Assembly: GCA_001800185.1 (NCBI GenBank)
Contig: MGUX01000167.1
Location: forward strand, 19,937-56,132
Reading direction: 5' to 3'
DNA length: 36,196 nt
Origin: Elusimicrobia bacterium RIFCSPLOWO2_12_FULL_59_9
GTDB taxonomy: Bacteria; Elusimicrobiota; Elusimicrobia; O2-12-FULL-59-9
Part shown: one piece after another, positions 1 through 36,196 of the stretch
Numbering within the stretch: position 1 is the first letter of the stretch
Layout of the letters: each line of letters begins with the position of its first letter
Position numbers and translations under genes: made by a program
Notes under the pieces: model-generated
Database searches by the model: none
Seen by the model: the letters and a program-made list of their open reading frames with translations, nothing else
What the model was told of the DNA's origin: nothing

Positions 1-172
1 CGTGCTCAACGTCAAGCAGGGCCAATAACTTCTCAAAGTGGGCTTTCACCGCGCGCCTCCCAAAACGGACGGGCGCGCCCGGAGGCGACGACACGGGAAC
101 CACGCTTGCGCTGGCCGCATATTATCTTGTTGACGGTGACGGAACACCCGGGGAGCGAAGCTGAAGAGGTTA

Positions 173-320
173 GTCCGAAAACCGGGGTTGCAGCCTCTGT
201 CCCATCTGAAAGCATTGTGTCAATTATGCAACCGCGGTTGCGCCTGCGTCGCCGGACAACCCCGCCTCGGCTGCGCCGCGGCGGCCCTGCGGGCGAATTC
301 CCCAACTGGGGAATTCGGGT
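173..320 (-). mobile_element. MITE-like repeat, family A, copy 1 (148 bp, flanked by TA/TA)
   Basis: The reverse complement is homologous end to end with 4276-4475. Both share the left end TA|ACCCGAATTCC..GGAATTCGCCCGCAGGG, the core GGGGTTGTCCGGCG and the right end GGTTTTCGG(A/G)C|TA. The imperfect terminal inverted repeats are ACCCGAA.. and G(T/C)CCGAA... Homology stops exactly at the TA dinucleotides. The copy starts directly after the TAA stop of the HEAT-repeat gene. Confidence 0.6.
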
Positions 321-1327
321 TAGTATTTGGGATCCGGCTCCTTCTTGAAAGGGTCTTGGGCGCCGGCCAAGTCCTGCAAGGCTTTCAGCGCCGCCAGATG
401 CACCGCGTCATCGGGATCGTTCGCTAAGCGCTCCAAGTCGGGGATGGCTTCGACCGCGTCGAGAAAGGCGAGCCCCTCGGCGCCCTCGGCCCGCAAGCCG
501 TAGAGAGGGTGGCTGGGGATCCTCACCCGGATGACGCCCAAGAGGGCGTCCTTAGCTTCGGCGTTCCTGTATTGATGGCTCAAAAAGTCCACGATGGCTT
601 TTAAAAGCGAAGGGTCCGTCTCGGAGTGCAGGAGCGAAATCAAGGTCCGGGTTTGATCCGCTTTTGTCTGCGAACTCGCCATTTGCAGGTACCACTCCTC
701 CACGACCGTGGTTTTGTCCCGGGCGGAGCCCGCCGTTAAAATATCCCGCACCGCCGCCTTGGCCCCCTCGTCCTGGCGGCCGGCTAATATATCGATGACC
801 TCGCGCCTCAAGGCTTGGTTCTTGGACGTTTGGACCAGGTTCAAGAAAACCGGCAAGGCCGCCTCGGAATCGTAGCGGTCGAGCACCTGGGCGGCGGTCG
901 CGGCCACGGGCCGATAGATGGGCCCGCCCCATATGTTTGAAAAATCGCTGAGCTGCGCCGTCAAAAACGCGAAAACGCGCGGATCCTGCCGCTTGCCAAT
1001 CTCCTCCAAAAGCCTCGCTCTGGCGTCGGCAACCTCGGTGTTTTCAGCGGAGGACTGGCGCCGCCGGCTCTGCGTCACGGCGTTCATAAGAACGGTGACG
1101 ACCTCCTCGTTGGTGGCGTTGGGCTTGGCGGTGAGGGAGGCCAAGAGTTGGCCGATGGGGTCCGCCTGGTCAAAATCGACGTTGATGTCCTCAATCGGTT
1201 CGACGGCGCTTTTGCGCTCGCGCGGCTCCGGGTCCATCACGCGGGCGGAAGCCCCCTGACAAAGACCCAGGAAAAGCGCCAATCCCGCGAAAAGCGTCCA
1301 AAATGTGGAAACTCTATTTTTAATCAT
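320..1327 (-). CDS. secreted HEAT/armadillo-type repeat protein
   Basis: 335-aa ORF with an N-terminal signal peptide (FWTLFAGLALFLGLCQGASA). It has repeated helical DP..R..A...L units (NDPDDAVHLAALKAL, DPRVFAFL, ETDPSLLKAIVDFL) typical of HEAT-like repeats. Composition is clean compared with the shadow ORFs. Confidence 0.7.
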   Translation of the reverse strand: MIKNRVSTFWTLFAGLALFLGLCQGASARVMDPEPRERKSAVEPIEDINVDFDQADPIGQLLASLTAKPNATNEEVVTVLMNAVTQSRRRQSSAENTEVADARARLLEEIGKRQDPRVFAFLTAQLSDFSNIWGGPIYRPVAATAAQVLDRYDSEAALPVFLNLVQTSKNQALRREVIDILAGRQDEGAKAAVRDILTAGSARDKTTVVEEWYLQMASSQTKADQTRTLISLLHSETDPSLLKAIVDFLSHQYRNAEAKDALLGVIRVRIPSHPLYGLRAEGAEGLAFLDAVEAIPDLERLANDPDDAVHLAALKALQDLAGAQDPFKKEPDPKY

Positions 1328-1455
1328 CCTTATACACCTCCGTAGTACAGCCGAATCGATTTACATTTTACCGCATCGGCCGGCCGGCCCACATGAGCCC
1401 TACGGCCTATGCGAAAGCAGGTCTTAAGTCCTAGGAACTCTTGGGTCCTTAGGCC

Positions 1456-1953
1456 CTAAGAGCCGGCGGCGGGGGGCTTGGGGGAGCAGTCTTTGCAGCG
1501 GCCGAAAAGCTCGTGGCGGTGGTAGAGGATGGAAAAACCCAGCTTGCGGCAGACCTGCTTCTGGATTTTTTCGATCTCCGGCCAACGGATTTCCTTAATG
1601 TATCCGCACTGGACGCAGATGAGGTGGTCGTGGTGGGGGCGCTCCAATTGAATCTCGAAGCGGGTTTCCCCGCTGGAGCTCGTGACCCCCTCGGCCAAGC
1701 GGGATTCCTCCAGGAGCTTGAGCGTGCGGTATACCGTCACCCGGCCGAGGCCGTCCTTCTTGAGCAGGCGATAAACGTCGTCCTGGCTTAGATGCCGCTC
1801 CGCGCTCAAAAAAACGTCCAGAATTTTCTCCCTTTGCTTGGTGAGCCGGAGGTCCTTCAGGGCCAAATAATCCTGAAAAACCTGCCGCACGCGCTCCGCG
1901 TAATTTCTGCGGCCCGCGTCCCGCTTGGGAAAATAGGAAAGCTCCTTCTTCAT
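1456..1953 (-). CDS. Fur-family metal-responsive transcriptional regulator
   Basis: Winged-helix region (RLTKQREKILDVF...VYRTLKLLEE), metal-site motif HHDHLICVQCG and C-terminal GRCKDC (two CxxC pairs). Its ATG overlaps the TGA of the upstream dehydrogenase (ATGA). Confidence 0.85.
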   Translation of the reverse strand: MKKELSYFPKRDAGRRNYAERVRQVFQDYLALKDLRLTKQREKILDVFLSAERHLSQDDVYRLLKKDGLGRVTVYRTLKLLEESRLAEGVTSSSGETRFEIQLERPHHDHLICVQCGYIKEIRWPEIEKIQKQVCRKLGFSILYHRHELFGRCKDCSPKPPAAGS

Positions 1954-2948
1954 GACCTCTTAAGAGCTTTAGGATTGGCTAGGTGCAGGGGGCGCCGCCC
2001 CAAGGCCAGAAAATCCACGAGGCTTTGCGCCGCCAAGCGGCCCATTTCCGAGCGCGTCTCAAGCGAAGCGCTGGCTAAATGCGGCGCCAATACCGCGTTC
2101 GGGAGCGCGGCCAGCCCCGGCGCCATTTTGGGCTCGCGCTCGTAAACGTCGAGCCCGGCGCCTCCGATTCGGCCCGAGCGCAGGGCCGCGACCAAAGCCG
2201 CCTCGTCCACGATGGGGCCGCGGGCCGCGTTGATCAAGACGGCCGAGGGCTTCATCAGTCCGAACTCGCGGCGGCCGATGAGATGCCGCGTGCCGGGACC
2301 CAGGTCGGTATGAACGGAAACAAAATCGGAGACTTTCAGGAGCTCGCGGAACCCGGCATGGCGCGCCTTGAGCTCTTTTTCGACGGCTCGGCCGGGCCGG
2401 TAAAGATCGTGATAAACGATTTTCATGCCGAAGCCCAGCGCCCGGCGGGCCACCGCTTGGCCGATGCGGCCAAAGCCGATGAGTCCCAGGGTTTTGCCGT
2501 GCACGTCGGTGCCCAAAAGCATGAGAGGGTCCCAGCCTGCGTAACCTCCCGAGCGCATCAAGCGGTCGCCCTCCACCACCCGGCGTGCCGCCGCTAATAA
2601 GAGCGCCCAGGTAAAATCGGCGCAGGTTTCCGTCAGCACGCCGGGCGTGTGCGTCACCGGCACGCCCCGCGCCGTGCAGGCCGCCAGGTCCACGTGGTCT
2701 AAGCCCACCGAAAAAGTCGCGACCATCTTCAGGCGCGGGGCCGCCGCCAAAAGCTCGGCGTCGACGCGCTCGGTCAAGAGACAAAGCAATCCGTCGGCGG
2801 AGCGCACGCGGGATAAAAGCAACCGCCGCGGAATGGCCGTGCTGTGAGCGTATAGGTCCAAGCGAAAATGGCGCTTTAGAAGCGCCAAGTTGGCCTCCGG
2901 AATCCGCCGGGTGACCAGAATTTTTAGTGGATGGCTCTGACGGCGCAT
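1950..2948 (-). CDS. D-isomer-specific 2-hydroxyacid dehydrogenase (glyoxylate/hydroxypyruvate reductase-like)
   Basis: NAD-binding fingerprint GKTLGLIGFGRIGQAVARRA. Catalytic-region motifs LINAARGPIVDE and LDVYEREP...PHLASAS are present. Confidence 0.9.
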   Translation of the reverse strand: MRRQSHPLKILVTRRIPEANLALLKRHFRLDLYAHSTAIPRRLLLSRVRSADGLLCLLTERVDAELLAAAPRLKMVATFSVGLDHVDLAACTARGVPVTHTPGVLTETCADFTWALLLAAARRVVEGDRLMRSGGYAGWDPLMLLGTDVHGKTLGLIGFGRIGQAVARRALGFGMKIVYHDLYRPGRAVEKELKARHAGFRELLKVSDFVSVHTDLGPGTRHLIGRREFGLMKPSAVLINAARGPIVDEAALVAALRSGRIGGAGLDVYEREPKMAPGLAALPNAVLAPHLASASLETRSEMGRLAAQSLVDFLALGRRPLHLANPKALKRS

Positions 2949-3075
2949 TTTTTTTCTCAGAAGTATTCCAGCGTAGCAAGTTTTTCAGTCCCGGGGCAAT
3001 TCGGTGGAATGGGAGCGGCGGAATATGGTACATATCTTTAAACGCGCAGTCTTATCCGGTTGTGGGGAGGGCCCA

Positions 3076-3270
3076 ATGTTGCCCAATATCGGCTGGGGAG
3101 AACTTTTAATCATTTTGGCGATCGCCCTGCTCCTTTTCGGGGCCAAGCGTCTGCCGGAACTTGCCCAAAGTCTGGGGAAATCCATCCGGGCGTTCAAGAA
3201 GTCCATGCAGGAGCCGGAGGAAGAGAGCCATTCCGACAAAGAGCCCGACCATAAAAACGATCCGCAGTGA
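3076..3270 (+). CDS. tatA: twin-arginine translocase subunit TatA/E
   Basis: Internal ATG of the 3004 ORF, preceded by GGGGAGGG. The product [42 protein letters not shown] has the TatA transmembrane plus amphipathic helix signature (FG..KLPE...GK.IR.FK). Confidence 0.85.
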
Positions 3271-3292
3271 GCCGCCGGGCGCGCCATCGCTC

Positions 3293-4276
3293 GTGGACGC
3301 CCTGGGGCGCCGCATCGATTATCTTCGCGTTTCCGTCACCGACCGCTGCAATCTGCGCTGCGCCTACTGCCTGCCGGAGCTGTTTAAGGGTTTTAGCCCA
3401 CTCAAGGACGGCCTGTCCGACGACGAGCTATTGACGCTGCTCGGGCATTTTTTGGCCGTGGGCTTTTGCAAAATCCGCCTGACGGGCGGCGAGCCTTTGG
3501 TGCGTCCCGGCATCGTGGAGTTGGCCGCGAAAATCTCCGCGTTGGACGGCCTCAAGGACTTGGCTATGTCCACCAACGGCATGCTTCTCGCCCCGGCGGC
3601 GAGAGCGCTCAAAGACGCGGGGGTTCGGCGCGTCAACATCAGCCTGGACACTTTAGACCCCGGGCGCTTTAAAAGCGTCACCCGGTTCGGGGACCTCCAG
3701 ACCGTGCTCCAAGGCGTCGAAGCGGCTCTGAGCGCCGGGCTCAACCCGGTGAAGATCAACGTGGTCGTCGCCCGCGGCGTCAACGATGATGAGATCGGCG
3801 ATTTCGTCCGCTTGAGCCGGGAAAGAAACCTGCATATCCGCTTCATCGAGTTGATGCCCATGGGGGAGACCGGATTTTTTTCGACGGCGCGGTGGGCGCC
3901 TCTCGATGAGATGAAATCCAAAGCCGGCCCGCTCGTCCCGGCGGAGGGCTCTTCAAGGCCCGTGGGCCACGGGCCGGCGCGATACTTCAGGTCGCCGGGC
4001 GGCCGGGGCACGGTGGGCTTTATCAGCGCCTTAAGCGATAATTTCTGCGACGGCTGCAACCGCGTCCGCCTCTCGGCCAAGGGCGTCTTGGTGCCGTGCC
4101 TGGACGGAGAAAACGGCGTTTCCCTCGCGGGCCTGCTGCGGGAGGGGGTCGCCGGCGAAGAAATGCGCCGCCGCATCATCGAGTGCGTTTTTAACAAGCC
4201 TGCGCGCCACCACATGCTGGAAAGAGCCGCCGTGGAGTCGGCCAATCCCCGCACCATGTGCCAGATCGGCGGCTAA
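3293..4276 (+). CDS. moaA: GTP 3',8-cyclase MoaA (radical SAM, molybdenum cofactor biosynthesis)
   Basis: YLRVSVTDRCNLRCAYC radical-SAM CxxxCxxC cluster, GGEPL, and the C-terminal second cluster region NFCDGCNRVRLSAKG. Start placed at in-frame GTG 3293, because the 3161 ATG would overlap tatA and add an Arg/Ser-rich non-homologous extension. The start is less certain than the gene call. Confidence 0.88.
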   Translation: MDALGRRIDYLRVSVTDRCNLRCAYCLPELFKGFSPLKDGLSDDELLTLLGHFLAVGFCKIRLTGGEPLVRPGIVELAAKISALDGLKDLAMSTNGMLLAPAARALKDAGVRRVNISLDTLDPGRFKSVTRFGDLQTVLQGVEAALSAGLNPVKINVVVARGVNDDEIGDFVRLSRERNLHIRFIELMPMGETGFFSTARWAPLDEMKSKAGPLVPAEGSSRPVGHGPARYFRSPGGRGTVGFISALSDNFCDGCNRVRLSAKGVLVPCLDGENGVSLAGLLREGVAGEEMRRRIIECVFNKPARHHMLERAAVESANPRTMCQIGG

Positions 4277-4475
4277 CCCGAATTCCACGGTTGGAATTCG
4301 CCCGCAGGGACGTCGCTGTAAAACAGCGACGGGGTTGTCCGGCGCCTGGGGCGCAAGCACGCTGGAGGCCACGGGCCTCCCGGCTAGTACCCGAAGCTCT
4401 GCGTAGGGTGCAACCGCAGCGGCTTCCGGACAATATTCTCAGACACAGGAGGAACCGCAACTGCGGTTTTCGGGC
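4276..4475 (+). mobile_element. MITE-like repeat, family A, copy 2 (200 bp, flanked by TA/TA inside a CTAG)
   Basis: Homologous to the reverse complement of 173-320, with an internal insertion of about 50 bp. It lies exactly between the moaA stop (TA|A) and the tatC ATG (TA|G ATG). Internal hairpins differ in sequence between copies but keep their pairing (CGTCGCTG-taaaa-CAGCGACG here versus CCGCC...GGCGG in copy 1). Confidence 0.65.
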
Positions 4476-4478
4476 TAG

Positions 4479-5174
4479 ATGCAGGAAGACGCTCCCAAGC
4501 CGCTGACTGAGCATCTGGAGGACCTGCGCGGCCGCTTGATCGCGGTTCTCCTCACCCTTCTGGCCGGCACGGCCGGCGGCTATGCCTTCGCGGACGGGGT
4601 TTTAGAATGGCTGATACGTCCCGTCGGTCAGTTGTTTTTTTTATCTCCTACCGAGGCTTTTTTGGTGCGCCTGAAAGTCTCCTTTTTTATCGGCGTGGTC
4701 GTCAGCGTGCCCGTGTTCTTTTACCAAGTCTACCGTTTCGTGGGCGTGGGACTGACGGCCGCGGAGCGCCGCGCGATCTTCGGGATGCTTCCCTTTTCCC
4801 TGATTTTGTTCGCTGCGGGCGCGGCTTTCGGCTGGTGGGCGGTGATTCCGGCGGCGCTTAAGTTTCTTTTGGGATTCGGGACAGCTTCTTTAAAGCCGAT
4901 GATCTCGGCGAGCCACTATCTGGGATTTATTTTCTGGCTATGCATCGGCTTCGGAGCGATGTTTCAATTGCCCATCGTAATTCTCATTTTGGTCCGCTTG
5001 GGCGTCGTCGAGCCCTGGATGCTGCGCCATTACCGCCGGCACGCTCTGCTGGCCATCGCCATTGTGAGCGCCGTTTTGACGCCGGGACCCGATCTCTTTT
5101 CGCAACTGGCCCTCATCGTCCCCACCTACCTGCTCTACGAGATTTCCATCTGGATCGCTCATTTCAGGACTTAG
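4479..5174 (+). CDS. tatC: twin-arginine translocase subunit TatC
   Basis: N-terminus PLTEHLEDLRGRLI, six hydrophobic segments, and conserved C-terminal LTPGPDLFSQLALIVPTYLLYEISI. Confidence 0.9.
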   Translation: MQEDAPKPLTEHLEDLRGRLIAVLLTLLAGTAGGYAFADGVLEWLIRPVGQLFFLSPTEAFLVRLKVSFFIGVVVSVPVFFYQVYRFVGVGLTAAERRAIFGMLPFSLILFAAGAAFGWWAVIPAALKFLLGFGTASLKPMISASHYLGFIFWLCIGFGAMFQLPIVILILVRLGVVEPWMLRHYRRHALLAIAIVSAVLTPGPDLFSQLALIVPTYLLYEISIWIAHFRT

Positions 5175-7178
5175 CGCCTTGCGCCGCGTGAAGGCCCAGC
5201 CCGCCGCAAGAGCCATAACCAGAAGCGCCTGCCCCATCAACGTCTCCCAGGTCGGATAAATGCCCAGGAAGGGCAGTTCCCTCATCCAAACAAACGGGTG
5301 AAGCGAAACCCAGCCCGCTCCTTGAAGCTCATGCAGTCCGCGGCCCATGAAGGAGAAAGCCAGGGCGTAGAGCATGCCGCTGGTCGCGACAAAAAACGTC
5401 CGCATCGGAATCCTGACTTCCAAGCGGTAAAAAGAAACAAACAGAACGGCCAGGAGCGCGGCGCCCGCCAAAAAACCAGCCAAAACGATCGCTTTATTGA
5501 CTGCGGCGAAACCGAGGAGAGCCTGATAGAAAAGCACCGTCTCAAAACCTTCCCGGTAAACGGCCAGAAAGGCGGCGAAGCCCAGCATCGCCGCGCTGCC
5601 GGAGCCGAGCGCTCCCTGCAGTTGACCGCGGATAAAGGACCGCCATTTTTCCGCCTCCGCCTTGGCCAGAAGCCAAAAGGAAACGTAAAACAGAACGGCC
5701 GCCGCCGCCAGCATCACCACGCCTTCGAGGCTTTCCTGGTTCAGGGCCGAAGTCCGCAAAAATCTCTGCGCCGCCCAGGCGGTCGCGAACGAGGCCGCCA
5801 CGCCCAGGGCCGCTCCCCGGTAAACCGTCCTCAGCTTGTCCGCATGACCCGCGCGCTTCAAGTACGCGATAAGCGCGGCGATAATGAGAATGGCCTCAAA
5901 TCCCTCCCGAAGAATGATGGTCAGGGACTGCAAAAACGCCACGGCGGGCGATGATGAGCGATCGAGGGCGCGCCTCAGCCTATCCAAACGCGCTTCTATC
6001 CCGCTTTTTGAATTTATGATTTCCGCGCGGGGCGCCGCTTGAAGCAGCTTGGCCCGCAAAAGCGGAAAAGCGCTCTCGAGGTAGCGGTTGTCCTCCGGGG
6101 CCTTGGAGGCCGCCCGCGCTTCGATGCGTTCGTAGCGAAGATACGCCTCCAGGGCGGCATCCGCGGAGTCTTTGAAAGCGCCGCGATCAAAAAATTCCAA
6201 GCTGCCCGCGAGGCTAGCCTTCACCTGCGCGATCACGGAGACGATTTCGTCCTGCGGCGCGGAGTCCCCCTCCCCTCCCGCTTCGAGCTTTCGCGCGGAG
6301 CGCCAATAAGCCGACAGCAGCGCGGCTTCCTCGCCGGAGAGGCCCGCCTCCGGACGCCCGGTCAGGAGCGCGGACGCTTCGAGCTCGCTTCGCTCAGCCC
6401 AGAATTTCAGGCTCTTGAACTCCCCCGGCAAGCGCCCGCGCGCACGCTCGTAAATTTTTTCGGCCTTCTCGATGTCCCGCGGAGAGAGGGTGAAGCTCCA
6501 GAGGTAGGCGACCACGTCCCAGCGCTCGCTTTCGCTCAGAGTCTCCGCCCACGAAGCCATCGCGGTTCCCCCCACGCCGACCGCCACCGTCTGGAAGAAG
6601 CTCAGCGGGGAAGCCGCGCGCATGAAATCTTTTTCGGTGAAGGCCGGAGGCGGCGGCTGAAGAGCCGCCGCCGCCGGGCCCTTGCCGTCTCCGGCCGCGC
6701 CATGGCAGGCCGCGCAGTTTTGAAGGTAAATCCGCCGCCCGGAGTCGAGCGAGGGACGGCTCATGGGAAGAGCGTGGGTCGAAACGCCGAAGGATTTTTC
6801 AAGAGAAACCCGCAGGCCCTCCGCGAGCCGCCGCACGTCTTCCGGCGCCTCTTTGTCCCGGACTTTGGCTTGGAGAAATTTGAAATCGTTTTTGAGCGCC
6901 GAATTCTTGGCCGCGCTCAACCCGGCCTCTTGGGCGGCGCGCTCGTACTGAGCCGCCGCCGCCGCCGTGAAATCAACGGCCTCGCCGTATTCGCCGGGGT
7001 TGACGACGCGTCCGCCCGCGACCCCAAGGCCGTATTCCTTGGCCGCGATGTTGAGCGTAAAGACGATGCGCTGCACCTGCGCCCGCCGCCCGGTGGCCGC
7101 CTCCTGCGTCCGCGCGGCGGAGGACAAGACAGGCAGCATCAGGAAAGTCAAAAACGCGCGGACAATGAAGCGATGCAT
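4938..7178 (-). CDS. cytochrome c domain / FTR1 (EfeU)-family high-affinity iron permease fusion protein
   Basis: Signal peptide, heme-binding CAACHG with a downstream Met ligand region, and a long helical linker. The polytopic permease then carries two REGFE motifs (ILREGFEAIL, VYREGFETVL), diagnostic of FTR1/EfeU. The last roughly 79 codons run antisense through the tatC 3' end. Confidence 0.85.
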   Translation of the reverse strand: MHRFIVRAFLTFLMLPVLSSAARTQEAATGRRAQVQRIVFTLNIAAKEYGLGVAGGRVVNPGEYGEAVDFTAAAAAQYERAAQEAGLSAAKNSALKNDFKFLQAKVRDKEAPEDVRRLAEGLRVSLEKSFGVSTHALPMSRPSLDSGRRIYLQNCAACHGAAGDGKGPAAAALQPPPPAFTEKDFMRAASPLSFFQTVAVGVGGTAMASWAETLSESERWDVVAYLWSFTLSPRDIEKAEKIYERARGRLPGEFKSLKFWAERSELEASALLTGRPEAGLSGEEAALLSAYWRSARKLEAGGEGDSAPQDEIVSVIAQVKASLAGSLEFFDRGAFKDSADAALEAYLRYERIEARAASKAPEDNRYLESAFPLLRAKLLQAAPRAEIINSKSGIEARLDRLRRALDRSSSPAVAFLQSLTIILREGFEAILIIAALIAYLKRAGHADKLRTVYRGAALGVAASFATAWAAQRFLRTSALNQESLEGVVMLAAAAVLFYVSFWLLAKAEAEKWRSFIRGQLQGALGSGSAAMLGFAAFLAVYREGFETVLFYQALLGFAAVNKAIVLAGFLAGAALLAVLFVSFYRLEVRIPMRTFFVATSGMLYALAFSFMGRGLHELQGAGWVSLHPFVWMRELPFLGIYPTWETLMGQALLVMALAAGWAFTRRKALSPEMSDPDGNLVEQVGGDDEGQLRKEIGSRRQNGAHNGDGQQSVPAVMAQHPGLDDAQADQNENYDGQLKHRSEADA

Positions 7179-7196
7179 GGCAAAGGATTTAATTCT

Positions 7197-7217
7197 TATT
7201 GAAATCGGAGTTCAATA
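7197..7217. promoter_or_regulatory. AT-rich palindrome TATTGAA-N7-TTCAATA upstream of the iron permease gene (candidate operator, possibly Fur-type)
   Basis: 7-bp perfect inverted arms in the only AT-rich stretch between the permease ATG (7178) and the upstream gene stop (7280). It does not match the classical 19-bp Fur box well. Confidence 0.25.
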
Positions 7218-7279
7218 ATACCATGTTCCTCCGACGCGGTCAAACGCCGCTCGCGCGGAGGCCCCGCCGCCGGGAGCCG

Positions 7280-7987
7280 TCAACGGACGGAGTCTTTGAG
7301 GTCGAAGCGGTAGCCGACGCCGTGGATGGTGCGGATGAGGGCGGCGGCCTCCCCCATTTTCTTGCGGAGGTTTTCAATGTGCTTGTCGACGGTGCGCCCG
7401 GGAGACGGCGCGGAATCCTTCCAGACGTAGTTCTGCAGATAGCCGCGGGTCAACACCTTGCCCTGGTTTTCCAAAAGGCAGACCAACAGCTCAAATTCCA
7501 TAGGCGCCAGGCGCACCTCCGCGTTGGAAATCCAAGCGCGGTGCTCGCCGGTCTTGACCAAAATGGGGCCGCTGCGCAGATCCTTGCCCCCCAAGACATC
7601 CTGCTGCCAATTGAGCCGGCGCAGCAAAGCCTCGATGCGGGCCAATAGGATATCCCTTTCAAACGGCTTCCGGATGAAGTCGTCGGCGCCCAGGCGCAGC
7701 GCCTCCACGGCGTAGTTGCTGTCGCTGGATGCGCCCGAATACATGATCACGGGGACGTTTTTGAGCTTGTCGTCGGCCTTCACAATTTTAAGAAGCCCCC
7801 AGCCGTCGATGCCGGGCATATGCACGTCCATGATGACCAAGTCGGGAGGATCGTAGGGCATCACCTTGACGACTTCTTGGGAGCGCGCGTAGAGCTGGGG
7901 CGAGTATCCCGCCTGCCCCAAAACGAACTTGAGGAAGTCCCGCACGTCGTCGTCGTCCTCGATGATCGCGATGGTTTTGCCGGCCAT
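7280..7987 (-). CDS. OmpR/PhoB-family response regulator (REC + winged-helix)
   Basis: REC motifs IIEDDDD, LVIMDVHMPGIDG and DFIRKPF. The C-terminal trans_reg_C part has LAPMEFELLVCL...VDKHIENLRKK...IRTIHGVGYRF. Confidence 0.9.
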   Translation of the reverse strand: MAGKTIAIIEDDDDVRDFLKFVLGQAGYSPQLYARSQEVVKVMPYDPPDLVIMDVHMPGIDGWGLLKIVKADDKLKNVPVIMYSGASSDSNYAVEALRLGADDFIRKPFERDILLARIEALLRRLNWQQDVLGGKDLRSGPILVKTGEHRAWISNAEVRLAPMEFELLVCLLENQGKVLTRGYLQNYVWKDSAPSPGRTVDKHIENLRKKMGEAAALIRTIHGVGYRFDLKDSVR

Positions 7988-7998
7988 AAACCTGAGGG

Positions 7999-8385
7999 TC
8001 AGGATGCGGAAGTCTTGCGAAGCAGCGCCGCCACCCGCGCCAACACCTCTTCGGGAGAAAACGGCTTTAAAATGTAATCGTCGGCGCCCAATTTCAGGCC
8101 CTGAACGATTTCTTCCACTTGGGACCGAATCGTGATGAAAATGATGGGAATTCTCGGCTGGACCTCGCCGGAGCGTATCTTGGTACAGACCTCGTAGCCG
8201 TCCATTTTGGGCATGTTGATGTCCAAAAAAATCAGGTCCGGAGAGGTCTCTTCCAAAAGCTTCAAGCCCTCTTCCCCGTTGTCGGCCAGGACGACGCCGT
8301 AGCCTTCCGCGGCGAGAATCGTCTTGAACAGCCGCTGGTAGTCCGGCTCGTCCTCGATGACTAGAATTTTCTTCTTGGGCATCAA
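7999..8385 (-). CDS. single-domain CheY-like response regulator (REC only)
   Basis: KILVIEDEPD, LIFLDINMPKMDGYEV, DDYILKPF. The 128-aa product has no output domain. It starts 26 nt downstream of the tRNA 3' end with no intervening terminator. Confidence 0.9.
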   Translation of the reverse strand: MMPKKKILVIEDEPDYQRLFKTILAAEGYGVVLADNGEEGLKLLEETSPDLIFLDINMPKMDGYEVCTKIRSGEVQPRIPIIFITIRSQVEEIVQGLKLGADDYILKPFSPEEVLARVAALLRKTSAS

Positions 8386-8411
8386 ATCCCCGCGTTCCGG
8401 CTAAAAAGAAG

Positions 8412-8483
8412 TGCGCCCGACAGGAATCGAACCTGTACTTGCAGCTTCGGAGGCTGCCGTGATATCCTTTTCACTACGAGCGC
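8412..8483 (-). tRNA. tRNA-Arg (anticodon CCG), CCA not encoded
   Basis: Hand-folded cloverleaf. Acceptor GCGCTCG/CGGGCGC (one G-U pair), D arm GTGA-AAAGGATA-TCAC, anticodon arm GCAGC-CTCCGAA-GCTGC, 4-nt variable region, T arm ACAGG-TTCGATT-CCTGT, discriminator A. Confidence 0.9.
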
Positions 8484-8580
8484 CCCTGTCGCACCCTTGC
8501 GCTTCGCGCTCGGGCCTGAGGGTCCCTGCTCCAACGGTAAATCGCAGGGATGCTCCCCAAGGGGCTACCGCCCCTATGGC

Positions 8581-8602
8581 GGCACCGAGATATCTCGGTG
8601 CC
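8581..8602. repeat. perfect 22-bp palindrome GGCACCGAGATATCTCGGTGCC
   Basis: Read directly from the sequence. It is one of at least five consecutive GC-rich hairpins in 8484-8676. Whether it acts as a hairpin or an operator is unknown. Confidence 0.9.
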
Positions 8603-8676
8603 TGTACCCCATTATGGTCGGCGGGCCATGCCGCCGGATAGAGCCCTGCGCGGCGCTGACCAGTGGCAGCGCCCCG

Positions 8677-8769
8677 TACCACTCTACCACTTTACCACTC
8701 TACCACTTTACCACTCTACCACTTCCCCCCTGCCACTCGATCACTTTACCACTTGACCACTGACCACTT
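8677..8769 (-). repeat. tandem octamer array, 11 units of TACCACTY (minus strand RAGTGGTA)
   Basis: Six perfect alternating units TACCACTC/TACCACTT, then a C6 spacer, then five degenerate units (TGCCACTC, GATCACTT, TACCACTT, GACCACT, GACCACTT). The array lies 7 nt downstream of the alaS stop on the minus strand. Confidence 0.9.
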
Positions 8770-8775
8770 CCCCAT

Positions 8776-11493
8776 CTATCCCTCGCCTTTTTCTATGATT
8801 TCCGCTAAATAATCTAGCAAATCTTGCCAGGGGGCGCTTAGCTGGCCGCCGCCTTGGGCGAAATCGGGGCGGCCGCCGGCGCTGCCGTTGTATTTTTCAG
8901 CCAGGCGCTTGGCCAGGCCCGAGGCTTGCAGGCCGGCCAGGTCGGGGCTCAGGCCGAGAACGAAAGAAAAAGAAGGCGGCGTCAGGTTCGCCAGAAATAC
9001 GACGGATTTTTTCTCCGATTTGCGCCACCGATCGGCCACGGCGCGCAATTGGGAGGCGTCGGCGTTCTCAAATTTCCGGGACAAGAGCCGTATCCCCCCG
9101 TGAAGCTCGCGCTCTTCCCCGGCTTTTTCAGCTTCCTTTAATAGTTTTTTTCCTTGTATATTTTTTATCGCCAGACGCAGCTTTTTTTCGCGCTCTTGGT
9201 AGCCGTCCAAATCCGCCTTAAAACCGCCCTGGGCCTTGGCGCCGGCTTTCGCCTGGTCTGTTCCCGCGAATTTAAGCGCCTCCTCCGCCCCTTGCGGCGA
9301 AAGACGCCGCAGCTCCCCTATGAGCTCCTCTTCTTTGGCCTTGGCCGCCGCGACGCGCTCCCGCAAAACGCGCTCCTGCTCCTGCCGGAACTCTTCCACC
9401 TTGGCGCCCGCCACCGCCTCCACGCGCCGCACCCCGGCCGCGACGGAAGACTGGCGGGGAATTTTAAAGCCTCCGATGACGCCGGTGCGCTGCACGTGCG
9501 TCCCGCCGCAGAGCTCCAAGCTGAAGCGCTCCCGGGGATCATCCCAGCCCTTGGCGCCGATCAAGAGAAAGCGCGGACAATCCCCGTATTTTTCTCCGAC
9601 CAAAGTCACCGCGCCAAGCTCCTCTACCTCCCCCGCCGGCCTTTCCTGAGGAGACACCGGATAATCCTGGCCGATGATCTCGTTGACCATGCTCTCGATT
9701 TTTCCGATTTCCTCGGGAGTCAGGGCCTTGGGATGGGTGAAATCAAAACGCAGATGCTCCGGATCCACCAACGAACCGGCCTGGCGCACGTGCCGCCCCA
9801 AAATCCGCCTAAGGGCTTCGTTTAAAAGGTGCGTGGCGGTGTGATGATTCATCGTCGAGCGGCGCGATGTCTCGTCCACCTGGGCGCTCACCGTCTCGCC
9901 CGCCTCGATGGTTCCCTCTTCCATGACCCCCCGATGAATGAGGACGTTTTCCATCATCTGCGCGTCCCTCACGCGCATCCGCCCTCGCTCGCCGACAATG
10001 ACTCCACGATCGCCCACCTGTCCGCCGCCCTCGGGATAAAAGGGCGTGCTGTCCAGCACCACCAATGTCTCATAGCGAGGATCATCGGGCGCCTTGTGGT
10101 CCGCTATTCCCAAAACCTTCGCCTTCAAAGACATCGTCTCATAACATTTTTTTTTCGTTTTGAGCCCCTGCCACTTTTCAAGCCGGGCCACGGCCGAAGC
10201 CGCCACGGCCGTCACTCCCGAGCCCTTCCAGCCGGCGCGCGCCAATTCCTGGGCGTCTTTCTGCGCCTTTTGAAAACCGGCCTCGTCGATGGAGCGCCCC
10301 GCGGCCGCGGCGATCTCCCGGGTCAGCTCCAACGGAAATCCATAGGACTCATAGAGCCGGAAGGCGACTTCGCCTGGAAGATGCTTGGGATATTTTTCAA
10401 AAAGCTCCTTGAGCACCGCCTCGCCCGTCTCCAAAGTATTTAAGAAACCTTTTTCTTCCATTTCCGCGGCGATTTCCACCTGGGAGCGCGCCGCCTTGAT
10501 CTCGGGATACGCCCCCTCGAAAATCTCCGCCACCGGGGCCACCAATTGGCGCAAAAAGGCCTCGCGCTTTCCCAAAAGCCGGCCGTAGCGCACCGCCCTG
10601 CGAATGAGCCGCCGCAGGATGTAGCCTCGCCCTTCGTTGGAGGGCACCAAACCCTCCGACAGCAGCATGACGGCCGAGCGCATATGGTCGCCGATGATGC
10701 GAAAGGCCTCCTTTTCCTTTGGGGTTTTGCCCGTGAGCTCGGCAATTTTTTCCGTCAGCGGAGCGAAGAAGCTGGTCTCAAACGGGCTCGTCTTGTTTTC
10801 TAAAACCATCGCCAGCCGCTCAAGCCCCATGCCGGTGTCTATGTTTTTTCTTGGAAGGGGCGCCAAGCTCCCGTCCTCTTGGCGGTCAAACTGAGTAAAC
10901 ACCAGATTCCACAGCTCCATGTAGCGGTCGCAGTCGCAGCCGGGGGCGCACTCCGCCCGTCCGCAGCCGGAGCCGGGTCCCGAATCGAAATAAATCTCGG
11001 AGCATGGCCCGCACGGCCCCGTGGGGCCCATCGTCCAGAAATTGGACTCCTCGCCCAGGCGCGTGATGCGCGCTTTAAGTCCAGCCCCGGACAAGACCTT
11101 TTCCCAGATGCCGAAGGCCTCGTCGTCTTCCTTATATATGGTGACGTGGAGCCTGCGCGCGTCCAGGCCCGCTTCCACGGTCAGGAACTCCCACGCCATG
11201 CGGACCGCGTCCTCCTTGAAATAGTCGCCGAAGGAGAAATTGCCGAGCATCTCGAAGAAAGTCAGGTGGCGGCGCGTAAACCCCACGCGGTCAATGTCGG
11301 TGGTGCGCAGGCACTTCTGGCAGCTCGCGGCCCTGGAGACTCCCTTTTTGAGACCCAAGAAATAGGGCTTAAACGGCACCATGCCGGCCGAGGTGAAAAG
11401 CAAGCTCGCGTCTCCCTGCGGAACGAGGGAAATCGGGGGAAAGATTTGGTGGGCGTTTTTCTTGAAATAATTCAGGAATTGTTTGCGCATCAT
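8776..11493 (-). CDS. alaS: alanine--tRNA ligase
   Basis: 905 aa. Class II catalytic core (FTSAGMVPFKPYF, RHLTFFEMLGNFSFGDYFK), editing-domain HTATHLL...CGGTHV motifs and a C-terminal DHHA1-like GGRPDFAQGGG. Confidence 0.97.
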   Translation of the reverse strand: MMRKQFLNYFKKNAHQIFPPISLVPQGDASLLFTSAGMVPFKPYFLGLKKGVSRAASCQKCLRTTDIDRVGFTRRHLTFFEMLGNFSFGDYFKEDAVRMAWEFLTVEAGLDARRLHVTIYKEDDEAFGIWEKVLSGAGLKARITRLGEESNFWTMGPTGPCGPCSEIYFDSGPGSGCGRAECAPGCDCDRYMELWNLVFTQFDRQEDGSLAPLPRKNIDTGMGLERLAMVLENKTSPFETSFFAPLTEKIAELTGKTPKEKEAFRIIGDHMRSAVMLLSEGLVPSNEGRGYILRRLIRRAVRYGRLLGKREAFLRQLVAPVAEIFEGAYPEIKAARSQVEIAAEMEEKGFLNTLETGEAVLKELFEKYPKHLPGEVAFRLYESYGFPLELTREIAAAAGRSIDEAGFQKAQKDAQELARAGWKGSGVTAVAASAVARLEKWQGLKTKKKCYETMSLKAKVLGIADHKAPDDPRYETLVVLDSTPFYPEGGGQVGDRGVIVGERGRMRVRDAQMMENVLIHRGVMEEGTIEAGETVSAQVDETSRRSTMNHHTATHLLNEALRRILGRHVRQAGSLVDPEHLRFDFTHPKALTPEEIGKIESMVNEIIGQDYPVSPQERPAGEVEELGAVTLVGEKYGDCPRFLLIGAKGWDDPRERFSLELCGGTHVQRTGVIGGFKIPRQSSVAAGVRRVEAVAGAKVEEFRQEQERVLRERVAAAKAKEEELIGELRRLSPQGAEEALKFAGTDQAKAGAKAQGGFKADLDGYQEREKKLRLAIKNIQGKKLLKEAEKAGEERELHGGIRLLSRKFENADASQLRAVADRWRKSEKKSVVFLANLTPPSFSFVLGLSPDLAGLQASGLAKRLAEKYNGSAGGRPDFAQGGGQLSAPWQDLLDYLAEIIEKGEG

Positions 11494-11612
11494 TTTGCCT
11501 TGGTTTTAATTCCACCATTATAGCAAAAGCCCCTCTTTGGAGATTCCGCCTTCGCCCCGGCCGCGCTTTCTGGCGGGGCGTCTGGAAAATTCACTATACT
11601 ACGGTCAAATCC

Positions 11613-12305
11613 ATGGAAAGCAAAATCCTGATCATCGATGACGACCCGAAGATTCTAAAGATCATCCGGAGATTTCTGGCAAGCAACGCCTTCGAGGTCC
11701 TTGTGGCCGACAACGGCTCCGACGGCCTTGCTTTGGCCCGCGAGGCGCTGCCTGACCTCATTTTAGTGGATGCCGATATGCCGGACTTGGACGGCCATGC
11801 CGTGTGCCGGATACTCAAGAAGGAAGCTCTCAGCCGCCGGATTCCCGTCATCATCATGTCCGGCTCCAAGATTTCAGACAAGGACGTCCTCGCGGGCTTT
11901 GAGGGCGGCGCGGACGACTATATCATGAAACCGTTTTTCCCTCCGATCCTCCTGGCCCGAATCCGGGCCGTCTTGAAGCGCTACGCCGCATCCCCCCAAC
12001 GGGAGAGCGCATTCAAAAAGTCCGGCATCGAACTGAACCCGGCCGAGCGAACGGCGCGGGTGGACGGAAAATCAATCTCCCTGACGCGCAAGGAATTTGA
12101 TCTTCTGGCCAACTTGATCGACCAGAGCGGGCGCGTGCTCAGCATCCCCTATCTTTTGGAAACCGTCTGGGGTTACGATCCGGCCGATTATAATGACCCC
12201 GGCACGGTCGAGGTTCACATCTTCCACCTGCGCAAGAAATTGGGCCCGAAGGCCGGCAAGCGCATCGTCAACGTTCTCGGACACGGCTACAAGTTCAAAG
12301 AATAG
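11613..12305 (+). CDS. OmpR/PhoB-family response regulator
   Basis: ILIIDDDP, LILVDADMPDLDG, DDYIMKPF. DNA-binding part has LTRKEFDLLANL...VEVHIFHLRKKL...LGHGYKF. Confidence 0.9.
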   Translation: MESKILIIDDDPKILKIIRRFLASNAFEVLVADNGSDGLALAREALPDLILVDADMPDLDGHAVCRILKKEALSRRIPVIIMSGSKISDKDVLAGFEGGADDYIMKPFFPPILLARIRAVLKRYAASPQRESAFKKSGIELNPAERTARVDGKSISLTRKEFDLLANLIDQSGRVLSIPYLLETVWGYDPADYNDPGTVEVHIFHLRKKLGPKAGKRIVNVLGHGYKFKE

Positions 12306-12449
12306 ATCCATCCCCGCTAGTCCTCTAGACTTAAGCAAGACTTAAACACACCTTGAACCGGCATAGAGCCCGGCCCGCTACCCTATCAATATGAAAAGCG
12401 TACGGCAGGAAAACGACGCAACGGGAAAACAGGTCGTTTGGAGAAAACA

Positions 12450-14459
12450 ATGGAACAATTTGCGAACGGCATCGGGGCTCTGCTAAATTCCAACCACGAG
12501 TCCGCGGACGTCGCGCCGGTCCGCCCATCGTCCGGCAAAAACATTGTCCCAAAAGTGCTGGTGGTGGATGACGAAGTGGGATTCAGGGAGCTAATGGCCT
12601 ACGAATTGGAGACCCGGGGCTACCAGGTCGTCGGCGCCGCCAACGGCGAGGAAGCGGTCCGGCTGGCTCAGGGAAAAGATATTGACGTCGTCGTTTCGGA
12701 CGTGACGATGCCCAAGCGCGGCGGCCTGGATACTTTGAAAGCTTTGAAAGACGTGGATTCTAAAATTGAAGTGATCATGATGACCGGCTACGCCACTCTC
12801 GAAAACGCCGTAGAGAGCATGAAGCGCGGCGCCTACGACTTCATTACCAAGCCCTTCAAAATCGACCATCTGACAAGATTGATCGAGCGGGCCCTGGAAA
12901 AGCGCCGCTTGAACTGCAAGGTGGATGAACTGGAGGAGATCAACCGCTTTAAATCCGAATTTTTGGCCAACATGAGCCATGAGCTGAGAACGCCCTTGAA
13001 CGCGATATTGGGCTACACCTCCCTGCAACTGGATCGCATCTACGGGGAAGTGACGCCGAAACAAGAGGAATCCTTAAAGAGGGTCGAGGCGGCAGAAAAA
13101 AACCTGCTTCAACTCATCAACAGCATCCTGGACCTCTCGAAGGTCGCGGCCGGCCGCATGCCCGTTTACCGGGAGGATTTCAGCCTAAGGGAACTGGGCC
13201 AAGAGGTGATCGGGATGATGGAGTGCCTGGCCAAAGGCAAACAGCTCCGCCTGGAGTGGAAAATGCCGGAGGATATTCGCCTTCGAAGCGACAGAACAAA
13301 GGTCAAGCAAATCCTCATCAATTTGGTGACCAACGGCATAAAATTTACCCGCTCGGGGGGCGTTTTTATCGAGGCGGAGAGCGTGGCGGAAACCTCTCAA
13401 GCGCGCATTCGGGTCCGGGACACGGGCATCGGAATTAAAGCGGAAGATATCCCTCTTTTATTCCAAGAATTCAAGCAACTGGACTCCTCGCCCACAAGGG
13501 AATACGGCGGGACCGGATTGGGCCTGGTCATCAGCCAAAAATTCGCGGAGCTTCTAGGCGGGAGCATCGGCGTGGAAAGCGCGGCGGGGGCGGGCGCCAC
13601 CTTCACCGTCAACCTGCCATGGGAGGGCCAAGGGTCCAAGGAACCGGCGGCGCCGATTTCAACCGCGCCTTCCAATGGAAAAGACGGCAAAACGCTTTTG
13701 GCCATCGATGACGATCCGGAGGTCCTGGCGCTGCTCCGGGACAGCCTGCACGGCACCGGCTACGCCTTCGCGGGAGCCCTCACGGGCGAGGAAGGCATCG
13801 CCATGGCCCGAGAAAGAAAGCCCTTCGCCATCACCCTCGACATCATGATGCCTCACCGGGACGGATGGTCCGTCCTGCAGGTCTTGAAAAATGATCCGGA
13901 CCTGCGCTCCATTCCCGTGATCATGGTCTCCATTTTAGACAACAAGAGCCTCGGGTTTGCCCTGGGCGTCAACGACTACATCGTCAAGCCTTTTGAGCGG
14001 CGCGAACTGCTGGAGAAGCTCCGGACGGCGGAACGCAGCCTCCAGTCGAGACCTCCGGCCCCCGGCCAGTTGCCCCGGACGATTTTGGTCGTGGATGACG
14101 AGGCGGCGGTCGCGGACTACATCCGCGAAACCCTGAGCGCCGAAGGCTACGCGGTCGAGGCGGCCGCCGACGGGAGGGAAGCTCTCGCCAAGCTCGCCGG
14201 CGGCAGTCCCCCGGATATCTTGTTTTTGGACCTGATGATGCCGGGCATCAACGGCTTCGACATCATCGAAGCCATCGACAAAGAACCTCGCCTGAAGAAA
14301 GTCCTGACCATCGTCTTGACCGCCAAGCACCTGACCCCGCAGGAAACGGATTATCTGCAAAAGCGGGTCGAGTTGGTCGTTCAAAAGGGCTCCAGGAATC
14401 TTCCGGAGATATTGACCGCCGTCAAGAAACGATTAAAAACGCTGGCGGAGGTCCGGTGA
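12450..14459 (+). CDS. soluble hybrid histidine kinase, REC-DHp(HisKA)-CA-REC-REC
   Basis: REC1 (VLVVDDE...VSDVTMPKRGG...DFITKPF), H-box FLANMSHELRTPLNAILGY, and CA with VRDTGIGI and GGTGLGLVIS. REC2 has LAIDDDP...LDIMMPHRDG...YIVKPF and REC3 has ILVVDDE...LDLMMPGINGF. There is no TM or periplasmic segment. Start set at ATG 12450 behind GGAG; the track start is a TTG at 12438. Confidence 0.9.
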   Translation: MEQFANGIGALLNSNHESADVAPVRPSSGKNIVPKVLVVDDEVGFRELMAYELETRGYQVVGAANGEEAVRLAQGKDIDVVVSDVTMPKRGGLDTLKALKDVDSKIEVIMMTGYATLENAVESMKRGAYDFITKPFKIDHLTRLIERALEKRRLNCKVDELEEINRFKSEFLANMSHELRTPLNAILGYTSLQLDRIYGEVTPKQEESLKRVEAAEKNLLQLINSILDLSKVAAGRMPVYREDFSLRELGQEVIGMMECLAKGKQLRLEWKMPEDIRLRSDRTKVKQILINLVTNGIKFTRSGGVFIEAESVAETSQARIRVRDTGIGIKAEDIPLLFQEFKQLDSSPTREYGGTGLGLVISQKFAELLGGSIGVESAAGAGATFTVNLPWEGQGSKEPAAPISTAPSNGKDGKTLLAIDDDPEVLALLRDSLHGTGYAFAGALTGEEGIAMARERKPFAITLDIMMPHRDGWSVLQVLKNDPDLRSIPVIMVSILDNKSLGFALGVNDYIVKPFERRELLEKLRTAERSLQSRPPAPGQLPRTILVVDDEAAVADYIRETLSAEGYAVEAAADGREALAKLAGGSPPDILFLDLMMPGINGFDIIEAIDKEPRLKKVLTIVLTAKHLTPQETDYLQKRVELVVQKGSRNLPEILTAVKKRLKTLAEVR

Positions 14460-14863
14460 ACTCTAAAATCCTCATCGCCGACGACGATTACGACAATCGC
14501 TCGATTCTCAAGGCGGCTCTGGAGGCGGCGGGCTTCCAGGTCCTTGAAGCCGCCGACGGCCAGGAAGCCGTCGATACGGCGATCCAGGAGCGGCCCCGCC
14601 TAATTTTTATGGACCTTTCCATGCCCAAGATAAGCGGCTGGGAAGCCACCCAACGCATACGGCAGATTCCCGAGATTTCCCGCACTTTTATCTTCGCCTT
14701 TACGGCGCATGCCCTGCAAGGCGATGAAATCAAAGCCAAAGCCGCCGGCTGCGATGATTATATTTCAAAGCCCTGCGTTCCCCGCGAGATCGTCCAAAAA
14801 GTTCTCAGCATCATCACAATGGGAAAGGAAACCGAGCATTATGGCCAACATCCTGGTCATTGA
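14456..14863 (+). CDS. single-domain CheY-like response regulator
   Basis: ILIADDDYDNR, LIFMDLSMPKISGWE, DDYISKP. Its GTG start overlaps the kinase stop (GTGA). Confidence 0.88.
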   Translation: MNSKILIADDDYDNRSILKAALEAAGFQVLEAADGQEAVDTAIQERPRLIFMDLSMPKISGWEATQRIRQIPEISRTFIFAFTAHALQGDEIKAKAAGCDDYISKPCVPREIVQKVLSIITMGKETEHYGQHPGH

Positions 14864-15218
14864 CGACGACACGTCCAACCGCGACATCCTCAGGGCCCGG
14901 CTTGAGCGGGCCGGCCACCGGGTGGCGGAGGCCGGCAACGGCGAGGAGGGAATAGAAATAGCCCGGAATCTATCCCCGGACCTCATCATCTTGGACGTCA
15001 TGATGCCCAAGTTGGACGGGTGGCAGGCCTGCCGGCGCCTGAAGTCCGACTCCAAGACCAAGACCATTCCGGTGGTGCTTTTGACGGCCCGGAGCCAGCA
15101 TATTGAGGAGCTCAGAGGCTGGGAATCCGGAGCGGACGAGTACATGACGAAGCCTTGCGATCACCGGCGCCTGATGGACCTCGTCGCCCGGTTCGTGGAC
15201 AAGAGCTCCGCGCCATAG
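14841..15218 (+). CDS. single-domain CheY-like response regulator
   Basis: Internal ATG of the 14709 ORF gives MANILVIDDDTSNR..., LIILDVMMPKLDGWQ, DEYMTKP. It overlaps the preceding REC gene by 23 nt. Confidence 0.88.
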   Translation: MANILVIDDDTSNRDILRARLERAGHRVAEAGNGEEGIEIARNLSPDLIILDVMMPKLDGWQACRRLKSDSKTKTIPVVLLTARSQHIEELRGWESGADEYMTKPCDHRRLMDLVARFVDKSSAP

Positions 15219-15221
15219 AAT

Positions 15222-16742
15222 ATGCCCTCCGAAACGAACGCCGCCGGTTTATCTTCCTTCAAAATCGCCCCCGAGCTCTTGAAGCTCATCCCGTTTGAGA
15301 CCATGCGGCGGCATTGCCTGGCGCCCGTTGACCTCAACAACGGCAAGCTCCGGCTGGCCATGGTGAGACCCAAGGACCTTACGGCCATGGATGACATCCG
15401 AATATTGACCGGCCATGAGCTGGAGATTTTCCCGATATCCGCGGCGGAACTGAACGAAATCCTGCGGCAGAATTTTATGGATTTAGCGGAGCATCCCGTT
15501 TACGCTGCTCTGAAGTTGGAATCCGCCGCGCCCGCCGCCGCGGGTTCCCCGTATCCTTCCGACCCCAATGCCGTCCAGTCGGTGGAAAGGCTTTTTAAGC
15601 TTGCCGTCGAGATGCGCGCCAGCGACATCCACCTGGAGCCTCAAAGGCAGGGCTTCTACGCCAGGTTTCGCGTCGACGGGGTATTGCAGACCATCCATGG
15701 GTTTCCCAAGTCCTCCCAGGCCGCCATGACCTCTCGAATCAAGGTCATGGCCAATATGGACATCTCTGAAAAACGGCTGCCTCAAGACGGCCAGGCGAGC
15801 CTCCGGCACGGGAACAAGAATATTGACCTAAGAATTTCCACCTTGCCGGGCAAATACGGGGAAAAGTTGGTGATCCGGATTCTCGATAAATCCGATTTGG
15901 CCTTGGGGCTGGAACGCCTGGGTTTTGAGCCCGGCGCGCAGAGCGTCTTTGAATCTTTAATAGAGCGATCCTATGGAATTATATTGGTCACGGGCCCGAC
16001 AGGCAGCGGAAAAACCACCACCCTTTACGCGGTCTTGAATCGTCTCAAGTCGCCCCTCAAAAACGTCATCACTTTGGAGGACCCCATCGAATACGAGCTC
16101 CTGGCGGGCAACTCCAACGAGATGGGAATCACCCAGGTTCAAGTGCAGCCTAAAATAGGCCTGACCTTCGCCGCGGGCCTGCGCTCCGCCTTGCGGCAGG
16201 ACCCGGACGTGATTATGGTCGGCGAAATTCGCGACAAGGAAACTGCGGAAACGGCGATGAAGGCCGCCATGACGGGGCACCTGGTGATGTCCACTCTGCA
16301 TACCAACGATGCTCCCAGCGCCCTCGGCAGGCTGATGGATATGGGGATAGAGCCGTACTTGATGGCCTCCACCATCATCGGGGTATTGGCCCAGCGTCTG
16401 GTGCGGCTATTGTGTCCCCGCTGCAAAGAGCAATACCGCCCCCCCGTCCGGGCCTTGAAAAATCTCTTCCCGAACCGGGAAGATGTCTCCAAGGCGATTT
16501 TCTACAGGCCCATTGGATGCGAGCATTGCCAAAAAACCGGCTACCGCGGCCGGCAAGGAATTTTTGAGCTGCTGACCATGACCGAGGAGCTCAAACAAAA
16601 AACCCACTGCGGAGAGCACCTGGAGAGCCTGCGCAAGCTTGTCCAATCTCAGGGGCTGAAGTCCCTGCGGGAAAGCGGGATGGAACTGGTGTTCCAAGGC
16701 TTGACCACCGTGGAGGAAATATCCAGGGTAACCGTGGAATAG
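15222..16742 (+). CDS. GspE/PilB-family secretion/pilus-type hexameric ATPase (orphan)
   Basis: N-terminal T2SSE_N-like domain (LIPFETMRRHCLAPVDLNNGKLRLAMVRP), Walker A GPTGSGKTTT and Asp box ITLEDPIEYEL. Walker B DPDVIMVGEIRD, His box GHLVMSTLHTNDA and the tetracysteine CPRC...CEHC are also present. No pilin, platform (GspF/PilC) or secretin gene lies in the window. Confidence 0.92.
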   Translation: MPSETNAAGLSSFKIAPELLKLIPFETMRRHCLAPVDLNNGKLRLAMVRPKDLTAMDDIRILTGHELEIFPISAAELNEILRQNFMDLAEHPVYAALKLESAAPAAAGSPYPSDPNAVQSVERLFKLAVEMRASDIHLEPQRQGFYARFRVDGVLQTIHGFPKSSQAAMTSRIKVMANMDISEKRLPQDGQASLRHGNKNIDLRISTLPGKYGEKLVIRILDKSDLALGLERLGFEPGAQSVFESLIERSYGIILVTGPTGSGKTTTLYAVLNRLKSPLKNVITLEDPIEYELLAGNSNEMGITQVQVQPKIGLTFAAGLRSALRQDPDVIMVGEIRDKETAETAMKAAMTGHLVMSTLHTNDAPSALGRLMDMGIEPYLMASTIIGVLAQRLVRLLCPRCKEQYRPPVRALKNLFPNREDVSKAIFYRPIGCEHCQKTGYRGRQGIFELLTMTEELKQKTHCGEHLESLRKLVQSQGLKSLRESGMELVFQGLTTVEEISRVTVE

Positions 16743-16770
16743 CTTGACGGCACCGGCAGGAGATAATAAT

Positions 16771-18414
16771 ATGGAGCACCCAATAAAAATCTTGGTGGTT
16801 GACGACGAGCTTGGAATCCGCGAGCTTCTCTCCTCGGAACTCGGCTCCCGCCAGTACCAGGTGGCGACCGCCGCCAACGGCGAAGAGGCGCTGGAAAAGG
16901 TCAAAAATGAGAAGTTTCATCTCGTGATCAGCGACGTCAGAATGCCCAAAATGGGCGGCCTCGAAATGCTGGAGGCGATTAAAAAGATAGACCCGGACGT
17001 GGAAGTCATCATGTCCACGGGCTACGGAACGATTGAGGCCGCCGTCAGAGCCATGAAAAGAGGCGCCTATGACTTTGTGCTCAAGCCGTTTAAGCTGGAA
17101 CAATTCCTGGCCCTTATCGACCAAGCGCTGGAGAAAAACGACCTGAAGACGCTTCTGGGAATCTACGAAACCAGCAAGGCGATCTCCGCGTCCGTCAAGC
17201 TCGAAACGCTGCTTCCGCTCATGGCGAAGTTTTCCAGCGGAATTCTCGGCGCCGACGACGCTTCAATTATGACGGTCGATCCGGAAGGCGGGCTCTCGCT
17301 GGCGGCGGCCGCCGGTATCGAGGAGGATGGGCGGAAAATGGCCCGCCTGGCGCTGGGAAAGCGCGCGGCGCAAGCGGCGGCGCCGGCCAAACCGGGCGGC
17401 ATGATTTTGGGGCCGTTGGACAAGGACCCGGAATTCGCTGGGTCCCCCCTGCTTCAAGACATACGCTCTTCCATCGTTTTTCCGTTATGCGCGGAGGGAG
17501 AAGTTTTGGGCTTCTTCAACGCCAACCGCACGCGCATGGAAGAACCCTTCACCGCCTCCGAACTCCGCCACGCGGCCATTTTCGCCTCCCAAATCGCGCA
17601 AGTGCTCCACAACGCCAAGCTCTGCCGCCAACTGGAAGAAAAAATCCAGGAAATCCAGAGCATGCGGGATCAGCTTGTCCACACCGAGAAATTGGCGGCC
17701 ATGGGCCATGCGGTCGCGGGAGTGGCTCATGAAATCAACAACCCCTTGACCGGCATCATGGGGTTCGCGGAGCTTTTGCTCAACAGCGGCGGCCTCACCG
17801 CCGAACAGCGCGATGATCTGCAGAGCATCCAGCACCAGAGCCTGCGCTGCGGCAAAATCGTCCGCAATCTCCTGCAGGTCAGCCGAAAGAAAACACCCGG
17901 AGAGGCGGCGGCGCCTCTGGAAAAAATACTGGCGCCGGCTTTGGAACTGTTTAAGCGCGATTTTCAATCGGCCCGCATCGAGATTTTAAAGCATGTGCCG
18001 GAAGACCTGCCGCCGATCCAGGGCGACGCCTCCCAATTGGAGCAGGTCTTCCTCAACATCATCGCCAACGCCCGCCAAGCGATGGAAGGCAAAAGCGGGG
18101 GCGTCCTAAAAATAGAGGCCTGCCGGCAGGGCCGGCGTATTTCTATACGGTTTGAGGACAACGGCTGCGGCATCTCGCCGGAAAATCTGAAAAAAGTGTT
18201 CGACCCGTATTTCACCACCAAACCGGCCGGAAAAGGCACGGGACTGGGGCTGTCCACCTCCCACGGAATTCTCCGGCAGCATCAAGGAACGATCCGGGTC
18301 GAAAGCACAGCCGGAGCCGGCGCCGCTTTTATCGTGGATCTGCCGGCCGGTCCTGAGCCGCCGGAGGATTCGCGGCGGCCGCGGACCCAAGCCGCCGAGG
18401 GGCGCTCGCAATGA
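16771..18414 (+). CDS. soluble hybrid histidine kinase, REC-GAF-DHp-CA
   Basis: ATG 16771 is preceded by AGGAG. REC (ILVVDDE...ISDVRMPKMGG...DFVLKPF), a GAF-like middle region, H-box GVAHEINNPLTGIMGFAELL, N-box NIIANARQAM, G1 EDNGCGI and G2 GKGTGLGLS. Confidence 0.9.
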   Translation: MEHPIKILVVDDELGIRELLSSELGSRQYQVATAANGEEALEKVKNEKFHLVISDVRMPKMGGLEMLEAIKKIDPDVEVIMSTGYGTIEAAVRAMKRGAYDFVLKPFKLEQFLALIDQALEKNDLKTLLGIYETSKAISASVKLETLLPLMAKFSSGILGADDASIMTVDPEGGLSLAAAAGIEEDGRKMARLALGKRAAQAAAPAKPGGMILGPLDKDPEFAGSPLLQDIRSSIVFPLCAEGEVLGFFNANRTRMEEPFTASELRHAAIFASQIAQVLHNAKLCRQLEEKIQEIQSMRDQLVHTEKLAAMGHAVAGVAHEINNPLTGIMGFAELLLNSGGLTAEQRDDLQSIQHQSLRCGKIVRNLLQVSRKKTPGEAAAPLEKILAPALELFKRDFQSARIEILKHVPEDLPPIQGDASQLEQVFLNIIANARQAMEGKSGGVLKIEACRQGRRISIRFEDNGCGISPENLKKVFDPYFTTKPAGKGTGLGLSTSHGILRQHQGTIRVESTAGAGAAFIVDLPAGPEPPEDSRRPRTQAAEGRSQ

Positions 18415-19175
18415 ACGCGCCCGGCCATATCCTTATCGTAGACGACGAACCCGCCATCCTCAGAGTCTGTGAAAGAACTTTATGCCAAATGGGATATCGC
18501 GTCAAAAGCGCGGCCGACAGCCGCGAAGCATTGCGGCAGATGGCGGCGGAAAACTTCGATTTCGTCCTGACGGACCTTGCCATGCCCGAGCCCGCCGACG
18601 GCGAAAGATTGACCGAGGAAATAGCGCGGAGATGGCCCTCGACCGACGTGGTCGTGATGACCGCCTATCCGGCCCTGGAGACCGCCATCCCCGTTCTAAA
18701 AAACGGCGCCCGGGACTATCTGGTCAAACCCATCCGCCCGGAGATTCTGCGATCCGTGGTCTCCCGCTGCTTTGAAAAGCGCCGCCTGTCGGGCGAATTA
18801 GACGGCGCCGAGAATCTGCTCCGGGAGTTGGAGGCGTCCCGCGCCAAACTCGAAAAAGTGGAACGGTTTCAAAAAGAAACGCTTGCCAGGCTTGGACGCG
18901 AACTGACAGGCCCCGTCAGCGCCAGCTTGCTGTCCCTGGAGTCTCTCTCGCAACTGCGTCCCAGCCTTAGAAAAATCAAGCTCTACAAGCTGGCCAGGGC
19001 CCGCCTCGTCGAGCTTCAGGAGCTCATCGAAAATCTGCTATTATTCGCCAAAAACCGCCGGCGGCGCCCGGCCGTTCATCGCTCTCCGACGAATGTGAAG
19101 GGGGTCATCCTGCCCGCGCAAGCGATCCAGGGAAATTCGGCGACCCGCGTCGCGGACTCGCCGGACGGCTCATGA
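18411..19175 (+). CDS. REC + coiled coil + His-less DHp-like domain protein (no catalytic domain)
   Basis: Intact REC (ILIVDDEP, LTDLAMP, DYLVKP). The H-box position reads LARLGRELTGPV where SHELRTPL is expected, so the phospho-acceptor His is Arg. This is followed by a DHp helix-2-like LVELQELIENLLLFAKN. ATGA overlaps occur at both ends. Confidence 0.8.
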   Translation: MNAPGHILIVDDEPAILRVCERTLCQMGYRVKSAADSREALRQMAAENFDFVLTDLAMPEPADGERLTEEIARRWPSTDVVVMTAYPALETAIPVLKNGARDYLVKPIRPEILRSVVSRCFEKRRLSGELDGAENLLRELEASRAKLEKVERFQKETLARLGRELTGPVSASLLSLESLSQLRPSLRKIKLYKLARARLVELQELIENLLLFAKNRRRRPAVHRSPTNVKGVILPAQAIQGNSATRVADSPDGS

Positions 19176-19893
19176 CGCAAAAAACAGCCCGTCCAGCCGT
19201 GCTTCTGGCCGCAGTCGCGGCAAGCGCCATTTTATCCTGGGTTTCGCCCAATCGGCCGCGAAAAGAATCAAGGACTCCGACGCGCTCTCGCTGCCGTTGA
19301 AATCCATCGAAAGGGAGGCGCTGCGCTGCATGAACCTGGTGCAGAACCTGCTCGCCTTTTCCAGGCAAAACAAGCCCGAGATGATGGAGTTCGACCTCAA
19401 TGAGACCGTGGAGGACACGCTCAGCATCGTCGAGGCGCAGGCGCGGCTTAAATCCGTGGAGATCGTCAAGGAGTTGGCGCCGCTGGAGCCGTTCTACGGC
19501 GACAACAATCAACTCCAGCAAGCCCTCGTCAATCTCTGCAACAACGCCATCGACGCGCTGCCGCAAAGCGGCAGGATCGTGATCCGCACCCGAAAAGGCG
19601 CCGCCCCAAGCGGCCACGGGATTGTTCTGGAGGTGGAAGACAACGGCGCCGGAATCCCGGAGGAAATTCGGGACAAGATATTCAATCCGTTTTTCACCAC
19701 CAAGGAAGTGGGAAAGGGCACCGGCTTGGGCTTGGCTTTGACTCACGATATCATCGAGAGGCACCAGGGAACGATTGAAGTCAAAAGCGCCGTGGGTCGC
19801 GGAACGACTTTCACCGTGTTTCTTCCCGCTAATAATTCGGCGACTCCACAGAAAAACGGCCGCGGCAGTTCCAACCTTCCGAGTCCATCATAA
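19172..19893 (+). pseudogene. frame-disrupted histidine-kinase-like gene (degenerate H-box + intact HATPase_c)
   Basis: ATG 19172 overlaps the upstream TGA and encodes MTQKTARPAVLLAAVAASAI. This aligns with EKLAAMGHAVAGVAHEIN of the neighbouring kinase, with His replaced by Ala. That frame stops at 19298-19300. The -1 frame continues ..ILGFAQSAAKR...LVQNLLAFSR and a complete CA domain ([36 protein letters not shown]). A small deletion plus frameshift lies near 19229-19240. The CA part could alternatively be made from TTG 19297 or ATG 19330. Confidence 0.55.
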
Positions 19894-19985
19894 AAAAACT
19901 AAAAATTTTCATGGTCCCGATGACCGCAATACGGCATAAAACCGGCGATTGCGGCTCAAATTCCGAATATGTTAGGCTGTTATTG

Positions 19986-20432
19986 ATGAAATATCGCGCT
20001 CTCGGTTTGGTTGCGGCCTTTCTTTTCGCTTTTTCCTTTTCTCCAGCGGCATTTGGCGCGGACGCGGCGCCGCAAAACGGCGTTAAATCGCGGCCGGCGG
20101 ATCGCCGCGACTTACGGCGCCTTCAAAAGGACTTAAAGCTTATCGCCGAGTCTCTGGCGGACCAGGTGGACGTGGAAGAAGAGGCGGAGCAATCCCTGGA
20201 TTTCTTGTCCAAAGAGGGCCTGGATCGCCAGGAGAGATTGGCGCAGAGCGGAAACATCGATCCTCAACTGGCCCCCGCGCTGGCGCGTCTCAACAAGCTT
20301 TTTGTTTCCCTGCCGCAAAAAAAATACGCCGAGCCTTACGGCGCGGAGTTGGTCCGGGCGCTGGCCCATGAAATCCGCTGGATCGCCGACAAAGCCAAGA
20401 CCAAAAAACAGCTTTTAAAAATGCTCGATTAG
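19986..20432 (+). CDS. secreted helical hypothetical protein
   Basis: Internal ATG gives MKYRALGLVAAFLFAFSFSPAAFGADA (signal peptide) followed by charged helical sequence. I recognise no family. Confidence 0.55.
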   Translation: MKYRALGLVAAFLFAFSFSPAAFGADAAPQNGVKSRPADRRDLRRLQKDLKLIAESLADQVDVEEEAEQSLDFLSKEGLDRQERLAQSGNIDPQLAPALARLNKLFVSLPQKKYAEPYGAELVRALAHEIRWIADKAKTKKQLLKMLD

Positions 20433-20489
20433 CGCCTCGTCCTTCCGGAGTCCATCGAGACCCAGGATTTTCTAAAAACCGACGTCCCG

Positions 20490-20921
20490 GTGGATGAGTT
20501 CGTCGCCCAAGGGCCGCTGCGGGTCTTCGCGGCCAAGCACAGGCTCCACCAGCCCGCGAGCTACCTGCCGACCACCGCGCAGGACATCGTCTCCGGCAAG
20601 CACAACGTCCAGATCGGCGTGGAGATCACCGCCGTGGTGACGCGCCACTACGCCAAGTTCTCCATCGACGGCGATTACACCTTTGACGTCGGCGACCTCC
20701 ACATCGAGATCACCCCCGAATGGGCCGACGCCCACCCGGACATGCATTTGCCGGAAGGCGGTCAGCGCGTCAAAGTTCGCGGCTGGACTTACTACGATAT
20801 TTTTCACGATGAAGAGGCCGAGTACGACCCGGCCGATCCCATCCTTGGAATCAACCGCGTCACCGTTTGGGAAATCCATCCGGTCATGAGCGTCGAACTC
20901 CTCCCGCCCGACACGCCCTAA
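20490..20921 (+). CDS. hypothetical protein
   Basis: 143-aa ORF with a GTG start and protein-like composition (GWTYYDIFHDEEAEYDPADP...VWEIHPV). The antisense ORF 20472-20879 is a Gly/Val/Asp/Arg-rich shadow. No family assignment. Confidence 0.45.
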   Translation: MDEFVAQGPLRVFAAKHRLHQPASYLPTTAQDIVSGKHNVQIGVEITAVVTRHYAKFSIDGDYTFDVGDLHIEITPEWADAHPDMHLPEGGQRVKVRGWTYYDIFHDEEAEYDPADPILGINRVTVWEIHPVMSVELLPPDTP

Positions 20922-20998
20922 CCTCCGGTCCCATGCCGGCGCCGTCGTCGATTCAAAAATCTTGGCCGCGCGTTGAGACCCGCCGATTCCTTGTGCTA

Positions 20999-22133
20999 GT
21001 GTAGTGATTCATAATTAACTTGACAATAACCCTCGACGAGAGCTATCATATGCATCATGCACCTCGCTCCACCCATCCTCTTGTCCCCGGGAGAACGGTC
21101 CACTTTGGCCGCGTGGGCACATGCGAAGAGCCAACCATTACGGGTTATTCAGCGCGCGCATATCATCACCATGGCTGCTAACGGCGTGACCAGCCAAGAC
21201 ATTGCGGAACAGTTGGGAATTTCTCGGCCAACGGTGCAACTGTGGCGAGAGCGATTCCTCGCCCTCCGAGTGGCCGGACTCGAGAAAGATGCTCCACGCC
21301 CCGGCCGCATCCCGACCATTTCCGACAGCAAGGTCCGAGCCATCGTTGAAGCCACTCTGCACACGAAACCACCCACTGCAACTCACTGGAGCACTCGAAC
21401 TATGGCCGAGGCCCAAGGCGTCAGCCAACCCACAGTTCACCGAATATGGAAGCAGCATAACCTCAAGCCGCACTTGGTCAAGACTTTTAAGATCAGCCGC
21501 GACAAACATTTTATCGAGAAGCTCTACGATGTAGTCGGGCCTTATCTCAATCCTCCGGACAAATCCATTGTCCTGTGTGTCGACGAGAAAAGCCAAATCC
21601 AAGCCCTCGATCGCACCCAGCCAGGCTTACCAATCAAGAAGGGGCGCTGCGGCACGATGACGCATGATTACAAGCGCAACGGCACGACTACTTTGTTCGC
21701 GGCTCTCAGCATGCTCGATGGCAAGGTGATTGGCGAATGTATGCCGCGCCATCGGCATCAAGAGTTCATCCGCTTCCTCAAAAAGATCGATAGCGAGACT
21801 CCTTCTGGGTTCGATCTGCACATCATCGCCGACAACTACGCGACCCATAAGCATCCGCGCGTCAAATCCTGGCTGCAACGAAATCCGCGGTTCCATCTAC
21901 ACTTCATCCCAACTTCCAGTTCTTGGGTCAACATGGTGGAGCGCTGGTTCCGCGAAATCACCGACAAGCGCATCCGGCGCGGCATCTTCAAAAACGTGCC
22001 GGAGTTGATCGCCGCCATCCAAGAGTACCTGGACAATCATAACCAGAACCCACGCATCTTTACGTGGACCGCGTCCGTTGAACAGATTTTGGCGAAGGTC
22101 GCCAAATGTAAAGAAGCGTTGGTATCACTACAC
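20999..22133 (+). mobile_element. IS630-family insertion sequence (about 1.13 kb) in a CTAG target with TA duplication
   Basis: Ends GTGTAGTGAT...ATCACTACAC (terminal inverted repeats). Flanks read c-TA-[IS]-TA-g, the classical IS630/Tc1-mariner CTAG target with TA duplication. One DDE transposase ORF fills the element. Confidence 0.88.
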
Positions 22134-22136
22134 TAG
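21057..22136 (+). CDS. IS630-family DDE transposase
   Basis: N-terminal HTH (SQDIAEQLGISRPTVQLWRERF), second HTH (GVSQPTVHRIWKQHNLKPH), and DDE triad context VDEKSQIQAL / IIADNYATHKH / SSWVNMVERWF. The stop codon TAG is formed with the flanking TA duplication. Confidence 0.93.
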   Translation: MHLAPPILLSPGERSTLAAWAHAKSQPLRVIQRAHIITMAANGVTSQDIAEQLGISRPTVQLWRERFLALRVAGLEKDAPRPGRIPTISDSKVRAIVEATLHTKPPTATHWSTRTMAEAQGVSQPTVHRIWKQHNLKPHLVKTFKISRDKHFIEKLYDVVGPYLNPPDKSIVLCVDEKSQIQALDRTQPGLPIKKGRCGTMTHDYKRNGTTTLFAALSMLDGKVIGECMPRHRHQEFIRFLKKIDSETPSGFDLHIIADNYATHKHPRVKSWLQRNPRFHLHFIPTSSSWVNMVERWFREITDKRIRRGIFKNVPELIAAIQEYLDNHNQNPRIFTWTASVEQILAKVAKCKEALVSLH

Positions 22137-22183
22137 AATGGCCTTGCCCCGGTCAGGGGTCGCGTCGAGTAATGGAGGCAATC

Positions 22184-23053
22184 ATGAAAATAAATCGAGC
22201 GGCGTTGTCGGCGGCTTTAAGCGTTCTGCTGACGCTTTGCGGCGGCGGCGCGATGGCGCAGCAATCCAATTTTCAACTCTCTCCGGCGCCGATTCCATAC
22301 CCTTATTTCGAGCCGGGCCGCGCCGATTATAAACTTACCGGCAGCTACTTCACTATTTCGGCCGACCAACTCAGCTTCCGGGGAGGCGGCTTAAACGTCA
22401 TCGGCCGCAAGGCCTTCAGCGAGGCGGCGGCCCTGGACGGACAGATCGGTTTCCTCGCCATGAACGGGGAAATGCCGGGCTTCGCCCTTCCATTTTTATA
22501 CTCAGGCAGCGTATGGACGCCCGTCATTGACGGCAAAGGCAAGCTCACCGGCTTCAGCCTGCCTTTGAGCATGAACTTGGAGATTCAGCCAGCCAACGGC
22601 CACGCCGGGAGCTTGATTTTCTTCGGCGGGCCCAACGTGGCCATTTCCAGCCTCCTCATCCAGACGCCCTACCACGCTGTGGCGGGAGTGACGCCGGCCG
22701 CCAAGACCCTCTTCGAAGCGAGGGCCACGACCGGCCTCATGGGACTTCAGGGAGGAGTCCAGGCCGCCGTCAACCTGGGGCCCTTCAAAATCGCGCCTTT
22801 CGCCGTGATGGTGGCCGAGCGCGGGACGGTGACCTTCACCTTCCACAACGGTTACCGCGGCACCGACACTCTGGTGAAAGACTCGGTGGTGGACATCGAG
22901 CCCTTCACTCTCACCAGCTTCGGCGCGGACATCATCTTCATGCCGTGGAATCTTTCGTTGGGAACCCTATGGCAGCAGGCCGCCGCCAAGAAAAGTCAGG
23001 ACGGCTACAAGACCTTTTTGATGCAGCTCTCCTGGCATTTCCGCTCCTCATGA
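22184..23053 (+). CDS. secreted protein, probable outer-membrane beta-barrel
   Basis: ATG 22184 lies 5 nt after GGAGG. Signal peptide MKINRAALSAALSVLLTLCGGGAMAQQ, alternating-hydrophobicity strands throughout and an aromatic near-C-terminal LSWHF. Confidence 0.65.
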   Translation: MKINRAALSAALSVLLTLCGGGAMAQQSNFQLSPAPIPYPYFEPGRADYKLTGSYFTISADQLSFRGGGLNVIGRKAFSEAAALDGQIGFLAMNGEMPGFALPFLYSGSVWTPVIDGKGKLTGFSLPLSMNLEIQPANGHAGSLIFFGGPNVAISSLLIQTPYHAVAGVTPAAKTLFEARATTGLMGLQGGVQAAVNLGPFKIAPFAVMVAERGTVTFTFHNGYRGTDTLVKDSVVDIEPFTLTSFGADIIFMPWNLSLGTLWQQAAAKKSQDGYKTFLMQLSWHFRSS

Positions 23054-23682
23054 GCCGCCGGAAAGCGCGTCTTCTTTGGGGCGCCGGAGTCGCAGCCTTG
23101 GCCTGCGCGGCGTCGGCCGGCTGCGCGGCGGGTCCCCGGCAATACCTCAAGACGGGTTTTACGCCTCCCGAGCGCGTCGCCGTTTTGCCCTTGAACAACC
23201 ACACCACGGACTTGGACGGCCCCCAAGTCGCGCGCTACTGGTTCGACCGGCGGCTCTCTGAAAAAAAGAATTACCGCACGCTGCCGCTGGAGGAGGTCGA
23301 CGCGAGACTCAAGGAGCTTGGCATCACCGACGGCGGGCAGTTGGAGTCGGTCACGCCCCGCGAGTTGGGCGCGGCGCTCTCCGCGCCGGCGGTGATTTAC
23401 GGAGAACTGCTGGATTTTAATTATCAAACGACGGGCTTTCTCAACGTCCGCAAGGCGCGGGCTCGCTTTAAAATGGTGGACTGCGCCACGGGCGAGACGC
23501 TCTGGGAGAACGAAGGCCTGGGCGTGAACTCAAGCGGCGCGCTGTCTGCCTCCGGAGCCCTTCAGGCCGGCCTGGAGCAGCTCGGCAAGCAGTTGGCGGA
23601 AAAGGCGTTCCGAAGTCCCTTGAAGACCGAAACCATGGACATGGTTTGGAACGCCATCCAATACCTTCCCCGGGGCCGCTGA
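23050..23682 (+). CDS. lipoprotein, DUF799/GNA1162-like
   Basis: ATGA overlap with the upstream gene. Lipobox ACAASAGC, then VAVLPLNNHT...APAVIYGELLDFN...ARFKMVDCATGETLWE, which resembles the DUF799/LpoB-like lipoprotein fold family. The assignment is by memory of the family pattern only. Confidence 0.6.
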   Translation: MSRRKARLLWGAGVAALACAASAGCAAGPRQYLKTGFTPPERVAVLPLNNHTTDLDGPQVARYWFDRRLSEKKNYRTLPLEEVDARLKELGITDGGQLESVTPRELGAALSAPAVIYGELLDFNYQTTGFLNVRKARARFKMVDCATGETLWENEGLGVNSSGALSASGALQAGLEQLGKQLAEKAFRSPLKTETMDMVWNAIQYLPRGR

Positions 23683-23687
23683 CCAGC

Positions 23688-24107
23688 TTATTTTTCGATG
23701 GCGATGGATTTGATCTCGTCGCCCTTGACGATGGCGTTGACGACGTCCATGTCGAGCGTGCGCCCGAAGACGGTGTGCACTCCGTCCAAGTGCGGGGTCG
23801 CGATGTGGGTGATTAAAAACTGGCTTCCGCCCGTGTCCTTGCCCGCGTGGGCCATCGACAGGGTCCCCGGATAGTGCTTTTGGGAGTTGATCTCGCATTT
23901 GATCTTGTAGCCAGGGCCGCCGGTGCCGGTGCCCAGAGGGCATCCCCCCTGGATCATGAAATTCTTGATTACCCGGTGGAATGTCAGCCCGTCGTAGAAG
24001 CCGTCTCCGGCCAGCTTGACGAAATTCTTGACCGTGTTGGGAGCGTCTTTGTCAAAGAGCTCCAGATGAATCTTTCCCTTGCTCGTTTCCATAATCGCTT
24101 TCGCCAT
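23688..24107 (-). CDS. cyclophilin-type peptidyl-prolyl cis-trans isomerase
   Basis: Internal ATG behind GGAGGAGG. Motifs are [48 protein letters not shown] and HTVFG. Confidence 0.92.
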
Positions 24108-24175
24108 AGTTTCCTCCTCCTTGGTTCCGCATATTTTAGATAAATCTGAGCGCCCTGATAAGGCCCTGCGCGGTT

Positions 24176-24204
24176 TTGATTTCATCCGACTCTTGTGCTA
24201 AACT
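24176..24204 (+). promoter_or_regulatory. candidate sigma70 promoter of the MNT/HEPN pair
   Basis: TTGATT - 17 nt - TAAACT, with TG at the extended -10 position (TGcTAAACT), about 40 nt upstream of ATG 24243. Confidence 0.4.
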
Positions 24205-24242
24205 CACCTGAGGCCGGCGCTGACGGAATCGCGGTATTTCCC

Positions 24243-24566
24243 ATGCAAAAACCACAAATTGATCTTGATCGAGAAATTGTAAAAGAAATCATCAAGACCA
24301 TCTTGAACTACAAAAATGTGGACAAAGTCGTTCTCTTCGGATCCCGCGCGAGCGCCACTTCCCGGGAAACATCCGACATCGACATAGCCATTTTCGCCAA
24401 ACCATGGTCGGACAAGGACACGAACATGGTGAAGCATCTGCTGGATGAATCGGTAAGCACTCCGCTGAAATTTGACGTAGTTCATTTCGGCGCCGTCGCC
24501 AAATCCGCGCTTCGCCGGGCGATAGTGACTCAAGGCAAGGTGATCTATGAATCGCGAGAGGATTAA
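24243..24566 (+). CDS. minimal nucleotidyltransferase (MNT), HI0073-like antitoxin-type
   Basis: LFGSRASATSRETSDIDIAIF is the GS-x(n)-D-x-D Pol-beta-type NTase motif. The small size and 20-nt overlap with a HEPN gene also fit. Confidence 0.85.
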   Translation: MQKPQIDLDREIVKEIIKTILNYKNVDKVVLFGSRASATSRETSDIDIAIFAKPWSDKDTNMVKHLLDESVSTPLKFDVVHFGAVAKSALRRAIVTQGKVIYESRED

Positions 24567-24945
24567 GGAGATTTACCTCGATTATAAAAAGGCCTTGGAG
24601 AGGCTTAAGGCCGCCTTAAATGAGGACACGGCCAAGGGAAGCATCATCGTCGACGGCACGATCCAGCGATTTGAGTTTTGCTTCGAGCTGGCATGGAAAC
24701 TGGCCAAGGCGCTGTTGAGCTTCGGCGGAATTGAGGCGGGCACGCCGAGGATGGTGGTCAAGGAGGCCCATCAAGCCAATCTGATAAAAGACGGGCAGGG
24801 TTGGATCGACATGCTGGAAGATAGGAACAAGACGTCCCACATTTACGATGAGAAACAAGCGCTCAGGATTTACAAAAAGATCAAAGGGAGTCATTTCAAG
24901 CTTCTGTCGAATTTTTGCAAAGCCGTCGATACAGACGCCCTGTAG
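24547..24945 (+). CDS. HEPN-domain protein, HI0074 (nucleotidyltransferase substrate-binding) family
   Basis: IQRFEFCFELAWKLAKALL and an Rx4H motif (DRNKTSHIYDE), characteristic of HI0074-type HEPN proteins. Confidence 0.85.
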   Translation: MNRERIKEIYLDYKKALERLKAALNEDTAKGSIIVDGTIQRFEFCFELAWKLAKALLSFGGIEAGTPRMVVKEAHQANLIKDGQGWIDMLEDRNKTSHIYDEKQALRIYKKIKGSHFKLLSNFCKAVDTDAL

Positions 24946-24956
24946 CCGGAAAACCA

Positions 24957-24983
24957 CGCGACCGCGCCCAGTCCGCGGTCGCG
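24957..24983 (+). terminator. 10-bp perfect GC hairpin after the HEPN gene (no U-tract)
   Basis: CGCGACCGCG-cccagtc-CGCGGTCGCG, 12 nt after the stop codon. The lack of a T-run makes intrinsic termination uncertain. Confidence 0.3.
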
Positions 24984-25151
24984 GCGTCCCCAACCTCCAA
25001 ATTAACTCTCGCCGGCCCGCCGCATAAGTTCCCCGCCGCACCGCGTCCTCCACCTGAAGCGCCAATGGCGCGCGGACTGACCGCCGGACTTGCCGCCGCT
25101 CAAGTTGAAAACGCCGGCCCCCCGCTCCCTGCATTTTTTGACGCAGCCTTT

Positions 25152-25160
25152 TGGTACAAT
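25152..25160 (+). promoter_or_regulatory. candidate extended -10 element (TGgTACAAT) for the liv operon
   Basis: It lies about 60 nt upstream of ATG 25223. The nearby TTGACG is only 11 nt away, so it cannot serve as a -35. Two leader hairpins follow (CTCCGC..GCGGAG, GGCGCT..AGCGCC). Confidence 0.3.
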
Positions 25161-25222
25161 GGGAACTCCGCCGCCATAAAAAGAGCGGAGCCGGCGCTTG
25201 AGCGCCGCAGCGAGGCGAGACA

Positions 25223-26353
25223 ATGAATATCACCTGGCGCGGTTTTTCCGGATTCGTTTTTGTCGCGGCGCTGGCTTTCGCGGCCGCCTGCGGTCCCAAG
25301 GGCGGCGCGGGCGCGATTCGCCTGGGCGTGGCCGGCCCGATGACGGGAGATCAAGCCGCCTTCGGCGAAGAGGTGTTGTACGGAGCTTCCCTGGCGGCCG
25401 AGGAATGGAACGAGCGGGGCGGGGTTTTGGGCAAGCGCATCAAGATCGTCAAGCGCGACGACCAGGCCAAACCCGATCAGGCCACGCAGGCGGCTTACGA
25501 GCTGGTCAGCGAAGGCGTCGCGGGGGTCATCGGGCACTTCAACAGCGGCTGCACGATACCGGCCTCCGAGGTTTACCACCAAAATAACGTGCCGATGCTC
25601 ACTCCCTCCGCCACCAACCCGGACATCACCGACCGGAAATATGCCAATATTTTCCGCGTCTGCGGCCGGGACGACGACCAAGGCAGGACGGCGGCGGAAT
25701 ACGCCGTCAAAACATTGAAGGTCAAGAAGGTCGCCGTTTTGCATGACAGAACCCCCTACGGCGCCGGCCTGACCGACCAATTCAAGCGCAATATCGAGAA
25801 ATCTCTGGGGGCCAAAGCGATCGTGTATTACGACGGTTTTGACGACAAGGAAAAATTTTTCGACCCTTACCTGCAGGAAATCAAGAAGAAAGACCCCGAC
25901 CTCCTGTATTTCGGAGGGATATACCACCAGGCGGGGCCGTTGACCGTCAAAGCCAGGGAACTCGGCCTGCGGGCCGCCGTGATGTTCGGCGACGGCGTGA
26001 TCAACGAGCAATACATCGAGTCGGCCAAGGAAGCGGCTGAGGGCGCGTACGTGACGTTCGGCCCCGACCCCGAAAAGATCCCGGCCGCCAAAGGCTTTCT
26101 CGAAAAGTACCGCAAAACCTATCAAAAGCCCGCGGGCGCCTACTCGATTTATGCCTACGAAGCGGCCAATATCCTGCTTGCCTCCATCGCTCGAGCCAAG
26201 GGCACCGATGGAAAGGCGGTGTCCGAGGAGATCCGCCGCAGCCCGCACGAAAGCTCCATCGGGACCATTCGATTCGACGGTAAAGGGGATATCCAAGGCT
26301 CCTATTACGTGATGTGGCAGGTCCGCAACGGAAAGTTCGCCGCCTTGCAATAA
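25223..26353 (+). CDS. branched-chain amino acid ABC transporter substrate-binding protein (LivJ/LivK family)
   Basis: Signal/lipobox-like N-terminus (VAALAFAAACG). Type-1 periplasmic binding protein pattern IRLGVAGPMTGDQAAFG, VIGHFNSG, FRVCGRDD.QG and YFGGIY. Confidence 0.92.
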   Translation: MNITWRGFSGFVFVAALAFAAACGPKGGAGAIRLGVAGPMTGDQAAFGEEVLYGASLAAEEWNERGGVLGKRIKIVKRDDQAKPDQATQAAYELVSEGVAGVIGHFNSGCTIPASEVYHQNNVPMLTPSATNPDITDRKYANIFRVCGRDDDQGRTAAEYAVKTLKVKKVAVLHDRTPYGAGLTDQFKRNIEKSLGAKAIVYYDGFDDKEKFFDPYLQEIKKKDPDLLYFGGIYHQAGPLTVKARELGLRAAVMFGDGVINEQYIESAKEAAEGAYVTFGPDPEKIPAAKGFLEKYRKTYQKPAGAYSIYAYEAANILLASIARAKGTDGKAVSEEIRRSPHESSIGTIRFDGKGDIQGSYYVMWQVRNGKFAALQ

Positions 26354-26418
26354 AACGCGCGCCTTTTTTTGCGCGGCGCCGCCCGACCGATGGCGCCGGC
26401 AGTTTCCATTTTAAACCG

Positions 26419-27330
26419 ATGACACAGGCCCTGGTCAATGGATTGACGCTCGGAGCCGTTTATGCCTTAGTGGCCTTGGGCTACAGCATGGTCTACGGCA
26501 TCCTGGGAATGATTAATTTCGCGCACGGCGAAATTTACATGCTCGGCGCCTTTCACGGGATTTTGGCCCTGGCCTTCGCGCAGCATTATCTCGCTAATTT
26601 TTCGCCGGTCGTCTGCCTGCTGGGCGCGCTGGTCCTGGCCATGCTGTTTTGCGGCGGATACGGCTTCACTTTGGAACGAATCGCTTACCGTCCTCTGCGC
26701 CACGCGCCCGTCCTCTCGCCGCTCATATCCGCCATCGGAATGTCCTTCCTGCTCCAAAACTACGTCATGGTGGCTCAGGGAAGCGGCATCCGCGGGTTTC
26801 CTATGGAATTCGGACGCCGCCTGACTGAGACTCGCTTTTCGGCCTTCGCGGGCGCCGAGTTCAGTCTTTTGGAGGTTTTCATTCTGGCGACCTCCCTGCT
26901 CTGCATGGCGGGCCTGCACCTTTATATTTATCGGAGCAAAATGGGAAAAGCCATGCGCGCCACCTCGCAGGACAGGCGCATGGCTTCGCTGCTCGGGGTG
27001 GATGTCGACCGCGTGATTTCCGCGACCTTTATCGCGGGCTCCGCCTTGGCCGCGGTGGCGGGCGTCATGGTCTCGATGTACGTGCATGCGGTCAAATTCA
27101 ACGACGGCTACATCATGGGCATGAAGGCCTTCACGGCCGCCGTTTTGGGCGGCATCGGCAACATCCCGGGCGCCATGCTGGGAGGCGTGCTTCTGGGAGT
27201 CGTCGAGAACATCGGCATCTGGTTTTTGGGCGCCGGCTACAAGGACGCCTACTCCTTCATCGTGCTCCTGTTGGTGCTCATCGTCCTGCCTCGCGGAATC
27301 TTGGGCGAGCAGGTTTCCGATAAGGTCTGA
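26419..27330 (+). CDS. livH: branched-chain amino acid ABC transporter permease LivH
   Basis: Internal ATG gives MTQALVNGLTLGAVYALVALGYSMVYGILGMINFAHGE, the canonical LivH N-terminus. The protein is polytopic. Confidence 0.92.
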   Translation: MTQALVNGLTLGAVYALVALGYSMVYGILGMINFAHGEIYMLGAFHGILALAFAQHYLANFSPVVCLLGALVLAMLFCGGYGFTLERIAYRPLRHAPVLSPLISAIGMSFLLQNYVMVAQGSGIRGFPMEFGRRLTETRFSAFAGAEFSLLEVFILATSLLCMAGLHLYIYRSKMGKAMRATSQDRRMASLLGVDVDRVISATFIAGSALAAVAGVMVSMYVHAVKFNDGYIMGMKAFTAAVLGGIGNIPGAMLGGVLLGVVENIGIWFLGAGYKDAYSFIVLLLVLIVLPRGILGEQVSDKV

Positions 27331-27334
27331 TCAA

Positions 27335-28543
27335 ATGTCCCGTCGCTTTTTTTTAACCGCGGCGTGGCTCGGCGCGCTCACTTGGCCGGTGCTGGGAACG
27401 GCGGCGGCCCTCAAATTGGCGCTCGTCGTCTCGCTGATCCCCGCGGCCCTAGGGTGCTGGAACGCCCTGCGCCGGGCGGCGGTGGTCCCGTGCCGCGGGC
27501 TTTGGGCGGCGTTGGAAGCGGCCTCCGGCCGGATACCGCCGCGGTTTCAAATCTGGGGTCTTGCGGCCTTTTTGTGCGTCGCTCCGCTGTTTCTGCGGCA
27601 TCAAACCAAGTATATCAACCTGGCCACCGACACTTTGATCATGGTGCTATTGGCCCTGGGGCTCAACATCGTCTTGGGCATGGCCGGGCTTTTCATGCTG
27701 GGCTACGCCGCTTTCTACGCCATCGGGGCCTACGCCTTCGCCATTTTGTCCCTCAAGTTTCAAGTGCCGTTCTGGGGCGGCCTCGTCGCCGGCGCGGCCG
27801 CGGCCGCGCTGGTCGGCTTCGTGGTCGGCTTGCCTTCGCTGCGGCTGCGCGGCGATTATCTGGCGATCGTCACGCTAGGCCTGGGAGAAACCATCCGGTA
27901 TATAATCAAGAACGAGGAATGGCTGACGGGAGGAACTTTCGGCTGCCCCAGCCGGCCTGTGTTCATTTCCTTCGGCCTGGAGCCGTATTCCCGGAAAATC
28001 GGCTCGCCCCGATTCTTCGGCTGGCCCGCTGCGGTGGAAAGCATCCACTACTATTTTCTGGCTCTGGCGATGGTCGCCTTGTCGGTCGTGGCGATGCAGC
28101 GCCTCTCCAATTCCAGGATAGGCCGCGCGTGGGTGGCGCTCCGTGAGGACGAAACGGCCGCCCAAGCGGCGGGCGTCCCTACGGTTTGGGCCAAGCTCTC
28201 GGCTTTTACGCTGAGCGCCGTCTGGGCGGGCATGGCGGGCGTGCTCTATGCCGCCAAGCAGAAATTTTTGGCCCCTGAAATTTTCGATTTCAACCTCTCC
28301 GCCCTGGTCTTGAGCATGGTGGTTCTGGGCGGCATGGGAAGCATTCCCGGCGTCGTCTTGGGAGCGGTGGTGCTGCAGATGATTCCCTGGTTTCTCCGGG
28401 ACTTTTTTCCAGAGTTTCAAAATTACCGCCTTCTCATTTATGGAGGCTTGATGGTCCTGATGATGATTTGGCGGCCGCAGGGGCTTTGGCCCAACACCCG
28501 AAGAAAAATAGAGCTGCAGGAGGAGACGGATGCCGTTGCTTGA
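27335..28543 (+). CDS. livM: branched-chain amino acid ABC transporter permease LivM
   Basis: Polytopic, with GMAGLFMLGYAAFYAIGAY, LRGDYLAIVTLGLGE and an extended N-terminal TM region. Confidence 0.9.
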   Translation: MSRRFFLTAAWLGALTWPVLGTAAALKLALVVSLIPAALGCWNALRRAAVVPCRGLWAALEAASGRIPPRFQIWGLAAFLCVAPLFLRHQTKYINLATDTLIMVLLALGLNIVLGMAGLFMLGYAAFYAIGAYAFAILSLKFQVPFWGGLVAGAAAAALVGFVVGLPSLRLRGDYLAIVTLGLGETIRYIIKNEEWLTGGTFGCPSRPVFISFGLEPYSRKIGSPRFFGWPAAVESIHYYFLALAMVALSVVAMQRLSNSRIGRAWVALREDETAAQAAGVPTVWAKLSAFTLSAVWAGMAGVLYAAKQKFLAPEIFDFNLSALVLSMVVLGGMGSIPGVVLGAVVLQMIPWFLRDFFPEFQNYRLLIYGGLMVLMMIWRPQGLWPNTRRKIELQEETDAVA

Positions 28544-29294
28544 GATCAAAAACGTCAGCCGGCATTTCGGAGGCCTCAAAGCGGTCCACCGCGTCAGCTT
28601 TGAGATCGAGCCCGGCCAAATTTTCAGCCTTATCGGGCCCAACGGCGCGGGCAAGACGACGCTTTTTAACTGCGTCACCGGCATCTACGGCCTGACCGAG
28701 GGAAGCATTCTGTTGCAGGGGCAGCCGGTGGACGGGCTCAAACCCCATATCGTCACCTCTCTTGGCATCGCGAGAACCTTTCAAAACATACGGCTTTTCC
28801 ACGAGATGACGGCTCTGGAAAACGTCATGGTGGGCATGCATTGCCGCAGCCGCTCCGGCATCCTAAAATCCCTCCTGCGAACGCCGTCCATGGTCCGGGA
28901 GGAAAGGCGCATCGCCGCGCGCTCGATGGAACACCTGAGGTTCGTGGGCTTGGAAGGCAAGGCGGATGTTTGGGCGCGCAACCTGGCCTACGGCGACCAG
29001 AGGCGCCTGGAGATCGCGCGCGCTCTGGCGACCGACCCCAGCATAATTTGCCTCGACGAGCCGGCCGCCGGCATGAATCCCGCCGAAACGTCGCGTTTAA
29101 TCGAGATCGTCGGGCAGATACGGGCCAAGGGAATCACCGTGTTTTTGATCGAACATCACATGCAGTTGGTGATGGGAATCTCGGACCGCATCGCGGTTTT
29201 GGACCACGGCGTCAAGATCGCCGAGGGCCCCCCAAAAGATATCCAATGCGACCCCAAGGTCATCGAAGCTTATTTGGGGAAAGAAGATGCTTGA
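28530..29294 (+). CDS. livG: branched-chain amino acid ABC transporter ATP-binding protein LivG
   Basis: LEIKNVSRHFGGLKAV, Walker A GPNGAGKTT, signature YGDQRRLEIARAL and Walker B IICLDEPAAGM. Confidence 0.95.
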   Translation: MPLLEIKNVSRHFGGLKAVHRVSFEIEPGQIFSLIGPNGAGKTTLFNCVTGIYGLTEGSILLQGQPVDGLKPHIVTSLGIARTFQNIRLFHEMTALENVMVGMHCRSRSGILKSLLRTPSMVREERRIAARSMEHLRFVGLEGKADVWARNLAYGDQRRLEIARALATDPSIICLDEPAAGMNPAETSRLIEIVGQIRAKGITVFLIEHHMQLVMGISDRIAVLDHGVKIAEGPPKDIQCDPKVIEAYLGKEDA

Positions 29295-29994
29295 TCTATC
29301 CGGCGTGCACAGCGCTTACGGCCCCATCGAGGTCCTCAAGGACGTCACTCTCGCGGTCCGGGAGGGAGAAATCGTCGCCCTCATCGGCGCCAACGGCGCC
29401 GGAAAAACCACGACGCTCATGGCCGTTTCGGCGATCCACAAAATCAAAGCGGGCGAGATTCTTTTCAACGGACGCTCCATCGCGGACGCGGCCCCGCACG
29501 AAATCGTGCGCCTTGGTATTTCGCAGGTTCCGGAAGGCCGGCGCATTTTCCCGCGGATGTCCGTTGAGGAAAACCTGGAAATGGGCGCCTATGCCCGAAA
29601 TTCGGACCTGGAAATCCGCAAGGATTTGGAGCATGTCTTTCAATTATTTCCCATCCTAAAGGAAAGGCGGCGGCAGCTCGGAGGCACTTTGAGCGGCGGG
29701 GAACAGCAAATGCTCGCCATCGGCCGGGCGCTGATGGCGCGTCCGAAGCTTCTTCTCCTGGATGAGCCGTCCCTGGGCTTGGCGCCCAAGATAGTCTCTC
29801 AGATATTTTCCGTCATCAAGAATTTGAACGCGGAAGGCGTGACGATACTTCTGGTGGAGCAAAACGCCTTTGCCGCGCTCAAGCTCGCCCACCGCGCCTA
29901 TGTGCTCGAGACGGGGCGCGTCGTTTTGTCGGGCGAAGCCGCCGGCTTGCTCACAAACCCGCAGGTCCGCAAGTCCTATCTGGGAATCAATTAG
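29287..29994 (+). CDS. livF: branched-chain amino acid ABC transporter ATP-binding protein LivF
   Basis: Walker A GANGAGKTT, signature LSGGEQQMLAIGRAL, Walker B LLLLDEPSLGLAP and C-terminal NPQVRKSYLG. Confidence 0.95.
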   Translation: MLDLSGVHSAYGPIEVLKDVTLAVREGEIVALIGANGAGKTTTLMAVSAIHKIKAGEILFNGRSIADAAPHEIVRLGISQVPEGRRIFPRMSVEENLEMGAYARNSDLEIRKDLEHVFQLFPILKERRRQLGGTLSGGEQQMLAIGRALMARPKLLLLDEPSLGLAPKIVSQIFSVIKNLNAEGVTILLVEQNAFAALKLAHRAYVLETGRVVLSGEAAGLLTNPQVRKSYLGIN

Positions 29995-30143
29995 CCAAAA
30001 AGGACAAACACTACAACACGGTATATGTTTTTACCCGGTATACTTTGAGAATTCAACTTAATTATTCCTGAAGCCAAAAATACCCGGAAAATCAACCGCT
30101 TTTAGCCGCCTAAGAAACCCCCTTAAGCCTTTCTTAAGCCCGC
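29951..30143 (+). repeat. direct repeat DR1 (about 190 bp: last 14 livF codons + AT-rich non-coding block)
   Basis: Aligns by eye over its full length, at roughly four-fifths identity, with 31153-31342. The shared blocks are TCACAAACCCGCA.GTCCGCAAG, ATGTTTTTACCCGG, GAATTCAACTTAAT, CCTGAAGCC.AAAATACC.GGAAAATCAACCGCTTTTA and CCTTAAGCC.TTCTTAAGCC. Confidence 0.85.
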
Positions 30144-30151
30144 CTTACAGG

Positions 30152-31006
30152 TCACTGTCGAGGCGCGGCCGCGGCGGTGGAAAGGGAGAGGTCGGGGAGC
30201 GTCGCGCTCGAGAGGTCTACGCCCTCCACGGCGCCCATGGAGCCGGCGACCGCCGCGGTGGAGACCAGGACCTCCTCCATGCCGACCTCTTCTTCCTCGG
30301 TCAAAAGGCCCGAGGCGCGCATGCGGGCCATGATGCGCCGGCTGTTGCGGTCCACGTAGCGGCCGCGCTTGGCCGGGTCGTGACGGCGCGGGCTGGGCAG
30401 GACCACGGCCAGGGCCACGGCCTCGTCCACGGAGAGATCCGAGGCGCTCTTGCCGAAGTACGCCCGGCTTGCGGCCTCGGCGCCGAAGATGCCCTTGCCC
30501 CATTCCGCGATGTTGAGGTATATCTCGAAGATGCGGCGCTTGCCCAGGACCTTCTCGAGCTTCCGGGCGATGAGCGCCTCCTTGAGCTTGCGCAGCGGGT
30601 TTTTCGAAGGCGAGAGGTAGAGGTTGCGCGCCGTCTGCTGGGTGATGGTGCTGCCCCCATAGGCCAGGCGGCGTTCGGCGATGTCGCGCTCGAGGGCCAC
30701 GCGCACCGCGTCCCAGGCCACGCCGTGATGCCTATAGAAGGAATCGTCCTCGGCCGTGAGCACCGCGTGCTTGAGATTCTCCGAGATGGCGTCCCAAGCC
30801 ACCCAGGTCCACTGCACGGCGAGTTTTTTCCCTTTGGCGAGGGCCTGGCGCCGGCGCAGCTCGATGTAGGCCGTCGTGGAAGGGTTTTTTCCCTTAAGCT
30901 GGGAAACGTCGGGCAGCCACGCCAGGTACAAAGCCGAGGCGGCGCACGCGGCGAGCAGAGACCAGGTCAGCACTTTCGCGAAGCGGCGCATAGGAGCGTC
31001 AGACAT
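30152..31006 (-). CDS. mtgA: monofunctional biosynthetic peptidoglycan transglycosylase (GT51)
   Basis: N-terminal TM anchor and GT51 motifs EDDSFYRHHGV, GGSTITQQTARNLYL and RKLKEALIARKLE. It has no transpeptidase domain and carries a C-terminal extension of about 60 aa. Confidence 0.9.
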   Translation of the reverse strand: MSDAPMRRFAKVLTWSLLAACAASALYLAWLPDVSQLKGKNPSTTAYIELRRRQALAKGKKLAVQWTWVAWDAISENLKHAVLTAEDDSFYRHHGVAWDAVRVALERDIAERRLAYGGSTITQQTARNLYLSPSKNPLRKLKEALIARKLEKVLGKRRIFEIYLNIAEWGKGIFGAEAASRAYFGKSASDLSVDEAVALAVVLPSPRRHDPAKRGRYVDRNSRRIMARMRASGLLTEEEEVGMEEVLVSTAAVAGSMGAVEGVDLSSATLPDLSLSTAAAAPRQ

Positions 31007-31152
31007 TCGCTCATTTTACTTTTTCCGCGCTCTCGACAAAATCGGTTCCGCAGCGGACACGAAATCCGTGTTCGCGAAGCAAGGTTCTGATTATAGGTAG
31101 GAAGTTGCCGCGATAATCGGCGGTTAAGAAATTTTTTTGGCCCTCGGCGCGT

Positions 31153-31342
31153 TCACAAACCCGCAAGTCCGCAAGGCCCATCTGGGAATCGAATAGTTCA
31201 GAAGATAAAAACCCCAGCTAATGTTATGTTTTTACCCGGAATAATTTAGGAATTCAACTTAATATTTCCTGAAGCCGAAAATACCTGGAAAATCAACCGC
31301 TTTTATCCGCCTCAGAACCCTCCTTAAGCCCTTCTTAAGCCG
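31153..31342 (+). repeat. direct repeat DR2 (decayed livF 3' end + AT-rich block)
   Basis: Contains an orphan reading frame AFTNPQVRKAHLGIE-stop (31149-31196), matching the livF tail LLTNPQVRKSYLGIN-stop. The same AT-rich block as DR1 follows. Confidence 0.85.
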
Positions 31343-31506
31343 CAAGTGGCGGCGGCGCGACGCCAATAAGGGCGCTCCCCGCAAACGCATTTTTGAGGCC
31401 TTGAAAAATAAAATGCCACCTTCTATATTTCACGATGCCTGGGGCGGCAGCGGAAAAATTTGACCCGGCGTGCATTGACGCGATAGGAGATTCATTGAGC
31501 GGGGGT

Positions 31507-31884
31507 TCAATGGGGCAGTTGTTGGGGCGGTAGATGAAGATTGAGCCGTTTCGCGGCCCGATGGAGAGCCTTATCCCGGCTCCATATCTTGGCATGTCCA
31601 AGACGCGCCGAAGCCATGAGATGAACGTCCACCGCGCCTAGTCCCGACCCATAAAGCCTTTCAGCGGCGATAAACTCAAGCGCCTCTTCATGCGATGCCG
31701 CCGGCGCTTTCGGCAGGGCGCGCAGAAGGTCAAGCAATTCAACGCGGCGCAAAATATTGCCGCAGGCCAATTCCTCGATCACCAGCGGATGAATGAGCAC
31801 CAGGCCCTCGGCGAGCATGGCCGCCAGCTTTGAGTCTCCGCTCCTTAGGTGATCCACCCAAACGGAGGTATCGACGAGTATCAC
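31507..31884 (-). CDS. vapC: PIN-domain ribonuclease toxin VapC
   Basis: ILVDTSVWVDHLR (first acidic residue), EL..G and DVHLMASA pattern. 125 aa, with a GTGA overlap with the upstream antitoxin. Confidence 0.88.
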   Translation of the reverse strand: MILVDTSVWVDHLRSGDSKLAAMLAEGLVLIHPLVIEELACGNILRRVELLDLLRALPKAPAASHEEALEFIAAERLYGSGLGAVDVHLMASARLGHAKIWSRDKALHRAAKRLNLHLPPQQLPH

Positions 31885-32066
31885 CGCCGCCGCCGAATTC
31901 TCTTGATATGCGGCTCGGAGCCGCCAAGCGCCGCAAGGCGCTCCCGAGCCTTCTTCTCGATCAAGGCTTCCAGTCCGGCGTGGACCAGCGCGGTCTTTTC
32001 ATGCAAGCCGGCCAGTTGCGCGGCCCGCTTTAGGATATCATCCCGCAGGATCAGTGTTGTTCTCAT
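31881..32066 (-). CDS. vapB: VapB-type antitoxin (DUF2191-like)
   Basis: Internal ATG gives MRTTLILRDDILKRAAQLAGLHEKTALVHAGLEALI, the typical MRTTL.IDD.LL antitoxin start. The track's longer N-terminus runs through promoter and repeat sequence. Confidence 0.8.
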   Translation of the reverse strand: MRTTLILRDDILKRAAQLAGLHEKTALVHAGLEALIEKKARERLAALGGSEPHIKRIRRRR

Positions 32067-32069
32067 ACA

Positions 32070-32102
32070 TATTAGTATGCATCCCACATATGCATTTGTC
32101 AA
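32070..32102 (-). promoter_or_regulatory. candidate vapBC promoter with twin ATGCAT operator half-sites
   Basis: The minus strand reads TTGACA-aatgcatatgtgggatg-CATACT..ATG. The -35 is perfect, the -10-like element lies only about 9 nt before the ATG (near-leaderless), and two ATGCAT palindromes (32077-32082, 32090-32095) sit in the spacer. Confidence 0.4.
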
Positions 32103-32110
32103 GAGCTCGC

Positions 32111-32162
32111 GGGTTTCGACAAAACCCCCGTTTGTCCCGTTTGTCAAGCCAGGCGCTGATTC
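32111..32162 (+). repeat. junction repeat copy A
   Basis: GGGTTTCGACAAAACCCCCGTTTGTCCCGTTTGTCAAGCCAGGCGCTGATTC matches the consensus GGTTYCCSRACAAAAYCCCCCGTTTGTCMCGTTTGTCAARCYAGGYRC.GATT shared with copies B-E. Confidence 0.85.
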
Positions 32163-32217
32163 CCAATCCTTAAGTTATGTTAAGTCAAGACCCCTTTATC
32201 GTTTATTTCTTCGGCTA

Positions 32218-32312
32218 GTGTAGTGCGTCCAACGCTTCTTGACATTTGCTCTCGTCGATCAAGCTCGCTCTTCGACGGGAGGATATGTAAAGGGATATAT
32301 GACGCACTACAC
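32218..32312 (-). mobile_element. 95-bp MITE derived from the IS630-family element at 20999-22133
   Basis: Perfect 12-bp terminal inverted repeats GTGTAGTGCGTC/GACGCACTACAC. Flanks are c-TA-[MITE]-TA-g (CTAG target). The subterminal sequence CCAACGCTTCTTGACATTTG matches the right end of the IS (CCAACGCTTCTTTACATTTG, reverse complement). The other end resembles the IS left end, so the MITE is inverted relative to the IS. Confidence 0.85.
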
Positions 32313-32332
32313 TAGAAAGGGCCCCGCGGCCC

Positions 32333-33109
32333 TCAGGGCTTCTTTTTCGGCTGCGCATCCTTCGCGGGAGCCGCGGCGGGCGGCTTGACGATATCGAGCA
32401 GCTCGACTTCGAAGATGAGCGCCGCCCCGCCGGGGATGACGGGCGGGCTCCCCGTGTCGCCGTAGGCGATCTTGGAGGGGCAGACCAATTTTGCCTTGCC
32501 GCCCACCTTCATCTTCTGCACGCCCTCCGTCCAGCAGGGGATGACCCCGTTGAGGGGGAACTCGGCGGGCTGGCCGCGCTGAACGGAGCTGTCGAAGACC
32601 TTCCCATCGGTGAGCGTCCCGTGGTAGTGGACCTTGACCTTGTCGGTCGGCTTGGGCGAGTCGCCCGTGCCGGCCTTGATGTCCGTGTAGATCAATCCGG
32701 AGGATGAAACCGAGGCGCCCGGCTCCTTGGCGGCCTTGTCCAGGAAGCTTTTTGCCTTAGTCTTCTCCCGCTCGGCACTCTTGCCCACGCGGGACTGATT
32801 GAGAGCTTCGAGCTTGGGGCCGTAGACTTGGAGGTCCACCTGCGGTTCCTTGCCGAGGGCGGCGTCGCGCAAGCCGAGCTCGACGAAGCCCACTTCGGAG
32901 GCGCTCAGCGAGAACGCCGCGAGATTCCGGCCGACGACCAAGCCGAGGGCGTAGAGGGTCTTCTCCTCTTCCGTGCTGGGGGCGGCTTGGGGGGCCTGTT
33001 TCGCCGCAGCTTTCGGCGCCTTCGGCGCAGGCGCGCTCGATGCGCCGGCCGCCAAGGCCGGAAGGGCGGTGAAGGTGAACAAAAAGAAAACGGCGGTGAG
33101 CAATCTCAT
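32333..33109 (-). CDS. FKBP-type peptidyl-prolyl isomerase (FkpA/FklB-like, secreted)
   Basis: Signal peptide, N-terminal dimerisation helices and FKBP_C domain VKVHYHGTLTDGKVFDSS...FPLNGVIPCWTEGVQKMKVGGKAKLVCPSKIAYG...LIFEVELLDI. AGGAG precedes the ATG. Confidence 0.92.
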   Translation of the reverse strand: MRLLTAVFFLFTFTALPALAAGASSAPAPKAPKAAAKQAPQAAPSTEEEKTLYALGLVVGRNLAAFSLSASEVGFVELGLRDAALGKEPQVDLQVYGPKLEALNQSRVGKSAEREKTKAKSFLDKAAKEPGASVSSSGLIYTDIKAGTGDSPKPTDKVKVHYHGTLTDGKVFDSSVQRGQPAEFPLNGVIPCWTEGVQKMKVGGKAKLVCPSKIAYGDTGSPPVIPGGAALIFEVELLDIVKPPAAAPAKDAQPKKKP

Positions 33110-33375
33110 TTTATCTCCTATATGACGCGATGTGCGAGCCGCGAAAGCATATCATTTCTATCGAGGCTTTTCCTTGAAAAACGCGTCGAAATCCGCCTTG
33201 GCGTTCCGCTCGGAAGACTGCTTCCGGGGCGCTTCGGACTATCTCCTTCCCCGCCGCCGCCCAATTTACCTGCGCCACCCTCCGGCAGGCCGCAAACGCC
33301 CGCCATGTCGCCAGGATGCCGGAACGCCGAAAACATCGTCAGCTTTTATTTTTTGCCCCACAGAACCCCGCCACA

Positions 33376-33426
33376 GTCCCCAACAAAATCCCCCGTTTGT
33401 CCCGTTTGTCAAACCAGGTACTGTTT
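33376..33426 (+). repeat. junction repeat copy B
   Basis: GTCCCCAACAAAATCCCCCGTTTGTCCCGTTTGTCAAACCAGGTACTGTTTC, in the same orientation as copy A. Confidence 0.85.
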
Positions 33427-33460
33427 CTGTTTATTTAATCACATTGCAATATAGAAGTTC

Positions 33461-34651
33461 ATGTTCTATAATTCAAGCATGTTGCGGCGCTTGGCCCGGA
33501 CTCGGCTGGCATTCCTTCGGCGCATATTCCCGGTCGTGATGGTCATCGGTCCGCGTCAGTGCGGAAAAACCACCCTGGTGCGCGGCGAACTCCCAAAGTG
33601 GCGCTGTCTGGACTTGGAGAGGCCGCGGGATTGGAACATCCTGACTGCGGACCCCGAAGGGTTCTTCGCCGACAACCCAAAGCAGGTGATTATTGACGAG
33701 TCGCAAAGATATCCCGAGCTCTTCCCTCTTCTCCGGCATATCGTCGACCAAGACCGGCGGCCGGGCCGCTTCGTGCTCACGGGCTCAGCCCAACCCAGCA
33801 TGATCCGGCAAGCCGGCGAGAGCTTGGCCGGCCGGGTGGGAATCTTGGATCTCACGCCCTTCACCGCGCAGGAGCTTTCAACGCGGCCCTCATGGCTGGC
33901 ACAACGTTGGTTCTGGGGTGGATTTCCTCCCCTGTACAAACTTAGGACCGCGGCCGACAAGCGGGAATGGCTTGAGAGCTACATCGCGACGTTTCTCGCG
34001 CAGGACCTGCCGGGCCTTGGCGTGACGGTGTCCCCAACGCGCCTGCGCCGGTTCTGGACCATGGCGGCGCACCTGCATGGCCAGATACTCAGCCTCTCGG
34101 AACTGGCTCGCGCGATGGACCTTTCATACCACACGATCGCGCATTACCTCGACATCCTTGAAGGCGCCTTCGTGATCCGACGCCTTAAACCTTACCATGC
34201 CAACGTGGGCAAAAGGCTTGTTAAAAGCCCTAAGCTTTACATTCGCGACACCGGTATACTTCATTCGCTTCTTGGGCTGCGCGGCCCAACGGATCTGGAG
34301 GGATGGCCCGGCGTCGGCGCCTCCTTCGAGGGGCTGGTGGTCGAGGAGTTGGCCGTGCGCATGGGAATTGTGGGCGGCGGCCACATATTCTATTGGCGCA
34401 CCCAGGCCGGAGCGGAGGCCGATTTGATCCTGGAAGCAGGGAGGAAGCGCCTCGCCGTCGAAATAAAAACCGGACAGGGCCTTGATCCAAGGCGCTTGGC
34501 CGGTCTTAAGAGCTGCATGGCGGACCTGGGGCTGCGGCGCGGGGTCGTGCTTTACGGAGGGGCCGAGCGCTTGAAGTTGGGGCACGGGATCGAGGCCATC
34601 CCATGGCGGGACTTGGAACGCGGCGGAAAGATCTGGCCCGGCGTGTGCTGA
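33461..34651 (+). CDS. AAA-type ATPase with DUF4143-like C-terminal domain
   Basis: Walker A IGPRQCGKTTL, Walker B VIIDESQRYPELF, a winged-helix-like middle and a C-terminal EADLILE...LAVEIKTG resembling a PD-(D/E)xK nuclease core. The start could instead be ATG 33479. Confidence 0.8.
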   Translation: MFYNSSMLRRLARTRLAFLRRIFPVVMVIGPRQCGKTTLVRGELPKWRCLDLERPRDWNILTADPEGFFADNPKQVIIDESQRYPELFPLLRHIVDQDRRPGRFVLTGSAQPSMIRQAGESLAGRVGILDLTPFTAQELSTRPSWLAQRWFWGGFPPLYKLRTAADKREWLESYIATFLAQDLPGLGVTVSPTRLRRFWTMAAHLHGQILSLSELARAMDLSYHTIAHYLDILEGAFVIRRLKPYHANVGKRLVKSPKLYIRDTGILHSLLGLRGPTDLEGWPGVGASFEGLVVEELAVRMGIVGGGHIFYWRTQAGAEADLILEAGRKRLAVEIKTGQGLDPRRLAGLKSCMADLGLRRGVVLYGGAERLKLGHGIEAIPWRDLERGGKIWPGVC

Positions 34652-34777
34652 CCCGCAGGATTATCGAAAAAACTCACGACACGACATAGCATCAACGCAT
34701 TGGGAGGCCGTTCTTAGGCGCTTGGTTTTGAAATTTAACATCCCGGCCCTCGGCGGCACCCGCCCCCTCATCCCATC

Positions 34778-34830
34778 GGTTTCCGACAAAATCCCCCGTT
34801 TGTCACGTTTGTCCAAGCAGGTGCGGATTC
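34778..34830 (+). repeat. junction repeat copy C
   Basis: GGTTTCCGACAAAATCCCCCGTTTGTCACGTTTGTCCAAGCAGGTGCGGATTC. It abuts the stop codon of the antidote gene at 34831. Confidence 0.85.
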
Positions 34831-35145
34831 TTACTTTCGGACGGACTCTTGACGAATCGCCATGCAGACCTTGGCCACTAACTCCAAACTCGGCATCACC
34901 TTCTTATTGAGTAGGTTGTAAGCCGTCCTTCGCGGAATGTGGTAGCGTTTCTCAAGCTGCGCCTTATTGAGATGCCGCAAGCTCGCTGCCAGAACCTCCC
35001 GGGCCGACTCAGAGTCGCCCTCTTCTAGGCACTCCATGAAGGTCTCGAACACGAGGTTCGGATTGCTCAGCGTAGCCGACGTGTCGTGATCGAGCAGTCT
35101 TATTCTGCGATCCTTTCTTTGGCTCTTTCTCGAGTTCATCTTCAT
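34831..35145 (-). CDS. addiction-module antidote protein (HigA-like HTH, TIGR02684-type)
   Basis: Pattern LSNPNLVFETFMECLEEGDSESAREVLAASLRHLNKAQLEKRYHIPRRTAYNLLNKKVMPSLELVAKVCMAI. This matches the family signature (LedgD..., iarA.g.sqlA...G.sR..lY..L...gnP.l.tl.kv..Al). Confidence 0.7.
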   Translation of the reverse strand: MKMNSRKSQRKDRRIRLLDHDTSATLSNPNLVFETFMECLEEGDSESAREVLAASLRHLNKAQLEKRYHIPRRTAYNLLNKKVMPSLELVAKVCMAIRQESVRK

Positions 35146-35194
35146 ACCTCGCTTTCAATCTGCGGGCCTTGGCGATGTCGCTGGTTCCCAACAA
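35146..35194 (-). pseudogene. 3'-terminal stub of the cognate RelE/ParE-type 'killer' toxin gene
   Basis: The minus strand reads (L)GTSDIAKARRLKARYEDE directly upstream of the antidote ATG. This resembles the conserved C-terminus (GGDKS.Q..DI..AK.L...) of the killer proteins paired with such antidotes. Everything upstream is replaced by junction repeat D. Confidence 0.4.
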
Positions 35195-35235
35195 AATCCC
35201 TCGTTTGTCACGTTTGTCAAACTAGGTACAGATTG
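35183..35235 (+). repeat. junction repeat copy D
   Basis: GGTTCCCAACAAAATCCCTCGTTTGTCACGTTTGTCAAACTAGGTACAGATTG. Confidence 0.85.
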
Positions 35236-35261
35236 CAGGTGCCGATTTTGGGCCGAGCGAT

Positions 35262-35678
35262 CTAGGTTGGAGGAAAGTATTTGTAGAGGAACTCGCGGGG
35301 CGTTAAAATCTCGATTCCCTCAAAACGTCCCAGTGGACGAATATCTTTCAAGTCTCCCGTCACTAAGACGTCAGCCTTGGCGGCCAAGGCGCACTCTAGG
35401 ATTCGATTATCCGGCTCGTGACTGGCGATTACGTCGACCTTGGTCTTTGGCTGGACGACATGGGCAACTTCCTTGAGCGCCTCCAAGGTCTCGCGGATCT
35501 TTCCCGGCTCAAAACCTATCTTGGGTCGCGCCAGAACGCGCTCCAACTCCCAAAGGACGAAGGGCGACACGAATACCTGCAAACGGCCATCGGCGGCCAG
35601 AAGTAGAATCCGGCCCATCGGTCTCCTGGGATACAAGGCCGCGGAAACGAGAACATTGGTGTCGAGGACGATCCTCAC
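35262..35678 (-). CDS. PIN-domain toxin (TIGR00305-like)
   Basis: MRIVLDTNVLVSAAL, later acidic positions (SHEPDNRILECA, VLVTGDLKD), 138 aa, 6 nt downstream of an RHH gene. Confidence 0.85.
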   Translation of the reverse strand: MRIVLDTNVLVSAALYPRRPMGRILLLAADGRLQVFVSPFVLWELERVLARPKIGFEPGKIRETLEALKEVAHVVQPKTKVDVIASHEPDNRILECALAAKADVLVTGDLKDIRPLGRFEGIEILTPREFLYKYFPPT

Positions 35679-35684
35679 GAGAGC

Positions 35685-35924
35685 TCAGGATCGGAGTTCG
35701 TCGATCAGCCCTTCGATTTCTTCCTCTTTAAGCCCCTTGGCGCGGACTTTCTTTACCCCGTAGGTCTGGATGGCCTCCCACCGCTTCTTCCAGAAGTAGG
35801 CTCGGAGCGCCTCCCGGAAAAGGTCAGAACGCGTGCGACCCTCCTTGCGGGCGATCTTATCGGCGATGGCCAGCATCTGCGGAGGAACGGTAATCGTGAT
35901 CGGCTGCGCCTGCCGGTTCTGCAT
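35685..35924 (-). CDS. ribbon-helix-helix (CopG-type) antitoxin
   Basis: ITITVPPQMLAIADKIARKEGRTRSDLFREALRAYF is a typical RHH beta-strand plus two helices. GGGGGA SD. Direct TATGACT repeats (35934-35940, 35944-35950) lie just upstream as a possible operator. Confidence 0.8.
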   Translation of the reverse strand: MQNRQAQPITITVPPQMLAIADKIARKEGRTRSDLFREALRAYFWKKRWEAIQTYGVKKVRAKGLKEEEIEGLIDELRS

Positions 35925-36120
35925 TGGGTCCCCCTATGACTCTATATGACTTTATCATAGTTTACCAGGGAAAAGGCCGGATTTCAAGGGGAAAATTAAG
36001 TATGGTGTCCCCAGATTTCTGTCCCCAGATTTCCCTATTTTGGCCAGGGGAGGACGGCGGGCCACACCCCGCGCCTTCAAAGAGCAGGGCGTGGCTCACA
36101 AGCCTCAAGTTGTGTCAAGT

Positions 36121-36170
36121 CGATTCCGCTGAAAAACCCCCTCGTTTCATTTCGTGGGGCTGAGAATCCG
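36121..36170 (+). repeat. junction repeat copy E (degenerate)
   Basis: CGATTCCGCTGAAAAACCCCCTCGTTTCATTTCGTGGGGCTGAGAATCCG keeps the left half (ATTCCG..AAAA.CCCC.CGTTT) and GA.TCCG, but the second GTTTGTC unit has diverged. Confidence 0.5.
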
Positions 36171-36196
36171 CCTGTTGCCTAGACCGCCCAACAGGC

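Follow-up and report, generated by a model that had tools for sequence, protein, structure and literature searches.

How a kinase cascade without an evident sensor receives its input, and why it should be encoded around a secretion-type ATPase, are the questions raised by a cluster of Elusimicrobia bacterium RIFCSPLOWO2_12_FULL_59_9, analyzed here within a stretch of 36,196 nt (the window). An original prediction from the sequence had described the cluster as an intrinsically sensor-less system in which receiver (REC) domains gate the kinases, and as one resembling no characterized system.

Layout and integrity of the cluster

As seen in Table 1, seven tightly packed genes, g1 to g7, lie on the same strand between positions 12450 and 19893, and a Pfam search of the open reading frames of the window confirms the gene order and domains that had been predicted. 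The count of 10 REC domains is likewise borne out, with eight in g0 to g6 and two more at 7280-8385. The genes were expected to be joined by overlaps or by gaps of less than 30 nt. This describes most junctions, namely a GTGA overlap between g1 and g2, gaps of 3 nt (g3/g4) and 28 nt (g4/g5), and an ATGA overlap between g5 and g6, but not g2/g3, which share a longer overlap of 23 nt, nor g6/g7, where the frame is broken. There, the stop codon of g6 overlaps an ATG opening a frame-shifted remnant of 42 codons, and the long g7 reading frame begins 121 nt further along. Two independent assemblies, obtained from different samples (L169 and L171), show the entire arrangement, g6/g7 break included, at 99.85 to 99.9% identity, so it is not an assembly artifact.

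Table 1. Positions of the cluster genes and neighboring features in the window.
Feature	Position	Strand	Description	Basis
g0	11613..12305	+	OmpR-type response regulator (REC + Trans_reg_C), 230 aa	Pfam
Triple direct repeat	12328..12356	+	GACTTAA-N4-GACTTAA-N4-ACCTTGA, 11-bp period, g0-g1 intergenic	Sequence
g1	12450..14459	+	REC-alphaS-HisKA-HATPase_c-REC-REC hybrid kinase, 669 aa (Asp84, His177)	Pfam
g2	14456..14863	+	Single-domain CheY-like receiver, 135 aa (signature FAFTAHA...YISKPC)	Pfam REC
g3	14841..15218	+	Single-domain CheY-like receiver, 125 aa (signature LTAR...GWESGADEY.TKPC)	Pfam REC
g4	15222..16742	+	GspE/PilB-family hexameric ATPase, 506 aa	Pfam MshEN/T2SSE (T2SSE E=3.5e-128)
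g5	16771..18414	+	REC-GAF-HisKA-HATPase_c kinase, 547 aa (Asp55, His320)	Pfam
g6	18411..19175	+	REC-alphaS-DHp protein, 254 aa, without phospho-acceptor His (Arg163) and CA domain	Homolog comparison
Deletion scar	19072..19233	+	162 nt versus 1781 nt in L161; includes frame-shifted start ATG 19172	blastn
g7	19231..19893 (ORF 19297-19893)	+	Remnant of PAS sensor kinase (end of DHp helix 1, helix 2, intact-looking CA)	Homolog comparison
Transposase gene	21057..22136	+	HTH + DDE_3 (IS630-like); context, outside the system	Pfam

Along its entire length, the OmpR-type gene g0 shares 69% identity with the gene that heads an extended version of the cluster in the related locus L162. The triple repeat that follows g0 is a candidate binding site for an OmpR-family regulator, and a similar CTTAA triple repeat is found 3' of the OmpR ortholog at positions 894-925 of L162. 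At the other end, the IS630-like transposase gene lies just past the decayed end of the cluster, and it is also present in L169 and L171.

With regard to sensing, no PAS, Hpt, HAMP, CheA, CheW, MCP, PilC or pilin family was detected by Pfam in the window reading frames scanned, and no 19-residue hydrophobic window reaching a Kyte-Doolittle value of 1.6 was found in g0 to g7. For the window itself, the predicted lack of PAS, Hpt and transmembrane modules therefore holds, the GAF domain of g5 being the sole ligand-type module.

Sensor genes kept by relatives and lost from the window

The core from g1 to g5 recurs across related genomes, indicating that the cluster is a unit, as had been required for it to count as a system. 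Complete synteny was found in 11 other loci (L001, L002, L081, L085, L086 and L162 to L167) and partial synteny in four (L003, L079, L082 and L172), of which L003 lacks g2 and g5. The ATPase is 56 to 82% identical across the core-bearing loci, whose named sources are all Elusimicrobia, Elusimicrobiota or Endomicrobiales. The Asp, Thr and Lys residues of the REC domains, the His boxes, the N and G boxes and the ATPase motifs of g1 to g5 are essentially invariant; the exception is the third REC domain (REC3) of g1, which has lost its acceptor Asp in L086 and L164 and its acidic pair in L163.

In most relatives this core adjoins ordinary sensor kinases and DNA-binding response regulators. Sensor kinases lie inside or beside the cluster in L002, L161 to L167 and L172, and they include HAMP-PAS, dCache-PAS, PAS, 6TM-PilS-like and FIST-associated types; a periplasmic binding protein and a TonB-dependent receptor often accompany them. 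Neither Hpt nor CheW nor MCPsignal appears in the Pfam lists of L162 to L167 and L172. The cluster had been expected to be unremarkable if ordinary sensors turned up, and at the level of the family they do.

The g6/g7 break is one point at which the window departs from these relatives. In L161, which is 90 to 96% identical, a FIST gene and an intact PAS-HisKA kinase occupy the place of the broken g7, and approximately 1.8 kb of this sequence is absent from the window. By blastn, window positions 18257-19071 align with positions 1-815 of L161, and 19234-19336 with 2597-2699; the 1781-nt stretch of L161 holds the FIST gene, the PAS domain and the His box of the sensor kinase. What remains as g7 is recognized by Pfam as HATPase_c, with DHp helix 2 but no His box ahead of it, and shares 69% identity with the stretch from residue 517 to residue 724 in the 727-aa HAMP-PAS kinase of L162. 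Where relatives have a sensor kinase, that kinase is the best match to the CA domain of g7 (46 to 69%). Moreover, intact homologs read LAAVGQLAAGVAHEINNPLGIILGF, and the window reads LAAVAASA and KRHFILGF in two different frames. By these sequence comparisons, what had been listed as a broken DHp-CA gene is demonstrably the remnant of a sensor kinase after a deletion.

A second loss lies upstream, where relatives carry four extra genes between the OmpR gene and g1. Because the extended arrangement, OmpR-CsgG/FlgO-REC-REC_GGDEF, is found both in L162 and in the more distant L172, the short form of the window is derived; a REC-GGDEF protein is encoded adjacent to or inside the cluster in L162, L164 and L172. 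The losses from the window thus comprise the FIST gene, the greater part of the PAS sensor kinase and the four genes that relatives have between OmpR and g1. As judged from the sequence, its sensor-less look is due solely to the deletion, in this genome, of sensor genes that its relatives keep.

We therefore consider it improbable that the cascade is intrinsically sensor-less, a new architecture taking all its input through phosphorylation of N-terminal REC domains. The window content described above, with a single GAF as ligand-type module, no PAS, HAMP, Cache, transmembrane or Hpt element and two intact kinases that start with a canonical REC, would fit such a cascade. Nevertheless, most relatives hold sensor kinases in or beside the cluster, g7 is what a deletion left of a PAS kinase that adjoined a FIST gene, and Rec-HKs fed by an upstream kinase, as in the step from LvrA to LvrB, are already an established class (PMC13269768).

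The deletions raise the further question of whether the window copy is a decaying, nonfunctional relic whose tight packing reflects ancestry only. Consistent with decay are two deletions, seen against close as well as distant relatives, together with a truncated His-less g6, a broken g7 and the neighboring transposase gene. Pfam finds only a REC domain in g6, and its tail reads as a DHp in which GRELTGP replaces the SHELRTP of homologs, which are intact REC-HisKA-HATPase proteins of approximately 380 aa. Both the His-to-Arg change and the loss of the CA domain are shared with the 87% identical L161 protein. Even for this gene, however, the dN/dS ratio relative to L161 is 0.30. In addition, g1 to g5 are full-length with all catalytic residues intact, and the sequence is approximately 99.9% identical in assemblies from three samples, the two gap-free ones showing no further lesions. 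A relic thus seems to us a poor explanation, with little probability. An AlphaFold2 model of g6 (mean pLDDT, 82) consists of a REC domain, a helix of 70 residues, a hairpin helix and a disordered tail; the continuous helix spans residues 110-180, and the Asp lies 108 residues from the position of the missing His.

REC-controlled kinases, paired receivers and the ATPase

A DHp His together with a CA domain bearing N and G boxes is present in g1 and g5; g6 (Arg163, no CA) and g7 (no His box) lack this combination. As predicted, both functional kinases begin with a canonical REC domain (DD, D84 or D55, T, K), which is invariant in 11 to 12 orthologs, and they therefore belong to the class of REC-controlled kinases. 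The REC of g5 and the first REC (REC1) of g1 are 57% identical, in contrast to 25 to 42% for every other pair of REC domains. In g1, no domain intervenes in the 93 residues between Asp84 and His177; in g5, a GAF domain separates REC from DHp, with no direct helical linker between them. In 12 orthologs of g1 (49 to 78% identity), REC1, REC2, the His box and the N and G boxes are invariant. Protein clusters sharing 47% identity or more with g1 number at least 120, and the named ones all come from Elusimicrobiota. No Hpt domain (PF01627) that could follow the kinase-attached receivers REC2 and REC3 was found by Pfam in the window.

Immediately upstream of the ATPase lie two distinct conserved receivers. 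Each has orthologs in 11 loci, with 49 to 78% identity for g2, which forms an orthologous family of its own, and 50 to 72% for g3, and the two are only 37% identical to each other.

The ATPase g4 carries an N1E-type N-domain, Walker A and B motifs, Asp and His boxes and four cysteines; the motifs GPTGSGKTT, LEDPIEY, DPDVIMVGEIRD, GHLV.STLHTN and CxxC...CxxC are invariant or nearly so in 13 orthologs. It falls below the NCBIfam cut-offs for both GspE (TIGR02533; 547 versus 630 bits) and PilB (TIGR02538; 521 versus 676 bits). The best PDB matches are PilB proteins, aligned from approximately PilB residue 80 to 85 and query residue 8, and g4 starts some 20 residues ahead of the N1E-type domain. 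Judged by this alignment and by length, g4 lacks the N-terminal helical MshEN module of the type that binds c-di-GMP in PilB and MshE. No T2SSF, PilM/N/O, secretin or pilin family was found by Pfam in the window, nor was any PilC/GspF, PilM/GspL, secretin or pilin found within approximately 8 to 10 kb of the ATPase (less at contig ends) in L001, L002 and L162 to L167. The nearest ATPase outside the phylum (47% identity) is from Omnitrophota (L004), in the order REC-REC-HK-PilB-PilC-pilin.

Given this setting, g4 might be a signaling or scaffolding part, for example one whose nucleotide or assembly state feeds back on the kinases, or might power a process other than piliation or secretion, the co-location reflecting a regulatory complex. 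In Elusimicrobiota the gene is always among signaling genes and never beside PilC/GspF or pilins, the protein scores under both equivalog thresholds and misses the first 80 or so residues of PilB, and the L167 ortholog even lacks the N-terminal docking domain. On the other hand, g4 and its orthologs invariably have the catalytic motifs and the zinc-binding cysteines that mark true extension and secretion ATPases, the N1E-type domain, which docks GspE to its platform, is kept in most orthologs, and the outgroup gene closest to them is a bona fide pilB located within a pilus operon. A role outside fiber assembly or secretion thus appears unlikely to us, though it deserves more weight than a relic or an intrinsically sensor-less cascade.

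A putative relay and its relation to known systems

The region is, with fair probability, a reduced copy of an Elusimicrobiota-specific multikinase two-component cluster built around a pilus- or secretion-type ATPase, in which REC-kinases would act through CheY-like receivers on the ATPase. In such a relay, a sensor kinase would phosphorylate the N-terminal RECs of g1 and g5, which resemble each other closely, and the catalytic domains of both kinases would thereby be freed to autophosphorylate, by analogy with LvrB. Both kinases could then pass phosphate to g2, g3 and DNA-binding regulators. Phosphorylated g2, g3 or both may bind g4, in a manner resembling the action of PixG/PixH or PilG/PilH on PilB, and in this way turn on, turn off or relocate a type IV pilus or a type II secretion-like machine whose genes lie elsewhere. 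By its sequence, g6 would be unable to autophosphorylate and is probably a phosphate sink or a dimerizing modulator. The order of these steps is one that we infer only from domain logic and paralogy; the points counted in favor of the mechanism are the identity between the g1 and g5 RECs, the LvrB-like geometry of g1, the gene order in L004, the precedents of PixG/PixH and PilG/PilH and the dN/dS ratio of g6. As the adjacent sensors are gone from the window, kinases from other loci would have to supply the input; alternatively, the pathway may be heading for loss.

REC-gated kinases have a precedent in LvrB, described as the prototype for a Rec-HK class that is frequent (PMC13269768). The Lvr pathway of Leptospira, from LvrA through LvrB to LvrC (PMC13269768, PMC5863495), shares with the cluster a phosphorylatable REC ahead of a kinase core, joined to it in g1 through a helical linker, and, by the relay proposed above, chained kinases that receive their input from an upstream kinase. 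The Asp-to-His spacings of g1 and g6 are close to the 105 residues of LvrB (D56 and H161; PMC13269768), the kinase core of g5 matches LvrB (PDB 8vc9) at 130 bits, and the NCBIfam models of LvrA and LvrB match g1 and g5, although under their cut-offs; matches of g1 to the BarA, TorS and ArcB models are partial and far under cut-off. In contrast to the Lvr pathway, there are two Rec-HKs per cluster, g1 has two extra C-terminal RECs, g5 has its interposed GAF, the window encodes no LvrC-type Rec-anti-sigma output, and a secretion-type ATPase and two CheYs lie between the kinases.

Two nonidentical CheY-like receivers and a PilB-type ATPase are likewise combined in Tax1 of Synechocystis, where phosphorylated PixG binds PilB1, a phosphorylation-dependent contact that is the established mode of action there, and PixH antagonizes it (PMC11181946), and in Pil-Chp of Pseudomonas, where PilG and PilH have antagonistic roles (PMC10519157). 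Unlike these, the window and the related loci examined are devoid of CheA, CheW, MCP, PATAN and Hpt domains, the kinases are HisKA-type and REC-controlled, and the ATPase gene itself lies between the signaling genes. As in the GacS/RetS multikinase networks (PMC8498467, PMC5992135), several kinases that probably cross-talk are encoded together, and g6, like DivL, whose His is replaced (PDB 4q20), is kinase-derived without a phospho-acceptor His and may act via DHp contacts; however, g6 differs in its retained canonical REC and in having lost the CA domain as well. The Omnitrophota MAG of L004, which does not represent a characterized system, has a canonical pilB-pilC-pilin operon, and its ATPase gene, the closest homolog of g4 outside Elusimicrobiota, comes directly after genes for two receivers and a kinase. 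That ATPase, however, is a full-length PilB (560 aa) with PilC and pilins behind it, the accompanying kinase is a membrane protein without REC control, and neither receiver is orthologous to g2 or g3.

The view that no characterized system has this architecture stands insofar as a literature search found no paper on the cluster, but the Rec-HK class and CheY pairs acting on PilB are known. Undescribed so far is a cluster that conserves HisKA-type REC-kinases together with two distinct CheYs and an orphan ATPase. Tentatively, and with well under even confidence, we suggest that this combination may constitute a CheA-independent circuit of Elusimicrobiota, in which two REC-controlled HisKA kinases would act through two dedicated CheYs on an N-terminally shortened GspE/PilB-type ATPase. 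This ATPase could be a separate paralog for signal-controlled fiber assembly or secretion, or a fiber-less signaling ATPase, with g6 kept as a pseudo-kinase modulator in some lineages.

Gene content of the cluster and its surroundings

Eight closely packed genes, all on the plus strand, occupy positions 11613-19893, and Pfam searches returned the domain order claimed by the original prediction. The junctions from g1 to g6 are, in order, a GTGA overlap, a 23-nt overlap, gaps of 3 and 28 nt, and an ATGA overlap; an ATG overlapping the g6 stop opens a short frame-shifted remnant. No sizeable ORF in the window gave a match to the PAS, HAMP, Cache, Hpt, CheA, CheW, MCP, PilC, or pilin families, and g0 to g7 have no hydrophobic segments, so the original observation holds. 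The REC domains in the window number 10, counting the separate minus-strand REC and OmpR-type genes. An Rfam scan of the whole window returned one tRNA only; the cluster yielded neither a riboswitch nor a leader, and inside the operon a promoter and terminator scan gave no signal exceeding the shuffled expectation.

Features of the cluster and its surroundings in the window
Feature	Coordinates	Strand	Content
FTR1-cytochrome c permease	4938-7178		fusion permease
REC/OmpR pair	7280-8385	-	single-domain REC gene and OmpR-type regulator
93-aa ORF	8401-8682		overlaps tRNA-Arg
tRNA-Arg	8411-8483	-	anticodon CCG
g0	11613-12305	+	OmpR-type regulator (Pfam)
Triple direct repeat	12328-12356		11-bp period, upstream of g1
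g1	12450-14459	+	REC-HisKA-HATPase_c-REC-REC (Pfam)
g2	14456-14863	+	single REC domain (Pfam)
g3	14841-15218	+	single REC domain (Pfam)
g4	15222-16742	+	MshEN/T2SSE ATPase (Pfam, E=3.5e-128)
g5	16771-18414	+	REC-GAF-HisKA-HATPase_c (Pfam)
g6	18411-19175	+	REC and helical tail
g7	19297-19893	+	HATPase_c with second DHp helix only
Repeat site	20119-20136		
IS630-like transposase	21057-22136	+	HTH and DDE_3, intact-looking
NTase/HepT-like pair	24195-24945	+	nucleotidyltransferase (Polbeta) and NTase_sub_bind
Repeat site	24602-24619		
Repeat site	30123-30140	-	
Repeat site	31324-31341	-	
PIN-domain gene	31507-31884	-	
PIN-domain gene	35262-35678	-	

The minus-strand REC/OmpR pair has no adjoining kinase gene and sits between the permease and the tRNA/AlaRS genes; these orphan receivers could be extra targets of the cluster kinases. 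The tRNA-Arg gene lies directly downstream of the alanyl-tRNA synthetase gene. The ORF overlapping it is probably spurious, and its seeming conservation in two related loci (L081 and L083) is likely due to the tRNA gene. Scattered downstream of the cluster, the NTase/HepT-like pair and the PIN genes are probable toxin-antitoxin modules.

A search for GACTTAA/(G)GCTTAA direct repeats with an 11-bp period and at most three mismatches gave 8 matches versus 0.78 expected from shuffles, and the perfect copy is the one upstream of g1. In the related locus L162, a comparable triple repeat (894-925) comes after the OmpR ortholog. The repeat upstream of g1 is a candidate OmpR-type site, and the repeats may represent a common response-regulator binding motif.

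Conservation of the core and of the ATPase

Using the ATPase as the query against species-representative genomes, we recovered three Elusimicrobia MAGs at 57-68% identity and one fragment at 82%; about 75 further matches at 41-47% were ordinary pilB genes with no receivers among their neighbours. A metagenome scan added four loci, and a contig look-up for more homologs yielded L162 to L167 and L172. The complete core, consisting of a g1-like kinase, one or two CheYs, the ATPase, and a REC-(GAF)-HK, recurs in 11 loci, and a partial core is found in 4 (contig ends, frameshifts, or genuine loss), L003 being without g2 and g5. The core is therefore a conserved unit. All named sources are Elusimicrobia, Elusimicrobiota, or Endomicrobiales. 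Across the conserved loci the ATPase identity is 56-82%, and the association ends below 56%, where a 53% homolog adjoins housekeeping genes. For the g1 family, no fewer than 120 protein clusters reach 47% identity, and a g1 homolog at 47% has no ATPase nearby.

Conservation among the orthologs is complete or almost complete for the acceptor Asp, the Thr, and the Lys of the receivers, for both His boxes, for the N/G boxes, and for the ATPase motifs (Walker A/B, Asp box, His box, and four Cys). Only the third REC of g1 (aligned to window g1 residues 545-603) departs from this, REC1 and REC2 being invariant. Its acceptor Asp is replaced by Gly in L086 and by Asn in L164, and the acidic pair is gone in L163; this last REC seems to be drifting toward a pseudo-receiver in some lineages. 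With only 37% identity between them and a separate signature conserved in each, g2 and g3 are two old, distinct receivers that did not originate by recent duplication.

The g4 protein has the complete catalytic apparatus of extension/secretion ATPases, and its closest solved structures are PilB of Geobacter, Thermus, and Myxococcus (~400-412 bits). The alignment begins at PilB residue ~80; therefore, the N-terminal helical module is missing in g4. Its length and domain layout are GspE-like, and its scores lie under the curated thresholds for GspE and PilB alike. PilC/GspF, PilM/GspL, secretin, and pilin genes never adjoin the ATPase in Elusimicrobiota. Control by c-di-GMP through the MshEN match was rejected, since the Pfam match is confined to the N1E-type part and PilB residues 1 to ~80 have no counterpart; a regular expression for the c-di-GMP-binding motif missed its positive control and was uninformative. 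Two variant forms were observed, a 414-aa ATPase without the N-terminal domain (L167, 9001-10245) and a 708-aa gene call joining the ATPase to a REC (L172, 12242-14368), which may be a frameshift artefact in a record with many split gene calls.

Outside the phylum, the nearest homolog (47%) is a full-length pilB in the Omnitrophota MAG locus L004 (JAQTSV010000001.1, 8007-13557), where co-oriented genes encode REC, REC, a membrane HK, PilB, PilC, and two pilin-like proteins. Here, independently, a pilus motor gene comes right after two receiver genes and a kinase gene.

Sensor kinases of relatives and losses in the window

The original prediction had read the cluster as a sensor-less cascade, a design that is not supported once relatives, which carry PAS, HAMP, dCache, or 6TM sensor kinases in or beside the cluster, are considered. 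In L162 (ATPase 74% and g1 78% identical to the window), the order is OmpR (69% to g0), CsgG/FlgO-like, REC, REC-GGDEF, HTH_17-REC, g1 through g5, REC, an intact REC-HK (53% to g6), a HisKA protein, an NMT1 binding protein, a HAMP-PAS-HK, and more RECs. The window g7 is 69% identical to residues 517-724 of this HAMP-PAS-HK. A comparable extended set is present in L172, a more distant complete genome (CP096137.1), with a 6TM-PilS-like kinase, a HAMP-PAS kinase, and FIST/FIST_C adjoining a PAS kinase. Beside the core lie PAS kinases in L163, a dCache-PAS kinase in L164, HAMP-PAS kinases in L165 and L166, and sCache-HAMP-PAS and DUF4118 kinases in L167; L002 has a 6TM kinase between g4 and g5 and a membrane PAS kinase farther along. 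Wherever found, the relatives' sensor kinase is the best match to the g7 catalytic domain.

An ABC_sub_bind protein and a TonB-dependent receptor often accompany these kinases. As a recurring module next to the core, a TonB-dependent receptor, a periplasmic ABC_sub_bind protein, or both, with a HAMP-PAS kinase where the contig reaches, were seen in L001 (13225-18120), L002 (14446-19247), L166 (3048-6172), and L167 (1190-5873), the L001 contig stopping ahead of any kinase. This module hints that the natural input is a nutrient or solute signal.

The most informative comparison is L161, an Elusimicrobia MAG locus with 90-96% nucleotide identity to the window, in which a FIST gene and a coil-PAS-HisKA kinase, the latter intact, come after a matching His-less g6. 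Positions 816-2596 of L161 are replaced by 162 nt in the window (19072-19233), and intact homologs show LAAVGQLAAGVAHEINNPLGIILGF where the window shows LAAVAASA and KRHFILGF in different frames. Because this segment is replaced and the DHp motif is split over frames, g7 is what remains of a sensor kinase; a ~1.8-kb loss and several small DHp changes together make up the lesion. An assembly or sequencing error was ruled out: two assemblies made independently from other samples have this sequence, g7 break included, with 99.85-99.9% identity, and L170 departs only by a scaffold gap of Ns. Reading g6 and g7 as one frameshifted gene was likewise rejected: g6 homologs (~380-aa REC-HK) have their own CA domain, unrelated to g7, and the matches of g7, which keeps a separate piece of DHp, are to PAS or HAMP-PAS kinases.

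Also missing from the window are four genes found in relatives between the OmpR gene and g1. Since the extended arrangement is present in near and distant relatives alike, the short form is derived. Relocation of the CsgG/FlgO-like gene to 22172-23053 was rejected for absence of similarity. Directly past the decayed end of the cluster lies the IS630-like transposase, also found in the independent assemblies; its flanks gave two 15-nt chance-level inverted pairs only, with no terminal repeats tying it to the deletions.

The homologs of g6 are ~380-aa REC-HisKA-HATPase proteins carrying a SHELRTP box. The window g6 and its L161 counterpart (87% identical) both have the His-to-Arg change (GRELTGP) and both are without the catalytic domain. 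Because the two genes part at different points past the DHp, the catalytic domain was seemingly removed separately in each, later than the His loss. A dead pseudogene is not favoured given a dN/dS versus L161 of 0.30 (REC, 0.22; DHp part, 0.40; 64 differences). The AF2 model of g6 (mean pLDDT, 82) comprises a receiver, a single helix of 70 residues, a second helix running back, and a disordered tail. Isolated REC domains dominate its Foldseek matches; LvrB, a REC-controlled histidine kinase of Leptospira (8vc9, rank 39), is the sole ~238-column match besides high-rmsd PorX alignments (23-25 A), which is weak support. We read g6 as a retained REC-DHp protein, able to accept phosphate and unable to make it, which may serve as a sink or modulator via DHp contacts.

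Proposed mechanism and significance

To the domain content, conservation, intact catalytic residues, and deletions established here, we add a mechanism whose steps we infer. A sensor kinase, in-cluster in relatives and presumably encoded elsewhere in this genome, would phosphorylate the N-terminal receivers of g1 and g5, which are 57% identical (all other pairs, 25-42%). Phosphorylation would then zip the linker helices and free the catalytic domains, as described for the receiver of LvrB (PMC13269768), whose geometry matches that of g1 (D56 to H161 in LvrB; Asp84 to His177 in g1). Phosphate would pass to g2, g3, and DNA-binding regulators, and one or both CheYs would act on the ATPase; the chief argument for this last step is that g2, g3, and g4 are tightly coupled in every locus. 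As precedents, phosphorylated PixG binds PilB1 and PixH opposes it (PMC11181946), and PilG/PilH exemplify CheY-like control (PMC10519157).

REC-controlled kinases and hybrid kinases are already established, as are multikinase networks and the control of PilB by CheY-like proteins. The cluster differs from a chemosensory pathway in being without CheA, CheW, and MCP, from a BarA-type relay in being without Hpt, and from a standard pilus/T2SS operon in being without a platform gene or pilins. In agreement with the prediction that no such system had been characterised, literature searches found no account of this cluster, and a review of PilB cofactors lists no system of such composition. Overall, the cluster is real, conserved, uncharacterised, and built from familiar parts.

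For genome scans, a sensor-less look in one genome can stem from recent deletions, and close relatives are needed to tell. The cluster also offers natural REC-kinase variants for the LvrB activation model, with the REC direct in g1, a GAF inserted in g5, and g6 His-less and CA-less. Direct action of both CheYs on the ATPase, if it occurs, would give bacteria a second way, independent of CheA, to couple a phosphorelay to a type IV filament motor, and this one would belong to a barely cultured phylum.

Follow-up and report, generated by a model that had tools for sequence, protein, structure and literature searches.

A PilB/GspE-type ATPase gene linked to phosphorylatable receiver genes in a kinase operon of an Elusimicrobia bacterium

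How a pilus motor is turned on has been worked out only in part; inputs identified so far comprise c-di-GMP, PilZ/FimX, MglA/SgmX and, among cyanobacteria, a PATAN receiver in its phosphorylated form. In a 36,196-nucleotide stretch of DNA (the window) from an uncultured groundwater Elusimicrobia bacterium, a PilB/GspE-family ATPase is encoded directly behind two single-domain receivers, REC1 and REC2. What does such a motor do among signalling genes, and are the receivers its switch?

Receivers and kinases around the ATPase gene

Pfam assignments place REC1, REC2 and the ATPase (14456–16742) inside a closely spaced operon of REC-gated histidine kinases (Table 1). The receiver pair that the original prediction had seen immediately upstream of the ATPase is confirmed by Pfam and alignment, both members having intact phosphorylation sites. 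REC1 contains the complete set, namely the acidic pocket (DDD), the phospho-Asp (FMDLSMP), Thr (FTAH), and Lys (SKP); the set of REC2 is also complete, and the phospho-acceptor residues of both are kept in every aligned orthologue. No PATAN domain was detected in either with Pfam. Since the REC domain begins only at residue 48 of the open reading frame 14709–15218, the sensible start of REC2 is ATG 14841 (MANILVIDDD), which overlaps the REC1 stop by 23 nt.

Table 1. Features of the receiver–ATPase operon (positions in the window).
Feature	Position	Strand	Evidence
OmpR-type response regulator (REC + Trans_reg_C), upstream of the cassette	11613..12305	+	Pfam
Hybrid histidine kinase, REC-HisKA-HATPase_c-REC-REC, without sensor domain	12438..14459	+	Pfam
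REC1, single-domain receiver	14456..14863	+	Pfam REC, E 1.4e-26
REC2, single-domain receiver directly upstream of the ATPase	14841..15218	+	Pfam REC, E 1.8e-28 (ORF 14709-15218)
PilB/GspE-family hexameric ATPase, 506 aa, N1 + N2 + CTD	15222..16742	+	Pfam, NCBIfam, PDB sequence search, AF2, Foldseek
N1 domain (aa 10-88), α/β half of the MshEN/GSPII domain, homologous to GspE N1E	15249..15485	+	Pfam; AF2
Walker A GPTGSGKTT (aa 258-266)	15993..16019	+	Translation; family-invariant columns
Walker B DPDVIMVGEIRD (aa 327-338) and His box TGHLVMSTLHTND (aa 351-363)	16200..16310	+	Translation; alignment
Tetracysteine Zn site, CPRC (aa 398-401) ... CEHC (aa 433-436)	16413..16529	+	Translation; alignment
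REC-GAF-HisKA-HATPase_c kinase	16744..18414	+	Pfam; begins 1 nt past the ATPase stop
REC protein, C-terminal half (~130 aa) without domain assignment	18411..19175	+	Pfam
ORF with HATPase_c domain only	19297..19893	+	Pfam

The hybrid kinase stop and the REC1 start overlap in the sequence GTGA, and the REC protein gene behind the REC-GAF-kinase overlaps the stop of that kinase gene (ATGA); the last reading frame is probably a kinase remnant. The genes from the hybrid kinase through REC1, REC2 and the ATPase to the REC-GAF-kinase form a translationally coupled unit. Gene spacing alone suggests co-transcription of the operon, within which a promoter/terminator scan gave only weak promoter-like sites and no terminators above shuffled expectation. 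The kinases are of the HisKA + HATPase_c hybrid type, no CheA, CheW, or MCP being found in the operon with Pfam, and the receiver domains that open the kinases on either side of the ATPase are close relatives of each other.

Much of this layout recurs in related loci: orthologues of the hybrid kinase with the same architecture precede the ATPase in L013, L015, and L125–L132, the REC-GAF-kinase is kept downstream in L013, L125, L126, L127, L091, and L143, and an OmpR-like gene likewise lies upstream of the hybrid kinase in L126 and L013. The REC2 and ATPase genes share a reading frame with TAG AAT between them; a REC2–ATPase fusion by stop-codon read-through was considered, and the arrangement, absent in L126, was taken as chance.

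The ATPase core and its reduced N-terminal domain

The ATPase matches Pfam T2SSE with an E-value of 3.5e-128 (427.8 bits; cut-off, 24.9). The complete catalytic motif set claimed for it was found again in the translation and in a 57-sequence family alignment, every invariant column of which is retained; in addition to the motifs in Table 1, the Asp box, ITLEDPIEYEL, occupies residues 283–293. By these motifs and family-invariant residues, the protein is predicted to be a catalytically intact ATPase of the PilB/GspE type. In its AF2 model (pLDDT, 88.4), the N2 + CTD fold with the extension-type Zn tetracysteine is present, and Foldseek aligns the model to PilF/PilB cores with TMt values of 0.91–0.94 (0.94 to 5OIU and 5TSG) and a root-mean-squared deviation of ~2 Å. 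The best PDB sequence matches are likewise PilB proteins (Geobacter, 5TSG/5TSH/5ZFR; Thermus PilF core, 5OIU/5IT5; 45–46% identity, 409–412 bits), which share with the ATPase the N2 + CTD core and fold, the ATPase motifs, and the Zn tetracysteine. In contrast to PilB, the ATPase lacks the first 75–85 residues, corresponding to the c-di-GMP-binding helical subdomain, and is encoded not beside pilT or pilC but mostly between REC and kinase genes.

With GspE/EpsE (4PHT, 1P9R, 2BH1) the ATPase has in common a three-domain layout of N1E-like, N2, and CTD over about 500 residues. The GspE equivalog (TIGR02533) is its best NCBIfam model and aligns end to end over the full profile length, yet the score of 546.9 is below the curated cut-off of 630.25; in the PilB equivalog (TIGR02538), only profile positions 61–563 are matched, with a score of 520.8 against a cut-off of 675.65, and the separate PilB of the host genome scores higher (648.9 bits). 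Unlike GspE, the ATPase has no gspF, gspL, gspM, or pseudopilin neighbours, and it falls outside the E–F pairs in the tree described below.

The predicted T2SSE_N-type domain is present at the N terminus, but only as the C-terminal α/β half of MshEN (Pfam MshEN/T2SSE_N at residues 10–87, E 9.8e-15). The AF2 model of residues 1–100 matches PilF GSPII-A, X. citri PilB-N, XpsE-N, MshE, and EpsE N1E (TMt, 0.72, to the last), the matches spanning about half of the 140–150-residue targets. Compared with MshE (5HTL), the N1 domain is equivalent to the C-terminal MshEN subdomain, and both 24-residue c-di-GMP motifs are missing together with the helical subdomain that carries them. A search for the tandem motif, RLGxx(L/V/I)(L/V/I)xxG...Q, twice on the N-terminal helical subdomain, reached a best score of 5/11 without an RLG core, so that the c-di-GMP motif for which a check had been proposed is absent. 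The RLG core is retained in 0/13 members of the ATPase clade, and the PilB of the host genome retains both motifs. The N-terminal erosion is stepwise: the helical bundle is degenerate in the long forms and missing from the 505-residue forms, and those of 409–429 residues also lack N1. The subclade to which the ATPase belongs is without the entire helical subdomain, and N1 was lost at least five times by tree count in nested lineages. All the length forms, including those without N1, are still located in REC/kinase cassettes. Judged from these sequences, the N-terminal domain of the ATPase has lost its c-di-GMP-sensing half.

N1, whose homologue in GspE is the GspL/PilM-docking N1E, also diverges faster than the core (about 45–55% versus about 68% identity to close orthologues), and its rapid evolution and repeated loss fit a function for which canonical docking has become dispensable. 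It is conceivable, though rather unlikely in our estimate, that the PilB-derived hexamer has been repurposed, serving no pilus or secretion machine and operating within the phosphorelay itself, either as an output that uses ATP to remodel some other target or as a scaffold or energy-state module with feedback onto the REC-gated kinases on its flanks. Under the corresponding history, which we likewise consider rather unlikely, the hexamer left the pilus machine to become a cytoplasmic phosphorelay component, its N-terminal domains for docking to ligand and machine being shed in steps, the c-di-GMP bundle before N1, and the co-inherited receivers becoming its regulators or partners. The stepwise erosion within REC/kinase cassettes and the related receivers opening both flanking kinases speak for this possibility. 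Against it, the N2–CTD core is highly conserved and indistinguishable from those of active pilus motors, and the gene neighbourhood suggests no alternative substrate. Furthermore, PilT-type motors are without N1 and dock on the machine nonetheless, so that the loss of N1 does not exclude docking.

Pilus and secretion machines of the host and its relatives

The statement that the window encodes no pilus or secretion components agrees with Pfam scans of its larger open reading frames, with whole-genome HMM searches, which gave no match to T2SSF, secretin, or peptidase A24 on contig C167, and with a pattern scan for pilin leaders, which found none on C167 with a pattern too strict to detect an Ala(−1) pilin on contig C33. 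Elsewhere in the host genome, pilB-pilT-pilC with its own PilB is encoded on C133, pilM/O/P/Q on C110 (a pilMNOPQ locus), pilin-like genes on C33, and tadA-B-C on C138.

These parts bear on whether the ATPase is an ordinary displaced pilB or gspE, the sole motor of an ATPase-less pilus or type II secretion locus elsewhere, which we consider highly improbable. GspE being its best NCBIfam model over the whole profile would agree with such an origin, as would a second secretin, located at an end of contig C78, and the absence of a visible prepilin peptidase in a host genome that is 73% complete, the inventory of which is weak evidence for that reason. However, the ATPase scores under both equivalog cut-offs, its clade is distinct from the E–F and B–T–C groups, and in the 97–98% complete relatives G172 and G054 an ATPase already adjoins each of the three platform loci, with the orthologue standing alone. 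The displaced-gene reading is thus largely refuted by the platform and ATPase counts in these near-complete genomes, where the genome-wide search proposed at the outset for T2SS, T4P, and Tad components revealed no machine lacking its ATPase. No platform, pilin, or PilM gene lies next to any clade member, a point against a pilus motor. No clade locus has T2SSF at 2.5 kb or less from the ATPase, and platform linkage is 0 of 20 family loci, the last of these in favour of a repurposed hexamer. A PilC-type platform is nonetheless present in all cassette-bearing or related genomes tested (10/10), which argues against that reading.

Co-inheritance and a possible phosphorylation switch

In a 99-sequence tree, the ATPase is placed in an Elusimicrobiota-only clade (13 rows; support, 98), separate from the canonical relatives in other phyla, which are found in pilB-pilT-pilC clusters or E–F pairs. 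REC and kinase genes flank 11 of the 12 clade members with readable context, and a platform gene flanks none of the 12. Orthologues of the ATPase proved to be linked regularly to REC genes: a single-domain REC lies directly upstream in 18 of the 20 family loci, with varying kinases around it, the exceptions being L144 (kinase only) and L133 (no adjacent REC). In rearranged loci, this REC gene often overlaps the ATPase gene. Orthologue clades of their own are seen for REC1 (support, 99), REC2 (91), and every one of the hybrid-kinase receiver domains; these clades branch broadly parallel to the ATPase tree, and the REC2 branching parallels that of the ATPase. On the strength of these trees, the cassette appears as a unit inherited vertically across several Elusimicrobiota families. 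One receiver gene and one dedicated motor ATPase are kept over about 60 sequence clusters.

The loss of the c-di-GMP sensor, taken with the co-inheritance of the receiver genes, makes the ATPase look like a motor switched by phosphorylation rather than a stray secretion gene. The reading we favour, with its chances put at about even, sees the ATPase as a dedicated paralogue of PilB, the extension motor of type IV pili, under the control of a phosphorelay. That binding of a phosphorylated receiver gates an accessory pilus motor, which uses a type IVa pilus platform encoded elsewhere, is a proposal for which we see the balance of probability near the middle. From gene linkage and co-inheritance we infer direct phospho-dependent control of the ATPase. 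It is improbable, in our view, that an accessory PilB merely shares the transcript, with the OmpR-type regulator acting on transcription and the receivers never touching the ATPase. Such co-regulation would accord with the OmpR-type regulator heading the locus here and in some relatives, and with pilS-pilR adjoining pilB in other phyla (e.g., Nitrospinota L019 and L031). It fits poorly with the single-domain REC as the invariant core, the DNA-binding regulator not being invariant, with the co-divergence of REC and ATPase, and with the loss of the usual c-di-GMP input in the clade.

Under the favoured phosphorelay control, an upstream sensor kinase would phosphorylate the hybrid kinase, which has no sensor domain, on its N-terminal receiver; just before the hybrid kinase, several relatives encode an sCache/HAMP/PAS sensor kinase that is absent from the operon here. 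The hybrid kinase would then phosphorylate REC1 and REC2. Phosphorylated REC2, the receiver adjoining the ATPase, may bind the ATPase and switch the activity or docking of the hexamer, with REC1 as a competing phosphate sink or antagonist. The activated ATPase would act on the type IVa pilus machine, which has its genes for PilC, the stator PilM, and pilNOPQ on other contigs, and the licence for pilus extension would come from phosphorylation in place of c-di-GMP.

A precedent is known from Synechocystis Tax1, in which phosphorylated PixG (PATAN-REC) binds PilB1 and the CheY-like PixH antagonises it (PMC11181946); PilB N-domains are docking sites for cofactors (PMC11656802). Also in favour of receiver control of a pilus motor, an Omnitrophota locus has the order REC-REC-HK-ATPase with a platform gene behind it. 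As in Tax1 and in the P. aeruginosa Pil-Chp system (PilG/PilH), two receivers are associated with a pilus motor, and the likeness to PilG/PilH drawn by the original prediction holds loosely, for the phosphorylatable pair and not for the kinases. In both known systems, the kinase is of the CheA type and is accompanied by an MCP, in contrast to the REC-gated HisKA hybrid kinases of the operon, whose receivers REC1 and REC2 are without the PATAN of Tax1. The known target is the housekeeping PilB, whereas here it would be a dedicated paralogue co-evolving with its receivers, the cassette genes being joined in one operon. The literature searched contained no account of a cassette of this kind.

With the minimal natural unit of one receiver gene and one dedicated motor ATPase, and with variants lacking successive N-terminal domains, a few soluble proteins suffice to test in vitro whether phosphorylation directly controls a PilB-type hexamer. 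Should the ATPase instead serve no pilus, it would be a rare example of signal transduction having recruited a motor of the secretion superfamily, whether as a signalling output or as an energy-coupled signalling module, and the annotation of orphan "GspE/PilB family" genes in uncultured phyla would change.

Two further candidates were set aside. Signalling-linked ATPases of Nitrospinota belong to ordinary pilB-pilS-pilR-pilC loci with NtrC-type regulators. P0066, considered as a REC–ATPase fusion (Rosetta stone), has REC residues 1–66 joined straight to ATPase residue ~220 and most probably reflects a deletion or a chimeric assembly.

Gene organization and family membership of the ATPase

The ATPase lies in a run of nine co-oriented genes on the + strand (11613-19893; ORF and Pfam scan), all of which except the first overlap or are tightly packed. 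The ORF list of the original prediction was correct overall, except that REC2, the second of the two single-domain CheY-like receivers (REC1 and REC2) just upstream of the ATPase, starts at 14841 instead of the upstream ATG (14709). The run opens with an OmpR-type regulator, and it is a rather improbable alternative that the ATPase is merely co-transcribed with a transcriptional two-component system.

Genes of the kinase operon and neighboring features in the window
Feature	Position	Strand	Remark
Fur-family regulator	1456-1953		near the cytochrome c-FTR1 gene
746-aa protein, cytochrome c domain and FTR1 iron permease	4938-7178	-	
Two further response regulators	7280-8385		near the cytochrome c-FTR1 gene
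OmpR-type regulator	11613-12305	+	first of the run, not tightly packed
Sensor-less hybrid kinase, REC-HisKA-HATPase-REC-REC	12438-14459	+	
REC1	14456-14863	+	GTGA overlap with hybrid kinase stop
REC2	14841-15218	+	23-nt overlap with REC1
ATPase	15222-16742	+	begins 3 nt past REC2 stop
REC-GAF-HisKA-HATPase kinase	16744-18414	+	1-nt gap after ATPase
REC protein	18411-19175	+	C-terminal half (~130 aa) without Pfam match
ORF with HATPase_c domain only	19297-19893	+	
173-aa ORF	19911-20432	+	no Pfam match
IS630-type transposase (DDE_3 and HTH domains)	21057-22136		just downstream of kinase operon

The HATPase_c-only ORF is probably a decayed kinase, since it has no HisKA domain. The N-terminal receivers of the two kinases flanking the ATPase are mutual closest relatives in all orthologous loci, which hints that both kinases share one upstream phosphodonor as input. 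REC2 and the ATPase share a reading frame, with only TAG AAT between them (15216-15224), such that read-through of the stop would yield a REC-ATPase fusion; this frame relation is not kept in L126, a locus of a relative, and is thus probably due to chance. The IS630-type transposase is preceded by the region's best match to a sigma-70-like promoter, with 11 of 12 positions agreeing (site and gene, 21020-22136).

The ATPase matched the Pfam T2SSE family (E, 3.5e-128), and its translation contains the Walker A motif, Asp box, Walker B motif, His box, and CPRC/CEHC tetracysteine, all in columns invariant among 57 aligned family members, so that the full motif set reported from the first reading is confirmed. 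An AlphaFold2 model (pLDDT, 88.4) superposes on the cores of Thermus PilF and Geobacter PilB (TMt, 0.91-0.94). Among the NCBIfam models, the ATPase aligned with GspE over its full length at 546.9 bits (cut-off, 630.25) and with PilB over profile positions 61-563 only at 520.8 bits (cut-off, 675.65); with both scores below the cut-off, it reaches neither equivalog. It belongs to the T2SSE superfamily and has a PilB-like core. The kinase-REC-ATPase gene unit (hereafter, cassette) is not a chemosensory system of the Chp/Tax type, as its kinases are HisKA kinases and CheA, CheW, and MCP are lacking. A literature search found no description of a kinase-REC-ATPase cassette of such type.

Motor ATPases and platforms in the source and related genomes

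The source genome (1.96 Mb, 73% complete), whose nearest relatives are groundwater Elusimicrobia MAGs, has eight T2SSE-family genes, found in a pilB-pilT-pilC cluster (contig C133), in a tadA-tadB-tadC cluster with a TPR protein (C138), as two further PilT-like genes, and as three PilB-like genes without a nearby platform (the ATPase under study on C167, and one each on C37 and C120). A pilM/pilO/pilP/pilQ cluster is located on C110 and pilin-like genes on C33. Neither a prepilin peptidase (PF01478) nor more than very few pilin-leader sequences were found in this genome, which may reflect its 73% completeness. Because the genome is incomplete, its inventory is weak evidence, and relatives were therefore checked. 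The near-complete genomes G172 (97%) and G054 (98%, GWA2_56_46) have three platform loci, each with an ATPase immediately beside it, and the orthologue of the ATPase (68-69% identity) stands alone. No ATPase-less machine was seen among these platform loci; as every platform has its own ATPase, none awaits this gene. The case that the original prediction had set against itself, an ordinary displaced pilB/gspE, is thereby largely excluded and is considered highly improbable. Six more genomes, cassette-bearing or related, each have a PilC-type platform as well.

Linkage and inheritance of the cassette

Gene contexts at 92 loci were annotated with small HMMs built from the REC, kinase, platform, and ATPase domains of the source genome and cross-checked against Pfam-labelled loci. 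The best matches in other phyla (42-47% identity) mostly belong to pilB-pilT-pilC clusters or E-F pairs. In a maximum-likelihood tree of 99 ATPase cores (quick search, as for all trees here, with SH-aLRT support only), the ATPase falls in a clade of 13 rows (support, 98) composed of Elusimicrobiota sequences only. REC/kinase genes flank 11 of the 12 rows with usable context, the one other row of the clade having no readable context, and no platform gene occurs within 2.5 kb in any row with context. A subclade of ~505-aa proteins (seven rows; support, 99) is encoded behind hybridHK-REC-REC, except for a single REC at L015; in a subclade of ~570-aa proteins (five rows; support, 97), four are behind hybridHK-REC, and L133 has no upstream REC. 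The clade also includes the second REC-linked ATPase of the source genome, on C37 (HK-REC-ATPase), which clusters, together with its REC, with the long-form cassettes of other Elusimicrobiota.

In a tree of 81 receiver domains, the orthologues of REC1 (six rows; support, 99) and REC2 (seven rows; support, 91) form separate clades, the single REC of the long subclade joins the C37 REC (support, 97), and the three receiver domains of the hybrid kinase each group by position. Within these clades, the branching broadly parallels that of the ATPase tree, which indicates, on phylogenetic grounds, that the cassette is old and has been passed on vertically as a unit. Among 5.8 billion proteins searched, there were ~60 clusters at ≥50% identity, the named ones all from Elusimicrobia or Endomicrobiales. 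Pfam-labelled contexts confirmed the REC-ATPase adjacency in L137/L138, L139, L140, L143, L145, and L146. Altogether, a single-domain REC lies directly upstream of the ATPase in 18 of 20 loci, bearing out the linkage on which the original prediction depended; the exceptions are L133, with no upstream REC, and L144, where the ATPase adjoins a small kinase only. The cassette of several relatives is headed by a periplasmic-sensor kinase (sCache/HAMP/PAS), suggesting that its input comes from such a kinase; no kinase of this type is found in the source operon.

At C37:9904-13476, a PAS-like ORF, a histidine kinase (344 aa), and a single-domain REC (126 aa) precede the ATPase (576 aa; PilB-like, with a degenerate c-di-GMP motif), which is followed by DsbA-like, DoxX-like, and signal peptidase I genes. 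L140 (GCA_016220095.1, labelled Planctomycetes) encodes a GAF-PAS hybrid kinase, a REC, and an ATPase (565 aa, 49% identical), with a divergent REC-GGDEF gene beside them; this points either to a cassette that is not confined to Elusimicrobiota or to a mislabelled MAG. At L143:5248-5978 (434-kb contig of a relative), the gene call for the receiver beside the ATPase is split into pieces of 38 and 81 aa, suggesting a frameshift or sequencing error in the REC2 orthologue. In P0066 (353 aa; Logan assembly, 7.1-kb contig), residues 1-66 of a REC1/REC2-like receiver run straight into ATPase residue ~220; a deletion or a chimeric assembly, and not a genuine fusion, most likely accounts for this product.

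N-terminal erosion and a possible role of the receivers

The T2SSE_N-type N-terminus described originally is seen as a short MshEN/T2SSE_N match in Pfam (residues 10-87), but only the alpha/beta half of the MshEN domain is present. PDB sequence matches start at residue ~80-85 of Geobacter PilB, and the likeness of the modeled residues 1-100 to MshEN/GSPII domains (PilF GSPII-A, X. citri PilB-N, XpsE-N, MshE, and EpsE N1E) is limited to that half. The c-di-GMP motif, for which a profile check had been proposed, was absent from the ATPase (best score, 5 of 11 motif positions; no RLG core), unlike in MshEN c-di-GMP receptors; the source genome's own PilB keeps both motifs. In long family members, the helical N-terminal bundle persists but the motif's Arg, Gly, and Gln have been lost; the bundle itself has disappeared from the 505-aa members, and the 409-429-aa forms nested among them have lost the alpha/beta domain (N1) as well. 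By the tree's count, N1 was lost at least five times. Gene calling does not explain its absence in L137, where the ATPase start is overlapped by the REC gene; that loss is real. Conservation of N1 is below that of the core. The homologous N1E of GspE binds GspL, and mainly because of this erosion, the family may be non-canonical in docking, as judged from the sequences.

The acidic pocket, phospho-Asp, Thr, and Lys of REC1 and REC2 are kept in all aligned orthologues. The best-supported reading, which we hold at about even confidence, is an accessory PilB gated by phospho-REC. From the observed gene linkage and co-inheritance, we infer that the hybrid kinase would phosphorylate REC1 and REC2, that the adjacent REC2 would bind the ATPase and control its docking or hexamer activity with REC1 as a sink or antagonist, and that the ATPase would then work on a type IVa pilus platform encoded elsewhere. 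Two precedents exist for this reading: phospho-PixG binds PilB1, with PixH as the antagonist (PMC11181946), and PilB N-domains in general serve as cofactor sites (PMC11656802). The N-terminal erosion of the family and the total absence of platform linkage would also suit a pilus-independent, repurposed ATPase, a less probable explanation to which we give about half the weight of the gated accessory PilB.

The third platform-less PilB-like ATPase of the source genome (~600 aa; C120:13006-16099) is directly followed by a GAF and HD_5 (HD-GYP-like) protein that may be its partner as a c-di-GMP phosphodiesterase. In the tree, this ATPase groups with ATPases from Planctomycetota and Omnitrophota that are paired.

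Follow-up and report, generated by a model that had tools for sequence, protein, structure and literature searches.

Next to the fkpA-mtgA-livF genes in the window, by which we mean the whole stretch of 36,196 nucleotides analysed here, from an uncultured Elusimicrobia bacterium, a repeat of ~52 nt recurs between small accessory modules, and we judge it about an even call that these repeats are the junctions of a small chromosomal array whose modules would have been gained, lost and reordered by recombination ending in or at the repeats. The repeats are strictly clustered, the modules between them differ from those of a relative, one of the relative's repeats is a hybrid, and two genes are truncated at repeat edges. 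The relative, L024, is an Elusimicrobia MAG whose mtgA and fkpA genes are 93-94% identical to those of the window and whose livF fragment is 97% identical.

Four direct copies, all intergenic, lie on the + strand of the window, with 73-88% identity to the reference copy and E values of 3e-18 to 1e-20 in a search of the window with an nhmmer profile:

32111-32161, + strand: junction repeat copy A (nhmmer profile E 3e-18), 44 nt upstream of the vapB start codon
33376-33426, + strand: junction repeat copy B, between fkpA (- strand) and the ATPase gene (+ strand); L024 has an orthologous copy
34779-34829, + strand: junction repeat copy C; the HigA-type antidote gene has its stop codon 1 nt off the right edge
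35184-35234, + strand: junction repeat copy D, with the toxin stub abutting its left edge and the PIN stop codon 27 nt rightward
35237-35247, + strand: right-end motif AGGYRCNGATT again, 2 nt past copy D

A preliminary description had listed five intergenic copies on one strand; alignment and profile agree on these four, and the fifth, placed at 36121, fell away. The tandem 9-mer CGTTTGTCM that it reported twice per copy is present in all four, and the unit further contains an 11-bp dyad (GTTTG-T-CAAAC) and outer arms AATCC...GGATT. A bona fide L024 copy, G, has a divergent left arm, so these inverted elements are not conserved in every copy. The core pattern has three matches in the window against none expected by chance, and the right-end motif has four against 0.37, all of them in the array and on the + strand. 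The four strong copies fall within 3.1 kb, with no other nhmmer match in the remaining 31 kb of the window, and L024 likewise holds four within 3.6 kb. The unit was not found in 20 kb around fkpA of L025, a more distant Elusimicrobia genome, nor around homologues of the PIN-RHH pair elsewhere; the clustering is stated for the sequence covered, ~31 kb of the window outside the array plus 20 kb from a relative. Read on the - strand, most repeats come immediately after a stop codon, that of the last gene in a module.

The sequences that the repeats separate are as follows:

31507-32066, - strand: vapBC toxin-antitoxin operon (VapB 61 aa, VapC PIN 125 aa), with its own predicted promoter at 32102-32074
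32215-32315, no strand assigned: MITE of 101 nt, whose inverted ends match the end of an IS630-family element at 21057-22136
32333-33109, - strand: fkpA-type periplasmic FKBP isomerase, a conserved flank gene, directly beside mtgA in L024
33245-33375, + strand: left flank of copy B ('preB'); flank plus repeat (195 nt) occurs twice in L024
33461-34651, + strand: AAA_14/DUF4143 ATPase, with its own predicted promoter at 33444-33472; absent from L024
34672-34778, + strand: left flank of copy C ('preC'), ~100 nt, which also precedes the repeat closing the group II intron module in L024
34831-35145, - strand: HigA-type addiction-module antidote, matching the dnstrm_HI1420 family weakly, at a score under the curated cutoff
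35093-35179, - strand: toxin stub, the last 29 codons of a RelE/ParE-type toxin (upstrm_HI1419 family), with the 5' part and promoter missing
35262-35678, - strand: PIN_3 toxin, of which only the first ~20 codons are left in L024, fused to the right edge of the repeat
35685-35924, - strand: RHH antitoxin, with a predicted promoter/operator at 35987-35959

Three type II toxin-antitoxin loci make up the array of the window, together with a single candidate defence ATPase, the DUF4143 protein, which matches the PADLOC defence candidate PDC-S01 (E 1.8e-98). This is the content given before (MITE plus fkpA, ATPase, antidote plus toxin stub, and PIN-RHH, with vapBC outside), and the analysis leaves it unchanged. 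A Logan contig ends 30 nt into the MITE. For each intact module a promoter of its own is predicted outside the repeats, which bears on whether the unit might be regulatory DNA, that is, an operator, iteron set, promoter or terminator common to the modules, marking their borders only incidentally through its intergenic position. The tandem 9-mers and the 11-bp dyad would suit such a role, as would a TTGACA on the - strand inside the unit, which lies 38-44 nt upstream of vapB and of the HigA gene. However, no promoter- or terminator-like site is predicted in any copy, the position relative to genes is inconsistent (upstream, downstream and once between a gene and the MITE), and the operators visible at the RHH and vapB promoters differ in sequence from the unit. 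The preliminary description, which had argued from gene orientation against a simple promoter or terminator, was right in this. Since it would also leave the hybrid repeats and edge-truncated genes unexplained, we regard a regulatory function as very unlikely.

The comparison with L024 carries most of the weight. There the order is fkpA, repeat, truncated PIN-RHH, repeat, HigA with full toxin, repeat, group II intron, repeat, whereas in the window it is fkpA, B, ATPase, C, HigA with toxin stub, D, PIN-RHH, decayed copy, such that the PIN-RHH and HigA-toxin modules have swapped places. The ATPase and vapBC modules are missing from L024, and a group II intron module is present there. Between RHH and HigA, L024 has a hybrid repeat: its left part is the GGTGTCCCCAGATTT found on the RHH side in the window, and its right part is the distinctive part of copy C, CGTTTGTCCAAGCAGGTGCGGATTC, which is kept beside HigA in both genomes. 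Two genes are cut off within 2 nt of repeat edges: the toxin at the left edge of copy D in the window, where the stub reads DIAKARRLKARYEDELEKEPKKGSQNKTA (the full-length toxin in L024 has 116 aa, and the antidotes are 94% identical), and, in L024, the PIN gene where the repeat on the fkpA side ends on its right. It is because of the swapped order, the hybrid and these truncations that the repeats look like recombination junctions. Two earlier proposals, that the repeats delimit modules and that a toxin gene is cut off at one of them, are thereby upheld, with the breaks in or at the repeats. The exchange points do not fall at one base but lie mid-repeat in the hybrid, at the right edge for PIN and at the left edge for the toxin stub. 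Between the two genomes, identity is 98% in the RHH module (8 mismatches in 400) against 94.3% in the flanking genes (Fisher p=0.0009), and the module's non-coding leader is identical at 94 of 94 positions, which suggests that this module may have been exchanged more recently.

Three further stretches, outside the four strong copies, are these:

36007-36048, + strand: decayed fifth copy (p<=0.001 against shuffles), closing the PIN-RHH module
31031-31097, + strand: possible remnant copy, weak, with the ends CGACAAAATC ... AAGCAAGGTTCTGATT in common and a different centre
36121-36196, no strand assigned: start of a sequence occurring in at least two metagenome contexts, with contigs ending 30, 55, 76 and 141 nt past 36120

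The decayed copy has its left part, GTCCCCAGATTTC, twice in tandem, then a degenerate 9-mer and CCAGG. By position it is the homologue of a full L024 repeat, and the block of 98% identity common to both genomes stops at 36018, exactly at an L024 repeat. The stretch formerly taken for the degenerate fifth copy, 36121-36170, was missed by both profiles and aligns no better than shuffles (p=0.39). Sequence comparison rejects 36121-36196 as a repeat copy; on the - strand this stretch resembles a terminator hairpin. The remnant suspected upstream of mtgA, at 31034, is marginal: it gives two collinear sub-hits, E=0.8 with the profile and p=0.07 against shuffles, and sits 20 nt inside a segment missing from L024.

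Every assembly breaks just past the array, so more of an element could lie there, as would be expected if small integrative elements had inserted successively at one attachment site by fkpA and left attL/attR-type direct repeats as scars, their integrases having decayed or lying past the contig end. Direct repeats beside a conserved gene block, bounding modules that differ in relatives, are what such accretion would leave. The modules, however, are only 0.4-1.4 kb long and without integrase remnants, neither a tRNA nor the fkpA or mtgA end is the source of the repeat, and the swapped modules and hybrid repeat require exchange between internal sites, not one-end insertion alone. We therefore hold tandem accretion to be unlikely.

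The unit itself offers little by way of structure. Single-strand folds of the four copies on both strands gave z-scores of -0.3 to -1.65, the predicted structures differ from copy to copy, and a search of the copies for compensatory changes or covariation found none; the short bulged hairpin proposed earlier folds no better than shuffled sequence and is not supported. This matters for a classical integron cassette array (or CALIN) with unusual attC sites, for which several features speak: the modules are small, co-oriented sites lie within less than 1.5 kb of each other, toxin-antitoxin and defence genes with their own promoters abound in the cargo, L024 has a group II intron in its array, and the unit contains the weak imperfect palindrome AATCC...GGATT. 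Cassettes of chromosomal integrons are typically rich in just such genes with their own promoters. Against this, neither strand has a complementary RYYYAAC...GTTRRRY pair, the folding energies of core and extended units equal those of shuffles, and the AATCC...GGATT-type pairs are lost in the divergent copy, none showing a compensatory change. The right half of copy C moves with the downstream module, whereas an attC goes with the upstream one, and no intI was found in the window or L024. The view that the repeat is not a canonical attC, nor CRISPR, was correct, and a classical integron is barely plausible.

The main rival to site-specific recombination is passive recombination at short homologies. 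On this account the unit would be a lineage-specific repeat, non-functional or simply 3'-flanking, that spread locally with toxin-antitoxin modules, and the differences would stem from homologous, short-homology and illegitimate recombination with no dedicated enzyme or defined crossover site. The varying exchange points fit it, as does the lack of structure and covariation in the unit. So does the absence of a recombinase, for none occurs in the window or L024 except an IS630 transposase at a distance of 10 kb and the reverse transcriptase of the intron, in keeping with the preliminary description. Two further differences from L024 are typical of general recombination:

31011-32360, no strand assigned: segment absent from L024, 1350 bp, flanked by 5-nt TTCGC microhomology

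Besides vapBC, copy A and the MITE, this segment takes in the possible remnant and a decayed copy of the 3' end of livF and of the spacer downstream of it, and the indel ends at the microhomology, not at repeats. The other is the 195-nt flank-plus-repeat duplication in L024, which points to ordinary homologous recombination probably being at work as well. Module order is moreover stable within the species, being the same in at least seven assemblies from several samples, with no ongoing shuffling seen; module-wise variation, which the preliminary description proposed to look for, appears against L024 but not among these conspecific assemblies. Because only two arrays are known, each rearrangement is reconstructed from a single pairwise comparison. 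What passive exchange explains poorly is the edges. Window copies are exactly identical over no more than 10-23 nt, a poor substrate for RecA-type recombination, which in E. coli usually needs as much or more. Homology-driven exchange does not predict two independent truncations within 2 nt of repeat edges, and eight copies keep sharp common edges beside unrelated flanks, with strict clustering and co-orientation throughout. Passive exchange is, on balance, possible though doubtful.

Returning to junction recombination, the sequence comparisons suggest a gene-cassette shuffling site distinct from the classical integron site. By the likeliest mechanism, two directly repeated junctions would recombine, the intervening module would exit, as we infer, as a circle, and its re-entry at another junction would yield hybrid repeats; now and then a junction would recombine with an unrelated site instead and so truncate the neighbouring gene. 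The site would probably be read as double-stranded DNA by a recombinase encoded outside the available sequence; that it is a dedicated or host site-specific recombinase, and which bases it binds, we likewise infer. The earlier reading of the tandem 9-mers as arm-type or iteron binding sites is conjectural. As for the original proposal of a cassette array built by site-specific recombination, the repeats stand as module borders, but the site-specific mechanism does not follow, with no recombinase found and exchange points that vary.

Several known systems invite comparison. Like REP, BIME and ERIC elements, the unit is short, non-coding and intergenic, often just downstream of genes, and such elements can seed rearrangements, but they are palindromic and dispersed genome-wide in both orientations. 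The 52-nt unit is unstructured, always co-oriented and confined to one locus in all the sequence available, which amounts to ~31 kb of the window around the array and 20 kb from a relative. Tandem integrative elements that share one att site, such as SCC-type composite islands and tandem genomic islands, also have same-orientation direct repeats of tens of bases by a conserved gene, bounding strain-variable accessory blocks; the modules here, without integrase genes, are smaller by a factor of ten to a hundred, the repeat belongs neither to a tRNA nor to the flanking gene, and internal reordering is seen. The resemblance to sedentary chromosomal integrons and CALINs is closer: co-oriented sites of ~50-130 nt between small, mostly single-operon modules, toxin-antitoxin- and defence-rich cargo with its own promoters, content and order that vary between close relatives, most sites directly after a module's stop codon (on the - strand here) and a group II intron within the L024 array. 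Unlike integrons, the unit has no attC-type hairpin or complementary RYYYAAC/GTTRRRY core sites, its exchange point as judged from the hybrid copy is central instead of at the 3' end of the site, and the available sequence shows no integron integrase, attI or Pc. In the pdif (Xer) modules of Acinetobacter plasmids, short sites bound small modules, many of them toxin-antitoxin pairs (PMC13141974, PMC9947245). The pdif sites, dif-like and 28 bp long (11-6-11), point in alternating directions, whereas the unit here is 52 nt without a dif-like 11-6-11 dyad, all copies are direct and the array is chromosomal. In both systems, modules are shuffled (between replicons in the case of pdif) with no dedicated recombinase nearby, and for pdif the host XerC/XerD are thought to act.

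The junction repeats form one family, of which a repeat search of the window found four direct copies of a ~51-nt unit (copies A to D, at 32111, 33376, 34779 and 35184), spaced 1265, 1403 and 405 nt apart and 73–88% identical to the reference copy, with exact identity between copies reaching 10–23 nt at most. A profile built from the four recovers each of them with E-values of 3e-18 to 1e-20, and a 28-nt core pattern matches three times in the window against an expectation of zero. The preliminary description had claimed five 50-bp copies on one strand, all intergenic and each with the tandem 9-mer CGTTTGTCM ×2; this holds in full for copies A to D, which all lie on the plus strand between genes and all carry the 9-mers. 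The supposed degenerate fifth copy at 36121–36170 has to be dropped as a copy of the repeat, being missed both by the four-copy profile and by an eight-copy profile that adds the copies of L024 (an Elusimicrobia MAG relative with its own array), neither of which matches the window beyond the four, while its best alignment scores at the level of dinucleotide shuffles (p=0.39). A decayed copy does lie nearby (36007–36048, p<=0.001 against dinucleotide shuffles), with its left part GTCCCCAGATTTC in tandem duplicate, and it is the counterpart by position of a full L024 repeat. The further remnant suggested at 31034 is marginal (E=0.8 with the profile, p=0.07 against shuffles). Every copy, in the window and in L024 alike, has the same orientation. 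The aligned copies hold just two dyads, GTTTG-T-CAAAC with a 1-nt centre and AATCC...GGATT 32 nt apart; an ATAA-N6-TTAT core is absent from the alignment, and the ~52-nt unit lacks terminal inverted repeats.

Between and beside the copies lie small gene blocks, whose calls rest on Pfam, NCBIfam and PADLOC matches and agree with the module contents first proposed:

31507–32066, minus strand: vapBC
32215–32315: MITE of 101 nt, its ends matching the IS630-family element at 21057–22136
within the array region: fkpA-type isomerase gene
33461–34651: AAA_14/DUF4143 ATPase, matching PADLOC candidate defence family PDC-S01 (E 1.8e-98)
HigA-type antidote, with a weak match to the dnstrm_HI1420 family
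PIN_3 toxin and RHH antitoxin pair (Pfam/NCBIfam/PADLOC)
36007–36048: decayed copy of the repeat

Since the ATPase matches PDC-S01, a candidate anti-phage gene stands among the toxin-antitoxin (TA) pairs of the array. At 0.53–0.56, the GC content of the HigA and PIN-RHH modules is below the ~0.60–0.65 of the flanking genes, and the remaining genes of the window are housekeeping and signalling genes. As had been noted from the sequence, no recombinase gene is visible in the window, with the exception of the IS630-family transposase gene at 21057–22136; the inverted ends of the MITE are 88% identical over 34 nt to the end of this element, 10 kb away.

Each intact module has its own predicted sigma-70-like promoter outside the repeats, and no promoter-like or terminator-like site is predicted inside any copy; the readings as a simple promoter or terminator were rejected on this ground, in line with the preliminary description. 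A role of the repeats as regulatory DNA, in keeping with their intergenic position, is very improbable.

The clearest view of how the array varies comes from its relatives. FkpA homologues place the window in Elusimicrobia, and same-species contigs from several metagenomes, retrieved by exact-protein look-ups, have identical gene order in all cases. The array of L024 (NCBI GCA_016206405.1, contig JACQRQ010000035.1, 6 kb), whose FkpA is 92% identical, reads from the left in window orientation livF, mtgA, fkpA, repeat, the first ~20 PIN codons, RHH, repeat, HigA, full-length toxin, repeat, group II intron, repeat. A BLAST map shows 93–95% identity for most flanking genes (97% for the livF fragment) and confirms module-level variation in both content and order: the segment 31011–32360, comprising vapBC, copy A and the MITE, is missing from L024, as is the ATPase module, and the PIN-RHH and HigA modules stand in reversed order. 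Between the two genomes, identity reaches 98% in the RHH module (8/400 mismatches), whose non-coding leader is the same at 94/94 positions, against 94.3% in the flanking genes (Fisher p=0.0009 for the difference), which suggests that the module was exchanged more recently than its flanks. The L024 intron, at 247–2195 on the plus strand of that contig, is a complete group II intron (D1–D4 match, domain V–VI match, 439-aa RT/maturase) occupying a module position between two junction repeats; 27 nt separate its 3′ end from a repeat, and that end falls within what seems to be the remaining tail of an ORF otherwise lost. The RT occurs once in the protein collection, so no further loci could be reached through it.

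Several break points between the two arrangements fall within or at the repeats. The RelE/ParE-type toxin gene that had been reported as cut off at a repeat is indeed reduced to its last 29 codons, the cut coinciding with the left edge of copy D, and the same gene is whole in L024 (116 aa, with promoter). The L024 PIN gene retains its first ~20 codons, and here the cut coincides with the right edge (GGATTC) of the fkpA-side repeat. One L024 repeat, the one separating RHH from HigA, is a hybrid of two window copies: on its left it has what comes after the RHH leader in the window (GGTGTCCCCAGATTT, 36005–36018), and on its right the right half peculiar to copy C (CGTTTGTCCAA..AGGTGCGGATTCTTAC), which is attached to HigA in both genomes. 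Moreover, the window ATPase module and the L024 intron module both end in the same ~100-nt left flank of copy C followed by the repeat. Other events show no tie to the repeats as break points: the 1350-bp difference at 31011–32360 is flanked by a 5-nt TTCGC microhomology, not by repeats, and in L024 a stretch of 195 nt, made up of the flank on the fkpA side and the repeat, is duplicated.

The reading that we favour, and hold to be about evenly poised between right and wrong, is that the repeats are junction sites of a cassette-like array whose recombinase is not in view; recombination in or at the repeats would have moved, removed and truncated modules. An enzyme recognizing the unit is favoured because the unit's edges are sharp and shared beside unrelated flanks, because two gene truncations end at those edges, and because the copies share so few identical nucleotides in a row. 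A site-specific enzyme is disfavoured because no recombinase is in view in the window or L024, because the exchange positions vary, because the locus also shows microhomology and long-homology events, because module order is stable within the species, and because the known arrays number two. Most of these latter points speak for the main rival, in which general recombination acts on a passive repeat and which we consider rather unlikely. The original proposal of a cassette array built by site-specific recombination stands in part, as regards the differing modules and the break points at repeats, and is weakened by the variable exchange positions and the lack of a recombinase. Tandem accretion of elements at one attachment site would also set direct repeats between modules, and it is improbable: no tRNA or tmRNA attachment site was found in the region, in L024 or in L001 (another public contig), the unit is not contained in the fkpA or mtgA sequence, and no integrase lies within any module of the window or L024.

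It had also been proposed that each copy forms a short bulged hairpin, which the folding results do not support. DNA folds of copies A to D on both strands stay at shuffle level (z = -0.3 to -1.65), with predicted folds varying from copy to copy, and extended units that include the conserved left flanks do no better (z = -1.5 to +1.4). Consensus hairpins show 0 compensatory pairs, and their pairing is broken in L024-G, a divergent L024 copy. No complementary RYYYAAC ... GTTRRRY pair 45–150 nt apart exists on either strand of 31000–36196, relaxed NNNNAAC/GTTNNNN pairs are not common to the copies, and Rfam has no family for the repeats and none in 29500–36196. On these folding, covariation and core-site tests the hairpin and attC readings were rejected, and the earlier view that the repeat is no canonical attC is borne out.

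Searches for the unit beyond the locus brought nothing further. The remaining 31 kb of the window and 20 kb of a more distant Elusimicrobia genome contain 0 copies each. The unit was found nowhere else in genome, metagenome, viral, plasmid or phage collections, although the two large scans are weak negatives because their pattern was over-strict: AAAAN{1,4}CYCGTTTGTCNCGTTTGTC, run over public genome contigs and metagenome contigs, misses every L024 copy. A relaxed search pattern for the unit is CGTTTGTYMAAVYWGGYRCNGATT. Eight scan matches in Terriglobia, Planctomycetes and phage-like contigs have unrelated neighbours and were set aside as chance matches or as tandem 9-mers of independent origin; in viral contigs, patterns for the left and the right half yielded chance matches or none, and plasmid and phage BLAST with flank plus repeat as query gave nothing relevant. 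Homologues of PIN-RHH occur in a conjugative element, in groundwater contigs and, 85% identical, in a third lineage (L028, Logan SRR12113410, 540–620) beside a different neighbour gene, and in none of these is a repeat found beside them. The weak remnant ends on its right (window 31077–31097) in a sequence similar to the L028 boundary AAGCAAGGGATTATG. In two unrelated phage-like metagenome contigs (L009, 3640–3800; L011, 5600–5700), several copies of TGTCCCGTTTGTCCCG lie by replication-type genes, in L009 next to an AAA_25 ATPase; they are possibly iterons, and their likeness to the tandem 9-mers of the window appears to be coincidence.

All assemblies of the locus stop just past the array:

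three MEGAHIT contigs (k141): end at 36261, 141 nt past 36120
two Logan contigs (k=31): end at 36150, 30 nt past
one scaffold from another pipeline: ends at 36175, 55 nt past
the window itself: ends at 36196, 76 nt past

With k taken as 141 for the MEGAHIT and 31 for the Logan contigs, this is the pattern expected of a de Bruijn graph branch at ~36121, with contigs running k or k-1 further; as a control, a Logan contig breaks off at 32244, after 30 nt of the multi-copy MITE whose first base is 32215. Because the ends show the branch pattern, the sequence right of 36121 stands in at least two contexts, either as a multi-copy element or as a flank common to alternative arrangements, and neither Rfam, a tRNA search nor comparison with the retrieved sequences gave a match for it. 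The presumed fifth copy thus marks a true boundary, although it is not a copy of the repeat. On the minus strand, 36121–36196 together with 65 nt beyond it (L001, 1–65) holds a terminator-like hairpin, CCCCACG-AAATGAAA-CGAGGGG, followed by TTTTT.

Elsewhere in the window, the last 57 nt of livF and ~120 nt of downstream spacer are duplicated (29938–30140 and 31140–31341, 1201 nt apart, 82–89% identical), bracketing mtgA, and the second copy, a gene fragment, lies inside the segment missing from L024. A further TA-like pair (24195–24945; NTP_transf_2 nucleotidyltransferase and NTase_sub_bind substrate-binding protein, named from the annotation of public contigs L026 and L040) sits just upstream of the liv operon and has no junction repeats near it. 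A tandem array of ~12 copies of an 8-nt unit (CACTYTAC/TACCACTN) occupies 8664–8769, between tRNA-Arg(CCG) at 8411–8483 and the alanyl-tRNA synthetase gene end at 8776, and a 69-nt inverted repeat (233–301 and 4293–4361, 77% complementary, arms 4 kb apart) brackets fur, dehydrogenase and moaA-like genes.

The chief system known in bacteria for storing and reshuffling single-gene cassettes is the integron, and foremost among the alternatives proposed are the pdif modules on Acinetobacter plasmids. We tentatively put forward, as a joint proposal that we regard as doubtful, an undescribed gene-cassette platform of Elusimicrobia, in which small TA and defence modules would be excised and re-inserted at an unstructured, double-stranded ~52-bp site and not at a folded attC, the site consisting of the tandem 9-mers between the AATCC/GGATT arms, and the recombinase being either encoded beyond 36121 or a host Xer-type enzyme. 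If true, an uncultured, deep-branching phylum would have a third kind of junction site, one that lacks both the attC structure and a dif-like core; the keeping of defence and addiction genes in cassettes would have evolved more than once, and the unit's sequence could be used to look in metagenomes for arrays of this type and for the recombinase. Should the repeats be passive, the locus is still a clear case of a 50-nt repeat organising a variable TA/defence islet, of limited general interest.

Among known systems, several differ from the array. REP-type repeats are palindromic and dispersed; the unit is not palindromic, and over the other 31 kb of the window and 20 kb of a relative it is not dispersed either. 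CRISPR, already discounted from the spacing, has repeats of 25–50 nt at spacers of similar length, whereas the copies here are 405–1403 nt apart with genes between them. The att repeats of SCC-like and other islands derive from a tRNA or a gene 3′ end, which the unit does not, and a MITE has terminal inverted repeats and a target-site duplication; the unit has no terminal inverted repeats, whereas the element at 32215–32315 is a true MITE. The Acinetobacter pdif modules (PMC13141974, PMC9947245) come closer in cargo and in lacking a linked recombinase, being small modules, often TA pairs, that are shuffled between contexts, but their site is a 28-bp dif-like sequence (11-bp XerC arm, 6-bp spacer, 11-bp XerD arm) that the unit lacks, and neighbouring pdif sites alternate in orientation whereas the copies here all point one way. 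The closest analogue in function is the sedentary chromosomal integron or CALIN, which has at least two co-oriented sites within a few kb, as here with four on the plus strand. A true integron is nevertheless extremely improbable: integron attC folds as a single strand (R''-L''/L'-R', with extrahelical bases) and the unit does not, the right half of the site here travels with the downstream module and not with the upstream one, and no integron integrase (intI) with attI and Pc was found in the window, of which all assemblies end <=141 nt past 36120, or in L024. The locus is best classed as a cassette array bounded by repeats, with a junction site that is not an attC.
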